From contig OZ287080.1 in assembly GCA_965645245.1 (NCBI GenBank), forward strand, positions 310,001-374,000: a stretch of 64,000 nucleotides of DNA. Reading direction: 5' to 3'. The notes beneath the pieces were generated by a model. The model searched no databases, had not been told where the DNA came from, and saw only the letters and a list, made by a program, of their open reading frames with translations. Position numbers and translations under genes: made by a program. The stretch comes from Massalongia carnosa. Its lineage: Eukaryota. How positions within the stretch are numbered: position 1 is the stretch's first letter; each line of letters opens with the position of its first letter. Below are positions 1 through 64,000 of this stretch, piece after piece.

Positions 1-221
1 AGGCTTAGGGTTGGAACATCCACTAGTCCGCATTGGGAGTTTGTACCCAGTTTTGATATTGGGCAGGAGTTTCGGTTATCACGCAAGTTTGATTTATTTT
101 CGGTTTCACAAGCAAGAGCTAGATATAGGGAGTTTGTTCGGGTTGATGGAGCATACAAGAGAAAGGGTGATAAGGTGCGCCCGGCGGAAAGATGGATTTC
201 TGACGGTTCAATGCCTGGGGG

Positions 222-3200
222 ATGCCTGATTGGAGAGAAAGAGCTTTGGAGAGGGAAAGAGCGATGCCTAGGTTGCCCAACGAAAAATATCCAGGGTGGT
301 TGATACCGAAATTCTCACGTATGGCGCGAGGAGCACGATTGACTCCAAAAAGATTGCAAAAGATTCGAGTAGGGGATGGGTTGTCCATGGAAGAGAGAGA
401 CCTTTTGGCCGAAGTCCTACACGGTAGGGAAGCTGCACTCGCTTGGGACTTTTCAGAGATGGGACTGGTCCGACCAGAAGTGGCGCCTCCGCAGGAGATC
501 CGTACGATCGAGCATAAGCCTTGGCAGCATCCTGGTTTCGCTATTCCAAAATCACTACAGGAGAAGACCATCGAAATGGTAAAAGAGCGCCTTGCGATCG
601 GAGCAATAGAACCTTGCCATGGTCATTATCGCAATCCTTGGTATGTCATAGGGAAAAAGGAGAACGGAAAATATAGGCTCATCAATGCTTGCACGGAAAT
701 GAACAGAGTTACCTTGCGGGACGCCACTTTACCTCCTATAGCGGACGATTTTGCTGAGAACTTCGCGGGATGTTCGGTAGCGTCGTTGGTGGACTGGTTT
801 TCCGGTTATGATCAAATTTCGCTAGACCTCAAGAGCAGAGACTATACAGCTTTTCAGACGGCACTAGGACTCATGAGGATGACTCGACTTCCTCAAGGAG
901 CCACCAATTCCGTGGGACAATTTGTTAGGATAAATAATCAAATCCTGCAGGCTCAGATACCTCATAATGCGGAACCTTTCGTGGATGATGTGGGAGTCAA
1001 AGGGCCCAAGACAAAGTATGACAATGAAATGGCCGCCCCTGGCATCCGCCGATTTATAAAGGAACATCTTCAGGCGCTGGACGAGGTTCTAGCCGATTAT
1101 GAGAGAGCTGGTGTGACTATCTCGGTGGCAAAATCACAATTTGCCATGCCTGGGATCCGTATTGTTGGTTATATTTGTGACTATGACGGTCGACATCCGG
1201 ATACTGCCAAGGTCATAAAAATTGTTGATTGGCCTCCTTGTCAGGATGTTACCGGTGCACGAGCTTTCATCGGTGTTTGCGTGTACTATCGTATATGGAT
1301 CTTTGAGTTTGCCATCGTCGCTGAGCCTATATACCGTCTGTTCAAAAAGAAGATCCTTTTTGTTTGGGGAGTAGAGCAACAGGAAGCCATGGATAAGCTG
1401 AAACTTGCGTTGACTACCTCTCCGGCACTGCGGTCGCTGGATTATTCGATAGGAGCTGGGTTCATCATTTTGGGAGTGGATTCGAGTGGTAAGGGATGGG
1501 GTGCCGTCTTGATGCAGGAGTGGGAGGGCAAGCGACACCCTTCGCGATATGAAAGTGGTATTTGGTCCGACACCGAAAAGTCCTATGATGCGACGAAGAG
1601 AGAGTGTAGAGGGGTCTTGAAGGCTCTCAAGAAGGTCCGCAACTATCTTTATGGAGTACATTTCTTGTTGGAGACAGATGCTTCGGTGCTTCTGGCTCAA
1701 TTAAATCGTGGAGGGACGGATTTGCCAGGTGCGCTTGTTACCAGATGGATAGCTTGGATTCAGCTCTTCGACTTTGACGTGAAGCACGTTGCGGGTAAAA
1801 AGCATACAGCAGCAGATGGACTGTCTCGTAAACCCCCTACCGAAGACGATATACGGGAGAGAGAGATGGAAGAAGACATAGAAGATTTTATTGATGCAGA
1901 ATTAGGCTCTCTAAGAGTTGCCCCTATTTCCGTTACAGACGAACTGCCCTTAGAGGAGAGTTATTCAGAAAAATCTCAACAAATCGCTGCCTATCTTACG
2001 AGTTTACAGAGACCGGCCGGCATGGGAAGGAAAGAGTTTTACAAGTTCAAGAAAGAAGCGATGAGATACTGTGTGCAGGGGAGAAAGCTATTTCGACGAA
2101 ACAACAAAAATGTCCCCATACGAAGAGTTGTAGATGACGACAAGGAGAGACAGGAGATTATGGAAAAACTACATGATGAGAGTGGTCACAAAGGGAGAGA
2201 AGGGACCTACCGTAGGATTGCTGACCGCTACTGGTGGGAGGACCTTCATGCTCATGTCAAGGCCTACGTACGAAGTTGCGAGAGATGTCAAATGCGGGAC
2301 CCTACACGGCAGGAAGAAGCTCTACATCCTACCTGGATAAGTCTTTGTTGGGCCAAAGTAGGTCTGGATGTTGTGTACATGCCTTCAAGGGAGGGCAAGA
2401 AGTTCCTGGTGGCTGCTAGAGATGATCTTTCAGGCTGGGTAGAAGCTCGGGCAATAGGAAATGCCAATTCGTTGTCGGTCGCTAGGTTCCTTTGGGAAGA
2501 TGTCATCTGCCGTCATGGTTGTTTTGGCCGCTTGATTGTAGATGGAGGGCCGGAAAACAAGGATTTAGTTGAAGAACTCACAGCGCGATACGGAATTAAG
2601 AGGGTCCAGGTGTCTTCTTATCACCCACAGGCCAATGGTATGATCGAGAGGGGCCATAGACCCATTGTTGATGCACTGTCCAGGATGACCGATGGAGGGT
2701 TGGGAAATTGGGTCGAGAACCTACCCGCTGTATTATGGGCTGACCGTTCCACTGTCAAGAGTACCACCGGCTTCTCCCCATATTATGTGACCTGTGGCAG
2801 TGAACCTGTTCTACCGATTGAGTTGGAGGTACCTACCTGGCGTATTCTTCCTTGGAGTGAGGTTCATACAACTGCCGAGCTATTAGCTATGAGAGCTCGT
2901 CAGCTTCAGAGGCGGGAGGAGGATCTTGAGGAAGCTGTGCATCATTTACAGCGCATGAGGATGGAAGGAAAAGAGGAGTTTGATGATGCGCACCTAATTA
3001 GAGCCAAAGAGCTAAAGAAAGGAGACTTAGTACTGCTCCATGACACCAAGAGAGATGCGGTGATGTCTACCTCCGTCAAACTGGCCTATCGATGGCTGGG
3101 ACCATACAGGATACATGAAGCTAAACCCGAGAAGGGGACATACCTTCTAGCAGAATTGGACGGGACGGTCTTGGCTAACACCTTTGCGGGCAATCGGTTG

Positions 3201-3347
3201 AAAGAATTCCACCCCAGACAAGACCTTACTCGTATTACGACTCCGGAGCATGACACAGAAGAAGTCACCATTGATCCCAGACAGCATGCAATTCCCGAAG
3301 GTTGGCCGTTAGCGGTAGTTGTTCCTCCGATCTCCGGCATAGCATAG
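222..3347 (+). CDS. Gypsy Pol (RT, RNase H, integrase); continues upstream in another frame
   Basis: Motifs LPQG and FVDD (RT), VDSS...RYES (RNase H), H-x4-H...CERC and the integrase D,D,E region (YHPQANGMIER). Frame 1 from position 1 reads ...YKRKGDKVRP...DGSMPGG and joins this ORF by a 1-nt shift in the G run at about 217-221. Confidence 0.93.
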   Translation: MPDWRERALERERAMPRLPNEKYPGWLIPKFSRMARGARLTPKRLQKIRVGDGLSMEERDLLAEVLHGREAALAWDFSEMGLVRPEVAPPQEIRTIEHKPWQHPGFAIPKSLQEKTIEMVKERLAIGAIEPCHGHYRNPWYVIGKKENGKYRLINACTEMNRVTLRDATLPPIADDFAENFAGCSVASLVDWFSGYDQISLDLKSRDYTAFQTALGLMRMTRLPQGATNSVGQFVRINNQILQAQIPHNAEPFVDDVGVKGPKTKYDNEMAAPGIRRFIKEHLQALDEVLADYERAGVTISVAKSQFAMPGIRIVGYICDYDGRHPDTAKVIKIVDWPPCQDVTGARAFIGVCVYYRIWIFEFAIVAEPIYRLFKKKILFVWGVEQQEAMDKLKLALTTSPALRSLDYSIGAGFIILGVDSSGKGWGAVLMQEWEGKRHPSRYESGIWSDTEKSYDATKRECRGVLKALKKVRNYLYGVHFLLETDASVLLAQLNRGGTDLPGALVTRWIAWIQLFDFDVKHVAGKKHTAADGLSRKPPTEDDIREREMEEDIEDFIDAELGSLRVAPISVTDELPLEESYSEKSQQIAAYLTSLQRPAGMGRKEFYKFKKEAMRYCVQGRKLFRRNNKNVPIRRVVDDDKERQEIMEKLHDESGHKGREGTYRRIADRYWWEDLHAHVKAYVRSCERCQMRDPTRQEEALHPTWISLCWAKVGLDVVYMPSREGKKFLVAARDDLSGWVEARAIGNANSLSVARFLWEDVICRHGCFGRLIVDGGPENKDLVEELTARYGIKRVQVSSYHPQANGMIERGHRPIVDALSRMTDGGLGNWVENLPAVLWADRSTVKSTTGFSPYYVTCGSEPVLPIELEVPTWRILPWSEVHTTAELLAMRARQLQRREEDLEEAVHHLQRMRMEGKEEFDDAHLIRAKELKKGDLVLLHDTKRDAVMSTSVKLAYRWLGPYRIHEAKPEKGTYLLAELDGTVLANTFAGNRLKEFHPRQDLTRITTPEHDTEEVTIDPRQHAIPEGWPLAVVVPPISGIA

Positions 3348-3627
3348 ACCGAGTGTGTGTGTGTTTCTGACTGTAGTCGTTCTTTCATGATGATTTTCCT
3401 TTGTATAAGTGAAGAAGTGAGAGTTTCCTTGGATTTGAACTTCACGTATTGACCAATTTCCTCCCTCACCTAAAGACGTAGCCATAAGAACTCCTCACGT
3501 CTTGTGTTCTCTCCTTCCTCAGCTTTCATCTTTTCATCAATCATCAGCAAAACTTTTACACCTAGTACAACTCCTCTCTTCTCATATTTACATCTGCCTT
3601 TCCATAACCTGATTATGTGTTCCCATC

Positions 3628-4246
3628 ATGACCTTCTCTGAGTTCCAGGTGGTCAAGATACGGGCCGGGGATAGAGAGTTCCCCACCCTAGATAGTGCGA
3701 TTGCCTACATGGGCACATTACCACCACCAGTACGCCTTCAGGCACAGGAGTTAGTGGCCGGGTCGCTAGAAGAAATGGGCGCACATTTTGAGGACACTGT
3801 AGCAAAATTCTGGGACTACTTAGAGTCCGATGGAACCATGAATGAACTGGTTACGGGGCGGAGTGGCCTGAGGGAGAGATTCGGATATGTGAAGACGGAG
3901 GCCGGGAAGTTGTGCGCCGGACACGGGGGGAAAGATAATGGGGGAAGCGAAGAGACAAGAAGAGGACGAGAGATGCGCATGCACGGCACCAGAAGAGTGG
4001 GTAGCAGACCTGGAGGGAGAGGGGGAGGGGGAATCGAGCTCCACCCGGAGTATCGAGCTCCTCTCCTTCCATCAGAATGGATCCATAGGTTTGTGTGTTC
4101 GTCACGTGAATATGCTTGCTGCCCTATTCGGACTAAAAACTCCTATCGAACCTAAGGAACAGGTGAGGCGGTTAACAAGGTTGTGGGCAGAAAGGAGGAG
4201 AGGGGTGGACCGCTTGCGGTCCATGCCCGAGACGGACACGTGGTGA
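3628..4246 (+). pseudogene. Extra ORF of unknown function between pol and the PPT of Gypsy A (probably frameshifted)
   Basis: ATG at 3628 follows a pyrimidine-rich leader. ORFs 3628-4155 and 3938-4246 overlap in different frames. No motif recognised. Confidence 0.4.
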
Positions 4247-4382
4247 GACTTGGGAGCGCCGCCGACTGGGTGGGCGGATAGTACAGGCAGACATTGATGC
4301 CAGGGGACGGCATCAATGGGGGTCTGTGGGTGTGTGATAGGGTGAATAGGGACAAGGGCAGGTGCTGAGGGGAGGGGGGGAT

Positions 4383-4634
4383 TGGTGTGGACGGAGCGGA
4401 GGGGAGGTTTTTCCGGGGCTGAGGCGCCTATTTTTCTATAGATAGGGGAAGTTTCACCCTCTAGACAGACAGGCAATCAACATTTTTCTTTCCTTCAGAG
4501 TCAGTATTCGTGTCCGAGTGACAGTGTCAGAGTGGCCGAGTCGTCACCGCCAACGTTCTGTTTGTTGTTTTCACGTGTGTTCCTTGTTTGCTTTCTGCCG
4601 GTCTTCTCTCCTTGAGGTCATCACGTATGCACCA
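4383..4634 (+). repeat. Candidate 3' LTR of Gypsy A
   Basis: Begins just after the PPT and has TGGTG/CACCA inverted termini. No partner LTR is in the window to confirm it. Confidence 0.4.
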
Positions 4635-4649
4635 CCCACGACTACCCCT

Positions 4650-4900
4650 CTTCAATATCTCGTTATAATATTGTTATCGAAATATCATAAATTTCTTGAC
4701 GAATTTTTCAAAGAAAAAGCTGGTAAATTCTTAAAACGACGTAGTCATGACCATAGAATTTGGTTTATGAAAAAAAAGAAACTCACGTTATAGAAGAAAA
4801 GAGCGCTGCAAGCAAGAATCGATGTAAGATTTCTACGATATGACTTCGACGAGAATCTCGTTTAAGACGTCAGATAACGGAGTTAATTCATATATAAAGA
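4650..4900 (+). pseudogene. Highly degenerate, AT-enriched Gypsy pol relic
   Basis: KYHKFLDEFFKEKAGKFLKRRSHDHRI resembles the pre-RT segment EYHSMIEVFLKHKADELPEHRKEDHEI of Gypsy B in this window. Confidence 0.55.
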
Positions 4901-4977
4901 GGTTATCTTTTCTATAGAACATTATTATTTATAATAGTAGCATAGCTACGCATAGAGCAATACATACAGCTTACATA

Positions 4978-5152
4978 TGTTACAGCTGTACTCAGTACTG
5001 CGGGCGCAATACATAGCGCCAAGGAGGTACGGTGACGTACCGGGTACGGGGTACCTACATGTAGTGTAATAAGCGGTGGTTGCTCCTGGGAGAACTACCA
5101 TAGTAGCCTTTTGGCTCAGTAGCCTAGGTGCCTTATTACCACCATTGTTACA
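4978..5152. repeat. Solo LTR (175 bp)
   Basis: TGTTAC...GTTACA termini flanked by the 5-bp direct repeat ACATA (4973-4977, 5153-5157). Confidence 0.7.
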
Positions 5153-5713
5153 ACATAAAGCATCTGAAATCGCGAGACACGAGATATACAATGATTATTA
5201 TTCTATTTATCTATTATATTAGATTGTTTGTTTTTATTTTTTATTTGTTTTAATCTTATGCATTTCTGTTATAGTTCAACTAGGATGTAATTGGCTATCA
5301 ACTAAGAAGTTATGAACCTGAAAATATCAAAGATGCAGAAAAGAAACAAGCAAAGGAAGTCCCCTTTAGGAGTCTATATAGATAATTGCTTGCCTCGACG
5401 CATCTGTTTGTCTACATCCTTCGGAAGTGTTCCGTGTGACCAAACAGTGTCTTTTACCTTTGATTCTTTCGTCCATCTATTTGGTTCGGAAGTGTTCTTC
5501 CGAAGTGTCCCTTTCATGCCTTTGTTGCCTCTACGGTTTGTCCCTATTCGCTTTGTGATAATAATCGGGAATAAGGTTTAGCGCCGCGGAGCTTTCGGCC
5601 CCTATGACCGCTTAATCTTGGATTAAGTGACGAGAGTGGTTAGCTTGTCGGCAGAAGCCGTATTCTCGTTAGTTCAATGAACCAGCCAGTGGTCGAATCG
5701 TGACATATGTTAT

Positions 5714-5875
5714 TACGCCGCGGAATGGGTTGGGTTTTGCCACAGTTGGGTAACCCAAGTTACTAATATTAGTATACTTTTAAGGGTTTAATTCTATGTA
5801 TAGTATACTAGTATACTAAATATAGTTGTTTGGGTTGGGTTTTCAAGGTCAGAACCCAACCCATTCCGCAGCGTA
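5714..5875. mobile_element. hAT-type MITE (162 bp)
   Basis: TIRs TACGCCGCGGAATGGGTTGGGTT / AACCCAACCCATTCCGCAGCGTA, with an 8-bp TSD TATGTTAT (5706-5713, 5876-5883). Confidence 0.9.
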
Positions 5876-5910
5876 TATGTTATCCAATCTGAAAGATCTC
5901 TGGAATTGGT

Positions 5911-6633
5911 CTAGACGCGTCTGAGCCTACGAGTTTCTTTCGTGATCACACTGCATTCATCATTCCAAAAGGGTTTGGCGTACTTGCTGGGTCTAGCCCA
6001 AGGTACGGCGATTTCTATGACTTCTTGAAGGAATTTTTGAATTGACACGGTGTAGGCGTCGATTTCGGCGGGGGATCGGGGGGTTCTCGGGGGGGGCGCC
6101 CTCTTTTCAGCTTCCCTCAATTTTTCCATGTCGGTCAGTTTCCATGCCCTACGTTCTCTGGTCGTTTGGGCCTCACTGTTCAGCGTGATTCGGGTGGAGA
6201 TCGTGACGTGATCGGATAATTGATTGAGTTCCGGCCTCGACATGCAGTGTTCTAGTCTCTCTGTTAATTCATCTGACATGAATACTAGATCTATCGTACT
6301 GAACGTCTGTCTAGCCTCCCACGTGACAGTGCCTTTTGGAAGTGTTAGTGCTAGGTTGTGTTCATCAGTTAAGTGCAGTAATTGCTCTGATTCCGCATGT
6401 TCAGTAGATCTTGTCGAGTGATTCCACAGTGGGTGATGTAGATTGAAATCGCCCAATAGGATATGTTTTTTTCTGCAATTTATTGACGTCTGAGTGTCGC
6501 TAGCGTGGACGGGCTGTCTATGGAGGAATAGGAAGTGGGGGAGGGAGGGATTATACACATTTTGAACATGAATCGCGTCCGATGTGTCTACAATTGTCGT
6601 TCGAATTTTTAGAGTGCAAATTTCGGCCGAGGG
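5911..6633 (-). pseudogene. LINE ORF2 fragment (APE endonuclease)
   Basis: NVYNPS, GDFNLHHPLW, STIDL and SDH motifs match the endonuclease at 12615. Truncated at both ends. Confidence 0.88.
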
Positions 6634-6924
6634 CTAAGATTGATTAAATAGAGCTGGCACCTCCTACGTAGAGTCTCTATCCTAGTTTTCGTTCATCCTA
6701 TTGATGAATTTCTACGATTGGGTTAGACGAAGTCCCTCTCGCCCAGGTCAATCCCAGTTTACTCCTTAAGCATATACCAAGGGCGAGCCTAGCCGTAGCA
6801 CAACCACCGGCGAGCCGGGGGTTCCCGTTACGAGCGGGATAAACATTCCCTGCTCTATATACATCGACATGCGCATATTGTCCTCTCGGGCTACGGTCTC
6901 CGTACGGTGGCCGCCATTGCATAC

Positions 6925-7130
6925 TGTCAGGGTCCTGGCCTGACCCGACATGCTCTGGTGGTCACGGGACAGCGTGACTCGCCTAAGCAGTAGCGCGCGT
7001 CGCTTGACTGGCTAGCGCACCACGTTAGATTATGTTTAGGAGTTCAGCGATGATTATTCTTTTCTATCCTTCCTTGTAGTTAAATTCTAGTTCATAGCTA
7101 CTGAATAATATCAGGGCAAGCTGCCTGACA
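6925..7130 (+). repeat. 5' LTR of Gypsy B (206 bp)
   Basis: Perfect 7-bp inverted termini TGTCAGG...CCTGACA, located 197 bp upstream of gag. Confidence 0.8.
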
Positions 7131-7326
7131 TTATATAACTACCTTTAAAGCTTATTAGAACTCTTCCAGTCTTCTAGAACTTTCAGTACATTTAGAAAGG
7201 GACAACGACCTGCTTCTTTAGCTTTCCAGAACGACCACTCGTGAGAATCCGAGCTGGTCCTCACTCCAGAACCTTTAGAACTTCCAGAATCGAAAGACAG
7301 AGCTCTTTCACCTCCAGAACACAGTC

Positions 7327-8931
7327 ATGAGTTCGAAAACTCCCCTGACTGCTCGAAAGGCCGGCGCTCCTCGCGAAGACGCTCAAGCAGGCCCTGCCTT
7401 TAACACTCGCGCCCGTTCCATGTCCCGTCATTCGGCTCGCTCTGATAGTATGCCAGGGACGTTCGAAGACTCTGAGCTTACACCCGGTGAGCAGATGGGA
7501 GACGAGACAGAATGCACACTAGAAAAGACCCCGAAGGCTGGGTCAGGAAATGAGAAGAAAGGGGCTCGCGAGATTGACATCTCGGAACATCCATACTACG
7601 AACGAGAAACTCGGAAACATCCCGCACGATACAAAATTCGCAACCTAGAAGACTTCCGAAATGCCGTCCTAGACGAGAACGAAGGTACTCGTTGGTATGA
7701 GTTTTTGTCTAGAGTAATTCCCTATGATAAAACACTGTACGAAAAAAGCTTCGCGCTTCATGAGAAGCTTATCAAGACCAAGAAGCATTTGGAACAATAT
7801 AAGCAGATTAATGACCGTTTCGCTGACGAAAAGGATGAAGACGAACGCCAAATCCTTCTTGCTCAGGAAGAGCTTTCGCATAAAGAAATTGAGTTGGAAG
7901 AAGCCCTCCAGGCCCAACGGGACTTACAGAAAGAGAAGGAGAAACTTGAGCGACGGCTAGCAGCTCCCGACTCCTCTCGTGGCCAACGGGAGGACACTGC
8001 TACAACCCAGAGCACCACTATAAATTCCCAGAACTGGCGTCCACGTGGCATTCACCCCAGCAAGCCTCTGAAAGGCGAAGACGCTGAGGAGTATAGTCCT
8101 TGGCAATACTCAGTCCGAAACAAGCTTAAGACCGATTCTCCGCTTTACGCCAACGAGGACGAAAAGGTCAGTTATGCTCTATCGCAAATGGAAGCGCCTA
8201 TCTTTGGGGCTATGCACTCCTAGGTCGTCGACATGGGCGACTCTCTCACTATTGACGCTCTGTTCGACGAGATCGAACATTATATGGGCATACATCTCCA
8301 GAGTCGAGATGCCAAGAAAGAACTCATCACCATCACAATGAAAAGTGGTGAAAGTGTAAGCTAGTACTATCATCGAATTTTTAAGCTTTGGCAAAAGGCC
8401 AAAACCCCCATCGACGAGAGGATAGAGAAGTTTCTTGTAACATTGAAGCCAAGCATCTCTAATTCACTGATGGGTTCAGTTTTCATCAACTTTCGTCTCT
8501 TGCTCGACGAAGCTAGGAGAATCGAAGATCGACGCAAGGATGTCGCTCACTACTTTCCTCGGCCAGAGAAGTCTAGTCCGTCAAAGAACTCTGGTCGCGA
8601 AGGCAAGTCCTCGAGTGGACAAACCTCCATTTCCGATTATCGTCAATCGAGTGCAAAAGAGAAGAAGTCGGGTGATCATCCAAACTCCAAGTTCAGCGCC
8701 ACGATAGTCAAACCCGCTGGTTGGATAGGGGTTTGGTACGATCCTGACCCCAACCCCAAAAAGTTGGAGAAGGAAGAGCGAGATACTTTGTTGCGTCAGG
8801 GACGCTGTTGGGCATGTCGGGGGTCAGGTCATCGAGGAAACGACTCGATCTGCCCTCAATTTAAAGAAAAAAAGCTTAACACTACAAGAATTGTTGAGAT
8901 AGACTCTGACTCCGAGTCGGGAAAAGCTTAG
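7327..8931 (+). pseudogene. Gypsy B gag with two in-frame stops
   Basis: One reading frame with TAG at 8221-8223 and 8362-8364. Contains a coiled-coil segment and a zinc knuckle CWACRGSGHRGNDSIC. Confidence 0.85.
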
Positions 8932-8958
8932 TCCTTGATCAAAATCGCGATCAAGGAC
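8919..8958 (+). promoter_or_regulatory. -1 programmed ribosomal frameshift signal (gag-pol)
   Basis: G GGA AAA heptamer (8919-8925), a 5-nt spacer, then a perfect 10-bp stem GTCCTTGATC/GATCAAGGAC. The -1 frame is open into pol. Confidence 0.8.
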
Positions 8959-10636
8959 ATCTTAAGAAAGATGTCATTTGTGAAATTGGTAGCGCTGAAA
9001 TGAAGACAGTAAGGGTCTCTAGTTGTGCTGTTCTCGATACTGAAAAGAAGATCGAGGGCAAGCATCTAGTATTTAAAACTAGCATAGCTGGAATTAAAAC
9101 TCGTTTACTTGTTGATAATGGAAGTGAGGCTGAGCTCATTGATGAATCCTTCGCGCGTGTAAATAAACTGAACACCTCTAAATTAGAAACGGGGGTTAAA
9201 CTGACCCTTGGAAACGGAGATGTTGCACAACTTCTCACGAGGACCGCCCTAGTCGACGTCAAAATTGGGGATCATCAAGAACAAGTCCTTTGCTATGTAG
9301 CAAAACTGGACGTGTACGCGATTATTCTAGGAGATGGGTGGCTACAAACTCACAACCCTAGCATTGACTGGAAAGAGCGAATTATGAAGTTTAACTCTGC
9401 CGATTGCTTGGAAATGGGATGCCTTTCGCGTGGAATAACCTGCACCGAATTTGCTGTTGGAAGTAGGGCAAAGAATAGGATCGGAACAAAAGACGATATC
9501 GAAGTCCTTCCGGTCAATGCGAAACATTTCTTTCGGATGGTTAGGAAGAAAGATCACGAGGGATACTTATGGACTCCCCGAGAACATAAGACCTTCTGTG
9601 CCACAACCACTGGGGCCGTCACCTCAAAGGATTATGACAAGTTTATGAAAGGCAAACCCGAGTACTCCCGCGAAGAATTGTTGAAGAAAGTCCCCTCAGA
9701 GTATCATAGCATGATAGAAGTCTTTTTGAAGCATAAAGCAGACGAACTACCGGAACATCGTAAGGAGGATCACGAGATCAACCTCATGGACGGAAAAGAA
9801 CCCCCTTATGTCAGGAACTATAAACCTATGTCAGAACAGGAGTTGGAAGCTGTCAAGAAGTATATTGACGAACATATGGGAAAGGGATTCATTCGTCCTA
9901 GTTCGTCGACAGCAGCTGCTCCAGTCCTTCTAGTTCGAAAACCAGGTGGTGGACTGAGATTTTGTGTGGACTATCGAGCCTTGAATGCCATCACAGTAAA
10001 GAATCGATATCCTATTCCCCTAATTAACGAGACGCTCGGAAAACTCTCGCAGGCAAAACACTTCACGAAACTAGACGTTATTACGGCATTCAATCTTCTT
10101 CGAGTAAAAGAAGGACATGAATGGCTTACCGCTTTTAACACAAGATATGGCCAGTTCGAATATCTGGTCATGCCTTTCGGTTTATGCAATGCTCCAGGGA
10201 CTTTTCAGAGTTATATGTAATTCTGTTCGGGAATATTTAGACGTCTTTTGTACTGCTTATCTGGATGACGTCTTGATCTACAGTGATAATGAGGAAGATC
10301 ATTCAGATCACGTGTTGAAGGTTCTTAAACGCTTGGGGGAACGAGGACTCCAAGTTGACATTGACAAATGTGAATTCTCGGTGACTAAAGTAAAATACCT
10401 CGGACTTATAGTCACCACTGAAGGAATACAAATGGATTCCGAGAAGATTGAAGCGGTTTTGAAATGGGAAACTCCGGAGTCCGTGAAGGACGTGCAAGCT
10501 TTTCTAGGCTTTGCAAACTTCTATCGACGATTCATATCAAAGTTTTCTCAGCGTACAAGGTCTCTGACGGAATTAACAAAAGGGGAACAAATAACGACCA
10601 AGTCGGGCAAGAAGAGAACCGATATAACGTGTTCAT

Positions 10637-10755
10637 TGTTAAATAAACAGTTGGCGGCATAATGTTGAAATTACTACGGAGGTGACTGCTTATAGCAGTC
10701 ATGGCAGCCTGCAGGGCTGAGCTAGAACTAATGGGGCTAAGCGAGTATTCCAACA
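10637..10755 (-). repeat. Solo LTR (119 bp) of the TRIM family at 40494-41383
   Basis: TGTTA...CAACA termini with TSD TTCAT (10632-10636, 10756-10760). It differs from the 41265-41383 LTR at one position that I could see. Confidence 0.93.
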
Positions 10756-10934
10756 TTCATCTGGACCGAACAAACAAAAACTTTCGCACTTTTTAGCTAG
10801 CACTAGAAATTGCATTCGTTACCCATACAAGCCCTCAATAGTCATTGTGATCACGTAGAATTGCTCCCCGACTCTGTAGCTATCTTGGCCGAAAGTTATA
10901 TCGTCCCTTCTGTTGTGGCTGCATTGTGGCAACC

Positions 10935-12618
10935 ATGGGGAGCTCTTTTGTCGTGCCCAACGACGCCCCCCCCGATTCACTACACGAGCACCGTCACTTC
11001 CTCACCAATGTGCTTAATAACTTAACTAACTGCGAGGCATATCAGAAGCAAAGACCTATGAAGGTTCAGTCTTACACCCCGTTACTCTCCAGTATGCTCA
11101 GCCTACTGGAGAAGATGCGCAACCAGCCCACAATGGATCAGCTCCAAGCTACCATCAACCAAATAAAGAACACTACAGAGCAAACGCTCACTAAAGTCAC
11201 CTATGTCGAGCGCAAGCAAGACACCGCCCGCACAACACCCACTACCTCCTCCGCGGCCACTACTGGCTACAAGAGGACGATAACCTGGGCAGAACGGGCA
11301 GCCTTTGCTGCCTCCAACGATCTCTACGCTTTCGGGGACGTCCATCCCCGCTCCTATACTAGAAGAGAAAGCTCGTGAAATCGTCGTCAAACTGAACAAC
11401 GAAGCCATAGCAAAGGATCTGGCCAAACTGGCCTCCTCAGCGCTCAAAGACAGAATCAACGCGGCAATATCTAACGCGTTAAAGGATCATAACAACACGA
11501 GAATTCCGACCAATCAAAACGCTCCCGCCCCCCCTATTTCCAATGGCACAGCCAAGGCAGCAGCCGTAGCAATAGCAGCAAGGGTCCTCCCTAGCGGAGA
11601 CCTACAGGTAATAGTCAACAACGCCTCAGACACGGAACGCCTAAGAAAAGACACCCGATGGGCCATCAGGCTATCGAGCAAAGCTACTATAATACAGCCA
11701 AGCTTCGGCTTAATCGCGCACTTTGTACCGGCTAATCTAAGCATGACAGACATCAAGGAACGCCTCTGGGAGGAAAATAAGTCACATATGCCCGTTAGGA
11801 ATAGGGTAACAGGAGTAGAATGGTTGTCCCGCACGAGTAAGGCAGGAGCCACAGCTAGATCCATGGTGGTATACTTTGAGAACGAATTAGACTGCAATGC
11901 CATTTTGGCCTCGCAGCTATATTTGGATGGGAGATCTTTCGCGGTGGAAAGACATGTTCCGGAGGCCAGGCTTAGGCAATGTTTCCGGTGCGGTAAGTAT
12001 GGTCACACGAGCCATGCTTGCCGACAGAAGCATCAAACATGCTTCAAATGTTCCGAAAGTCACCACATGACCGATTGCAAATCGGTCACTCTCAAATGCA
12101 ATGCGTGTGGCAAGGAAGGCCACGGGGCAAGCGCAGAGTCTTGCCCGGAGCGAAAGAAGGAAAAGGCCCGAATGAAGCGGGCCAAAGAAGAAGCTCTCCC
12201 CTTCTGGCCTCTCAAGGCCTCCTCAAGGGAGACCCTAAATGGTCAGGAACAAGAACGGAGCAGTCCGCCGGCATCGACCACGCCGACGGTCACGACAAGC
12301 AGTGAGGTGACCCCAGCCTCAACCCAGGTGGAACAGGGCCCTCGAACGGGCTCTGTACGAGAGAAAGATTGGCAAACCGTGCCAACTCTGCGCAAGGGGA
12401 AGAAGCGGGCGCATGGGGAGGTAGAGCCCCTGGCAGACAACCCCAGTTCTACCAACAGGAGCATGGCACAAGCAGCTTCTAAGAAGGGAAAGAAGAAACC
12501 CTCCTCGAAGGCTGTGGAGGTCTTGAGCGATAAGGAGAACGACGATAGTTCTTCAATGACCACCAGATCGGCAACCCGTCGCTTGCAGCCCAGTACTCAG
12601 ACAGAAGAGGAACTATGA
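10935..12618 (+). pseudogene. LINE ORF1 (gag-like, three zinc knuckles), one frameshift near 11320
   Basis: CFRCGKYGHTSHAC, CFKCSESHHMTDC and CNACGKEGH...C. Its stop overlaps the ORF2 start (ATGA, 12615-12618). Confidence 0.85.
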
Positions 12619-15600
12619 GTGAATACACCCACTATCTGTCCATACTTCAGTACAACTGCAACAAATCTAAGAACACTGTCATGGCGGACTTCCTTCGCAG
12701 GGAGGAAAGCATGAAATACGGCATCCTGGCCATCCAGGAACCCTGGGCGGGGAACCCCTATCAACACACCACGCACAATCCGGTCAAAAATGTTTTCCAC
12801 CTTCTCTATCCCCCCGAAACAGGAGAACAAGAGCTCCCTCCGAGAGTATGCATGTTCGTCAACAAAGACATAGCAAGCGCCTCTTGGAAGGTAACCTTCC
12901 ACTCTCCCGATCTGATGACTTTGCACTTGGAATTTCCTGGCGAAACCCAGCGAGTCATCAATATCCATAACATCTACAATCCCTCCCCCTCTCAGGGAAA
13001 CTACAGCACCTTGCCAGACCTAAGCAAGGCGCTAGAGGTGGAGGGAGAACACATAGTGGTAGGGGACTTCAATCTTCACCATCCCCTATGGACTGGCGAA
13101 GACTACCATCATCAACATCCGGAGGCAGACCAACTACTGGAGATTCTCGATCATAGCGAGCTAGAACTTCTGCTCCCCCCTGGCACCATAACATACGATC
13201 ATAGATCAGCACAGAGCACGATAGACTTAACGTTCGCAACCCCCGCAGTGGCTTCAGCCGTACTCATGTGCGATGTGAGAAGAGAGTTGGATTGTGACTC
13301 AGATCACTACCCCATTGGCACAGCATTCGATACCACCACAGTTAAGAGGGCCATAAGGTCCTCTCGCATGTGGTCTAAGACTGATAGGAAAAAGCTACTA
13401 GACACGATGACAGACAAGCTCCCGGCACCTAGGAGCGTGAGCACAGTTCAAGAACTCGACAACTTGGCCCATGAGTTAGTTGAAGCTATCCAGCAAGCAG
13501 TGGAGACAGCAGTCCCACTTTCTAGAGGGTGCAATCATTCAAAACCTGGCTTTACCCCGGAATGCAAAGAGGCAGTCACCCTATGCAGACGTCTCAGGCG
13601 CAAGCATAAGGAAACGCGCTCTCTGGAAGACTGGGAAGCCTACCGAGAGGCGAGAAACAGCAAAAACAAAATCGTTCAAAAAGCTCTTAAGACAACACAT
13701 AGGGACAGGGTAGAGGAGGCCACCAGCACTCCAGATGGTCTCTGGAAGCTTGCGAAATGGGCTAAGAACAGGTCGACCCCATTCCAAGCCTTCACCCCAA
13801 CACTAATGAAAAGCGATGGCTCCAAAGTGACGGAGGCCTCGGGCAAGGCTGAACTGCTTCGCAGACAGTTTTTTCCTATCCCGGACGCGACCAATCTTGA
13901 AGACATCGCCGATTATCACTATCCAGAGCCAAATCCAATTTGCTCCCATCTCAGCTCGGGAAATAACTAAAGCCATCACAAAGGCAGCACCACTCTCGGC
14001 CCCAGGCCCCGACGGACTGCCTAATAGAATCCTCAGAGATGTGTTACCGCTCATCATGCCCACACTTGTAGCTCTGTATAACGCCAGCTGGGAACTGGGT
14101 CATCACCCCAATGCTTTCAGAGAATCCACCACGGTGGTTCTCAGAAAACCAGCTAAGGCCGACTACAGTTTGCCGAATTCATACAGACCCATAGCCTTGC
14201 TCAACACTTTAGGTAAGACTATGGAGAAGATCATTGCAACCAGAATCAATCACGCGGTGGAGACCGAGAGCCTACTCCCCAGACTCCATATAGGCGGCAG
14301 GCGAGCTAGATCACCCGAACACGCCCTCCATCTGCTTCTAGAGGCCATCCACGCAGCCTGGCTTAACAACGAAGTGGCCACAGTGCTCATGCTGGACATC
14401 TCGGGTGCTTACGATAACGTATCCCACGAAAGACTACTGCACAACCTACGGAAGAGAAGAATAGGCGGCAACATAGCTAAATGGATCGAAAGCTTCCTTC
14501 AGGAAAGGAAAACGACCATCGCCATGCCCGACTACACCTCGCAACCATTCACCACGAACTTTGGAGTCCCTCAGGGATCCCCTATATCTCCTATTCTTTA
14601 TCTCTTCTACAACGCCGACCTCATGGAAGAGGAAGGGCCCAAAAAGATGAACCTGGGCTATGTCGATGACATATCCAAACTAATTATTGGAACTTCAGCA
14701 GAACAGAACTGTAGAAATCTCGAAGCCTCGTTCATGACGAGAGAGCAGAAATGGGCGGACACACACGTCTCCAAATTTGCCCCCGCCAAATTCCAGCTCT
14801 TGCACTTTATCAAAGGACCCTCAGAGACGGATTTGAACCCCCCAGAGAGAGCTATCTCCCTAGCGGGCAAAACCATCAAGCCACAGCATACCGCCACCTA
14901 CCTGGGCGCCACATTCGACGACAAGCTCAAATGGCACGCCCATTTAAGGAAACTGGAAGCCAAAACCTCAAAGAGACTGGGGGCCCTAGGCAGCCTTGCG
15001 GGCTCCACATGGGGCACCAGTCTTGCGAGCCTTCGAAGGATCTATCAAGCCACCATACTACCGCAACTCACTTTTGGATGCTCTGCATGGTATGTTCCCG
15101 AGGGTGGATACGGGACTATCACGCAAGCAACCGCCGTGCTCAAAGCCGTCAGATCTATTCAGCGACGGGCGGCACTGATCATTTCAGGGGCATTTAGAAC
15201 AACCTCGGGCCCGGCCTTGGATATGGAGCTTCACCTCCTGCCTGGCCGGCAACGCATGGAGCAGGCAGTGAACGAGTCACTACTGCGCATACGTTCAAGC
15301 CCCCTTTACGCCATAATACGTGAGATCCGCGCCTGGACAAGCCAAGCGGACTCCCACTATCGATACTGGAGCCCTCTAGCTAAGCTAGAGTCCCGCTTAA
15401 TGACTTCGGGGAAATGCCCTCAACCCTGGCCGTTAGAGGTCATTCTTCCATTCATAGTGGAACCATGGTGGTCTCCCCCCGAAACGCACATTGCTTCCAG
15501 TAAAGAGGAAGCAATCAAAGAGCATGACAAGATGACATCAGAGCCGAACCAAATAGTCATATACACGGATGGGAGTGATAACCCCTTCGGAGTTGGTGCG

Positions 15601-16470
15601 GCAGCAGTCATCCCCAGCGACAACACACGGGTAGGAACCCGCCTCGGAACGAACAAAGAAGCCACAGTTTACCTCGCGGAACTAGTGGGCATCGACCTGG
15701 GACTGGCGGCGGCTATTGCACGATGGCAAGGGGAGATAATAACGGTTTTTGCAGATAATCAATCAGCCATCAAATCAGTAGCCGACCCCGGAACTCAATC
15801 AGGTCAGTTCATACTACGCGAGATCATTGGAAAAGTCCACGCATGCCGGGAGATGCAGGCCAGAGTCAGACTCTGCTGGATACCTGGGCATATGGGAGTA
15901 GAAGGCAACGAGATAGCAGACCAAGCAGCAAAAGAAGCATCAGGCTGGTTAGAACATGGCCAGAGTCCCTCCATCACCCACTTCGACTTCCTCGGACACA
16001 CAGTGAAGTCGGCGATAAAACGCAACATGAGGACAATGATCAGCAAAGAATGGGCTGGGGATTGGGAGGCAGAAAAACGCGGACAGATGACGAAAAAGCT
16101 CCTCCCCCAGCCCACTAACAAGGTCTTGCAGCTCTACCAGGGGCTTCACAAGTCAATGAGTTCCACCCTGGTGCAGATGAGAACAGGTAAGATTGGTCTA
16201 CGCAAGTATCTCTCAGATATAGGCCGCACCGAAACGGGCGAATGCCCATGCGGCTTCGGTTATCAAACAGTTCACCATGTGCTTCTGGAGTGCGTCAGGC
16301 ACCATCGATTGCGCATGGAGACTATCTGGATAGGCCGGAAGGTGTTCGATCTCCAAGAAATTTTTAGCACCCCCAGACTGGCCAAGGCAGCATCCAAATT
16401 CATGCTATCCTCACGTCTCCTCGGCCAATTTGGAGACGTGAGGATAGCAACCGAACAATCCACGAGTTAA
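12615..16470 (+). pseudogene. LINE ORF2 (APE endonuclease, RT, RNase H, CCHC), one frameshift near 13940
   Basis: Motifs GDFNLHH, SDH, APGPDG, GVPQGSP, YVDD, YTDGS, WIPGHMGVEGNEIAD and CPCG...HVLLEC. Confidence 0.93.
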
Positions 16471-16810
16471 CGGCAGGCCGGCTCTTGTTTTACCCCGCTC
16501 ACAGAATAGTCTCTACCATGGTAGGGCTTGCATGTATCAACACCAAGCACAGGGGCCCAGGAGGGTGGCGTTGGAGTTCTATTTATCGATTTGTCTCAAG
16601 CGGTTTGTCTCTCTGTTCGTGTCTTCTTTTCCCTCTTCCTTGCATTCACAACCCCTCGTACAGCTAAAAGAGTTTTTGTATTTTTTGTACTTTCAGCGCT
16701 TAGTGCAGCAATTCTGCCCTCAGCAGACTTAGATACCCATCCCCTAGGACACCCCCCGATGTAGTTTAGCACTCCCGCATAAGGGCCTTCGGCCCTTGGA
16801 TCGGTGTATG

Positions 16811-16834
16811 AATCAATCAATCAATCAATCAATC
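16811..16834 (+). repeat. (AATC)6 LINE 3' tail
   Basis: Six tandem AATC units directly after the LINE 3' UTR. Confidence 0.9.
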
Positions 16835-16913
16835 ATAGATCAATACCTGAAATTACTAGACATTTCTACCTAATTTGAGGTACCTTCCTATTATCTCTAT
16901 ACATACATTGATC

Positions 16914-18706
16914 ATGTCTCGACAATCTGGACATTCTGGCGGTCGACCGAAAAATGCATTGGTAGATGAGAATTTCGTTGATGTCATCATTGAAGGCATG
17001 AAATACCCTCAGCATCGTTGTACGCATTGCGGATATCAGTCTGCCAAAGTTGCTACCAGGGGTCAGCAGCATTTGCAGACATGCAATGCCTTTCAAGAAG
17101 TGCAAGAAAGAAGACAGCAAGAGACGTCTTCTAGGAGCAGCAAATCTTTGATTCAATTGCCCATCACCCCTTTGATTCGTCCCTTAAATCAAGCCCAAGT
17201 TGCGCATGCTCATCGCGCTGCTGCAATGTCCGTCTTTATGACCAATCTTCCGTTTAACCACTTCGAAAATCCCTATGTGATTGCTCATCATCAAGCACTG
17301 CATCCTGGATATAAACCTCCACATCATAAGCTCGTTGGCGGGAAATTATTGGACGAGTAAATCAGCAGTTAGATGCCTGCAGTTATCTCAACTTCTTTAC
17401 CGACGAAACGGCCAACATTAAGAAGGAACGGGTTATTAATCTATGTTGTCATGTCCCTTCATCAGCTACCTCTCGAGGGGGGGCTTTCATTTAAAAGCAA
17501 TGGCCGGCATCGCTGAGACGATGACTGCAGCTGTTCAAGCTGAGTGGATGATAAAAGGCTGTAGAGAAGCGACCAATAATCAGCTCTGGAGAGTCACTTG
17601 TATAGGAACAGATACTTGCTCTATTATGAAGGCCATGTGGTCTGAAATTCGAAAGTTTCCTGAGATAAGACACGTCTTTTTCGTTCCTTGCGACAGTCAC
17701 GGTTTACAGCTTCTTTTGGGAGACATTTTGAAGCTTCCTTTTTTTGCAGACATCATGCAAAAAGCTCAATCGATAGTGATAGCTTTTCGTGGATCGAATA
17801 AAGAATTGGCCATTCTATGGAATTTTCAGATGAAGGTAAGTAGGAATGAAATTTCAATGCGGCATCAAAACGTCATTGCTAATTTATAACTTTCAAAGGC
17901 ATACAATCAACGTCAATCACTGATTCTCAACGTTTTGACCAGATGGGGTACGACTGTAGGCCTTTTGAACTCGGTGCTAAAAAGCAAGCAGGCAATTTTG
18001 GATTATTTTCAGCAAAATGCTCCGGGCATTGATCAGGGCAGAAGTCATCCTTTAGGAACATTCGTCAACGACTTCTCGTTTTGGAAAAAGCTGGCCATCG
18101 TACAGAAAATTCTTGATCCCATACATAAAGCACAATAAATGTCCGAGGCCGAGGGGCATAAACTGTACGCGGTGACTGCCAATTGGAACAGGCTTCGATC
18201 TCACCTATATACAATGGCCAAAGAGGATGAAGATTCTGAGATGGATTTGCATCACATTGCAGAGATAGTTTGGGAAGATCGATATCTCAGTCAAATAACT
18301 GAACTTCATGTGGTAGCAGCTCTGTTGGTTCCTCAGAATCATAACATTCAGGTGATTGGAGTATCCACGTCGCAGGCATTTTTCTCTATCATGCATAGAT
18401 TCTTTGCTGAATATCTGAACGTTGAAGAAGCAAAGTCGGCAATGAAGCAATGGCTTTCTTTTCGAAATCAAGAAGACGGTTTTTATCCTGCCTCCGAATG
18501 CTGGACATATCAAACGGATTCGGAGCTGTTTTGGAACTTTTCCAGAAGCTTTGCTTTTGATCTCAGCAACATAGCTAGAAAGGTAATAATGCTGCCTGCT
18601 AATTCGGTGCTGGCAGAAAGAAATTGGTCGGTCATGAATTTGATCATGACCAAAAGTCGGAACTCTCTACATTCCATCAATGTCGATAAACTCATGTTTA
18701 TTTACA
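16914..18706 (+). pseudogene. hAT transposase pseudogene (BED finger, DUF659-like core, dimerisation domain)
   Basis: CTHC...HLQTC, TDET, GTDT, CDSHGLQL, TRWGT and AERNWSVMNLI...RNSL. Has stops and frameshifts, a probable intron at about 17836-17898, and is cut off after KLMFIY. Confidence 0.85.
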
Positions 18707-19058
18707 CTAGTAGAGTAGGAGATACATAAAATTGTACGCAAATTGCTAACAAAATAAAGTATCTTTTCCCCACTTTCTATCTTCCCGCTTCTTCCGCCCG
18801 TAGCTAATCCCTGTGTCTGTCAGTTGGGCCAACTGACACGTATTAAACACTTCCCGATCGGGTTAGTCAATAAACATGTTTAATACATAAGCCTGGGCTT
18901 GACATATTCAGCCTTATGTGGATATCATTCAGCCCATTCAGCCGCGCAACAATAACAGCTTGACTGATGCTTTCTGTACCACTCATTTCCAAAGCCAGCC
19001 TCTGCACATTTCCTACCAGGCTAGTTGTAAATGTAGAAGAAAGCTAGGACCTTCTATC

Positions 19059-22000
19059 ATGCCAGATAAAGATTTATGCCTATTATCTCTTGATGGCGGT
19101 GGAGTGCGAGGGCTATCGTCACTCGCAATCCTCAAGCGACTGATGGAGATCATCAATCCGGATGCGCCGCCGAAGCCATGCGAGTATTTCGACATGATCG
19201 GAGGGACAAGTACCGGTGGATTGATTGCTATCATGCTAGGTCGTCTTGAGATGAATACCGATGAATGTATCGATGCCTATGTCGCATTGTTCGATCAAGT
19301 GTTTAAAAAAAAGCCGCATCGTGTCACAATAAACGGACACGTGCAGGGGAGATTCGACACGGAAGAGCTGGAACGGTCGATTCGAGAAATCGTAAAGCGG
19401 AAGGAGAAGGCAGGGGAAAATGCTCTCCTCAAAGGATCAGAGAATCAGCAATGCAAGGTGTTAGTGCTTCGAAAGTTGCATTTACACGTATAATTCAAGT
19501 GATACTAATGAAAGCTAGATTTGTATGCGCTCTGAATAAAGAGACTGCCGACACAGTCCTTTTCACATCGTATCCTTCTCGAGGATCATCAGATATGTAC
19601 CATAAAACACGAATTTGGGAGGCAGCTCGAGCCACATCTGCCGCATCATCCTTCTTTGCTCCAGTTAAAATTGGCCAGTTTGAAGAAGAATTTGTCGATG
19701 GGGCTGTGGGGGCTAACAATCCTGTCGCACATCTTTGGAACGAGGCCAAAAGTGTGTGGTCAGATGAAGCGCTTGAGGGAAACATTAAATGCCTGATATC
19801 TATCGGTACCGGTGTTCCATCCTTGGATTCTTATGGCTCAAGCCTCTTCGAGATTGCAAAAACGTTGAAAGACATTGCAACAGAGACAGAAAAAACAGCG
19901 GAGTCTTTTCATCGAGCGCATTCAGATCTCGATGATGGGAATCGCTACTTTCGTTTCAATGTTTCTCATGGGCTTGAGAATATTGGACTCGAAGATGCAG
20001 CACAGAAGAACAAGATCATGGCCACCACAACCCGCTATGTAGCTTTGGAAAGCGTGATGAAACAAATGAAGCTGTGTGGAAATAATTTTTCAACACGAGA
20101 ATGTGCGTCAATGTTGGCTTGATAATTCTTGAGTTACTAAATCCTTGAATAGACACTGGTTCATATAAAGTGCCATTCAGTTTGAAAGGCTTACCCCGTG
20201 TACCCAAATTCATAGCTCGTGATCAGGAGATGAATGACCTTAAGGAAAACCTTTTTCCCAAGCCAACTCGTGAGACTCGCCGGAAGGTGTTCGTTTTGCA
20301 CGGACTTGGCGGCTCCGGCAAGACTCAGCTAGCAATCGAGTTCGCTCAAAGATCACAGAAGATTTTTAGTTCTATTTTTTGGCTAAACGGCGATAGCAAG
20401 GAAAGTGTACGTCAAAGTCTTGCACAGATTGCTCAGCAATTGCCCAAAGATCAGATACCGGATTCATGTAGAAAATTCTCTAAAATATCCCCTGAAGAGC
20501 TAGATGAAATTATTCGCAATATTCTTATTTGGTTCAATCAACATGAAAACAATCAATGGCTTCTCATTTTCGATAATGTCGATCGTGATAATTCTCCTGA
20601 GGTAAATGATCCTCAATCATATGATGTGGAAGATTTTTTCCCGGGAGCCGATCATGGTTCTATTTTAATCACAAGCCGATTACGACAGCTTCGACAACAC
20701 GGGCAGGACCGGCAACTTGGAAGGATGAGCGATCTACAAGGAGCAGAAGTATTACGAAGCAGGATAGGACGATCAGTTGAAGGTAATGAAATTCAAGCAA
20801 CAGTCTTAATCCAATTTACTAAGCATTATATAGGCCTTGATAGGATCGTCGAGAAAGTGGGTGGTCTCCCACTTGCACTTGCTCATGCAGGCTCCTATAT
20901 CCACGGAACGACTACAAGTGTGAACGACTATATTCGATACTATGAAGAGACTTGGGAGAAGCTTCACAACAACAAAACGACCCGATTAAAAGATTATCCT
21001 CGTAGCATTGTATCTACGTACACCATTTCCTATGAATATGTGAAACGCAATGACGCGAGCGCTGCAAAATTGCTTAATCTGTTTGCATATCTCGATCATT
21101 CAGATTTATGGTATTCTTTATTCGCACCAGTACTTGACGAGAGCATTATCTCAAAAGAGACATTACCTATCTGGTTTTCATGTAGCATGAAGACGGAATT
21201 TGATTTTACACAGAAGATTCAAATACTGCTGGATTACTCCTTGATAGAAACACGATATGAGAACTCATCTTATGCGATTCATCCAATTATACATGACTGG
21301 TGTTTTCACTTGAATCTAACCTCTAACGACGAGATAGCTTCTTTAGCAGTTTCTGTAATCGGTTCCGCATGTCATTCCACTGGTAGTTCAGCAAACTGGC
21401 TGCATCGAAAACGACTGGCTGGTCATTGTAGTTATGTTCACTTCTGGATTGGAAAAAAACCTCAAAATCTCGAAAGGAATATGAGATGGGAACAGGTATT
21501 ATATTCTTCGTATCATGCTATTGGCTATTTTTCAACAGACCAAGGCAAGCTGAACGAGGCCGAAGATATGTATCTGCGGGCATTGACAGGAAAGGAAAAG
21601 GCCTGGGGTCCTGATCACACATCAACGCTCGCCACAGTCAACAATCTAGGGCTTTTGTATGCAGATCAAGGCAAGATGAACGAGGCCGAAGAGATGTATC
21701 TGCGGGCATTGACAGGATACGAAAAGGCCTGGGGTCCTGATCACACATCAACGCTCGACACAGTCAACAATCTAGGAATTTTGTATAAAAATCAAGGCAA
21801 GATGAACGAGGCCGAAGAGATGTATCTGCGGGCATTGACAGGAAAGGAAAAGGCCTGGGGTCCTGATCACACATCAACGCTCGCCACAGTCAACAATCTA
21901 GGGCTTTTGTATGCAGATCAAGGCAAGATGAACGAGGCCGAAGAGATGTATCTGCGGGCATTGACAGGAAAGGAAAAGGCCTGGGGTCCTGATCACACAT

Positions 22001-25000
22001 CAACGCTCGACACAGTCAACAATCTAGGAAATTTGTATAAAAATCAAGGCAAGATGAACGAGGCCGAAGAGATGTATCTGCGGGCATTGACAGGATACGA
22101 AAAGGCCTGGGGTCCTGATCACACATCAACGCTCAACACAGTCAACAATCTAGGAAATTTGTATAAAAATCAAGGCAAGATGAACGAGGCCGAAGAGATG
22201 TATCTGCGGGCATTGACAGGAAAGGAAAAGGCCTGGGGTCCTGATCACACATCAACGCTCGACACAGTCAACAATCTAGGAAGTCTGTATGCAGATCAAG
22301 GCAAGATGAACGAGGCCGAAGAGATGTATCTGCGGGCATTGACAGGAAAGGAAAAGGCCTGGGGTCCTGATCACACATCAACGCTCGACACAGTCAACAA
22401 TCTAGGGCTTTTGTATGCAGATCAAGGCAAGATGAACGAGGCCGAAGAGATGTATCTGCGGGCATTGACAGGAAAGGAAAAGGCCTGGGGTCCTGATCAC
22501 ACATCAACGCTCGACACAGTCAACAATCTAGGAAGTCTGTATGCAGATCAAGGCAAGATGAACGAGGCCGAAGAGATGTATCTGCGGGCATTGACAGGAT
22601 ACGAAAAGGCCTGGGGTCCTGATCACACATCAACGCTCAACACAGTCAACAATCTAGGAATTTTGTATAAAAATCAAGGCAAGATGAACGAGGCCGAAGA
22701 GATGTATCATCGGGCATTGACAGGAAAGGAAAAGGCCTGGGGTCCTGATCACACATCAACGCTCGACACAGTCAACAATCTAGGAATTTTGTATAAAAAT
22801 CAAGGCAAGATGAACGAGGCCGAAGAGATGTATCTGCGGGCATTGACAGGAAAGGAAAAGGCCTGGGGTCCTGATCACACATCAACGCTCGACACAGTCA
22901 ACAATCTAGGAAGTCTGTATGCAGATCAAGGCAAGATGAACGAGGCCGAAGAGATGTATCTGCGGGCATTGACAGGATACGAAAAGGCCTGGGGTCCTGA
23001 TCACACATCAACGCTCGACACAGTCAACAATCTAGGAAGTCTGTATGCAGATCAAGGCAAGATGAACGAGGCCGAAGAGATGTATCATCGGGCATTGACA
23101 GGAAAGGAAAAGGCCTGGGGTCCTGATCACACATCAACGCTCGACACAGTCAACAATCTAGGAAGTCTGTATGCAGATCAAGGCAAGATGAACGAGGCCG
23201 AAGAGATGTATCTGCGGGCATTGACAGGATACGAAAAGGCCTGGGGTCCTGATCACACATCAACGCTCGCCACAGTCAACAATCTAGGGCTTTTGTATGC
23301 AGATCAAGGCAAGATGAACGAGGCCGAAGAGATGTATCTGCGGGCATTGACAGGAAAGGAAAAGGCCTGGGGTCCTGATCACACATCAACGCTCGACACA
23401 GTCAACAATCTAGGAAGTCTGTATGCAGATCAAGGCAAGATGAACGAGGCCGAAGAGATGTATCTGCGGGCATTGACAGGAAAGGAAAAGGCCTGGGGTC
23501 CTGATCACACATCAACGCTCGCCACAGTCAACAATCTAGGGCTTTTGTATGCAGATCAAGGCAAGATGAACGAGGCCGAAGAGATGTATCTGCGGGCATT
23601 GACAGGAAAGGAAAAGGCCTGGGGTCCTGATCACACATCAACGCTCGACACAGTCAACAATCTAGGAAGTCTGTATGCAGATCAAGGCAAGATGAACGAG
23701 GCCGAAGAGATGTATCTGCGGGCATTGACAGGATACGAAAAGGCCTGGGGTCCTGATCACACATCAACGCTCAACACAGTCAACAATCTAGGAATTTTGT
23801 ATAAAAATCAAGGCAAGATGAACGAGGCCGAAGAGATGTATCTGCGGGCATTGACAGGAAAGGAAATGGCCTGGGGTCCTGATCACACATCAACGCTCGA
23901 CACAGTCAACAATCTAGGAAGTCTGTATGCAGATCAAGGCAAGATGAACGAGGCCGAAGAGATGTATCTGCGGGCATTGACAGGAAAGGAAAAGGCCTGG
24001 GGTCCTGATCACACATCAACGCTCGCCACAGTCAACAATCTAGGGCTTTTGTATGCAGATCAAGGCAAGATGAACGAGGCCGAAGAGATGTATCTGCGGG
24101 CATTGACAGGAAAGGAAAAGGCCTGGGGTCCTGATCACACATCAACGCTCGCCACAGTCAACAATCTAGGGCTTTTGTATGCAGATCAAGGCAAGATGAA
24201 CGAGGCCGAAGAGATGTATCTGCGGGCATTGACAGGATACGAAAAGGCCTGGGGTCCTGATCACACATCAACGCTCGCCACAGTCAACAATCTAGGAAGT
24301 CTGTATGCAGATCAAGGCAAGATGAACGAGGCCGAAGAGATGTATCATCGGGCATTGACAGGAAAGGAAAAGGCCTGGGGTCCTGATCACACATCAACGC
24401 TCGACACAGTCAACAATCTAGGAATTTTGTATAAAAATCAAGGCAAGATGAACGAGGCCGAAGAGATGTATCTGCGGGCATTGACAGGAAAGGAAAAGGC
24501 CTGGGGTCCTGATCACACATCAACGCTCGACACAGTCAACAATCTAGGAAGTCTGTATGCAGATCAAGGCAAGATGAACGAGGCCGAAGAGATGTATCTG
24601 CGGGCATTGACAGGAAAGGAAAAGGCCTGGGGTCCTGATCACACATCAACGCTCGCCACAGTCAACAATCTAGGGCTTTTGTATGCAGATCAAGGCAAGA
24701 TGAACGAGGCCGAAGAGATGTATCTGCGGGCATTGACAGGAAAGGAAAAGGCCTGGGGTCCTGATCACACATCAACGCTCGACACAGTCAACAATCTAGG
24801 AAGTCTGTATGCAGATCAAGGCAAGATGAACGAGGCCGAAGAGATGTATCTGCGGGCATTGACAGGATACGAAAAGGCCTGGGGTCCTGATCACACATCA
24901 ACGCTCAACACAGTCAACAATCTAGGAAGTCTGTATGCAGATCAAGGCAGGATGAGCGAGGCCGAAGAGATGTATCTACGGGGCTCAAGCGGCTTACCTG

Positions 25001-25089
25001 TGCGAGGTATGACAATTCTAGGCAGGACAAGGCTGGATGACATATTCAAACGTCAAAATGAAATCAGATCAATACCGTCTGAAAGCTAG
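19059..25089 (+). CDS. Fungal NLR: patatin-like phospholipase - NB-ARC - TPR (PLP-1/PaPlp1-type architecture), about 1956 aa
   Basis: Exons 19059-19459, 19519-20102, 20153-20782 and 20834-25089 have GT..AG introns with CTAA-type branch sites and join in frame (5871 nt). Patatin motifs DGGGVRG, GTSTG and DGA; P-loop GLGGSGKT; Walker B LLIFDNVD; GLPLAL; TPR array. Confidence 0.93.
21538..24981 (+). repeat. Coding tandem array: 27 full 126-bp (42-aa) TPR units plus a partial 28th
   Basis: Unit starts at 21538 and 24940 differ by 3402 = 27 x 126. Units are near-identical. Confidence 0.97.
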
Positions 25090-26054
25090 TTGAATCTTGC
25101 TGGCAATGGTGGAATTGAAATTCTATCGTTCGGTTGAGAGGGAACTTGAAGGTAAGGGGCGTAGGGGCGCAGGGGCGCAAGGCGTACGGGGGAAGTTTCA
25201 AATTTCTTGGCATCTTCTCTCGCTGTGCTAAATCGGATCATATAGGAATTGAAAGAGAGTAGGGATTTAAAATGGAGTAGTGATTGAAAAGAGATAGGGA
25301 CTAAAAAGCCCTAATCATTTTAAAGCCTCGGGCATTTTTTCTGGCTGAAGATATCATGTTTCACAGGAGTTTGATATCGTTTTTTAATATTGCTACTATT
25401 GTACATAACGGTCTAGATAGTGGCCCCAAAGATAAAACGATTATCTCTGACTTCATGTGTGTTGCGCCGAGATGCTCTCCATCTATAACGCGGTACAGTA
25501 CATGTATGATTTAGACAGCCATGTTAGATGAATGTTAGATGGAAGCAGCTATCCTTCGTAAGAATACAGTGATTGATAGGTAAGGTCAGCATACGCATTA
25601 TTGCCCCCGAAGTGAGCGACCCAAGTCTGACCCGTCTATGGCCGATGGTCTGGTCCGTGATGATAAGTCTTTAAACAGAAGGGACATTGTACGTATACTC
25701 TTAGGCTATTCCATTCGGTCGCTGTTGCAAATGGTATGGTAGCTATGATTTTGAAGACGGGATGTTGCGAGGGAGTAGAGGAGCCGAAATTAGGAGCTAG
25801 AGCGATACGAGAGTTGATGCTGATGATGACGCAGCAGTCATAGGCTACAAGGAGCGAAGAACCCATAAGAACCCGAGATGGTCATGAGACTTACCATTCG
25901 ACGTATCGAAAACAGCAGAAGGGTATGGAATTAGTCAAGCTCGATGCCGAACCGAAGGTTTTCTATGGGGAGGCAACTTATTATGGCCGCTCGTAAGGTG
26001 GTGACCTCAAGAGGAATTTATGTAACCAGTCTGCACGCAAAGGCCGAATGACAG

Positions 26055-28265
26055 TCAAGTGGGTGTCTTGTGAACCAAATCCGCATGGTTCTGCAAGTGC
26101 ATTGTGCTTGTCAAAAAATCTTGACACCTTGGATGAAGGCATGCGATCGGATGACCGTCTTGGTGATGAGGAAGGTGTTTTACAATGGAAGTGCTTTTTC
26201 AGATCGTAGCGGCTGTGGAAAGACTTCAGACGTGTCTCGGTGGGTAGCGCTACACAGCCGAGGCAAAAGATACATTGAGTGGGTTCGCATTCAATCGGGA
26301 TGGAGTCTGAAAGAGAGGCCGGATCGAGGACAGATGGTGGTGTCAGATGCCGTTCCTTGATGACCGACGCGGAAAGTTTTGAACGACGTGGACGCTTGCC
26401 TTCCTGCAAGCGACAAAGGGCTGTCAAAGCATTGATCGCTTCCACCCGCCGTTTGCACTCTTCCTCTGGGGATGACGTCGCGAAGGTGAGGAGGGTATCG
26501 ATGACCCGGACACGCTCCTCGAAGACGTAATCCTCTGCCTTCGCCGTCTCCAGTTCTTCCGACGGCAGTCCTTTCAGCTTTCGTTGAATGTCGATCACCG
26601 GCTGCTCCCTCTTATACCTCGCTTTGGCCTCTTGTAAAAGAGCCTCCTCTGCCGCCGTTTTATGTTGCGATGAGCTTGATACGCCTTTTGGTACTTATTC
26701 TACACTGATGTTCCCTTCATGCTCGCGATTGGTCCATGATTGTCTTTGATAAACTGGAACATTTTCTTTTGCCTCCGGCGAAGGAGTCTCACCTCTGCGT
26801 GACGATCGACCTGGGCTTTATGGGCGTCATTGAGCTTCCGAGGCCGACGTCGATCAATCGTACGACTCATTTCACTGGCGAGTCGCATCAACGCAGTTTA
26901 CGGCTTCAAACCACGATAGGCGGCCCCGGTATCACTTGTGATATACCTCGAGAGATAGCTTTTTAAAAACACGGTGGAGTTGTGATGTTGCAAAATTAGA
27001 TTCCGTTGCGATTCGCTGATGAAGCCTGTGCAAGGGTCAGCGAAAAGCTCAAAAGAAGATTGACAGAGGTCGTATTACACACTTGCTGTTGTCGAGAGCT
27101 TCGCTATTGCCACGTCGAAAGATGTATGAACCGGTGGGAAGCTTCATGCTGGTGACGCTTTCAAGGGTTATCATCCGTGAGCGAAGAGTACTGTCAGGCA
27201 GAGCTTTGTCATCCGAAATTCGAACCCCGATCACGGTGAATTTGGATCGGCGGAAGAGGAGAACGTGTAGCATCGTTTCCTTAAGGGGAAACGGCAGCTG
27301 TTTCTGTCCCGGGGGGATCCGGAGACGGAATAACTGTTCGGCAGAAATCAATTCGGGAGCGGCGAAGGCCTGATCGATAAAGATCAAAGTGAGTAGGTTC
27401 AGACGAGGACAAGCAGCAGGCATGGTTCGTCAGGCTCGTCAGGAATCCTGAACTTGTTTCTATGATACTTGTCAGTCGTTCAGCGAAACTGTCCGTCTCG
27501 ACGAAGAAAGCACAAAAGGGCAACACGAACGTTTCTTTATCGCCTAGATAGCCCTTCGTATTCTTGAATGCGATTTCAATCAACCGTCGAGGAAGCTCCC
27601 CTCCTTCGAGATCCGGAAGCAAGGTGATCTTAACATCTTTGTAACACTACACCCAAGAGGGCAGTAGGACGGTTGTCTGTGATTCCGGCTAGCTGCATGA
27701 TCAAGGCTAGTTGTACACGGTGCGCTCGTGATCAATGACGATCTCGACGGAGAGAAACAATGTCTTCAGGAGCCCGAACTCGTCCTCGGCCCGCATGATG
27801 AGCTTCTTCTTCTTCTTCTCAGTCCTTAACCCATGCTTTAGAGCGAGCCGTTGTCTCGCCTAGTACTGGTTAATCAATAGAGGCGTAGAATGGGGCTCTC
27901 GTACCCCGTGCATCTGGCTTTTGATAAGCGGGTCGATCTCTAGATAGCCAGTCTCTTTCTTTTGCACTAGGCAAAAAACATTCCAGTATGTTTGCAGGGT
28001 ACTAGCCGCACTCAGCCGATCTTTTCGAATGGAGAGTAGCCAGTCGAAGAAGACGTAGAGGATGTTGATAGAGATCTCCTTGAGAGTCATGACGGGGTTC
28101 TTCCCAGTGAATTCGCAATATCTGTCAGCCTCGATCATATTTCGCCAGTCCACGATAGTAGTAGTAGCATCTCCTTACCAATACCAAAGGTTCTTAATCC
28201 AGCTCTGTAGATCCTCGCTGCTTTCCTTGTAAACTCGTTCAGGGAAATTAGAGTCGACGAGCGTG
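26055..28265 (-). pseudogene. DUF3435-type tyrosine recombinase (Starship 'captain'-like), decayed
   Basis: Minus-strand fragments in order: FFDWLL...STLQTYW, QLAGITDNRP, KNTKGYLG, DQAFAAP...LFRLRIP, YIFRRGNSEALD, QRNLILQH...FLKSYLSR, MSRTIDRRRP, and CIFCLG...LKKHF C-terminal zinc finger. Intron at 28122-28178. Several frameshifts and stops; no clear ATG. Confidence 0.85.
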
Positions 28266-30949
28266 GACGATAGGTGATCGACGTGAAGGAGGGACGGCGA
28301 AAATGAAAGTGGGAGAATAAGAGGGTGGGAAAGGCGAAGATGAAGGGTAGAGGGACACGAAGAGAAAGGTCGTCAGAGACGATGGGAACGGAGGGGAAGC
28401 TGAGCAGAACAGCCGATTCTGGAGGTCGGGGGGCACGATGAAATAAATACCTGGTGTCGGACAAGGACCATGAGGACCAGCTGAGTGATGATGCTTGAGG
28501 CATGAAACGCTCGACGTGGTGAGGTGATGCGCAAGAGCGACCGGGGACGGGTAGGGCGGCGGGAAAAATCCAGCAATATAGAAGCTGAAACAAATAATGT
28601 GAAGAGAGAAGCTGCAATTTATGATTTGAAAGTGGAGGACTGAGCGCCTTGAGGTCTACTTTCGCGTTAGCAAGTGCGTTCTAGACGTGCGAACTAGCTA
28701 ACTTATACTCGATATGCGTTTGAGAAGAGAATTTTGTTATGTGGCTTTTAGATGGCAGATAGTCTTTAATTATAAAATCTTATAAGTGTTCCTCACAGTG
28801 ATGAAGATGAGAGATGGACCACTGCATTTCATTTCAGGCTTGTTTTCTCTGCCCACAAAAAGGTCAGTAATGTTTTGATCTCGACAATATAGGCACACAT
28901 TAACTCACTTCTCAATGACTCTTAGAGGCCATCTCTTCTATGTTTGCGAATAAATAACACACCAGGCTGTAACTAAATAATAAGGGTGTTTACATTGATA
29001 TATGACCTCGGTATAATCACACATGTTAAGATGAAAGGCAGCAGAAACGAGATTAAAGAATCTAACAACCTGGCGAGAGATGGAAGTGCTTCAGAAGGAG
29101 AGAGAGGTTTAAATAGACTTTGCATATACGGCGAAGAAAGCTTCTTTCTATATGCTTTCCGATCTCGTTCTCCAGACAAAGTCATCATCCTGCGCCCCTA
29201 ATCTCAACAGAGCAGAATACATAGTCATCGCACATTCTTGTCCAGAACCACTCCAGCAATAGTGAGCTGCATACTTTATACTAGTCAGTAGATGTTTCAT
29301 GACTAAAATCATTGGCTGACGTAAAGAAGACCGAGCCCATAGGGATCATAATCCCATAAGCTGCCCTCACAGCGAAGCAAAGTATCATGTACGTCACAGC
29401 TGTCTCCGTTGAGGACGTACATGAAAACCGGGGAACCGTACGGTCTTGGGCAGATTGGAGCTGAATTTCGGGTGAAACTGGCCTCAGGGGATAGAGCAGC
29501 AGTGACGCACATATCCGCTTGAGACTCTATAAAGTCCTCAGTTTGAAACAAGATCATCAATCTGGAAGACTTTGTATACCCTAAACCTGCTAACAGCAGC
29601 GAAGGATGTCCTTTGATGTCAGAAATTGATCTATCGAATTGACGGATGAATTCTGCTTGCTCTGAGATTGAGTTGTCGAAGAGTGAGATAGCCGATGGAG
29701 GATATTGTCTATTACAATGTATTTCAACTCTGCTTTCTCTGTAGGCTATGATCTCGCGGTGGAATCATCCTGCAACCTTCAATGAAGCGACTTTGAAACA
29801 AAGGACTCAATCTTTATGGAACTTGACGTGTATCTTCTTGATTTTAATCCTTATATTTATTTTTATGATCCTTGACTGACTACGAGTTATTGATGAAGGC
29901 TTAAAGTGTTTGGAATACTCGCTTAGCCCAATTAGTTCTTGCTCAGGCTGCAGGCTGCCATGACTGCTATCCTCTCGCTGGCACGAAGGCATCACCCTCC
30001 CCCACTAACTATAGATGGTTTAGAGCTCCCGAAACCTTAATTGCCCACCAATCAGGTCAAGTACTTGCTACCCCTATTTGACCCTTTTTGACAGAACGCC
30101 CAATCAACTACTACCTTAAGGGCGGTTGGGGGTATTCGGACATGGTCTTGAGATGGTCTCAAGATCCCGGACATGTCTTCGCAAAACTAGGTACACCGGA
30201 AGGTTCCCGGTTTGTATGTTTTTTGAGCGCTTTCCTGATTGAGATGATTCAACATTATCCTGCACGTGTAAGATAGCTTAAAATTCTGCTTGTGTTTGGT
30301 GAGAAATATCTGCAGATCATATAAAGTCCGATATCATTTGAGAAATACGATGGTCTTGAAAAGAATATATCTCAGTGAACATTCGTATTGTTATGAACAG
30401 TGCCTTCCATTAAAGAGCATCTGACAATGATTTAAAGATCGTCTCAGTTTTGACAAGATCTCAAGACTTTCAAGATCGTATTCCGGATAAAACGATCAGA
30501 AAACAATCCTATAAAAGAGATATCACGTCCATGCAACCTCGTTACAGCTGAGTTGTATTCGAGTTCACATGCTGTATTCGCCCAAATGATGATTAGGGAA
30601 ACAAGTTATTAATTTAGTGACAGCTTCTAATTTACAGCTCTATGAATGCTATCATCCTCATGCCATGTTTCCCGTTCTCGTTGCTGTCTCGCACGATCTA
30701 GTCTTGAATGGCTCCATCGAGTCATTCCCGTACCTCCTCTCACAACATGTATGAGACCGATGAAACAAGGCAGATAAGAGACGTGCCTTGAGGACCTGAA
30801 GAATAAGACTGTTAGCTTGAATTGCAATATGCGCAAAGAACACAACGTACCAAGCGACCATGTAGAAGAAAGGGCAGCCTGACGCAATAAATAAATTAGT
30901 CTCAGTTCTTTCATACAAGTTTGAATGCGATAGATCAATCACCGAATTT

Positions 30950-32630
30950 ATGATGGAGAGTGTCGGCAAAAATCAGCTGTTCTGACCTGACAAACCTTCT
31001 CGCCTGAGGAGATTTCAGAGGAGATTTCTAAAACGGCCTTCTCGGAAACGTTCTTTTCGGAGACGTCTTTCTCGGAAATGGCCTTCTCGGAAACGGCCTT
31101 CTTCAAGAGAGTCTGCTTTGGCATGACTCTGGGTTCTCTATCGTCTGCTAGCTGTAGTTGCATCATCATTGTCAGCAGATGGGAAGAACTCTCACAAAAA
31201 TTCTGCAGCATTGAGTATGCTCAAACATTGCTTGACATGTTGTTCTTCCACCCGCAATTTAGCTTTGATGGCATTCGACACTTTGCTTGGTAATTTATCG
31301 TAAGTGACGTGAGGACTAATCCTCATATATTGCTGATCTTGACCAAACAGAGCATGAAAGAGTAGCCTCAACGCTCGATCAAGTATTTCAACGTCTTAAG
31401 TCCTCGGCAGTGTAGATTCTTGTCGGTGACAAGCTCAACAAGTGTCGCAAGTTCATTTCATCTTGATTGTATTGCTCCTGCTCCATTGAAGTTTTTTTGC
31501 TGTAATTTTGTCTCACTTCTTGATCGTTGTCATCTTCAAAACAATATCTTTCAAGGCAGTCATCTCATCTCCGTCTTCATCACTTTGAAAACCATCACTA
31601 TCATCCGATGTCACCTCGAATTCTTCGTTCATCTTGCAGCATTGTATCCGCGAATCTATCAGGTCTCTAACGTTTTTGGGATGCAAGATTCGTGACTGTA
31701 CTTTCGAGATCAATGTTCATTAAATCTTGCACCGTGATAGCTAATCTACTGCCGGTCTCCTCGTCAAACTCGACATTCATCGGATTATTCGAATCCTCTG
31801 TGGGAAGAAAACTCATTTCCTTCAGAATCTCGTGTCCTCTCTGACTCTCGTGTGCCTCTTTGACGTATTTATTCGACTCATTCAATAAGTCGACAACCAG
31901 GTTCTGCACCTCTGACGAAAAGGATCGAGTGGCTAAGTCCACCACGGCCTTGTCTGTTTGCTTGGAGTCTCGATATTGATCATGTGAGTCCTTTGTCACA
32001 ATTCGAACAGCCAACACCGGTTCCGTTTGAGAAACCTGCTTGAAAATGCAACGATTAGTCTTTCGTATCGGTATGAAGGAATATCACGCTCTTTTCAGAT
32101 AACATACCCGAATTACCCTAGATCAAGCCTGAATTTCTGAAAGTGCATTGATGGCTGGCGTTGTCACTAAAACCCGACAACAACATCGATCCAGATTTAT
32201 TCCTTGTGCCGACACCTGATACATTATTATCAAAATCAGCAAGGAATCTTTAGGATCGTTGAATCTTTTGACAAGATTCACGCGCTCTAAATCCGTCAAT
32301 TCAGCGTTTAACACTTCGGTCTCCACGTATGCAAAAGTACACACACTATCCCAGAAAAAGGCGTTGAGTGGTACATCTCCTGTAATCAACAGCTTTTGTG
32401 GCTTGTCCGTAATGATATGAGGTAACACACAAATATGAATTTGATATAGTATGTATCTCATGGTGGGAGCACCGTAGGTCAGAAATTTGAGTTTTTCCGA
32501 ACCAGTAGTAACATCAGAGTCTCCTTCTCGTTTCACAAGATTAATGATATGATGAGCAGTCACGCCTTTTGCTCGAAATCGGTTGATATCGTTGATCAAG
32601 ATGTTATGACCTATTTTTCGAAGCATGCGG
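30950..32630 (-). pseudogene. SNF2/SF2 helicase C-terminal domain relic
   Basis: ERVNLVKRFND...LIIMYQVSAQGINL...EIQA*SRVIR resembles helicase motifs IV-VI. Followed by acidic segments and a 15-bp (xSEK) repeat at about 31020-31105. Multiple stops. Confidence 0.6.
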
Positions 32631-33499
32631 TCGAGTCTACTGAGAAGAAGGGAGGCACTCGCGAGAGTTAAATGTCATAATGGTGCTATGATGTGTGAGA
32701 AATTATTGGCTTCAGCTTTCTGAATGGCTATGATTTGTGGTTTCTCCGTCTTCTTGTCCTTTCAATCTTTTATGGCTTGAACAAATTCCCTGCATTCATA
32801 CATTAGCTTTTATTTGCTCCTCATATTCATATCGATATGAAGGATAAGTCAATCGGGCGTGAGCTCTATGTACTCATTGAGACTCCTCTGCTTCTTCTTC
32901 TCGATATGACTCATTCTTGAAAAGCTTGGCATGAGTTTTCAAGTTGTCATTCGTCATCTTCTTATTTATATCCTTCTTTACTGCTCTCCTCGTTTTTCTA
33001 GACGTGATCGGGATCGCCTGAAAAAAGGTAAGTTAAAAGCTTTAGATGAAGATATCATAAGGAATAAACATTTTCTTTCATGATGTGGATAAGTAGAGGC
33101 TGAAACCTGTGATAGTGTAATGTGTGATGAGGTTGTATCTCAAAATCAAGTCAGGCGATCATATCAGTTTAAGAACTGATGATCAAGAAGAGATCGATAG
33201 TAGTACTCGGATGAAGAAGGAATGAGCAACAGGATTGAAAGAATAAATCAATGACGAATGAGAATGAAGGTAAAGATGAGAAGAAAGATAAAGATGAGTA
33301 GAAAGGTAAAGATGAAAGAGGATAGATTAAGTGAAATGAAGATCAACGTTGATCTTTGGGGCTAACGAAATTGTTGTCCTAAATCCACACAACATCAGTT
33401 CAGTCGTCATGACTATTTTTTTACAAAAATTTGACTCCCCATATACAATGTAACAAATCCATATCTGATTCTTTGTTACTGTTTAAACTTATTGTCGAC

Positions 33500-36400
33500 A
33501 CGACGACATGTGAGGATACTGGCTCATTAAGCGTACGATTAACAGGAACAATTTAGATCTTATCTGGATCAACAAAGAATAAGGGGATCACTCTATCCGT
33601 GTCTGTAAGTTGAAAGATGCTCAAATTTAGGACCTCGTCTTTATAGGAAGCGGTCTTTAGCAGTCGAATCCAAAGGAACACTTGCTGAATATTCTCAAAT
33701 GGTAGACAGTGAGTATAAATTTGTCGAAGCTGAGCATATGTGCCAGAGCGGAATCGAAGAAAGTCGCCAGTATGCAATGAGAAACGTTTGCCGGTTGACC
33801 TGACAGTAAAGGAGCATTGTTCATACCAGTACAAAGGCTTTTTTCCCCATTGAACGCCATTAAGGCCATACCCGGTCATAGCAGTCTGCATCAGTTGCCT
33901 AAATCGGAGCTCTGTGGAGTTTGTTATTCTGATAGGAAGACCTTGATTTTGTGCATAGGAAAGTTTGAGCTTTTCCCGCACTGCAGGTTTTAAATGTGAG
34001 GGAGATTCTAATAGATAATTATTTGTCGACTCCTGATCGTCTGTTTGTGGGCGATCCCCGTAGAATAATAGACTTTCAAGGAGAGCCGGGCAGTTCCGCT
34101 TCAAACGAATCATTTGCAGAGTGATCTCCGGATCGGTATGACGAAATGAGCCATTCAAAAAAGCGAAGAAAGTGAAGAGGATAGCGGCTTTCACTAAAAG
34201 CTGTCGCTCTGGCTTTCGATGATTTGTTGATAATACGGCTTTGCTTTAAAAAAGCGATGTTTGTCTTCTCCAAAGAGAACATTAACGTTCCACAGAACAT
34301 CATACTCCTGCATGACTGTTTCGGAATGCATACCGATATGAAAGTTTAGCAGCTTATCGGCCTCGCCATTCCGAGTAGTCACTGATGCAGAAAGTCTCAT
34401 GTCGGGATCTGACACAAGATTACCAACGGAGTGTCTGTATCACCAATAAGGGAGTTTATGAATTTTTCAGAAATCGATGCTCGTCTAGAACTGAAAGATA
34501 AATCCTCAGTGACAGACTAACTTTTCTCGTTGTCTTTCTTCTTTTCTTGTCGTTTTGGATTTTGTGCTGCATTCATCAGACCTAGAAAACATTGTCGAGC
34601 ATTGACGATTTGACAGTAAACTTCTTGACGATCTTTGAGGGATAATTCGAAAGACGAGAATAACGTGTTACTCCATGCGAGTTTCCCAAAGCAAAACACT
34701 ATCAAATCTTCATCTGAAGCGCAATGGCGACGTTCTGTAGGAAACTGAACTTTCAATCCATTTCGAAAAGGCTGTCGTACATGACGGTTTCTTAACCAAC
34801 AGCGAAGAAGTAGAGGTATTACGACTGAGGCACGAGCGCATTCGCTCATACTCCATGAGGCAATATGAATAGCCGGAGACTGTATTCGGCCCCAGCCAGG
34901 TGGAAACGGAAAACAGTGCAAGGCAGCTGTAAACTATTCAGCAGCTCGTTTCGTGAGTATTTTCGTGTAAAGAAAAGGGTACAATCTTCGTACTAGTCCG
35001 TAATACTCGCTATGAGCCGGATCCGGTGGACAACTCATGATAAGATCAAGCGCCGGGGTTAATGTCTGAAGCGCAGAAGATTCGGGTTTGAGCCCATTTC
35101 GTGTAAGATATGCCAGTCTCTTTGTCTTTCCTTTTATTGCTAGGCTTTTTTTTCGTATAGCCAACACCTCATGATGATAACGACCATGAAGTAGAATATC
35201 CCGCTGCAAATCTCCTCGATTATGGAGGCCCGCATCACAAAAGCGACAACAATAGTTGGCACGTGGCCCAAGAAACCCTCCGGAGGCTTGCTGCTGCTTC
35301 ATATCACCAAGATATGCTAGAATCGGAACCCAAGCCGCTTGTTTCTGTCCATTGATTTCAAGAATGCAACCACGATCCATGTTTCCCAAGCTGGTATGAA
35401 GACAGTTCATCACATCTTTAAACTCGGATCCGTGCGGGCCAAGAGCAATGGTGTAAGCATTAAAACACTTTTGACGTTCCGAGGCGGGCAAGCCTGCTGG
35501 CATGGCATAGACACCAGTGATGGAACGATACATGTTTCGATATAACCCGAAATCGTCGATGAAAATGACAAGGGGATATGACTGAACTCCTTTAATTAGC
35601 TGTGAGATTAGGTACTCTCGACCAAAGACTTCTAATTCTAATTCCGCTCGAATCGGTGTTGAAAGATTGATTGATCTAAGATCTCCTCGCGTGACGTTGA
35701 ATATCTGACGAATTAAGACAGGCGTTGTAGACCTACAAATTGCAACATCGAAACGGCGAGCTAGAACATGCTCGGATAAGACATCTTGATCCGCGTCTTC
35801 TATCAAAAGCAACTGATCTTCGGGCCAGTCAAACGTGACCGGAATTGAATATTCGTTGACGTTCTTTCTACTTATCAAAGGACGAATCCTGACAAGAGTT
35901 TGACCTAGCAAAGATCGCGATCTTTGATCACGTCCAAAAAATATGACCTATCCGCAGTGACTGTCATGAATAATCCCACATTTATCATTGCCACAGCGAT
36001 ACTGCACAATGTCAGAGGGGAAAATGGATGAATCGGGAAATCTCGCAAAATCATTGGAACATGTACGAATAGAAGAAACCCAACTGTTTGAATGCCAGTA
36101 TTCCGAAGGACTATCAACGATCTCTGCCATACCGATATGAATGTTTCGTTGAGTTGTGGCTGAAAGTAAGATACTGATAATAATTCGAGCATCAAAGTAA
36201 TAGACGTTGGCTTGAGCCGGTCTTGGTGTTCCGGTGGGTTGTTTTTCTCGTCGTACTGATACCGCTGCCTTCTGAATGGATGGGAGGGGAAGGCGCTTAC
36301 GGCACCAGGATTGCAAAGTTGATAGTCGCTTTGGCAAATTTCGCACTTCATGAGTGTCTAGCAATTGCAAAACTTCGAGTAGGCCATCATAGGTGCGTCG

Positions 36401-37169
36401 CTTGATGCCTTCTTTATCACACCAGAGACCGAGAGCCAGGCAGAAATCCGATATTTCTCCTCGTACTGGGCGGGAGGGCACCCGGATCTCATCATCAATC
36501 GTGCTTTCAGGAGCAGAAGGGGCAAACTCGTTGAAAGACTCACCGGTGTCTGTGCTTTCTATATCAAATTTCGTGAGTTTATTGGATGACAATGTCATGA
36601 TAGCATTTGAAGAAATTAAGCTGACAGCAAAGGCCGATGTATCAGCGATTGAAGCAGGCCGAGTATGAACGTTTTGAAACTCTTCATCAGTTTCCCGCTC
36701 ATAATCACTATTTGATCGAATGCCGTCTCTATACCGGCTAGCAAATTGTCTTGAACGTGTTGTTCAGGAACTTAGTTAGACGATGGTTGGATTTTATTGA
36801 GATTCTCTATGGTTCGCTTCTTATGCGCCATTGTCATTCGTTCTGAACTCTGGATTTGCTTCTGCTTCTCATGAATATGTACAGAATTGTGTTGGTATGA
36901 AGAACCGGCTTGCGTAGACCCGTGGCCAGGGGAGTCTATCGGTTGACTTATGGAAGGCAGTGGGCTGACCCTTGGGACACTGCTCTGAACAGTGGATGCT
37001 GGAACAATCAATGTCTTTTCTACAAGAGGAGGACCTTGAAAACTGAAATCATCAAGGTCGGCTTTTTTCAGATTGATATGAAGAAGGCTTACTGCTGGAA
37101 CGGTTGAAGCAGTGTCGATGATTTATGCTTTCTTCTCTTTCTCAAAACATAACCTTCGTCGAGCATCAT
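33500..37169 (-). pseudogene. Large DDE transposase relic, CACTA/EnSpm-Plavaka-like, with possible C-terminal BAH-like domain
   Basis: Consecutive fragments carry FIDDFGLYRN, GDMKQQ...CCRFC, DPAHSEYYGL and GEDKHR, a spacing typical of CMC-type RNase H folds. The superfamily call is an inference. Confidence 0.55.
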
Positions 37170-38659
37170 AGTCTCCGTCGCATCATACTGATATTCGCGA
37201 CGAGGCATCGTGTCTCATAACTGAGTTTAGTTCTGTGCGCAGGTGAGGTATTCTCATGAAGAATCACTTGTGCGTTGATATTTTAGTTCTTAGAGCTTTA
37301 GCACATTATTTCAGCACATTATTTCACAACATTAGCATTCGTCTTTACCGCTTCGCGCTTTCTTTCGATTGCACTATCATTAATGCTGATATCACACATA
37401 CAATCATGAACGTATCATCGTCAAATGAAGAGGTCCTCGAACCTTTAATGCAAGCCGAAACACAATCAGGATCAACAGCGGCAGAAATATCAATCAAAAA
37501 GACGCGGAGAAGACAAGGCCATTACCTCTGAATAGAAACTAATAGTCATGCGAATGGAGGCTTCTTTGCGGCCATTTGCGCTTCGTTATGGCAAGTTGGA
37601 CGCCGATCAAATAGCGCATATCGTTCGAAATGCAATAAGAGAAGAAGTGGATGAGGAAGATATTTATTTCAGGAAGGGAGTCACCAAGGTGCAATCCATC
37701 GTTTCAACGTGGAAACATCGCTCTCTAGCGTGTATGGAAGTATGTAGCTTGCTATTGGCGTTTATACTCGACTTTTGACTGTTTTTAGGACTACATACAG
37801 TCTGCTATCATGAGAGACAACCTAGGGCTGCTGGAATCCGAGCATGACTCGAGCAGGCTATTCAAAGCCTTTGCACAGCAATATGATCATCATGATGCTG
37901 AGACAGTCTTTCCATGGGCAGCCAAAACTTTGATGATCCACGAGTCTTCAAAGAAGGGTGCAATGCCTCGAGGGATTAAAGATAAGTGACAAGGCATACG
38001 AGAACTGATGGAATTTACATATTGAATGAAAAAAGTATATTTTTTAAATTTAGCGGTCAAGACGAAATTGTACTTACTCGAGATGACTGGAATATGCAAC
38101 AAACCTAGATATGCAACAGCACTAGTAGGGGTTTACCCGAAGTTTGACCGATAATCTTCTGATTAGCATTGCCAGTCTTTCCTTATCGAATTTGGCTGCA
38201 GTATCTTCAGAGCACTAATAATTGCAAGTAACGGCCGAATTAATGGTTTAAACAATTGAAGCTATAGAAAGCTTTGGTGCCTAGGCCCGCCCGCTAGGCC
38301 GGCTCAGTGCTATATTATACATGATGTAGTATATAAAGCAGTCAATCTCGCCTTCTAGGAGGTCTCACTATCCTCCCAGAAGCCGTACATACAGGCAATA
38401 CAGTCACAGTGTCCTTGATTTTATGTATTCCCTCACTTCGGGCCTTGACTGACTTCCTGCCTCTTTTACCTCTCATCCCTTTATCCCTAACATCCTGTAC
38501 CTCAGTCTGTATAGCGAACTCCGGATCCTCATTCTCTAAGCAAGGCTCTGGCGGAGCAAGTGTTGAAGGGTCTAAATCGATGGAAATTGGCTGGATAGCC
38601 TGTGCCTTCTTATTTGTCTTGTTTTTCAGACTTTGAGGTTTGGGCTCTGCAATGAGGCT

Positions 38660-40330
38660 TCACACAGATTTCCAGGCCTCCCAGAACTCCTTCTCTTGTT
38701 TATCTGCACGCTTCTTCTGCTCCTCTGTGTGCTTCTTCATCTCCCGTTCTTCGAGGACGTCATGATTCATTATACGTCCTTTACCGAGCTGTTGATTTGA
38801 ACGTTTGGCCTTCTCCTTTTTACACCGTTGATTCTCCAACAATTCAGTATTTGTAGTCTCTAGTAACACCTTCTCGACGTACGCTTTTGATCCAGCCTTG
38901 CCTAGCTTCATAATCTCTTGCTGGGTAGCCTTCCCATCAATAGCTTTGTGGACGATTTCATCGAATTCAGCTGCATTTCTTGGAGTCTTGATAGGAGCGG
39001 ATATAGTGACGCCATCCAACGATCGGAAGAATACTTCTGGTGGCGTATACGGCCTTAGAGTAACAGTGTTTATCACATCTTTCGGCTGTGGCAATGTCTT
39101 CAAAAGACTCTCTGGATCCAGAGGAAATAGAAGTGCTTTCTGCCAAGCACTGAGAATAGTAGTGAGTTTGGCTGTCTCACCCCGAGCTCGTTGATATAAA
39201 TCAATGAAATCGACCTTATCCACGTTAGCACTGCTATCCCATTTTATCAGACGTAGTAGCTTGGTCCGATAGAGACTCCCCAGTGGCTGAAAGAAACCCA
39301 CATCTAACGGCTGGAGGACATGAGTCGTGTGAGCTGGAAGGCAAGCAAGAATAATCTTCTCATTGATACAGAATTGGATAACTTCCGACGTAATATGAGA
39401 AGCATACCCGTCGAGAATAAGTAAGCGATATTCGCCTTGTTGTCACTTCTTCGAATATGGATCAAATACACGTTTAAACCATTCGAAAGCGAGTGTATTA
39501 TTGGTCTAGCCCTTGTCACTGATAGCGATGATATTACCTCGCTCCAATTCATTCATCCAGGCCTTCCTTTGAGTCTTTGCTTTAAAGATGACGAAAGCAG
39601 GAAGAAGTGCTCCATCTGCAGAGATACATTCAAGAAGAGACACCCATTCCCGGCTCCCATTCTGACACATGTATGCATTGAGGCTTGCCTTTGAAACCAC
39701 TACTTTCTGCTTTCCTGCTTGGCCTATTGCAAAGCCTTTCTCGTCCATATTATATACGTCTCTTTTTTCAATGTTGTATTGCTTCATTGTGTCCGAAAAG
39801 AGCTTAAACCAATGATTGATTGTTTCGTAATTGACTGCATTGATGCGCTCTTTATCTAACGGAGTGCAAAAGCGAGATTTTAACGAATGATGTCGATTCA
39901 AGAACTTCTCCACCCAGTGACATCCCAATAGGGTATGATTTCATCTTTTTTTGAGAATCTCTTCTGCTTGTAACTTGATTCGATAAATCATTGGAGGGAA
40001 GCCCCATTTGGCCAATAATTCGATCCAGTTTACTAAGCATTCCTCCTCAATGAAAGTGAGGCGTTGTTAGGCTTGATGAGCTTTGTGATGAGGTAATGTT
40101 TCTCCTTTGTATCGTCGATATAATGTTGTATGGCAAACATTGTATTTGTTGGCATATTAGCGAAATGAAGGCTTCTCTTGCTTAGGCTTTATTTCAGGCT
40201 GGAGTTCATATTCATCTCACCGCTTGATAGCTTTGGCAAAGGAGATCAGAGCAAGCTCCATGCGCTCACGCCTTGGGATGACCTTTGTATCTGATTCCTC
40301 TTCTAATGGGTCTTCCTCAACAGCTTGCAT
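38660..40330 (-). pseudogene. pogo/Fot1 transposase (HTH + DDE_1), disrupted
   Basis: WVEKFLNRH, YNMDEKGF, LILDGYASH and HVLQPLD motifs, with several frameshifts and stops. Confidence 0.9.
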
Positions 40331-40493
40331 GATATTTTGGTAACGGAGGGATGGCTAGGCCAGGCGCTGAAACCAATTATAGCTTCAATGGCCAGAGTTG
40401 AGGATTGGAGAGTAGGTATAGGTCAAGTGGCTGATTTGTAGAGACGCTACAGTATAAAGTTTGGTAGGAATGCTTCAGGATAAACGCATCGGA

Positions 40494-41383
40494 TGTTAAA
40501 TAAACAGTTGACGGCATAATGCTGAAATTACTACGGAGGTGACTGCTTATAGCAGTCATGGCAGCCTGCAGGGCTGAGCTAGAACTAATGGGGCTAAGCG
40601 AGTATTCCAACACTCCCCTTCGAGCGTGGCTCCCCTTTCGCCTCCAAAATTGAACTATCCAGCTTTTATCACTCCCCTTGCGAAGTGATTCATCCAGCTG
40701 TGTCCGATTCGCTCCCCTTGCGGAACGAATCTAGCTCCCTCTGACTCCATTTTCCCTAAGCACGTAGTTCTTTCTTATGTCTTTTGTTGTCCTGCTTTGT
40801 AGCCTCATTAAACCCATAACCATCTCTCGAGACGTAGCTTTTGTGAGTGTATGGGTGGATGGGAAGAGTACTATGGACGTGTTTTATTGATGGCCTGAGC
40901 AGGGCTTTTCTCGATGTCTCTGTTAGACATTTTCCCGCAGACCATTGACGTTGGTGGCCTGATCGCAGGGCTTTTATCTCCCCTTGCTGATCTGACCAGT
41001 AATGCAAGATGTGAAGTCTTCGAGGCACCGCCCGTTGTAGATGTCCTCCTCAGCACGTTTCGTACGTACACCACTTTCGATGACGTTTCCGCTTCGTTTC
41101 CGCTTCGTTTCTCATCCCTTTCGATGTCGTTTCCGCTTCGTTTTCGCGCTTTCCACGTCTGAACTTTCACCTCATCATCTTCTTGATACGACATGATAGT
41201 ACGTAGTCTATGCATGAAGGATGCCGTCGGAGGGGCGCAAAGCACAAACCCGGGACTCATAACCTGTTAAATAAACAGTTGACGGCATAATGTTGAAATT
41301 ACTACGGAGGTGACTGCTTATAGCAGTCATGGCAGCCTGCAGGGCTGAGCTAGAACTAATGGGGCTAAGCGAGTATTCCAACA
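40494..41383 (-). mobile_element. TRIM-like non-autonomous Copia-type element (890 bp)
   Basis: 119-bp LTRs at 40494-40612 and 41265-41383 (one visible difference). TSD TCGGA. On the minus strand, PBS GGTTATGAGTCCC and PPT AAGGGGAG. Confidence 0.92.
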
Positions 41384-43772
41384 TCGGATAGACATCGGAT
41401 ATAAACCCCTACTAGTGCTGTTACATATCTAGGTTTGTTGCATATCCCAGTCATCCCGAGTAGACGCACCCAGAGCCGAAGGCACAGATCGAACCTCTCT
41501 TCTAATCGTCGGCTCGCTTACCTCCGGGATCCGACTTGAAAAAATGTCGAGCGCATTTTAGTCGGGGAAAGCGGTTGCATCCCGGAAAGCGGTTGCATCC
41601 CCCCAAATTCAAATTTCTTCATCTTTTTGATCATTGACCAACAACCACAATGATTAAAAATCAGCCGATACCGTACATAGCTTGAAAATTATCGCCGTCA
41701 TCATCACCGTCGTCAAAATCATTTCCCTTGACTCCCCTGACCCCCTGACCCTCGTGATTCTCCGCTTACTCCGCATACCCCTCATACCCCGCATTCTAAC
41801 AATCATTCGCATCTCCTGGTTGAAAAGATGCTTCCGAATCGAATTCTTTCAATGATTCTTCCAAATCGAAAGATACGAAATTATCTCGTAGCCATGTTTC
41901 TCCTTCTGGAAGATCTGGAAGGATTGAATTATCTCCATGACCAGTACTATCTACGATAAACGTGACATCTTCCTTATTGACATTGGCACGCGGATTCTTT
42001 CTAATTTCCTTCTTCGCTTCCTCAGCTATCCATACCTCATTCGTGGCCTTCCATAATGCCTCGGGGTCAGGAATCTTCTCATACATCTTAATTGGAATGG
42101 GACCGAGCATTTTCTGCATTTCTTTCAGCTGTTTAACTCGATCTCTTTCTGCTTTTCGAGCAGCCAATCCCTTGACATGCATTTCGTCTCTTTCTATTCG
42201 CCATAGCTTCATGAAGCTATTATTCGCTCGTTTCTCCTCAGCCTCTTGATCCTGTTGTATTCTGATGGCTATAGCCTGCTTTGCATATTCCGCTGTGATT
42301 CCCAATCTTCCGGTTTCTGGTCTCAGACGTTTACAAGACATTCGTCTGTTATTTAACTGACTTCTTCTTGATTCTCGATGCATTACCAGCTCCGTGCCAT
42401 CGATAATCGCATTCGAAACAACTTCATTTGTATTGTCTACAAATGAGTCCCATTCCTCAGCCCGAGCGGGATCACTCCATTGCATGGATTTTCTGATTTT
42501 CGGTCCCCATTGACTCAAACCATACTCAATGTCAGCTACTTTTGTCGGTTGGATTTGACGAGGTAGGGGTAGAGGTAATGAGGGCTCATTATTCAGACTG
42601 TTTAATGAATCATTGGGATCATTGGGATTGAAATTTTTCAGCTAACGAATGCATGCCTTTGGATCAATCGGCCACATTCCCGACTTTTCAAATGCATGCC
42701 GAATCGTAGAAGTCTTGAATGTATGATTTCTGATTTTGGTCAAGTCCCGTATAAATTGATGAGACAGAGAATACTCGACAAATGACGACGCAACGACTTC
42801 CTCAATAGCTTTGCAATGCCAATGCTTATAAGGCTGAAATACGCCCACATCCAATGTTTGCATGCAATGAGTTAAATACGGTATAAAGGGAAAGGGTCGA
42901 ATGCGATTCTCATTGGCCAAAAGTGAAAATTCAGGGGTTGTATGACTGCCATGATTATCCATCAGCAATAATTGCCATTCCGCATCAGGTCCTACATTTG
43001 TATGTTTGATAAGTGAAACGGGGAGACCTTCTCCCAGCAGGCATTCACTACTGGAAGATGGGATCCACAGGGGCTACACAACGTGATGGTCACAATAGAG
43101 GTACAAATAGGTTGGGTCGGGTCAAAGGGTAGACTAAATGCTACCCTTTTAAAGTGCTTGATCATTGATCTATATAGGATAGGACAATCCATAACCTAAG
43201 CTCTTCTTCCATACCTTGCCCATACTACCTGGTATTTTCGGACTCCGAAATACTTCGGACACCGAAAGACACGGGTAGATAAGACTAGGCAGGTGAGCTA
43301 GGGGAGGTGAGGCGAGGCGAGGGGATACTTCGTGTACTACGAAAACACCTCCATAATAAGTTAAGTCCCCACACTATGCCTAACTGGGTTAGGCGGGACC
43401 TTATTGTCTTGGTGGTTGTTTTGGCTGTACGTATCCCACATAGCCACATAGGCCAGTCTTACGTTCAACGAACGCATACTTGGCCTACCCTATTACAACT
43501 GCCTCCCTCCTATGGTCGAGTCCCATCCGAGACATGCACTGCAAAAGATAGCCTCATGACGACCTAGGGTGCGTACCTAGACAACTCCATAAAAACCCTC
43601 TGACCCTTTGGGACAGAGGCAAAAAGGCATCGCTGTCATGACAGGTACGGCCTAGCCGAATGATCCACTGCGCCGACGGTCCCCTTGTGAGTATGCAGCC
43701 CCTTCCGGCCATTAGGCACCGACTTACATACTCACTGCCAATGCCGCAGCATTGGACTTCTTCGCCTGTCCC

Positions 43773-46700
43773 TTAGGACTTGACTCGCGGCTTCTTGCGC
43801 GTATGGACCGTCCCAGCCGCGCCAGCGTCATCTATACCTAACTGCCGACGACCCCTCTTGGGACGTCCTAGACGCAGCGGTGTTACCAAGTCGACCCCCA
43901 CTTGCGAGGTTAAAGGCAAAGCCTCATCGACAGGGCCAGGCGGGGAGTCCGGCTGCAGCGCGGAGTACGTCGATTTCTTCGCTAGAGGAGGACGTGGAGG
44001 ACCTGAATCGACTGGGGTTCCGCTTGCGGTGGATTTTGAAGGATTATCCTTATGGAATAACCTCACCATCTTGCGTAAATGCTTGATGGCCGCATACGGT
44101 TCCCAGCTATCCTCAGACTCAGGGTATCCTTTCCAATGGATCAGATAATAAAGCCCTGCAGGTCTCCCGTCCTCCGACTCCCTAGCATAGACAGCCGAAT
44201 CTTGAATACTCTCGACCTCGTACTCCTTTGGTTCAGTTTCATTGAACTCTAGCTGCTCCGCTAATTCTTTATCGACTCCCCCCTTCTTAGTGCCATTCTT
44301 CTCCAGAAGAGACACATGAAAGACATCATGGATTCGCCAACGCGGCGGCAGTTGGATGCGATAGGCTTGCTTGCCAATCGGCTCAATAACCTTGAATGGA
44401 CCTAGGAACTTGTGTTCAAGCTTCCTGTTCCTCTTCGTGTTAATGTGCTTGCCATCCAACCAAACTGACTCGCCGGGGCTGTACACACGATCCTTTGTAG
44501 CCTTGTTATGGTAGCGAGCTTGAGACTCTTGTGCACCTCTAAGGTTTGCCTTGCACAGGTCCATAAGCTCTTTGAGTTCCGCGACCTCAGCCCCCGCCGC
44601 CCTAGACCGCGAACGGGGATCCAGCTCATCCTCATAGCTCATCCGCGGATGATAACCGCAGTTCAACTCGAAAGGAGTCAACCCGGTGCTAGAGTGCTTG
44701 GAGTTATTGAAGGCGAACTCAGCCATGGGCAGATACTGCACCCAGTCGTCCTGCTCGAATGAGACAAAGGACCGGAGGTACGCCTCCAACGTGCTGTTCT
44801 GACGCTCTGTCTGGCCGTCAGTTTGTGGGTGAAAAGCCGTGCTGAGACGCCTCTTAATGCTGACATAATAGCACAGCGAGGACCAGAACTGCGATGTGAA
44901 CAGGGAGCTACGGTCTGTAACTATAGAGTCAGGGAGCCCATGGTATCTCACGACCGAATCAATAATTACTTCCGCGAGGCCTTCAGCCGTCAGCGTTTTC
45001 ATCACTGCTTCGTAATGGACCATCTTCGTCAGGCGGTCAACAATGACGAGGATGGAGTCGTATCCTACTCCACGCCAGTCGCAACTGCGCGGGAGCCCTG
45101 TAACGAAGTCCATCGTAATGTCTTTCCACTTATGCGAGGGAATCGGCAGGGACTGGAGACTCCCATACGGCTTATGCCGCTGCGACTTCGACCTCATGCA
45201 TACGTCACACGCATCCACGTACTTTTCAACGTCCACCTTGATAGTGTCCCAGTGGTATTTCCGAGTCAGCAACTCCTGGGTCTTTTCAATGCCTAAAGGC
45301 CCCGCCAAGGGGTCATCATGATGGCGCGCCATTATCTCAGTTCGTAACGTCTCGGGGATATAAGGCTTGCCTTCATAATATAAGACATCCCCGGACTCCT
45401 TCCAGGGCTCGCCCGAAACACCAGAAAACGCATTAACTTCGGAGGTAGCTAGCCTCTTCCGTACAGCCTGGGCGCCCTTGTCTTCCGCAAGCAACTCAGG
45501 AAGACGTGGAAGTAATGAACCGATTGCAGTGTAGGGACCCTCTTCAGCCACGACTGCCCTTATAACAGCCCATGACTTGACGAGGTCCGGGACCACCGCA
45601 GTCCCACAGATAATCACCTCTAACATCATTTTCCTATACCCCTGCGAGTAGTCACGCTCGCGGGGCTTCTTAGGTTGGCTTAATGCCTTGCAGGCCCGAA
45701 TGGTCACGGGCTCGTTCAACAGCAAAGAATCCTGCAAGCGGTGCAATATCTGCCTATTCTCAACTATTAACTCATCGTCATCCGCCTCAGCCTGGGCGGG
45801 GCGAGATAAGGCGTCTGCGGGGTTGTGAGAACCCTGACGATAGTCAATCCGAAAGTTATACCGGGAGAGCTCCTGCGCCCAACGGATCTGGCGTCCGCCG
45901 AGTCGTTTGGTATCCATGAACCGTTTTAGGTTGTTGTGGTCGGTGAGAACTAGGACTTCATGAGTGCTGCCTTCGAGATAATGCCTCCAATGCCTAAAAG
46001 CCTCGACAATGGCCAGCAACTCCGCGTCATGCGTTTCATAATTACGCTCCGCGGGAATCATCTTCCTAGAAAAGTAGGCTACTGGATGCCAATGACTCTC
46101 ATCGTCCTTTTGTGATAGTATCCCACCGATGGCATACCCAGATGCATCAGTCTCCACGCGTATATGTCGCTCCGCATCGAAATGCCTGAGGACTGGGGCC
46201 GTGACAAAGGCCCCCTTCAGTTGATCGAACGCTACTAACGCCTCAGCAGTCAGAAACGGGTCCGATTTCGGCATTTTAGGGCCCGTCGTCTTCAGCATCG
46301 CGGTCAAAGGCCTAGCGATCTTACTGAACCCTTTGATGAACCGGCGGTAAAAATTGGCAAAGCCTATAAAGACTTGAATATCGCGAACGCACTGGGGTCT
46401 AGGCCAGCTGCGCACGCTCTCTATCCTATCATTCTCCATCCGAATACCTTCAGGTGAAATAATATACCCAAGAAAGCGAACCTCTTTCTGACTGAAACGG
46501 CACTTCTGCAAATTGGCATACAGGCCGTGCTTTCGTAACTGTTCAAAAACCCACTTAACCGCATCAGTGTGCGCTGAACCAGTCTCTTCAGTGTAAATGA
46601 GAATATCGTCTAAGTAGACAATGCAAAAAACATCAAGTTTTTCAGCGAGTACCTTGTTAATCAAAGCTTGAAACGTCGCTGGTGCATTGGAAAGCCCAAA

Positions 46701-47807
46701 GGGCATAACCTGATATTCGAAATGGCCATAGCGAGTTCGAAAGGCAGTCTTCCACTCGTCTCCCTTTGCTATTCGCACCCTATGGTACGCATGGATGAGA
46801 TCAAGCTGGGTATACTCCTTCGCTCGGCCGAGCCTATCTAGGGCCTCGCCTACTAACGGCAGGGGGTAACGGTTTTTAATCGTTATATTGTTGAGACCCC
46901 TGTAGTCGACGCATAGCCGCAATCCTCCGCTGGGCTTCCTAATAAAGAGGATAGGCGCCCCCGCAGGAGAAGTCGACGGTCTGATGAACCCGTTATTGAG
47001 GTTGACTTCGATATAACCCCTTAGAGCTTCTAACTCCGTGGGACCGAGGCTATAGATAGGCCCATGAGGAGGCGACTTGCCCTCCTCTAGGACGATTCTG
47101 TGATCATCCGGGGTCAGCGACGGCAACTCGTCAGCTTTCTCCGCAGAGAATACCCCTTCATAATCGGCGTATTCCACAGGGAGCTTGATCTCCTCTGTAG
47201 TCGAAATAGCCTGTAGGTTCACGCGCCTAGCGTCGTCCAACGCATCAAGAATGGCGGCTACTTGTACGATAAAGCAAGCGGACTTATCATCCCGAGCATC
47301 CTCTGCGAAGGTCTCCGGCTCAACTAACTCAATGCGCCTTTCGGTCGGCAAAGAAGTCGAGACAGAATAATCTCTCCAAGTGAGAGACCCTTCAGCGAAG
47401 TGGACGTCCGGGTTGCCGAGTTTCAGAAAAGGCATCCCCAACACAACATCATGAGAGACGTTTGCTATTAGAAAAGTCTCCTCGAACCAGCGAGTTCGTT
47501 TGAGCTTGTCATCAACAGAGAATTTGGCTAACACCATGCCATGGGTAGTCAACCGAGAGCCATCTATCGTAGCCGCACCCCAATTGGTATGCAGGGTCGG
47601 AAGACCTAAAGATCGAACCAACTCTGGAGCGATAGCATTGACTTCGCTACCAGAATCGATCAAGGCTTTCAGACTAGAAAGATCCTTCACCATCTGGATG
47701 TCGTACAACATACAGGGTTCTCTTTGCAAACGGGGCGCATGCTTGGCAATTGCCTCCCTAGGGTCAGTCACCGGTTCGGAAGTAACGCCGGCGACAGCTA
47801 GTTTTTT
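43773..47807 (-). CDS. Gypsy C Pol (protease, RT, RNase H, integrase, chromodomain), entered by -1 frameshift
   Basis: LIDSGS, YLDD, TDAS, FHPQTDGQTER, GPF and the chromodomain EYEVESI...YLIHWKGY...SWEP. Uninterrupted frame. Confidence 0.95.
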   Translation of the reverse strand, partial: KKLAVAGVTSEPVTDPREAIAKHAPRLQREPCMLYDIQMVKDLSSLKALIDSGSEVNAIAPELVRSLGLPTLHTNWGAATIDGSRLTTHGMVLAKFSVDDKLKRTRWFEETFLIANVSHDVVLGMPFLKLGNPDVHFAEGSLTWRDYSVSTSLPTERRIELVEPETFAEDARDDKSACFIVQVAAILDALDDARRVNLQAISTTEEIKLPVEYADYEGVFSAEKADELPSLTPDDHRIVLEEGKSPPHGPIYSLGPTELEALRGYIEVNLNNGFIRPSTSPAGAPILFIRKPSGGLRLCVDYRGLNNITIKNRYPLPLVGEALDRLGRAKEYTQLDLIHAYHRVRIAKGDEWKTAFRTRYGHFEYQVMPFGLSNAPATFQALINKVLAEKLDVFCIVYLDDILIYTEETGSAHTDAVKWVFEQLRKHGLYANLQKCRFSQKEVRFLGYIISPEGIRMENDRIESVRSWPRPQCVRDIQVFIGFANFYRRFIKGFSKIARPLTAMLKTTGPKMPKSDPFLTAEALVAFDQLKGAFVTAPVLRHFDAERHIRVETDASGYAIGGILSQKDDESHWHPVAYFSRKMIPAERNYETHDAELLAIVEAFRHWRHYLEGSTHEVLVLTDHNNLKRFMDTKRLGGRQIRWAQELSRYNFRIDYRQGSHNPADALSRPAQAEADDDELIVENRQILHRLQDSLLLNEPVTIRACKALSQPKKPRERDYSQGYRKMMLEVIICGTAVVPDLVKSWAVIRAVVAEEGPYTAIGSLLPRLPELLAEDKGAQAVRKRLATSEVNAFSGVSGEPWKESGDVLYYEGKPYIPETLRTEIMARHHDDPLAGPLGIEKTQELLTRKYHWDTIKVDVEKYVDACDVCMRSKSQRHKPYGSLQSLPIPSHKWKDITMDFVTGLPRSCDWRGVGYDSILVIVDRLTKMVHYEAVMKTLTAEGLAEVIIDSVVRYHGLPDSIVTDRSSLFTSQFWSSLCYYVSIKRRLSTAFHPQTDGQTERQNSTLEAYLRSFVSFEQDDWVQYLPMAEFAFNNSKHSSTGLTPFELNCGYHPRMSYEDELDPRSRSRAAGAEVAELKELMDLCKANLRGAQESQARYHNKATKDRVYSPGESVWLDGKHINTKRNRKLEHKFLGPFKVIEPIGKQAYRIQLPPRWRIHDVFHVSLLEKNGTKKGGVDKELAEQLEFNETEPKEYEVESIQDSAVYARESEDGRPAGLYYLIHWKGYPESEDSWEPYAAIKHLRKMVRLFHKDNPSKSTASGTPVDSGPPRPPLAKKSTYSALQPDSPPGPVDEALPLTSQVGVDLVTPLRLGRPKRGRRQLGIDDAGAAGTVHTRKKPRVKS
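47767..47807 (-). promoter_or_regulatory. -1 frameshift signal of Gypsy C
   Basis: A AAA AAC immediately before the gag stop, a 5-nt spacer, then the stem GTCGCCGG/CCGGTGAC. The -1 frame is open into pol. Confidence 0.75.
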
Positions 47808-49049
47808 GGCTTGGGAGGATTGGTGCAGTGGGTAGAGATATGCCCTTTTTCACCGCATCTATAGCAGGTGACTTCGGCAGGAGGCTCTGCGTTGGCGCCA
47901 GTGGCAGGCGTCTTGTTGGCAGAGGTGCCGGAAGATTCGGTAGGCTTGTTGTTACCCTTGCCACGTCTGTGATTCTTACCTTGAGTCTTCGACAATCGAG
48001 TTTGCGAGGCATCCCTTGACTTATCGCGACGAGAGTCGCGATGTGAGGAGTTCTTGGTCGAGGTGTGCATATTAACGGATGCCTCGGCCTGCATTGCGAG
48101 AGCGACAAATTGCGAGTAGGTGCTCGCATTGTCAACCATGTTGTAAAGGGCTGACTTAATCTCAGGACGCAGAGCATCTCGAGCGCGGCGAATCATGTCG
48201 GACTCGCGGGGGAAATGAAGGTCATACTCCTGAAGAACGGAGCACAATTGTTGAAGCTGTACGCTAAACGTGCGTACGTTGTCTCCAGGGCGCTGAACAA
48301 AACTAAAGAACTTTCCCCAGGTTTTATCCACGAAGGTCTTCTCGTTGCCAAGATCATCCCGGAGGACCTTTAAGAATTCGGCCCAGGGTGGGTCGTAATC
48401 AAGCGGCAATGTCTTGACGTATTCTGACCATACATGGCGAACAGTCTCTCCGCGAAGAAAGGAAGCCGCGAAAGAGACGGAGGAAGAATCATCGGGATGC
48501 GCCCGTGCAGTCTTGAAGTACTCGTGACACTGACGAGCGAACTCATGCAGCTCCTTGTGACTACTTCCCTTGTATATGTCAGGAACCTTGGGCTTCAGTA
48601 AGGGACGAGAAGCGCCGTCATAACGGCGGTTTGAGTAGTCACGCGAAGGTGACCGGCGGCGATGGTAATGGCCGGGCGAGCGAGAGCGAGAGTCCCGGCG
48701 GGTATGATGACTATTCCGCCTGGATGACCTCTCAGGCGACTGGGGTACCCGAGGAGATCGTGAGGCCGATCGAGATCGGCGAGCAGACCGAGAGGGAGTT
48801 CGGCCATGGCCCTGGTTGATTTGGTCCAGGGTAGACTGGATAGCAGCCCATTGCTCGGCAGTCAGAGTCACTGTGGTAGCTGACGTGCCAGAGGAAGGAC
48901 GGGAGGAGCCGTGAGGGCCGACAGGAAGTGGGCCACTAGACGGCGGAGCACCAGATGCATTGGCTGAATTTAGCTGAAGCACCGGAGGTGCCGAGGAGAG
49001 AAGGATCCATTGAGGCCCTAATTGCAGCGGACTGGCTGCGGGTGGCCAT
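47798..49049 (-). CDS. Gypsy C Gag (probable 5' frameshift)
   Basis: Zinc knuckle CYRCGEKGHISTHC and an RS-rich region. The nearest plausible ATG (49049, MATRSQS...) is out of frame with the long ORF. Confidence 0.8.
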
Positions 49050-51462
49050 GGAAGAATCGATGAGGAAGTTTGGCCTGAACGACGAAAGGCCAAATGGTGC
49101 TGGATGGCGAAAGCGGTAAAAAGCAGCACCCTTATTGTGACCACCGGATCGTGCTAATCCGGAGATATATAGAGCAATTAGAATTGAAACGGGGAGACCT
49201 TCTCCCAGCAGGCATTCACTACTGGAAGATGGGATCCACAGGGGCTACACAACGTGATGGTCACAATAGAGGTACAAATAGGTTGGGTCGGGTCAAAGGG
49301 TAGACTAAATGCTACCCTTTTAAAGTGCTTGATCATTGATCTATATAGGATAGGACAATCCATAACCTAAGCTCTTCTTCCATACCTTGCCCATACTACC
49401 TGGTATTTTCGGACTCCGAAATACTTCGGACACCGAAAGACACGGGTAGATAAGACTAGGCAGGTGAGCTAGGGGAGGTGAGGCGAGGCGAGGGGATACT
49501 TCGTGTACTACGAAAACACCTCCATAATAAGTTAAGTCCCCACACTATGCCTAACTGGGTTAGGCGGGACCTTATTGTCTTGGTGGTTGTTTTGGCTGTA
49601 CGTATCCCACATAGCCACATAGGCCAGTCTTACGTTCAACGAACGCATACTTGGCCTACCCTATTACAATAAGATGCTTCAAATATTCAATTGCTATCTT
49701 ATCAGATGTAAAACCACTGTTCGAGGGCACGACATACGTGCCCTTAGGCACACCTTCTAAAAACCATGTGGCCATGATGTCATGACCCTGTACGATGATC
49801 ATTGGAGGGGGGGGATAGTCGCCGGCAGCATTGATAGTCTCAATAACTGTCGCAGATCTGCGATTTTCCGGGCTGACGGCGTAGAATTGTTTGATTTCCT
49901 CAGTAACAATGATTTCCTGATCCCTCATGCATCCAACCCGAAAACCAGCTTCATCAAAGTTCAAAATGTTCCGACTTTTTCGAATTTTCAACTCTTTCAA
50001 CACCTCTCTATACCTTTCAAACCATTCTATCACATCTGATTCTTGGGCAGCTTCATAACGAATCATTGCTAGTGGTTTTGTCTTTATTTTATGAAGTTTG
50101 TTACATTTCCACCAGCTCCGAAACCATCTTCTTGACGGGCCTACCTCGAGGGGGTTATGGGCCTTTTTCAGACTTACAATAGCCTTGAAAACCATCTGAT
50201 GTGTAGGAAGAATTCCATGCATCAATAAGGACTTAATAAAGCCAGTAATTGACCTTGCCTCATGCTCCCTCAGTATCTGATTTTGTCCCCCATTTTTCCT
50301 CCCTTCTGGTCAACGAATGGAAGACGTCAAAGTTTTGACGTGGATATTGTAGATTCTAGCTGCAGTCGTTTTACTTTCTTTGGGATGATTTGTCAGAAAT
50401 TCCTTCGCCTTTTCCAATCTTTCTATGGGGTTGAGAGTGGAGACAAGGGAGGCGTCGTTATCCATGATACGAAAGGGGAGATTGGTTTGGGGGCTTGATT
50501 CGAGAGGAAAGAATTTGAATTGATGATCAGTTGGGTCGGAGAAATAATTTTCAAGCTATGTACGGTATCGGCTGATTTTTAATCAATGTGGTTGTTGGTC
50601 AATAATCAAAAAGGTGAAGAAATTTGAATTTGGGGGGATGCAACCGCTTTCCGGGATGCAACCGCTTTCCCCGACTAAAATGCGGTCGACATTTTTTCAA
50701 GTCGGATCCCGGAGGTAAGCGAGCCGACGATTAGAGTTTTACGATAAATTTTCTCAAATGGCAAAATATCAAAACATTAAGCCATATCATTTAAAATTGA
50801 AAACAGCTCGGGCAAAATGCCTGAGAAAGGGATCGTCCAATAATCTAGAGATGGAGGAATTTGGCGCTATCATGGATGAAATGGAGGTCACCGAGGCCGA
50901 GGACGAAGACGAGGACGGGCTTAGTTCGTGAATGTTTGCTTTTTTGTACTAGTATGAAGAAAAGATGTTTTGCTAAGAGTTGTTGATGCAGCCAAATTTA
51001 GCCTCAGGTTTGTTCTAGATTGGTAGCTTGACCGAAGAAAATGTTTTATTTGCACTCGACTTTAACATAAATACGCCGCGCAACGGATTGGGTTATGGGT
51101 CGGGTTTTCGGGTTGGGTTGTGCCCCCTCGAACCCGACCCGACGGGTTCGGGTTTTTTATGCGGGTTTCCGGGTTAAACCGTTCAACCAGGTCAGTTTTT
51201 TCTGCAAATTTGTTGAATGGCGGTTGCGATTATGGCTTGGGCTCACTGCCTCATAACGTGGATAGCGGGTAGTCTAATCTTCTCTAGGAAGGTTTTAGGT
51301 TTAGCGTGCTTTGCCCTTTGGTGAAAAGTCTGCTCTTTTCCTTTTAGATAGCTTCATAGTCAATGCGATCACCTGCAACCAGAGTCTCCTTTTAACTGGT
51401 TATGAGCCCGGTCAGCAACAAGCTTCCGAACATCAGAAAAGGATATAGCTCTTCGCAAATCG

Positions 51463-51650
51463 CTATCTCGGCAGCTCGACTACGATTCCTTTAGGTAGGA
51501 AGAATCAGCACCTCGGCAGCTCCTTACGATTCCTATGGTAGGATAAACCAGCACCTCGGCAGCTCCTTACGATTCCTATGGTAGGATAAACCAGCACCTC
51601 GGCAGCTCCTTACGATTCCTGTGGCAGGACAAACCAGCACTCCCGGCAGC
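51463..51650 (+). repeat. 43-bp tandem repeat (about 4 copies) in the Copia 5' leader
   Basis: CAGCACCTCGGCAGCTCCTTACGATTCCTATGGTAGGATAAAC at 51506, 51549 and 51592, with degenerate copies on each side. Confidence 0.88.
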
Positions 51651-51690
51651 TTGATACGACGGATCCAACAAGCACAATCAAATATCAAAA

Positions 51691-54600
51691 ATGACAACAA
51701 TCGCAGACGATCTAGCGAAAAGAAGACCCTTGCCCGTTCTGACAAGGGAGAACTATCAAAGATGGTTCGAGCTGGCCGAAATGCATTTCGAAGCGGAAGG
51801 CATCTTTCATACAATAAGCGAGCCACAGCCCAATTCCTCGTACCTTCAGCAGCGAATGGACAAATTAAGCCTTGATGGAAAAGGAATAGATAAATCAGAC
51901 ACACCCCTCACCCCGGGAACCCCATTCATCGATTCGGAAAGATGGAGAAAGGACAACGCTAAAGCATGCTATCTTATAACCATCTGCTTAAGCCAATTCG
52001 ATCAAGAACGCGTAAGAGTGATGAAGACAGCGGCGGAAAAGTGGACCTCGCTGTTAAGCAAGTACAACAACATCCTTCCCACTTCAGGAAGGCATTACCT
52101 TCAAGAGCTGGTGTCATATAAAATGAAAGAGAACACCACCGTTCAGGAGGCATGGGGGGAACTTTTGTTGTTGAGAGACAAGGTCGTCATGGCCACACCC
52201 ACACTTCGAGACGCATTTCCCACTCGGCAACTATTCCAATTACTCTTACAATCTCTCCCAGCCGAGTACGCGGTCATTAGGGACGGAATTGATGCAATTG
52301 GGGGAGTAGATGCCGAAATTGGCATAAAAAGGTTGGAAGACAAAGAAATGCAGCTAACACAGGCGAAAGCAGATTTAGCCTTGCTCGCAAAGCAGAAAGA
52401 ACAGCGAAGAGAGCAGCGACGGCCTCTCAACCCATCCAGAAGTCGAAGCACATTCAACAACTCCAGGCAGGAGCGATCCAGACGGCACGAAAGGTCCTCA
52501 AGTGCAAAGAGAGAAACGAAAATCAAGGTCAACTCGCAAAAGGGATGCTTAATCTGTGGAGAAGTCGGCCACTGGACCAAAGAGTGCGAATTCTTGGAAA
52601 GCACTCGCAGCCACGTCAGGAGCCTCGCGAAGAAGAAGGAAGAGGTCAATAAGGGCAAATCATCCGTCAAGCGCCATCAGAGCTATCTCGCTGGCGAGTC
52701 AGAAGAAGAGGACGAGAACGATAGCTTCTCATCAGGCGACAATGATGATGATCTAGATGATCTCGAGGAAACTGCGGCTCTCTCCAGAGAAGCTGTCTGT
52801 AAGATTCCCAGATCAAAATGGGTAGCTGACTCTGGCGCATCATCCCACATGACTGACAAGCTTCAGCTCTTTAGCGGACCTCTGACAAAGATCAGAGAAA
52901 GAAGAATAAAGGTCGGCGGGGGAGAATTGAGAGCATGCCATCGCGGTACGTGCGTGATCAAGGATGGGCACGGAAATCAGGGATTTCTTTCTTCTGTCCT
53001 TTATGTCCCCAAGCTAGGGGTTAATCTCTTGTCTGGAAGGCGGATGTGCGAGAAGGGCCTCATCGGAAGTTTCGACCAGCACGGGCTGAAGATGCATGAC
53101 AAGCAAGGCAAGGAGATCATGGAGGCACGGCAGCGAGGGGGAGTATATATCGTCGAGAAAATAGCAAAGGATCTCGATGAATTCGCATTAACCGCGTCCA
53201 TGCATCATGACATTGCCTTTCCAAGCAAAGTTGATATTGCATCACTCTCGTCTTCATCAGAGGCGTTAAAGCCGCGCGGCGCGGGTTTAACATGTCCAAC
53301 AACACATAACAATATGGAAATCGAGATTGAGTCAACACCCGCACTTAACCCAACCAAGACGGACAAACACTCTGAAACGTACAGGCTATGGCATCGAAGA
53401 TTCGCTCACCTAGGCCGAGAAAAGCTTCGTAATCTGCATAAGGTCACCACCCTAGAAAAGCCTATTCCGGTCAGCAAAGAAGAGGATCACATTTGCGAGG
53501 TATGCGCGCTCACTAAGCTCACCAATAAAAGAGGCAAAGCGACCGAGCGAAAAACCTCTCTTCTGGCTCTGGTCTCCATCGATATTTGCGGTCCTTTGCC
53601 TGCCTCTCGAGAAGGATACATATACTTTTTGGAAATTGTGGACAACTATTCTAGAAAGATATGGTTCATTCCACTCAAAAGGCGAGACGAAGCACCAGGT
53701 GAATTGCGAAAATGGAGAATAAAAGTCGAATTACAAAGTGCACAAAGACTATTGGCTGTACGGAGTGACAATGCCACCGAGCTGAAGGCTACTCTTGATG
53801 AATGGTGCTCCTCAATCGGTATTATTCCGCAATACACCATTCCTCATATGTCTATTCAGAACGGAGTCGCCGAGCGAGCAATTCGTACCACCGAGAACTC
53901 GGTGCGAGCCATGATAAAGGACGCAGAACTCCCAATCGAATTCTGGAAGGAAGCCATGGAAACTGATGCATATCTTCGGAATCGCACGGGATGCGGACCG
54001 ATCATCAACGGCTATGCTAGCACACCGGAAGAAGCCTTCACGGGCGTCAAGCCATCCATTGATCACATTAGGGTATGGGGATGCAAATGCTATTCGTACG
54101 TCGATCCCAAATCGCTACCCGCGGGGGACAGAAGAGACAAGTTCATGGACAGAGGCAGAATCGGAGTCTTTATGGGATATGTAGAAGAGACAACTAAACA
54201 GTATCGTCTCTGGGCACCCGACATGGGAAAAATCATCAGAAGCCATGTCGTAAAATTTGATGAAAATTTAAAAGGTGGCAGCGTTGATTTAAACTTGCGG
54301 AAGCAGACACCCAACGTGCTACCAGAAAGACGGCCAGTAGGAAGACCACAAAAGACAAAAGAAACGAAAATCAGCGAACCCGCCAAATTAGTAGAAAGAT
54401 TTTCGCATGTGGAGGTTCCTAGTCAACAGAATCAAACTCATGACCAACCAAACCCGAAAGATGATGTCACTCAAAACGTACCACCAATCCCAACTTCCGA
54501 AGAGTCGCCCATAGCGAATGATTCAATCCCAGCCGCAGCTGTGCCTAAGGCTAGCACTAGCATATTCTCTCATGTTGCAATCCCGAAGCGAAAGCGATCT

Positions 54601-56358
54601 GATGAAGACTCAGTTCCCGAAGAACCGGCTTTCAAAATACCGCGCGCTTTTCTAGCGCTGTTCGCCGACGATAATAACGAGGATGAAGATGGCTATCTCA
54701 AATTCGAATCTGCCCTATCGGCTGGTGCTTCTGCATTTGAAAGAAACATACCCGAGCCTAAGTCTTACAAGGAAGCAGTAAATGATCCGGTGTGGGGGGA
54801 ACTATGGAAAGAAGCAGTGAACACCGAGATCAAGGCGCTCATCGGTAATAAGACTTGGAAAGAAGTTGTTCCACCTCCCAAAACGAACATCGTCACCTGC
54901 AAATGGGTGTTTAAAGTAAAAACCAACCTCGATGGTTCATTGGAGAAGTTCAAAGCAAGATTAGTCGCCCGTGGGTTTACTCAAAAATACGGCATCGACT
55001 ATGAGGACACTTTCGCCCCCACGGTAAGATCGGATACCCTACGTGCAGTGCTTGCCATAGTAGCGATGGAAAACCTGGAATGTCATCAAGTGGACGTGAA
55101 TAACGCATTTACCCAATCAACCTTGAAAGATGTCATTTACATGACCGCACCAGAAGGAGTAAACGTTGCCCCTGGTAGAGTTCTTCAGATTCTGCAAAGT
55201 CTATACGGTTTAAAGCAGTCCGCCAGAGAATGGAATAGCCGCTGTACAAATGAGCTGACCAAACTAGGCTTCATTCAATGCTCATCTGACCCATGCCTAT
55301 TCACTCATCCTAAAAAGGGAATCATTATATTCATGCACGTAGATGACCTGGTGATCGCCTCCAAAATGACGAAAGAGATTAATTGGTTCAAGAAAGAGTT
55401 CAATGCTGCCGTTAGCATCAAGGACCTAGGAGAAGTGTCGAAGGTTCTGGGCATACGAGTAACCAGAGATCGGAAAAATCGAACTCTTCGAATGGACCAG
55501 ACGCATTATCTCAAAGATGTGATGGAGAGAACATATATGAGCGCTGACAAACATAGGCCTACCGAAATTCCAATGAACGGCTATGATTCATTGCGACCGG
55601 CTGGAAAAGATGATAAGCGCATAGATCAAAGAGAATATCAGCAAATTGTTGGAAGCCTGATGTACGCGGCAATTCATACGCGGCCAGATATAGCTTTTGC
55701 TCTTGGAAGGCTGAGCCAATATCTCAGTGATCCAGCTGCTCATCACGGTCATGCACTAAAGACGCTGCTTAGATACGTTCGGTCCACCCTTGACATCGGT
55801 ATACTGTATGGGGCTGGGGGGAATCATGGCCAAGGCCTCATTGGGTATTCCGATTCAGACTACGCAGCTGATAGGCTCGAAAGAAAATCGATCTTGGGAT
55901 ACGTGTACATGCTAGGGGGAGGGCCTATATCGTGGATGAGCAGAAAGCAAAAGTCGGTTGCTACGTCTACAACGGAGGCAGAATACATGGCCTTATCAAC
56001 TTGTGCTAAGGAGGGTTTATGGCTCGTTCAGCTGATGAAAGACATAGGCTTCGAGAAATATTTCAGTCATAACGTCAATATTCGTGAGAACTTGAAGCAT
56101 CAAGCTGACTCCCCGATGCGGTTAAAAGGAGATAATCAAGCCGCTATCCAACTGGCAAAAGACGCTCACATTCATGATAGATCTAAGCATATCGACGTTG
56201 CCTATCATCACATTCGGGACCTGCACAAGCGAAATCGAATTCAGATCGAGTACATACCCAGCGGAGAGATGATTGCCGACGGCCTAACCAAGCCTCTAAA
56301 TAAGCCCATCTTCAATCGGTTCATTGGTCAATTGGGACTGCAAAAATGGAAAGAGTAA
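51691..56358 (+). CDS. Copia Gag-Pol polyprotein, 1555 aa, intact
   Basis: CLICGEVGHWTKEC, DSGAS, WHRRFAH...CEVC, integrase DDE, RT (LYGLKQS, HVDD) and RNase H (DSD, EAEY, DNQ, ADGLTK) in Copia order. Confidence 0.96.
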   Translation: MTTIADDLAKRRPLPVLTRENYQRWFELAEMHFEAEGIFHTISEPQPNSSYLQQRMDKLSLDGKGIDKSDTPLTPGTPFIDSERWRKDNAKACYLITICLSQFDQERVRVMKTAAEKWTSLLSKYNNILPTSGRHYLQELVSYKMKENTTVQEAWGELLLLRDKVVMATPTLRDAFPTRQLFQLLLQSLPAEYAVIRDGIDAIGGVDAEIGIKRLEDKEMQLTQAKADLALLAKQKEQRREQRRPLNPSRSRSTFNNSRQERSRRHERSSSAKRETKIKVNSQKGCLICGEVGHWTKECEFLESTRSHVRSLAKKKEEVNKGKSSVKRHQSYLAGESEEEDENDSFSSGDNDDDLDDLEETAALSREAVCKIPRSKWVADSGASSHMTDKLQLFSGPLTKIRERRIKVGGGELRACHRGTCVIKDGHGNQGFLSSVLYVPKLGVNLLSGRRMCEKGLIGSFDQHGLKMHDKQGKEIMEARQRGGVYIVEKIAKDLDEFALTASMHHDIAFPSKVDIASLSSSSEALKPRGAGLTCPTTHNNMEIEIESTPALNPTKTDKHSETYRLWHRRFAHLGREKLRNLHKVTTLEKPIPVSKEEDHICEVCALTKLTNKRGKATERKTSLLALVSIDICGPLPASREGYIYFLEIVDNYSRKIWFIPLKRRDEAPGELRKWRIKVELQSAQRLLAVRSDNATELKATLDEWCSSIGIIPQYTIPHMSIQNGVAERAIRTTENSVRAMIKDAELPIEFWKEAMETDAYLRNRTGCGPIINGYASTPEEAFTGVKPSIDHIRVWGCKCYSYVDPKSLPAGDRRDKFMDRGRIGVFMGYVEETTKQYRLWAPDMGKIIRSHVVKFDENLKGGSVDLNLRKQTPNVLPERRPVGRPQKTKETKISEPAKLVERFSHVEVPSQQNQTHDQPNPKDDVTQNVPPIPTSEESPIANDSIPAAAVPKASTSIFSHVAIPKRKRSDEDSVPEEPAFKIPRAFLALFADDNNEDEDGYLKFESALSAGASAFERNIPEPKSYKEAVNDPVWGELWKEAVNTEIKALIGNKTWKEVVPPPKTNIVTCKWVFKVKTNLDGSLEKFKARLVARGFTQKYGIDYEDTFAPTVRSDTLRAVLAIVAMENLECHQVDVNNAFTQSTLKDVIYMTAPEGVNVAPGRVLQILQSLYGLKQSAREWNSRCTNELTKLGFIQCSSDPCLFTHPKKGIIIFMHVDDLVIASKMTKEINWFKKEFNAAVSIKDLGEVSKVLGIRVTRDRKNRTLRMDQTHYLKDVMERTYMSADKHRPTEIPMNGYDSLRPAGKDDKRIDQREYQQIVGSLMYAAIHTRPDIAFALGRLSQYLSDPAAHHGHALKTLLRYVRSTLDIGILYGAGGNHGQGLIGYSDSDYAADRLERKSILGYVYMLGGGPISWMSRKQKSVATSTTEAEYMALSTCAKEGLWLVQLMKDIGFEKYFSHNVNIRENLKHQADSPMRLKGDNQAAIQLAKDAHIHDRSKHIDVAYHHIRDLHKRNRIQIEYIPSGEMIADGLTKPLNKPIFNRFIGQLGLQKWKE

Positions 56359-57114
56359 GGTGGTATCGCACCGCAGGGGGACTGTTGAATGGCGGTTGCG
56401 ATTATGGTTATAATGGCTTGGGCTCACTGCCTCATAACGTGGATAGCGGGTAGTCTAATCTTCTCTAGGAAGGTTTTAGGTTTAGCGTGCTTTGCCCTTG
56501 GGTGAAAAGTCTGCTCTTTTCCTTTTAGATAGCTTCATAGTCAATGCGATCACCTGCAACCAGAGTCTCCTTTTAACTAAATTAAATATGAAAATTCGAC
56601 GACGTTTAAAGTGATAAAAATTTTGCTTACTAATCATAAAATTCGACGACGTTTAAAGTGATAAAATTTTTGCTTACTAATCATCATTTCTTGATGACTA
56701 ATTTTCAAAATTTTCAGAATCTTCAAATGTGTTTAAAACGTTTAAAAAACACGATTAAAATTGACATAAAAATCCACCAGGTCAAACGGGTCAACGGTTC
56801 CCCAACCCACCGGGTTGAGCCCTACAGGTTCCCCAACCCGGTAGCGGGTCGGGTTCGACTAGTCAAAACCCGACCTAACCCAACCCGTTGCGCGGCGTAC
56901 GTTGAACTGCTTATACTCGAGTGTTGATAATATCACTACAGGCAGTGCTAGATCCGTTTTTGGTTAGATATGTGACGAAGCGAGATAGTGAATAGATTTC
57001 TACCATTGCGCCACCTGTCCTCCCGACCTAAAGGCACAATACTTAGTCCGCAGACCAAGCTCTATTCTACAATAAGTGGGATTCCTGCTATGTTCGTTGT
57101 AGGTCCTGCCGTCC

Positions 57115-59059
57115 GAGATGCTTAGGGACAGTCCCCCGACCGTCCCCCCCCCTGCGTAAATCTTTGCTAGTAAACAGCCATTTCACTGCTCAGGGTGCGT
57201 ACAAGCTAGTAATGCAACTTTCAACAGCACATTAAACTCTTTTCGGTTTAAATCGTATGACGTGTTATTGCTACTTCCTACTCGGCTAACGTTATCTCTT
57301 TCGCAGGATTATCTCATGAATTTCTATCAACATCAAGAAATTCAATTCGTGCATGCATATACGGAGTACTACTAAACTCCCTAATTTAGGCGCACACAGC
57401 ACACAGCGTTCAGAAGGTCTGCGTTCATTGATTAAAAATGTGATCAATAGAAACACTGCTATAAGACAACGGTGCAGAAAATATGTGATGAGGTGCGGAA
57501 AAAACAATTAGATCAGGAGATTTTGTGCAATCAACAGCGAATACGCAATCCTAGATTGATAGATAAAAATACTTTTACGCTACTCATTGAGAAAATTACG
57601 CATCATGCCATTGGCCTCGTTTCAAGAGAACTCGATGCCGCCAAATCATTAGCTGAACGAATCCTTTCAATTGTCCCTGATGATGAAAGCTGTGTTTATG
57701 ATTGTGAATTGCCTTTAAGGTACGGTCTCCCATACAAATGCTGATTGTATAAATGCATCATCGACTCGATCCCTATTCCCGTTTCCCTCATTCACGCCCG
57801 CTGGTTTTTTGATGGCCCACCTTATGCGGCCTCTTGACAAATGACCTTCGATCTCGCTCGCGGCTCGGAGCCCGAGGTCGAAAAGATCGTCGATGAGGTC
57901 GAAGGGAAGAGAGAGATTGAGGCGAATAAGGATGAGGTCGAGCTCGAAGGAGGCGTGTTGAGTGAGGATAGATTTCGCCGCGGGGGCCTTGATTTGCTAC
58001 ATTCTGTGGCATATCAATCTAATGACCTGCATCAATCAATAGAAGATTCTCATCGAAGGAAGGAGTACGCTCGCGAGCATGCTCACATCGTTGAAAAGTT
58101 CAATAAGAAATGGCAAAAGAAGGAGCTGATAAGACCTCACATCCCCATCACAGTCCCCGACGAAATTCGGCCCAAAGAAAACCTCATGTATAAGAAAGGA
58201 GGGAGTCGTCGACGTGCCTACACTGATCGCGAAGCAGCTGAGGCTAGAGAAACTGAACAGCGACGTACTAGGCGAAGGGACTCTATTGAACAAGGGAGGA
58301 GGCTTAGATATTATAGATTGCGTGCTGGGGGCGACGATGAGGTTGAAGGTGAAACAGAAGATAAAACTCACGATGTTGCAAAGTTATTGCGCCCGGGTCG
58401 GCTAATACTCTATTGGGTACAATAGGTTTAGGAGAAAACTTAGTTATGAAGAGAATCGAAAACGCGCCTATCGTCTCCGACGACGATGACGAGGTGCAGT
58501 ATATAAGCACTCAGCCCATTCTCGGTCGTTCTATGGGTCCTATGCTTCCTTCGGATGACGATAATGATGTTATTCTTACATCAGAAGCCTCGTCGGATTC
58601 GCTCGAAGATATTGACGATGTGCTTGCCAAGCATAGTCGAAAAGCCCTACATCAGGCAGCGCCGCCTTCATCTCTTTATAGTCTTAGTCAAAACGTGCGC
58701 GCCAATCAAATTCTCCCTACTTCCTCTGCAACAACGCGAAGGTCTCGGGGTGTGGCGAAGAAATCAAAGGCTCAGTTGGAGTTGGAATCTCAGCAAAGAG
58801 TTGAGAATCAGTCAAACAGGCTAGAGCTCAAGCGAGAAAGGAAACGGCGATGAGAAAGGTGGCTAAAACCATGAAGCCTAGAAAAGATGATATATCGCAA
58901 TTGGCTGACGAGTTTTTGGAGTTGAAGTCATCGCAATAGGTAGATTTGTAGATGTTGAATACACTTAGTCAGTAACAGCAACATTATTAATACGTAGTGT
59001 AATTGCTAGCTTGTACGCACAGGGGGGACGGTCGGGGGGGGACTGTCCCTAAGCATCTC
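57115..59059 (+). mobile_element. Mutator-like (MULE) element, internally deleted
   Basis: TIRs GAGATGCTTAGGGACAGTCCCCC... at both ends. Inside is a transposase C-terminal relic (STQRSE, CELPLRYGLP SWIM-like, LIHARWF). No TSD match. Confidence 0.75.
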
Positions 59060-59060
59060 G

Positions 59061-60187
59061 CTATTGACGTCGATCGGTCTTCCCAAACCTCTCCAGATCC
59101 ATGCATTCAAAACCATGGTAGCATACCATTCGGTGTACAGGATTTCCCTGCCGCCCGATGCTCATGTCAGACCACCTTGAGGCGCAAACGGTCGAATTGG
59201 TGCTGCGAAGTGTCAGGGCATCATTTTCCAACAATCAAAACCGTCAACGAAGCCGCGGTTATCAGTTGGGTCAAAGCTCACACATCGATTCCGGTTCCTG
59301 ACGTGGTATGGATGAGCGACTCTCACGAGAACATCCTCAAACACGAGTACATCTTGCAGCGTCGGCTCCCTGGCAAACCTCTGGATGAAGCCTTCCAATG
59401 GGTGACGCCGGAGCAGATGGACGGGATAATCAGCCAGGTGATCGATATGCTGATAACGCTGCACGCTACGCCCTGGCAACATATCGGTGGATTGAAATTC
59501 GCCGACGACAACAGCATCGTGCCCAGGCCCGTGCTGGAGGAGATTGCGTGGCAAGTCCCCGAGATTCAAAAACACTGGGGGTCATCTCAGACCTTCGAGA
59601 GTCTCAATAGTCTCGGGCCATACACTGACTACGTGTCCTACATTTCGACTCAGGTGGAACGACATATACATGCTATTACACATCATCCCTCACTGGCGTG
59701 GATGCATGACTTGATTCCGCGATTGCATCATTTTCTTACTGCAATCCGAAGAGATTAAGTGGAGCTCAACAACGTTCAGCTTCGTCTGTCGCATAACGAT
59801 ATTCATTTCTCGAACATCCTGATCGATCCGTTGACTGCTAAAATTACTGGCATCCTGGACTGGGAATTCGCTCAGGTGGTTCCATACACACGCTAGGATC
59901 CGATGACACACGTTCTTGTTAACCAGGGACTAAAAGATGCGGGTCAAAAGAAAAGAAGTCAATTGAGGTTGTATCAGCGCTTTAAAGAGTTGTGCACGAA
60001 GAAAGCCGTCGAGTATCTGCTTCACGACGCGAAATATACCTCAACGAAGCAAGAGAGCATGCAGCGGGCCGTTAATATGCTGAGATTCATTGTGAAGGGA
60101 TGTCCAGAGAACGAGAAGCCCGAAACAATGAAAGGTTCTCGAGCCCAATTGGAGAGGCATATGGAAGTGTGCATTGCGCAATCATAG
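59061..60187 (+). pseudogene. APH/choline-kinase-like phosphotransferase pseudogene
   Basis: KTVNEAAVISWV...IPVPDVV, LSHNDIHFSNILI and GILDWEFA. Stops at about 59756 and 59895, 5' frameshifts, and the N-terminus is cut by the MULE. Confidence 0.85.
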
Positions 60188-60381
60188 ATCATAAGAATTA
60201 TCCGCAGAAGAGGAGAATCCATCGAAGAGAGATCAAACATGAAATTCCGAACTTGTGAGGACACGTCATAGCCTAGAACGACTCTACAATGAAGCGGCAA
60301 CTTTGCGCTATGTATAGACTTATTACGATATCCTACGGGTTGGTTAATTGTTCAATTATACAGTGATATATGCTTTCAAGT

Positions 60382-61190
60382 CTATTGAAACAACTCGTTA
60401 TTTCGGAGGGAACGCTCGGTAACATCGGAATGTAACTCTGTAACTTCCAATGTCTCAACTTGGGTATGAGATTTATCATTCGGGCAGTGTGTCGTAGTTT
60501 CTTGGTTTTCTACATCTTCATCCCTCAGAGTAATGCGCCGCTTCGTCTCCTCCACCAACAGGCCCCATCCGACCGCCAGAAGGACCAAGGCGACAGTGGT
60601 TAAGAACACGGCTGAAAGAGCGCGCATGTAGCTATCTCGAACCAGCCGCTGCTCATGGGCTGGGGAGACGGTCGATGGCGTCCAGGCTGTCTACGATGCT
60701 GCCCTAGGCGGATTTCTGGGAGCCAAGCCGATTCCACAGCTCGGCCCGCAGCACATTTTTAGAGATGGCAGAAGCCACGATAACTGAACTAGTGGAACGA
60801 AAGACGCTAGACAAGGATGTGACAACCGCTTGGTCCTTGCGTTTGACCGCCCCTATAGAATAATAGCGAGCCGTGTGGCCGTGAGCATCCCTGCGTAAGC
60901 GAGGCCGACGCCGCCAAGGCAAACCATCGGAGTCCATGACGGGGTGTATAAGGTCGACCTATGCATGGTGATGGTAGCGCTTAGCATGAGAACTATATTG
61001 AGAAAATCATCAAGAATATGTATTTCCCGGTCCGCTGGGTTGTGATATCGGTGAGTAGTGATCCACTAGTGGACGCGATGCTGAATGGGACCAGCACTAC
61101 ACCAACCTTCGTGGCCGAGAGACCGCGGACACAAAGGTAAAGACAAGGGATGATGTGTGACAAGATAATGCATGACGGAACAGACATTAA
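60382..61190 (-). pseudogene. MFS transporter (DHA2/Vba-like) C-terminal relic
   Basis: Hydrophobic fragments GLSATKVGVVLVP...TGKY, DQAVVTSLSSVFRST and YMRALSAVF, broken by frameshifts. Confidence 0.65.
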
Positions 61191-61679
61191 GTTAAAGCTC
61201 GATTTCCAGACAATTAGAGCAACGTTGAATCGGGTTTAATCCGCTTCAACAAACCCCGAGGCGCAAAAGCGGAAGGTTTCCGCGATCTCCGTTGTCAAGT
61301 TTTGACCACATTCAGGCTCATTGGCCTAGAAGCAGCCAAGGCTGCGTTGGTGGAATCGGATTTACTCGGGGCATAGATATTCTCAGACCGATCGTGTACA
61401 GTCTCAAACTAGTCGAAGTAGCGGCTAACCCCACCAACAAGTCGGCTTCATTCGGTATCAGCATCCTCGTAGGCTATTGGAGGAGCATAGATCCACTACT
61501 GCGTTATCACGGCTGTCACGGTAACAAAGTCGGGGGGGGATCCACAGATAAAATAAAATACGATGATGATGCTTCATCGCCGCCAGATCCCTCCTTTGCC
61601 CTTCACCCGCTCGGTGATGTGGATTTTCTCGGCTACGAAATCCCGAGTTGTCTAGATATTTCGACTTTCGAAAATAGAG

Positions 61680-63106
61680 ATGACGACACCGATTCCACAA
61701 CCACCAGGGGTTCCGCTGTTGGGCAACATTTTCGACGTGGATCCGAGCAACACGTGGACGTCGTTGCAGAAGCTGTGGGAGAAGTATGGTGAGTGTAGTC
61801 TTGCTCGCTCGTTAATTCATCCTTCACTAATACCGTGGCGTCAGGTGAGATCTTTAAGATTACAGTCTTTGGTCAGCAGATTGTTTTCGTCGGCAGTGCT
61901 GCTCTGTGTGAAGAAATCTGCAACGAGAAGCGATTCCGGAAATATGTTGGGGGACCAGTAGTCGAGATACGCTATGCCGTGCATGACTCGCTGTTCACCG
62001 CGTTCGAAAAGGAAGCGAGCTGGGGCATCCATCACCGAATTCTGGCCCCATTGCTCACCCCATCGGCGGTAGCACACTGTTTCTCCGAAGTGCGTGCTTG
62101 TGCGTCTGAACTGACGGACAATTGGCGCGCCTCGAGCGGCGATTCTCCTGTGTCTGCCATTGATGAATTGAACCGGTTGGACTTGGAAACGACCACCCTC
62201 TGCTTTTATGGCAGGAAGCTCAACGGCCTGACTGGACCGCCATCCCCGATGATCAACGCCATGGACGGAGCCACAGGGGAGGCGGTCAAGCGACCAACTC
62301 GACTGCGACTCATCAATTGGCTCTTCTATCAGTCCAAATTCGAGAGTGACTCGAAAGCCATGCGCCAGTACGCGAGTGAGTGTCTCGACTATCGAAAGGC
62401 CAATCCAACGGACCGAAAGGACATGCTGTATTCGATGATGAATGCAAAGGACCCTGAAACTGGCAAATTCCTTACCGAGCCGCAGATAATCGACGAGATG
62501 GTGACCATGCCCATCGGATCAAGTACGGCTCCCTGCGTCATCGCAAGTGCAATCTACTATCTCCTCAAGAATCCCGAATGCATTCGAAAAGCTCGTGAAG
62601 AGATCGACTCGGTCATCAGCGGTGGCGAGTTCACCCATGATCAGCTGGACAAGATGCCCTACTGCGCCGGAATCGTTCGAGAATCTCTGCGTCTCTCAGC
62701 AGCGGCACCGGGGTTCAACATCCAGCCCTTGCCAGACACGCAAGGGCCCGTCCTGCTAGGCGGAGGCAAGTATCAGATCTCCCCCACGCAGACCATGATC
62801 ATCGTGCTCCATGGAGTGAACCGTGACCCGGCCGTCTTCGACGAGCCAGACGCGTTCAAGCCCGAACGAATGATCGGCGAAGCGTTCGAGAAACTCCCCG
62901 AAGGCGCCAAGAAATGGTTCGGGAACGGCAAGCGCGTATGCATTGGTCAGCATTATGCCTGGATGTGGAACATGATTACGGTTATTACGTTGTTGAGGGA
63001 TGTGGATTTTGAAATGGCGGATCCGAGCTATCGGTTGAGACAGGATGGCTGGTTTAATCTCCGACCTGTGGATTTCTGTATCAAAGTTAAGTCAAGGGCC
63101 AAGTAG
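61680..63106 (+). CDS. Cytochrome P450, CYP505/CYP102-like heme domain without fused reductase, 456 aa
   Basis: Exons 61680-61788 and 61845-63106 (GTGAGT...CAG). Motifs PIPQPPGVPLLGN, ESLR, FKPER and FGNGKRVCIG. Confidence 0.93.
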
Positions 63107-63364
63107 GAAAGGTTTTTAGAGAAGCTGGCAACCGTTTGAACGCATCTGAAAACACACAGATTTTGCATTGAAGAAATTCGAGCGAAAGTTTTCGAATAGT
63201 GAAAAACAAGACAACCTGTTATAATTCATCAAATAATAAATTTAAAAAAAATTAATCAGAAAAAACGATGCGACGAAACGTTATTAAAGAATCAAAGCAG
63301 TTATTAAAATAGGTATATGACTATGGCTATATAGCTATGATAAAAATGGTATGTATGACCGTGA

Positions 63365-64000
63365 TGTTAGGGATGAAGAGTGCTGTTCAGCAGTCTTTGT
63401 CTCATAACCTCTGGTCCGTAGGTGCTATGTTCATTGATCTTGGTAGGAGTTGCATATTCAACACCCCCCCTCAAGTCCTGCCCGTACTTGTTTGCCTGTA
63501 GGTTCAACTGTGATTGACTTGTTATTCATGTGTAAGAACTTAACATGAGTGAGAGGTTTTGTCAGTCCGTCTGCTATCTTGTCTTCTGTTGAGACATAGG
63601 TGAGGTCGATTCGTTCCTCGAGGACCTCGTTCCGGATGAAGTGATGCTGAATGTCTATGTACTTAGTCCTAGCGTGTAAGAAAGACAGGATTGTTGGCAA
63701 GGGCTATGACGCTTTGATTGTCGCCTTTTAATGCGATGATGCCTTCTCCTCTTAACACATTTATCGTTGTGGATTCGTTGTCCATAGTCATCAATCCGAG
63801 TTCGATCATCAGTAAACGTAGCCATGTGGCCTCCTTTGCTGCTAAGGTAAGTGCCATATACTCTGCTTCAATTGATGATAATGCGACGGTTGTTTGTGTT
63901 GACTTGCGTTCTTCCTTGTCTCCGGCTCAGTCGGAATCGGAATATCCTTGTATTGTCAGGTCTCCTCCGCCGAAGGTGATACAGTCAAACCTTCCTATAA
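63365..64000 (-). mobile_element. Second Ty1/Copia element, degenerate 3' end (runs off the right edge)
   Basis: RNase H motifs EAEYMAL, GDNQ, TKYIDI and IADGLTKP with a frameshift. PPT GAGGGGGGG then an LTR starting TGTTG at 63463. The far LTR boundary is uncertain (63365 or 63217). Confidence 0.85.

Follow-up and report, generated by a model that had tools for sequence, protein, structure and literature searches.

A decayed DUF3435 recombinase convergent with an intact patatin–NB-ARC–TPR receptor gene in a lichen-forming fungus: a degraded Starship-like region

The 64-kb window, which is the whole stretch of DNA analysed here and comes from a Lecanoromycete-type (lichen-forming) fungus, contains a pseudogene of a DUF3435 tyrosine recombinase directly behind an intact NLR gene. 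By the published definition of a 'Starship-like region', in which DUF3435 is co-located with DUF3723, FRE, PLP and/or NLR genes and target-site duplications are lacking (Gluck-Thaler et al. 2022, PMC9156397, in its available text), the window is a degraded example. The auxiliary-gene feature of Starships is represented in it by a fused patatin–NLR gene. The reading preferred here, held with evenly balanced confidence, is that the captain died in place and that the NLR is DNA carried by the element, which outlived its captain.

The recombinase had been recognised in an earlier note as a decayed minus-strand gene on the basis of short motifs, and a profile search against PF11917 (DUF3435) had been proposed as a check. 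Three minus-strand ORF fragments match this profile (27,049-27,429, E 1.4e-27; 25,981-26,694, E 3.1e-15; 27,281-27,646, E 1.8e-6), with scores of 97.1, 56.5 and 27.6 bits that all exceed the cut-off of 25.8 bits. The motifs could all be located as well: NRP (27,674-27,666), FRRG (27,120-27,109), LQH (26,993-26,985), SYL (26,960-26,952) and a retained C-terminal Cys/His finger at ~26,280-26,070 (CIFCLGC...HFHC, then C..HPRC..H..H). In a homology search with a recombinase fragment, 20 of 20 matches are DUF3435 proteins, and the named ones are from Lecanoromycete lichens (46-68% identity). Judged by its sequence, the relic is thus a genuine member of DUF3435, the protein class by which Starship captains are defined (PMC9156397).

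The decay of this gene is extensive. By tblastn, a 679-aa lichen homologue (P0003) aligns over its residues 33-679 from 28,246 to 26,058, in three frames and at 48-66% identity; the ATG and codons 1-32 are missing. The frame is interrupted by at least five frameshifts (near 27,722, 27,640, 27,411, 26,645 and 26,180) and by two in-frame stops (26,900-26,898 and 26,702-26,700). Intact relatives carry four introns, at about residues 55, 128, 236 and 363, and the breaks that remain in the relic are therefore real lesions.

Table 1. Coordinates of the features in the 64-kb window and the evidence for each.
Feature	Position	Strand	Evidence
Decayed hAT transposase	16,860-18,729	plus	ORF layout; Pfam Dimer_Tnp_hAT E 3.9e-7, weak DUF659 match
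Intact NLR gene (1,973 aa)	exons 19,059-19,459, 19,519-20,102, 20,153-25,089	plus	Splice solution, tblastn, Pfam
Patatin-like phospholipase domain, intron 1 inside	~19,083-19,954	plus	Pfam PF01734 E 2.2e-15 and 2.5e-8 (two ORF pieces)
NB-ARC domain	~20,221-21,033	plus	Pfam PF00931 E 3.5e-8, residues 25-295 of ORF 20,149-25,089
TPR tandem array, 27.4 units x 126 bp (42-aa TPR units)	21,536-24,982	plus	Tandem Repeats Finder score 6,166, 95% matches
Spacer between convergent stop codons, 968 bp	25,090-26,057		No transposon or Pfam domain detected
DUF3435 tyrosine-recombinase (captain-type) pseudogene	26,058-28,246	minus	Pfam, tblastn, intron map of intact relatives
Remnant of the captain family's conserved 5' leader	28,302-28,424	minus	nhmmer, positions 295-398 of a 450-position model

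The NLR gene, previously described as fully open, is open once its two introns (59 and 50 nt) are spliced. A single GT-AG splice combination leaves the frame open, and tblastn of two homologues (P0027 and P0025) places the exon ends identically. The translation retains the patatin motifs DGGGVRG, GGTSTGG (GxSxG) and DGAVGANNP (DGA), followed by the P-loop (GLGGSGKTQLA) and Walker B (LLIFDNVD) motifs of the NB-ARC domain, and Pfam recognises 28 TPR_10 stretches (E 3.7e-277). This three-domain architecture is identical to that of PLP-1 (Neurospora crassa) and HET-Z1 (Podospora anserina), and cell death by PLP-1 depends on both its catalytic patatin motifs and the P-loop of its NB-ARC domain (PMC12881547, as available in part). 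In the window NLR, the GxSxG/DGA motifs and the P-loop are all intact. NLRs of the PLP-1/HET-Z1 type have a genetically linked, polymorphic SEC-9 SNARE partner gene; no SNARE domain was detected by Pfam among the window ORFs scanned.

The repeat array is highly homogeneous. Pairwise nucleotide identity among 27 units averages 95.7% (minimum 89.7%), and variation falls mostly at positions 1, 13, 19, 32, 39 and 42 of the unit; 9 of the 11 variable codons change the amino acid, several by two to three nucleotide changes. The gene therefore belongs to the class of highly internally conserved repeats, defined by units more than 85% identical with variation at few positions. TPR repeats of 42 aa that are highly conserved and under positive selection are known from fungal NLRs, in which patatin is almost always paired with NB-ARC (Dyrka et al. 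2014, PMC4986451). The window NLR has the same 42-aa unit, an identity far above 85% and few, mostly non-synonymous variable positions; within the available text of that paper no difference of substance appears, and the gene is a classic case whose array of 27 units is unusually long.

The captain relic and the NLR lie tail-to-tail, and the 968 bp measured between their stop codons agree with the distance of about 1 kb given beforehand. The one ORF noted in the spacer (25,636-25,881, minus strand) has zero Pfam matches even at E values up to 1. Across the 64-kb window extends a transposon nest (Ty3/Gypsy, Copia, LINE, hAT, pogo and CACTA/Plavaka-like), almost all long ORFs are transposon-derived, and the neighbours of the NLR on both sides are transposon relics. 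The first nested transposon on its left, directly upstream of its promoter, is the hAT relic, with in-frame stops at 17,887-17,889 and 18,136-18,138. Because the whole window is such a nest, a recombinase relic beside any gene could be a coincidence. It is quite possible, though somewhat short of an even chance, that the two genes are chance neighbours: a resident, fast-evolving NLR in a repeat-rich compartment would never have been mobilised, and the relic would stem from an element that landed alongside or that subsequently lost its cargo. Immediately to the left of the NLR, hAT and LINE copies show that unrelated insertions accumulate here, which is consistent with this, as is the contrast between a heavily decayed captain and a pristine NLR. 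The orientation, however, argues for cargo. Starship captains are described as always lying at the 5' end and reading inward (PMC9156397, PMC11162782), so the DNA 3' of the relic, including the NLR, is on the element-internal side, and no transposon lies in between. PLP and NLR genes have been reported in association with Starships (PMC9156397), which points the same way.

The behaviour of the captain family elsewhere was followed in a sample of 30 metagenome loci. In 10 of 13 aligned copies, copy-to-copy similarity begins 406-464 nt upstream of the ATG, at the motif CGRRGGGACGR. GC content is 12-38% before this 5' terminus and ~50% after it, for at least 10 kb, in 6 of the 7 loci profiled. 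Two loci, L019 and L025, share one gapless block of 12,140 bp at 98.3% identity that starts exactly at the motif, reaches 9.4 kb beyond the captain gene and lies in unrelated flanks. Given the sharp 5' terminus and this 12.1-kb block, the family behaves like cargo-carrying captains. Since the relatives remain GC-normal for at least 10 kb downstream, the related elements are probably longer than 12 kb.

The same alignments bear on a second alternative, that the recombinase stems from a small Crypton-like transposon of ~3.2 kb with one gene and no cargo, whose differing downstream sequences are simply insertion sites. For most pairs of distinct copies the alignable stretch does indeed begin at about -475 and end somewhere between +3 and +800, counted from the gene (for instance -475 to +367 for L001 vs L022 and -475 to +476 for L017 vs L022), and the authors of the Xanthoria paper judged a 17.9-kb candidate that had only a recombinase to be a false positive (PMC13486527, available in part). 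The copies nevertheless have no common 3' end: the end points (+367, +476, +516, +741 to +801, +2,451 and +9,398) vary with relatedness, and the L019/L025 pair continues far past the gene. Insertions of 3 kb into AT-rich DNA would leave AT-rich sequence on both sides, whereas it is found on the 5' side only. DUF3435 recombinases also form a clade apart from Crypton recombinases (PMC9156397). This alternative is thus very unlikely, and membership among the Crypton transposons was rejected on the DUF3435 domain, the missing common 3' end and the one pair sharing 12.1 kb.

Convergent receptor genes recur behind related captains. In L022, L023 and L024, which are a single sequence found three times, an NB-ARC/TPR gene converges on the captain ~1.65 kb past its stop; L009 shares both the captain (83%) and the 3' part of this gene (87%) with them, in collinear order; and in L017 an open NB-ARC/TPR ORF lies 6.8 kb downstream. 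Among the 13 non-redundant loci whose downstream sequence extends to at least 3 kb, two to three independent cases exceed the few per cent that would be roughly guessed from one NLR per several hundred kb, and the recurrence of the convergent layout in a related captain sub-lineage likewise argues against chance neighbours. On the other side, the downstream neighbours of the captain's relatives are many and different. L018 has a PNP_UDP gene ~1 kb downstream, and at least three relatives (L001, L004 and L008) have no NLR and are followed by ordinary-looking genes (TatD, MutL/MutS-like and a metabolic fusion). Also in keeping with chance neighbours, the closest relatives of the window NLR are not captain-linked: the nearest in the database are four Vezdaea paralogues, Pycnora and Usnochroma (49-59% identity), and the captain-linked L022 NLR is more distant (48% and 37%). 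By Pfam, no patatin domain is detectable in the L022 NLR, which also contains stop codons; the related copies, whose NLR is decayed and has no detectable patatin, thus carry a different cassette from that of the window.

A bolder version of the preferred reading would be that one captain sub-lineage in lichen-forming fungi habitually has one convergent NB-ARC/TPR receptor as cargo right behind the captain, as a compact 'NLR shuttle' by which cell-death receptors spread from genome to genome; the window would then be a fossil in which the receptor gained a patatin, was retained by the host and continues to diversify. The convergent order in L009, L010, L022-L024 and the window is compatible with this, as is the identity of most aligned captain proteins across lichen genera and families (83-92%, with 2 of 10 compared at 62% and 70%), but we consider it unlikely.

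The ends of the element were sought in several ways. The remnant of the 5' leader is a weak match (E 0.021 when the whole window is searched and 1.8e-4 when the search is confined to one strand of 1.1 kb), and the 5' end can be placed roughly, by extrapolation and not by direct location, at ~28,560-28,760. Even with up to 3 mismatches allowed, the family's 5' terminus motif is absent near the relic. No exact direct or inverted repeat of at least 12 bp links 28,550-28,900 with 1-19,058 (0.4 expected from shuffles), so the short direct repeats suggested earlier as a check did not appear in this comparison. No repeat pair brackets the relic and the NLR among the direct families (20 of 23) and inverted pairs (3 of 3) listed, and the window contains no 5S rDNA or tRNA target. 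Repeats of 4-5 bp at element ends are recognisable only against an empty site. Contigs from four public runs (three studies), covering 24,983-44,982 and spanning the captain stop and the 5' zone, join the relic to the same DNA on both sides, and no joint skipping the relic occurs among the 15 of 37 contig joints listed for this span.

Neither a 3' nor a 5' boundary came to light in the window, and the outcome of the searches for the terminus motif and for repeats of at least 12 bp is compatible with chance neighbours. Nor does it support the minimal element of about 10 kb that the earlier note had considered: no end, repeat or empty site was found, and its relatives are GC-normal for at least 10 kb downstream. 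What stands of that note's Starship reading is the true DUF3435 recombinase, the cargo-like behaviour of its family, the NLR on the element-internal side, the convergent captain and NLR in relatives and the label 'Starship-like region'; delivery of the NLR by this particular element was not borne out, and we infer the co-mobilisation of the two genes in this genome from the former points.

Compared with described Starships and Starship-like regions (PMC9156397, PMC11162782, in their available parts), the window likewise has DUF3435 beside a patatin-like/NLR gene, with the captain facing the putative cargo. Starships often insert in an AT-rich context (Gluck-Thaler & Vogan 2024, PMC11162782), and the 5' ends of the captain family likewise abut AT-rich DNA. 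DUF3723, FRE, PLP and NLR genes are frequent but not obligatory auxiliary genes of Starships (PMC9156397, PMC11162782). In contrast to a Starship, the captain of the window is a pseudogene; direct or terminal inverted repeats, an empty site and a 3' end were not found; Pfam detected neither DUF3723 nor a ferric reductase among the window ORFs scanned; and PLP and NLR form one fused gene instead of two.

The closest parallel by host is Tangerine, a Starship of 85-102 kb in the lichen fungus Xanthoria parietina, whose boundaries were set against an empty site (PMC13486527, available in part). Its host is likewise a lichen-forming Lecanoromycete, PLP and NLR auxiliary genes are present in this lichen Starship too, and nested LTR/Ty3 and LINE/Tad1 elements make up over half of its length, much as the window consists of nested transposons. 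Tangerine occupies one and the same locus in every genome sampled, and its current mobility is therefore described as unproven (PMC13486527). Its captain has 283 aa and no core-binding domain (PMC13486527), whereas the recombinases of the present family have ~680 aa, with ~230 aa ahead of the catalytic region, where a weak Phage_int_SAM_5 match lies (E 0.0076). The length and the N-terminal part may argue, weakly, against membership in the Tangerine family. The same paper notes other recombinases less than 100 kb from PLP/NLR genes, with undefined boundaries.

Under the preferred reading, that of an element-carried NLR, a captain-class DUF3435 recombinase would have carried the NLR as cargo on its 3' side, and would then have decayed in place, through loss of the start codon, at least five frameshifts and two nonsense codons, with the NLR staying intact. 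From the domain architecture and by analogy with PLP-1, the few variable positions in each unit of the 27-unit TPR solenoid may serve to bind a ligand. This would free the P-loop-dependent NB-ARC switch, the NLR would oligomerise, and the N-terminal patatin phospholipase would then carry out membrane damage and regulated cell death.

Starships with PLP and NLR genes have already been described, including Tangerine (2026) in lichen fungi, and the window adds little beyond the Starship papers of 2022-2026. The captain family itself, with its sharp 5' terminus and many copies in lichen metagenomes, is a by-product that may be more useful than the window. If the NLR did come on the element, lichen fungi would offer a further example of a Starship moving an immune or allorecognition receptor that was retained beyond the decay of its vehicle, and its arrival would support the published idea that birth-and-death cycles of Starships seed accessory genes in their hosts.

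The minus-strand relic that converges on the NLR gene was identified as a DUF3435 recombinase, as the earlier note had proposed. Three of its ORF fragments exceed the Pfam DUF3435 threshold, and the recombinase motifs named in that note, together with the C-terminal Cys/His finger, are all found in it. Used as a query, the best fragment retrieved 20 proteins, every one of them with DUF3435; the named ones, 46-68% identical to the fragment, belong to lichens of the Lecanoromycetes (Teloschistes, Heterodermia, Xanthomendoza, Gallowayella, Xanthoria and Polycauliona). By tblastn, a 679-aa lichen homologue (P0003) maps across the relic from residue 33 to residue 679, and the ATG and first 32 codons are missing. 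Intact relatives carry four short introns, at residues ∼55, ∼128, ∼236 and ∼363, and the relic shows gaps at these places too. Since the introns of the intact relatives account for those gaps, the breaks away from the intron sites are read as lesions: frame changes near 27,722, 27,640, 27,411, 26,645 and 26,180, and in-frame stops at 26,900-26,898 and 26,702-26,700. The relic probably derives from a Starship-class captain that is now dead.

Two smaller observations concern the relic and the spacer beside it. At 27,738, near one of the frameshifts, a contig present in public runs X1 and X6 follows the window rightwards and enters unrelated sequence leftwards, which could reflect either another partial copy or structural variation within the relic. 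In the spacer, a minus-strand ORF of 81 aa contains a C..C...HH string faintly like the captain's C-terminal finger; this ORF gave no Pfam match and did not align to the captain by tblastn, and the likeness is probably due to chance.

The convergent NLR gene is intact. A single GT-AG splice solution opens the frame over three exons to give a protein of 1,973 aa, and the exon ends match the tblastn alignments of Vezdaea homologues. The earlier description of a fully open patatin-NB-ARC-TPR gene facing the recombinase thus holds after splicing: Pfam domains comprise Patatin, NB-ARC and 28 TPR_10 stretches, and the patatin DGGGVRG, GGTSTGG and DGAVG motifs are all preserved, as are P-loop and Walker B in the NB-ARC domain. 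Patatin is described as nearly always coupled to NB-ARC in fungal NLRs (PMC4986451). Along the 3' half of the gene, a 126-bp unit is repeated 27.4 times in tandem. Across 27 units, 11 codons are variable, nine of which alter the amino acid; several of these involve two or three nucleotide changes (AAG/TAC, CTG/CAT, GCA/AAA), and the variation clusters at unit positions 1, 13, 19, 32, 39 and 42. This pattern agrees with that reported for fungal NLRs in which 42-aa TPR repeats are strongly conserved and evolve under positive selection (PMC4986451). The architecture is that of PLP-1, whose cell-death activity is reported to depend on an active patatin domain and on the nucleotide-binding motif of NB-ARC, and to be triggered by incompatible SEC-9 (PMC12881547). 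No SNARE partner was found among the window ORFs scanned. A database search with the NB-ARC part returned no close orthologue, the closest relatives being four Vezdaea aestivalis paralogues (54-59%), Usnochroma (51%) and Pycnora (49%).

Coordinates of features in the window
Feature	Position	Basis or remark
Ty3/Gypsy pol	204-3,347 and 8,910-10,662	Pfam/ORF scan
LINE endonuclease, RT, RNase H	5,911-6,633 (-) and 12,549-16,470	Pfam/ORF scan
Tad-like LINE	11,284-16,470	EN and RT/RNase H frames
hAT, decayed	16,860-18,729	Pfam/ORF scan
NLR gene, three exons	19,059-19,459, 19,519-20,102, 20,153-25,089 (+)	GT-AG splice solution
Spacer ORF	25,636-25,881 (-)	
DUF3435 relic	28,246 to 26,058 (-)	tblastn with P0003
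Series of long ORFs	33,556-37,122 (-)	no Pfam match
Pogo/Tc5-type element	38,075-41,462	inverted repeats 38,075-38,135 / 41,402-41,462
Pogo-type DDE_1 pieces	38,663-39,940 and 42,645-43,073	Pfam/ORF scan
Element around the Ty3/Gypsy insertion	41,501-41,692 / 50,544-50,735	192-nt inverted repeats
Ty3/Gypsy element, LTRs identical	43,011-49,481	scan and LTR comparison
Copia element	51,655-56,358	Pfam/ORF scan
APH-like ORF and P450	near 59-63 kb	sole ordinary-looking genes in the window

The ORF and Pfam scan shows the window to be fungal and nearly all transposon-derived. Relic and NLR both lie inside this nest, and the stretch from the NLR leftwards to the window start is made up of nested hAT, LINE and Gypsy sequences. 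In such a setting, it is a tentative but real possibility that the two genes are merely neighbours in a transposon island.

In the Ty3/Gypsy element at 43,011-49,481, the two LTRs of 300 nt are 100% identical and the gag (451 aa) and pol (1,358 aa) frames are open and long; the element seems to have inserted very recently and is nested in a second element marked by inverted repeats. The Copia element, with an uninterrupted polyprotein frame of 1,567 aa, and the Tad-like LINE, whose EN and RT/RNase H frames are long and open (473 and 879 aa), may have been recently active. Inverted repeats of 61 nt, 95% complementary, mark both ends of the pogo/Tc5-type element, and contigs of all four runs compared skip it, joining 38,074 to 41,461 or 41,462 in an empty-site form; either the element is polymorphic or the surrounding sequence has a second copy. 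The minus-strand ORF series (230, 138, 337, 271 and 116 aa) is probably the decayed transposase of a large DNA transposon; by its protein-atlas features, one ORF is similar to the clusters of Transposase_21 (CACTA) and Plavaka (score 0.94-0.95), which serves as a lead only.

To characterize the recombinase family, metagenome contigs were scanned with an alignment of 11 homologues, which yielded 30 loci representing ∼18 distinct sequences. Similarity among distinct copies starts sharply, and in 10 of 13 aligned copies it does so at one motif, 406-464 nt upstream of the ATG; L007, L009 and L016 lack this start. At six of seven profiled loci, the sequence upstream of the motif is AT-rich (12-38% GC) and that downstream is ∼50% GC for at least 10 kb, L018 being the exception. 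Two loci, L019 and L025, share a single gapless alignment of 12,140 bp (9,523-21,662 in both) at 98.3% identity that starts at the motif. The block reaches 9.4 kb beyond the gene and holds the captain, a DUF7924 gene and several ORFs without a Pfam family; the flanks are unalignable, bar one 475-bp repeat at non-corresponding upstream places, and the actual 3' end may be further out than the flank sequence extends. The copies have no common 3' end, their end points scaling with relatedness from +3 to +9,398, so a fixed 3.2-kb single-gene element fits poorly. Both this and the 12,140-bp block argue against a family that carries no cargo, which is very improbable. The start motif, the GC shift and the shared block point to a cargo-carrying element.

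Other features of the family were also recorded. The 5' terminus (e.g. ∼9,530 in L022 and 9,523 in L019 and L025) is followed by a short hairpin-like CTGCC...GGCAG. Most family proteins share 83-92% identity between lichen genera and families, with two of 10 at 62% and 70%; such identity hints at recent activity or horizontal spread.

Element boundaries were then sought in the window. When it was compared with the 30 loci by blastn, the captain coding part (26,030-28,141) aligned near-full-length at 64-69% identity and the TPR units aligned at 75-77% to L009, with no flanking similarity. A 5' leader profile gave a weak match at 28,424-28,302, positioned and oriented as expected (E 0.021 for the full window, 1.8e-4 in 1.1 kb), which would put the 5' terminus at roughly 28.56-28.76 kb. 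The two 16-nt patterns of the family terminus have no exact or near-exact match near the relic; each has one 3-mismatch match far from it (49,116 and 31,753), no more than in shuffles. A 'TAACG...' string at 28,669-28,665 resembles the terminus by eye only, has no program support and is not claimed as such. Nothing, whether boundary repeat or terminus motif, supports the minimal Starship of about 10 kb suggested earlier. A search for direct and inverted repeats linking the 5' zone to the leftmost 19 kb turned up none of at least 12 bp. The window likewise has no 5S rDNA or tRNA target, and no DUF3723 or ferric reductase was found among the window ORFs scanned. The element's 3' end, if any, may lie outside the window.

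Neighbouring genes of related captains were compared at 13 non-redundant loci whose downstream flank is 3 kb or longer. One sequence, seen three times (L022, L023 and L024), has a convergent NB-ARC/TPR gene ∼1.65 kb past the captain stop. L009 is collinear with it (captain 83%, 3' part of the NB-ARC/TPR gene 87%), L010 shares sequence adjoining this NB-ARC/TPR gene, and L017 has an open NB-ARC/TPR ORF 6.8 kb downstream. Elsewhere the downstream genes are a PNP_UDP gene (L018) and an ankyrin gene (L016), both at ∼1 kb, a deaminase (L020), a kinase/KilA-N gene (L011), or ordinary-looking genes (L001, L004 and L008). The L022 NLR is a pseudogene with an undetectable patatin domain and 48% and 37% identity to the window NB-ARC. 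The convergent captain-NLR layout thus recurs in relatives, but the cassette differs from the window's.

Eight public runs contain part of 18,801-28,800, five of them with 46-54% of sampled words. Contigs of X1, X5, X6 and X8 (three studies, one possibly the window's source) were compared over 24,983-44,982, after the TPR array, which all four runs cover; the contigs are short (at most ∼1 kb) and carry differences from the window where the two overlap. The captain stop is bridged in X1 (25,936-26,430) and X8 (25,644-26,240), and the presumed 5' zone in X1 (28,563-29,562), X6 (28,336-28,767) and X8 (28,210-28,705). With these bridges, and with no joint skipping the relic among the 15 of 37 joints listed for the four runs, the relic is at one position throughout the sampled material. 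Word shares alone (0.46-0.54) hint that the NLR accompanies it in those runs. Like the relic, Tangerine, a Starship of Xanthoria parietina, is reported at the same locus in all sampled genomes of that species (PMC13486527). Constancy of position in the sampled material neither shows nor excludes mobility, and has no bearing on absence elsewhere.

The Starship reading of the earlier note is partly supported, by the DUF3435 relic and the captain-like behaviour of its family; delivery of the NLR and the 10-kb size do not share that support. Whether the NLR is part of the relic's element is evenly balanced in our judgement. By published definition, DUF3435 with PLP and/or NLR genes and without target-site duplications is a 'Starship-like region', and cargo outlasting a degraded element has already been described (PMC9156397); the lichen study mentions other recombinases lying no more than 100 kb from PLP or NLR genes (PMC13486527). 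Matching this definition and these cases, the locus is of a known type. Published captains are DUF3435 recombinases at the 5' end with cargo behind them, often in AT-rich insertion contexts, and the 5' terminus, AT-rich context and shared block of the relic's relatives are properties of Starship captains as so defined (PMC9156397, PMC11162782).

Follow-up and report, generated by a model that had tools for sequence, protein, structure and literature searches.

The array of 27 TPR units found in the 64,000-nucleotide stretch of DNA analysed here (the window) very probably serves an intact NOD-like receptor (NLR) of a lichen-associated ascomycete as its ligand-sensing arm, and belongs to the known HIC (high internal conservation) class of fungal NLRs. 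It is the predicted C-terminal sensor of an intact patatin / NB-ARC / TPR gene with two introns (1,973 aa, positions 19059-25089). The pattern is that of the HIC NLR repeats reported by Dyrka et al. 2014 and Ament-Velasquez et al. 2025/2026, a class well described in fungi; what is new is how long the array is (27 units, where none of 223 relatives exceeds 17) and that its setting is a lichen.

RESULTS

A predicted patatin / NB-ARC / TPR receptor gene

The gene carrying the array was read as three exons, as follows.

19059..19459, + strand: exon 1, start codon and N-terminal patatin-like phospholipase part, with the GGGVRG oxyanion and GTSTG nucleophile motifs (Pfam Patatin, E 2.2e-15)
19460..19518, + strand: intron 1, 59 nt, GT..AG, placed by reading; once spliced, the protein is collinear with relative P0002 across the junction
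19519..20102, + strand: exon 2, C-terminal patatin part with the DGA catalytic-aspartate motif (Pfam Patatin, E 2.5e-08)
20103..20152, + strand: intron 2, 50 nt, GT..AG, placed by reading; junction collinear with P0002
20153..25089, + strand: exon 3, comprising NB-ARC, linker, TPR array, short tail and stop codon
20221..21033, + strand: NB-ARC domain (Pfam NB-ARC), with Walker A GLGGSGKT, Walker B LLIFDNVD and GLPLAL
21034..21537, + strand: linker from NB-ARC to the array, ending in a degenerate half-unit that corresponds to a cryptic helix A (consensus comparison)

Splicing gave a coding sequence of 5,922 nt that translated into 1,973 aa with zero internal stops. The start codon agreed with the N-terminus of P0002, and the gene model was collinear with this relative over both introns (68% identity, 1,168 columns). 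In the spliced protein the DGA motif was at residue 194, and the NB-ARC match covered residues 25-295 of the exon-3 frame (E 3.5e-08, 33.5 bits for a cut-off of 23.5). The protein therefore has the parts by which a fungal NLR is recognised, namely an NB-ARC with Walker A and B, an effector of known type and C-terminal superstructure-forming repeats (TPR); patatin is among the fungal NLR effector domains listed by Dyrka 2014 (PMC4986451). The nearest relatives of the gene came from lichen-forming ascomycetes, and a metagenome scan returned no close relative. The linker showed protein similarity to relatives. The three unit-lengths preceding the array showed no nucleotide similarity to the units, with 26-30 of 126 nt matching the consensus.

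Layout and length of the repeat array

Tandem Repeats Finder reported a single array at 21536-24982, with a period of 126, 27.4 copies, 95% matches and 0% indels. In-frame reading resolved it into the following parts.

21538..24939, + strand: 27 complete TPR units of 126 nt / 42 residues each, TPR_10/TPR_12 type (in-frame reading; Pfam TPR_10, E 3.7e-277)
24940..24982, + strand: stub of a 28th unit that follows the consensus for its first 43 nt (start of helix B) before the repeat breaks off abruptly (comparison with the consensus)
24983..25089, + strand: non-repeat C-terminal tail and stop codon

The original prediction of 27 units was thus borne out by 27 complete in-frame units from 21538, plus the stub. 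Pfam TPR_10 matched the array in 28 stretches, and TPR_12 matched it as well. Mean pairwise nucleotide identity between units was 95.7% (minimum 89.7%), 18 of the 27 units were distinct, and three 336-residue slices of the array shared 93% mutual identity. These values lie above the HIC threshold given by Dyrka 2014 (PMC4986451), which asks for repeats to share 85% identity or more across 100 residues or more.

With 27 units, the array is an unusually long example, the maximum among 223 relatives being 17. The divergent capping unit that terminates the relatives' arrays was absent from its 3' end, so this allele might be impaired.

Variation is confined to a few positions per unit

Variation among the 27 units touched 17 of the 126 nucleotide columns, which fell in 11 of the 42 codons. 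The variable columns were clustered, since 17 randomly placed columns would be expected to affect 14.9 codons (P = 0.003). Recurrent amino-acid variation was restricted to unit positions 1 (D/N), 13 (L/H, CTG/CAT), 19 (K/Y, AAG/TAC), 32 (A/D/N, GCC/GAC/AAC), 39 (L/I/N/S) and 42 (A/K). These 6 of 42 positions, placed on the ligand face by homology, correspond to the few variable ligand-face positions of HIC repeats. The asparagine pair N35/N36 was invariant in all units, and the H variant of position 13 occurred in 3 of 27.

Codons 38, 39, 40 and 42, together with codon 1 of the next unit, behaved as one block with only four haplotypes (L-AD, S-AD, I-KN and N-KN). Recurrent silent variation was limited to codons 38 (GGG/GGA) and 40 (TTG/CTG), which flank codon 39, so that all of it lay inside a 14-nt block around that codon. 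The sites and the linked block had been listed in the original prediction, as had the location of the silent differences beside the block, and its code string for the units agreed by eye with the extracted units in 27 of 27 cases. It had left out four singletons, three of them in edge unit 1 (M5L, E10D and a silent GAC (GAC/GAT) at codon 1, inside the 14-nt block) and one in unit 19 (K21M).

The AD/KN linkage of positions 42 and 1 was complete in the array; among 1,431 units of relatives, K-D was common (odds ratio 0.65). Since there is no such general rule in the relatives, the linkage probably reflects the nearness of the two positions and not function.

Units reassort and have been duplicated in blocks

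The variable sites occurred in most of their possible combinations, with 8 of 8 seen for 19 x 39, 5 of 6 for 19 x 32 and 9 of 12 for 32 x 39, in agreement with the predicted reassortment between units. When the three sites (K/Y x A/D/N x L/S/I/N) were taken together, a count by eye found 12 of 24 combinations. Linkage was partial (7 of 8 A32 paired with L39, 4 of 4 N32 with Y19), and three unit types accounted for most of the array. Units 15-18 recur as units 24-27, as the original prediction had noticed, and the match proved to be an exact 492-nt identity.

23303..23794, + strand: exact 492-nt (3.9-unit) duplication, copy 1, units 15-18
24437..24928, + strand: the same, copy 2, units 24-27

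This length was equalled or exceeded in 2 of 1000 shuffles of the unit order. Together, site reassortment and the exact duplication point to recent recombination inside the array. Recurrent mutation is unlikely to have produced the pattern because the retained alleles lie two nucleotides apart each (CTG/CAT, AAG/TAC, GCA/AAA, CTT/AGT). No RIP signature was seen here. The proposal of a recombination-driven receptor was therefore supported, indirectly, by the patatin / NB-ARC / TPR architecture, the reassortment of sites and the 3.9-unit duplication. As for the proposed alignment of units with a per-codon selection check, the alignment revealed the reassortment, and the pooled pN/pS of 1.17 (1.26 without unit 1) was uninformative, the silent sites being very few and all linked to codon 39.

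Variable positions match peptide contacts of kinesin light chain

We screened 120 relatives and kept 18 whose arrays had at least 6 units and at least 80% internal identity. In these 18 arrays the positions of highest entropy were 39, 32, 19, 42 and 1, that is, the five main sites of the window's array (rank-sum P = 1.1e-4). An AlphaFold2 model of units 2-9 (pLDDT 91.1, pTM 0.78) was helix-turn-helix throughout, with helix B at residues 5-23 and helix A at residues 28-43. The nearest solved structures were kinesin light chain TPRs, KLC1/KLC2 being the best PDB matches both by sequence (phmmer E 2.1e-42) and by fold (Foldseek 6fuz_A, TM 0.80 on the target), which identifies the units as 42-residue KLC-type TPRs.

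We have then transferred 15 peptide-contacting residues of KLC1, as given in PMC6214655, onto the unit through the ungapped phmmer alignment. They mapped to unit positions 1, 5, 19, 32, 35, 36, 39, 40 and 42, thereby including five of the six variable positions (P = 8.1e-4). The invariant N35/N36 aligned with the asparagine pairs reported to hold the peptide backbone in KLC1. On a helical wheel, the helix-A sites 32, 39, 42 and 1 (of the next unit) lay on one face within a 100-degree arc, or 120 degrees with N35/N36, a test that is weak by itself as 106 of 1,820 choices were equally good. Position 19 lay near the end of helix B.

These comparisons indirectly support the view that the variable residues would line the ligand groove, with their concave-face placement derived from homology and not from measured geometry. 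The original prediction to this effect held for five positions, both by the KLC1 contacts and by the arrays of the 18 relatives. It failed for position 13, which ranked 22 of 42 for variability in the relatives' arrays and is not a KLC1 contact equivalent.

Genomic surroundings

The gene sits in a transposon-rich stretch, with a transposase fragment on one side and a recombinase remnant on the other.

18139..18729, + strand: fragment of a hAT transposase that covers the C-terminal dimerisation region, a short way upstream of the NLR gene (Pfam Dimer_Tnp_hAT, E 3.9e-07)
25981..28174, - strand: remnant of a DUF3435 tyrosine-recombinase gene (Crypton / Starship-captain type), with Pfam DUF3435 on three pieces

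The DUF3435 pieces (E 3.1e-15, 1.4e-27 and 1.8e-06, plus a weak SAM-like integrase match) lie in different frames with at least one in-frame stop; the remnant lies 0.9 kb downstream of the NLR gene, tail to tail. Heller et al. reportedly described, in 2018, an NLR of the PLP-1 / HET-Z type with a linked polymorphic SNARE partner gene (sec-9). Here, no SNARE-family Pfam match was obtained for 20 ORFs from across the window (19 with 200 aa or more, one with 196 aa at 18139-18729) or for 16 ORFs of at least 70 aa between 25.6 and 32.7 kb, two scans that short or spliced genes would escape.

Alternative explanations

The array could be young and neutrally expanded: founder units that already differed would have been amplified and shuffled by unequal crossing-over, leaving a pattern handed down from ancestral units that this gene neither maintains nor uses to encode specificity, in an allele that is maybe a non-functional runaway expansion. 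The dominance of three unit types, the partly kept linkage, the presence of just half of the three-site combinations, the exact multi-unit duplication, the missing capping unit, a length exceeding that of all 223 relatives and a pN/pS not clearly above 1 all fit such a history. We nevertheless consider it unlikely, as the 1,973-aa frame is intact, with all catalytic and nucleotide-binding motifs kept, and as the five main variable positions also top the variability ranking in 18 independent arrays from other species and coincide with ligand-contact positions. Five shared, contact-equivalent variable positions still call for a selective cause, at least in the history of the family. The same coincidence bears on whether the TPR solenoid might serve as a structural scaffold or an autoinhibitory arm and carry no ligand-specific code, its variable sites being simply the least constrained surface residues. 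Surface positions in helical repeats do tolerate change; however, other exposed positions, such as the charged helix B residues E7, E9, E10 and E20, lack recurrent variation in the 27 units, whereas the sites that vary are peptide-contact equivalents flanking the invariant asparagine pair. We regard this explanation as extremely improbable.

It is also highly unlikely that the array is an assembly artefact, in which a long-read assembler mis-resolved the copy number or unit order of a shorter array. With 0% indels, a frame open through 27 units and 18 distinct units in a non-periodic order, it does not have the look expected from collapse or stutter. Such arrays are reported to be unreliable in short-read assemblies (PMC12222747), and the contigs from four public runs (X1-X4) were pieces of 78-363 nt, none of which spans the array. 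The letters of the 3' junction nevertheless recur in X1-X4 contigs, as loose contig ends, and one X2 contig, 149 nt long, reads across the 5' junction; this does not confirm the number 27.

DISCUSSION

We favour the reading of the array as the sensing arm of an HIC-type NLR. On this reading, unequal crossing-over or gene conversion between units keeps the 126-nt units near-identical and reshuffles them, and no more than five to six positions in each unit retain amino-acid differences. By analogy with kinesin light chain, the N35/N36 pair would grip the peptide backbone and the variable positions would contact the cargo peptide; what the groove binds would then depend on which unit variants are present and in what order, and new specificities would arise by recombination. 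As suggested by the family, ligand binding may release NB-ARC oligomerisation, after which the patatin domain would execute a membrane-directed cell-death or defence response.

A more speculative view, to which we give a low probability, is that the array is a natural modular peptide reader. Each of the 27 units may combine the N35/N36 pair with a five-residue variable "word" (32, 39, 42, 1, 19). The solenoid, probably of several superhelical turns, could read a long extended polypeptide unit by unit, in the manner of designed armadillo-repeat binders, and recombination would rewrite the word order. The same low probability applies to the further possibility that the gene moves between lichen fungi as a Starship-type auxiliary gene, considered because the DUF3435 remnant adjoins it; a lead on NLR/PLP genes as Starship auxiliaries comes from 10.1101/2025.11.25.690456.

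With this gene, the known fungal immune-type receptors gain a diversifying TPR sensor that is very clean and unusually long. Its source is lichen-associated fungi, for which recognising partners and non-self is of central importance and has received little study, and the match between variable sites and KLC peptide contacts is a concrete, testable map of the presumed groove. The gene leaves current views on the evolution of these receptors as they are.

Among known systems, prokaryotic TPR proteins also have near-identical units of 40-42 residues with few variable positions predicted to face the groove, but with other effector domains and 4-14 units per array. The kinesin light chain TPR domain (PDB 6fuz, 3zfw, 3nf1; PMC6214655) shares the 42-residue TPR type, and its reported asparagine pairs and contact positions align with N35/N36 and the variable unit sites; it differs in being a cargo carrier with six divergent repeats, without NLR context, internal conservation or unit shuffling. 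The HNWD genes het-d, het-e as well as het-r of Podospora anserina, as reported in PMC12222747, likewise have near-identical sensor repeats that evolve in concert, with a few hypervariable positions setting recognition specificity and alleles being combinations of repeats. Their fold is different, a closed WD40 propeller built in most cases from 11 repeats where the TPR solenoid is open, and they have a NACHT domain and HET effector instead of NB-ARC and patatin. For the WD40 repeats of het-d/het-e, recognition phenotypes have been shown to depend on repeat order. NLRs of the PLP-1 / HET-Z (PaPLP1) / vic2 type have the same patatin / NB-ARC / TPR architecture according to PMC13449251 and PMC4986451, and the gene here also has its patatin catalytic dyad and NB-ARC motifs intact, a likeness in architecture.

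The HIC TPR NLRs of P. anserina (Pa_2_10340, PaPnt1, Pa_7_3550) have 42-residue TPRs C-terminal to NB-ARC, near-identical units with few hypervariable positions on what is reported as the concave face, signs of unit shuffling and a transposon-rich setting. The phenomenon, which the original prediction had given as known in fungal NLRs, is indeed in print: Dyrka 2014 (PMC4986451) describes fungal NLRs with 42-residue HIC TPRs whose repeat number is polymorphic and whose selected sites lie on the concave face, and Ament-Velasquez 2026 (PMC13449251) reports transposon association and repeat shuffling. In Podospora, repeat-number polymorphism and codon-model selection have been demonstrated (PMC4986451), and RIP is reported to contribute, whereas no RIP signature was seen here. 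The Podospora arrays range from 2 to more than 14 units in the PCR-limited table of Dyrka, as against 27 units here, in a lichen-associated ascomycete.

An intact NLR gene carries the TPR array

The 27 TPR units lie inside a 1,646-codon open frame, exon 3 of a gene that begins at 19059. Two short GT..AG introns were placed by reading the sequence:

19460-19518, first intron
20103-20152, second intron

The spliced coding sequence of 5,922 nt encodes a protein of 1,973 residues with no internal stops, which is collinear with the protein relative P0002 over both splice junctions (68% identity, 1,168 columns). Pfam placed Patatin in the first two exons; exon 3 was hit by NB-ARC and by TPR_10 (28 stretches, E 3.7e-277). 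Neither the patatin motifs (oxyanion, serine, aspartate) nor those of the NB-ARC part (Walker A, Walker B, GLPLAL) are disrupted. Based on the complete frame, the Pfam domains and the intact motifs, the predicted product is an intact patatin / NB-ARC / TPR NOD-like receptor (NLR).

Tandem Repeats Finder returned a single array (21536-24982) with a period of 126, 27.4 copies and 95% matches, free of indels. Translated in frame from 21538, the array comprises 27 complete units of 42 residues. At its end (24940-25089) it breaks off in the middle of the 28th unit, which keeps the consensus over 43 nt before unrelated sequence takes over, and the protein ends 35 residues further on. In P0001 and P0002, both relatives of the NLR, the array is closed by a divergent capping TPR, which is missing here. 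The end junction is identical, letter for letter, in contigs of all four public sequencing runs (X1-X4), and a local misassembly of the array end is therefore excluded. A short tail intron restoring the capping unit was also considered and rejected, the sole GT..AG candidate being about 15 nt and too short. Over 20200-22797, the Logan contigs of X1-X4 comprise listed pieces of 78-363 nt, none of them spanning the array; their depth goes up over the TPR units, but it sums over paralogues and hence gives no copy number.

Variation is concentrated at a few codons

Comparison of the 27 units revealed 17 variable nucleotide columns out of 126, with a mean pairwise nucleotide identity of 95.7% (range 89.7-100%) and 18 distinct units. 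These columns hit 11 codons, against a mean of 14.9 for random placement (P = 0.003). Recurrent amino-acid variation was found at six unit positions:

Position 1, D/N
Position 13, L/H
Position 19, K/Y
Position 32, A/D/N
Position 39, L/I/N/S
Position 42, A/K

Recurrent silent differences are confined to codons 38 and 40, which flank codon 39. The original prediction had written the order of the units as a code of their variable residues, and this string was correct for all 27 units when compared by eye with the sequence. Its list of variable sites held for the recurrent ones but lacked four singletons, namely M5L, E10D and one silent change in the edge unit 1, and K21M in unit 19.

Exchange and duplication among units

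A block of 14 nt, made up of the variable codons 38, 39, 40 and 42 together with codon 1 of the following unit, occurs in only four haplotypes. Position 19, position 32 and this block reassort, with 8 of 8, 5 of 6 and 9 of 12 pairwise combinations present. Repeated mutation is an unlikely source, as the alleles at the variable sites each differ by two nucleotides; the simpler reading is that the units exchange sequence. Repeat-induced point mutation (RIP) was ruled out as the origin of the unit differences, since transversions outnumber transitions among them (12 to 6, relative to the majority base); the RIP indices of the array and the transposons also lie inside the unaffected range. No RIP signature was seen in the array, the 5' part of the NLR gene, three transposons and the region of a downstream DUF3435 gene, over which TpA/ApT was 0.37-0.83 and (CpA+TpG)/(ApC+GpT) 1.14-1.66. 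As the indices are unaffected even though the stretch holds several transposon copies and 3.4 kb of repeats with 96% identity, this fungus may have only weak RIP or none.

Units 15-18 and 24-27, noticed earlier as a recurring run, are exactly identical over 492 nt. A match of this length arose in only 2 of 1000 shuffles of the unit order, and a recent duplication of several units is therefore likely. The reassortment is incomplete, since seven of the eight A32 units carry L39, N32 is found solely with Y19, and 12 of the 24 possible three-site combinations are present (counted by eye). Thus, of the “shuffled combinatorial code” proposed for the array, the shuffling stands, while the code is combinatorial only in part. 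The pN/pS ratio pooled over units (Nei-Gojobori) was 1.17-1.26, a value uninformative as to selection. Coupling of positions 42 and 1 was discarded as a general structural rule, their association being modest in 1,431 units of relatives.

The variable residues map to putative groove positions

Among 120 relatives examined, 18 had arrays of six or more units whose internal identity was 80% or higher. The five most variable positions in these 18 arrays were 39, 32, 19, 42 and 1, which are the main sites of our array (rank-sum P = 1.1e-4).

Units 2-9 were modelled with AlphaFold2 on an alignment of 20 sequences (pLDDT 91.1, pTM 0.78); in the model, residues 5-23 form helix B and residues 28-43 form helix A. 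Of the solved structures, the TPR domains of kinesin light chain came closest, whether compared by sequence (E 2.1e-42) or by fold (6fuz_A, TM 0.80 on the target), and the Podospora “42-residue repeat” protein 4y6c was a further match. The available text of PMC6214655 reports 15 residues of kinesin light chain 1 (KLC1) as lining the peptide site or bonding to the peptide, and these were transferred to the unit as follows:

KLC1 residues and equivalent unit positions
N259, R266, N301, N302, V305: positions 35, 42, 35, 36, 39
K309, Y313, R327, K340, N343: positions 1, 5, 19, 32, 35
N344, L347, L348, N351, N386: positions 36, 39, 40, 1, 36

With a single numbering offset, the ungapped KLC1 alignment reproduces the residue type at all 15 sites; N469 falls outside the aligned register and was excluded. 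Of the six positions with recurrent variation, five belong to the nine-position contact set (P = 8.1e-4). Homology to KLC1 thus supports the suggestion that the variable residues would line the ligand-binding groove, with the exception of position 13, which ranks only 22nd in variability in the 18 related arrays. The invariant N35 and N36 are the equivalents of the KLC1 asparagine pairs described in the same source as holding the peptide backbone. The four helix-A sites fall within 100 degrees of the helical wheel, which is weak on its own, with 106 of 1,820 choices doing equally well.

Relatives and the unusual length of the array

The nearest relatives by the NB-ARC part are from lichen-forming fungi, with Vezdaea aestivalis (56-60% identity) followed by Usnochroma and Pycnora, and one of the public runs containing some of the sequence bears the label “lichen metagenome.” The NLR protein itself was absent from the protein collection searched, and a metagenome scan with the NB-ARC part turned up one locus, a weak match of 38 residues at 46% identity. 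P0001 and P0003, the closest NB-ARC relatives (Vezdaea), have the same type of TPR array and a non-patatin N-terminal domain, which illustrates the effector-domain swapping known in fungal NLRs.

The NB-ARC part (20200-21537) is covered by public contigs in at least two versions within one run. In X4, for example, one version has 5 differences and another 32 over an identical span of 363 nt, and contigs of three of the runs carry a 4-nt insertion after 20820. These versions may be alleles or close paralogues of the NLR in related samples.

With 27 uninterrupted units, the array exceeds the longest found among 223 relatives (17, 16, then four of 14; two overlapping sets combined, the 120 top-ranked by NB-ARC similarity and the 120 top-ranked by array score), although the relatives' run lengths may be too low, as most public proteins come from short-read assemblies, which collapse such arrays.

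Genomic surroundings

The NLR gene lies in a transposon-rich stretch, dense at 204-16470 and 38660-56358, with a hAT fragment immediately upstream. The features identified were:

204-3347, 8910-10220 and 43773-47849, gypsy-type pol ORFs, the last of the three with a chromodomain (1,358 codons open)
5911-6633 and 12549-16470, LINE endonuclease and RT/RNase H ORFs
25981-28174, minus strand, DUF3435 tyrosine-recombinase gene (Crypton transposase / Starship “captain” type)
38660-39442, DDE_1 fragment
51655-56358, copia-type polyprotein ORF (1,567 codons)
59003-59758, plus strand, APH-like phosphotransferase ORF
61799-63106, plus strand, cytochrome P450 (Pfam E 1.3e-43)

The last two mark the return of ordinary genes at the right end of the window (59003-63106). 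The long open frames suggest that the transposon copies are young and possibly active. The DUF3435 gene, 0.9 kb downstream of the NLR gene and tail to tail with it, is probably a remnant, since its pieces lie in several frames and contain one or more in-frame stops. Because of this adjacent recombinase remnant, the NLR gene may be carried, now or formerly, by a Starship-type element. Starships commonly carry PLP and NLR genes as auxiliary genes, according to the accessible part of 10.1101/2025.11.25.690456.

Comparison with known receptors of high internal conservation

In the available portions of Dyrka et al. (2014, PMC4986451), roughly one in five TPR domains of fungal NLRs has high internal conservation (HIC), with units mostly of 42 residues; repeat number in Podospora is polymorphic, from 2 to more than 14 units, and the selected and polymorphic sites lie on the concave face, as modelled on kinesin light chain 2. 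The excerpts at hand of Ament-Velasquez et al. (2025, PMC12222747; 2026, PMC13449251) describe HIC arrays as requiring long reads for assembly, their repeats as swapped between genes and the same pattern in other domains of life; they also report a transposon association, in PMC13449251 for the HIC NLRs of Podospora. The het-z gene PaPLP1, as presented there, shares the patatin / NB-ARC / TPR architecture with our NLR. The pattern of the array is thus the one already outlined by Dyrka et al. in these portions (PMC4986451), and with both pattern and architecture previously described for fungal NLRs, the array belongs to a known class. What sets it apart are its 27 uninterrupted units and an end in mid-unit that lacks the capping unit known from relatives.
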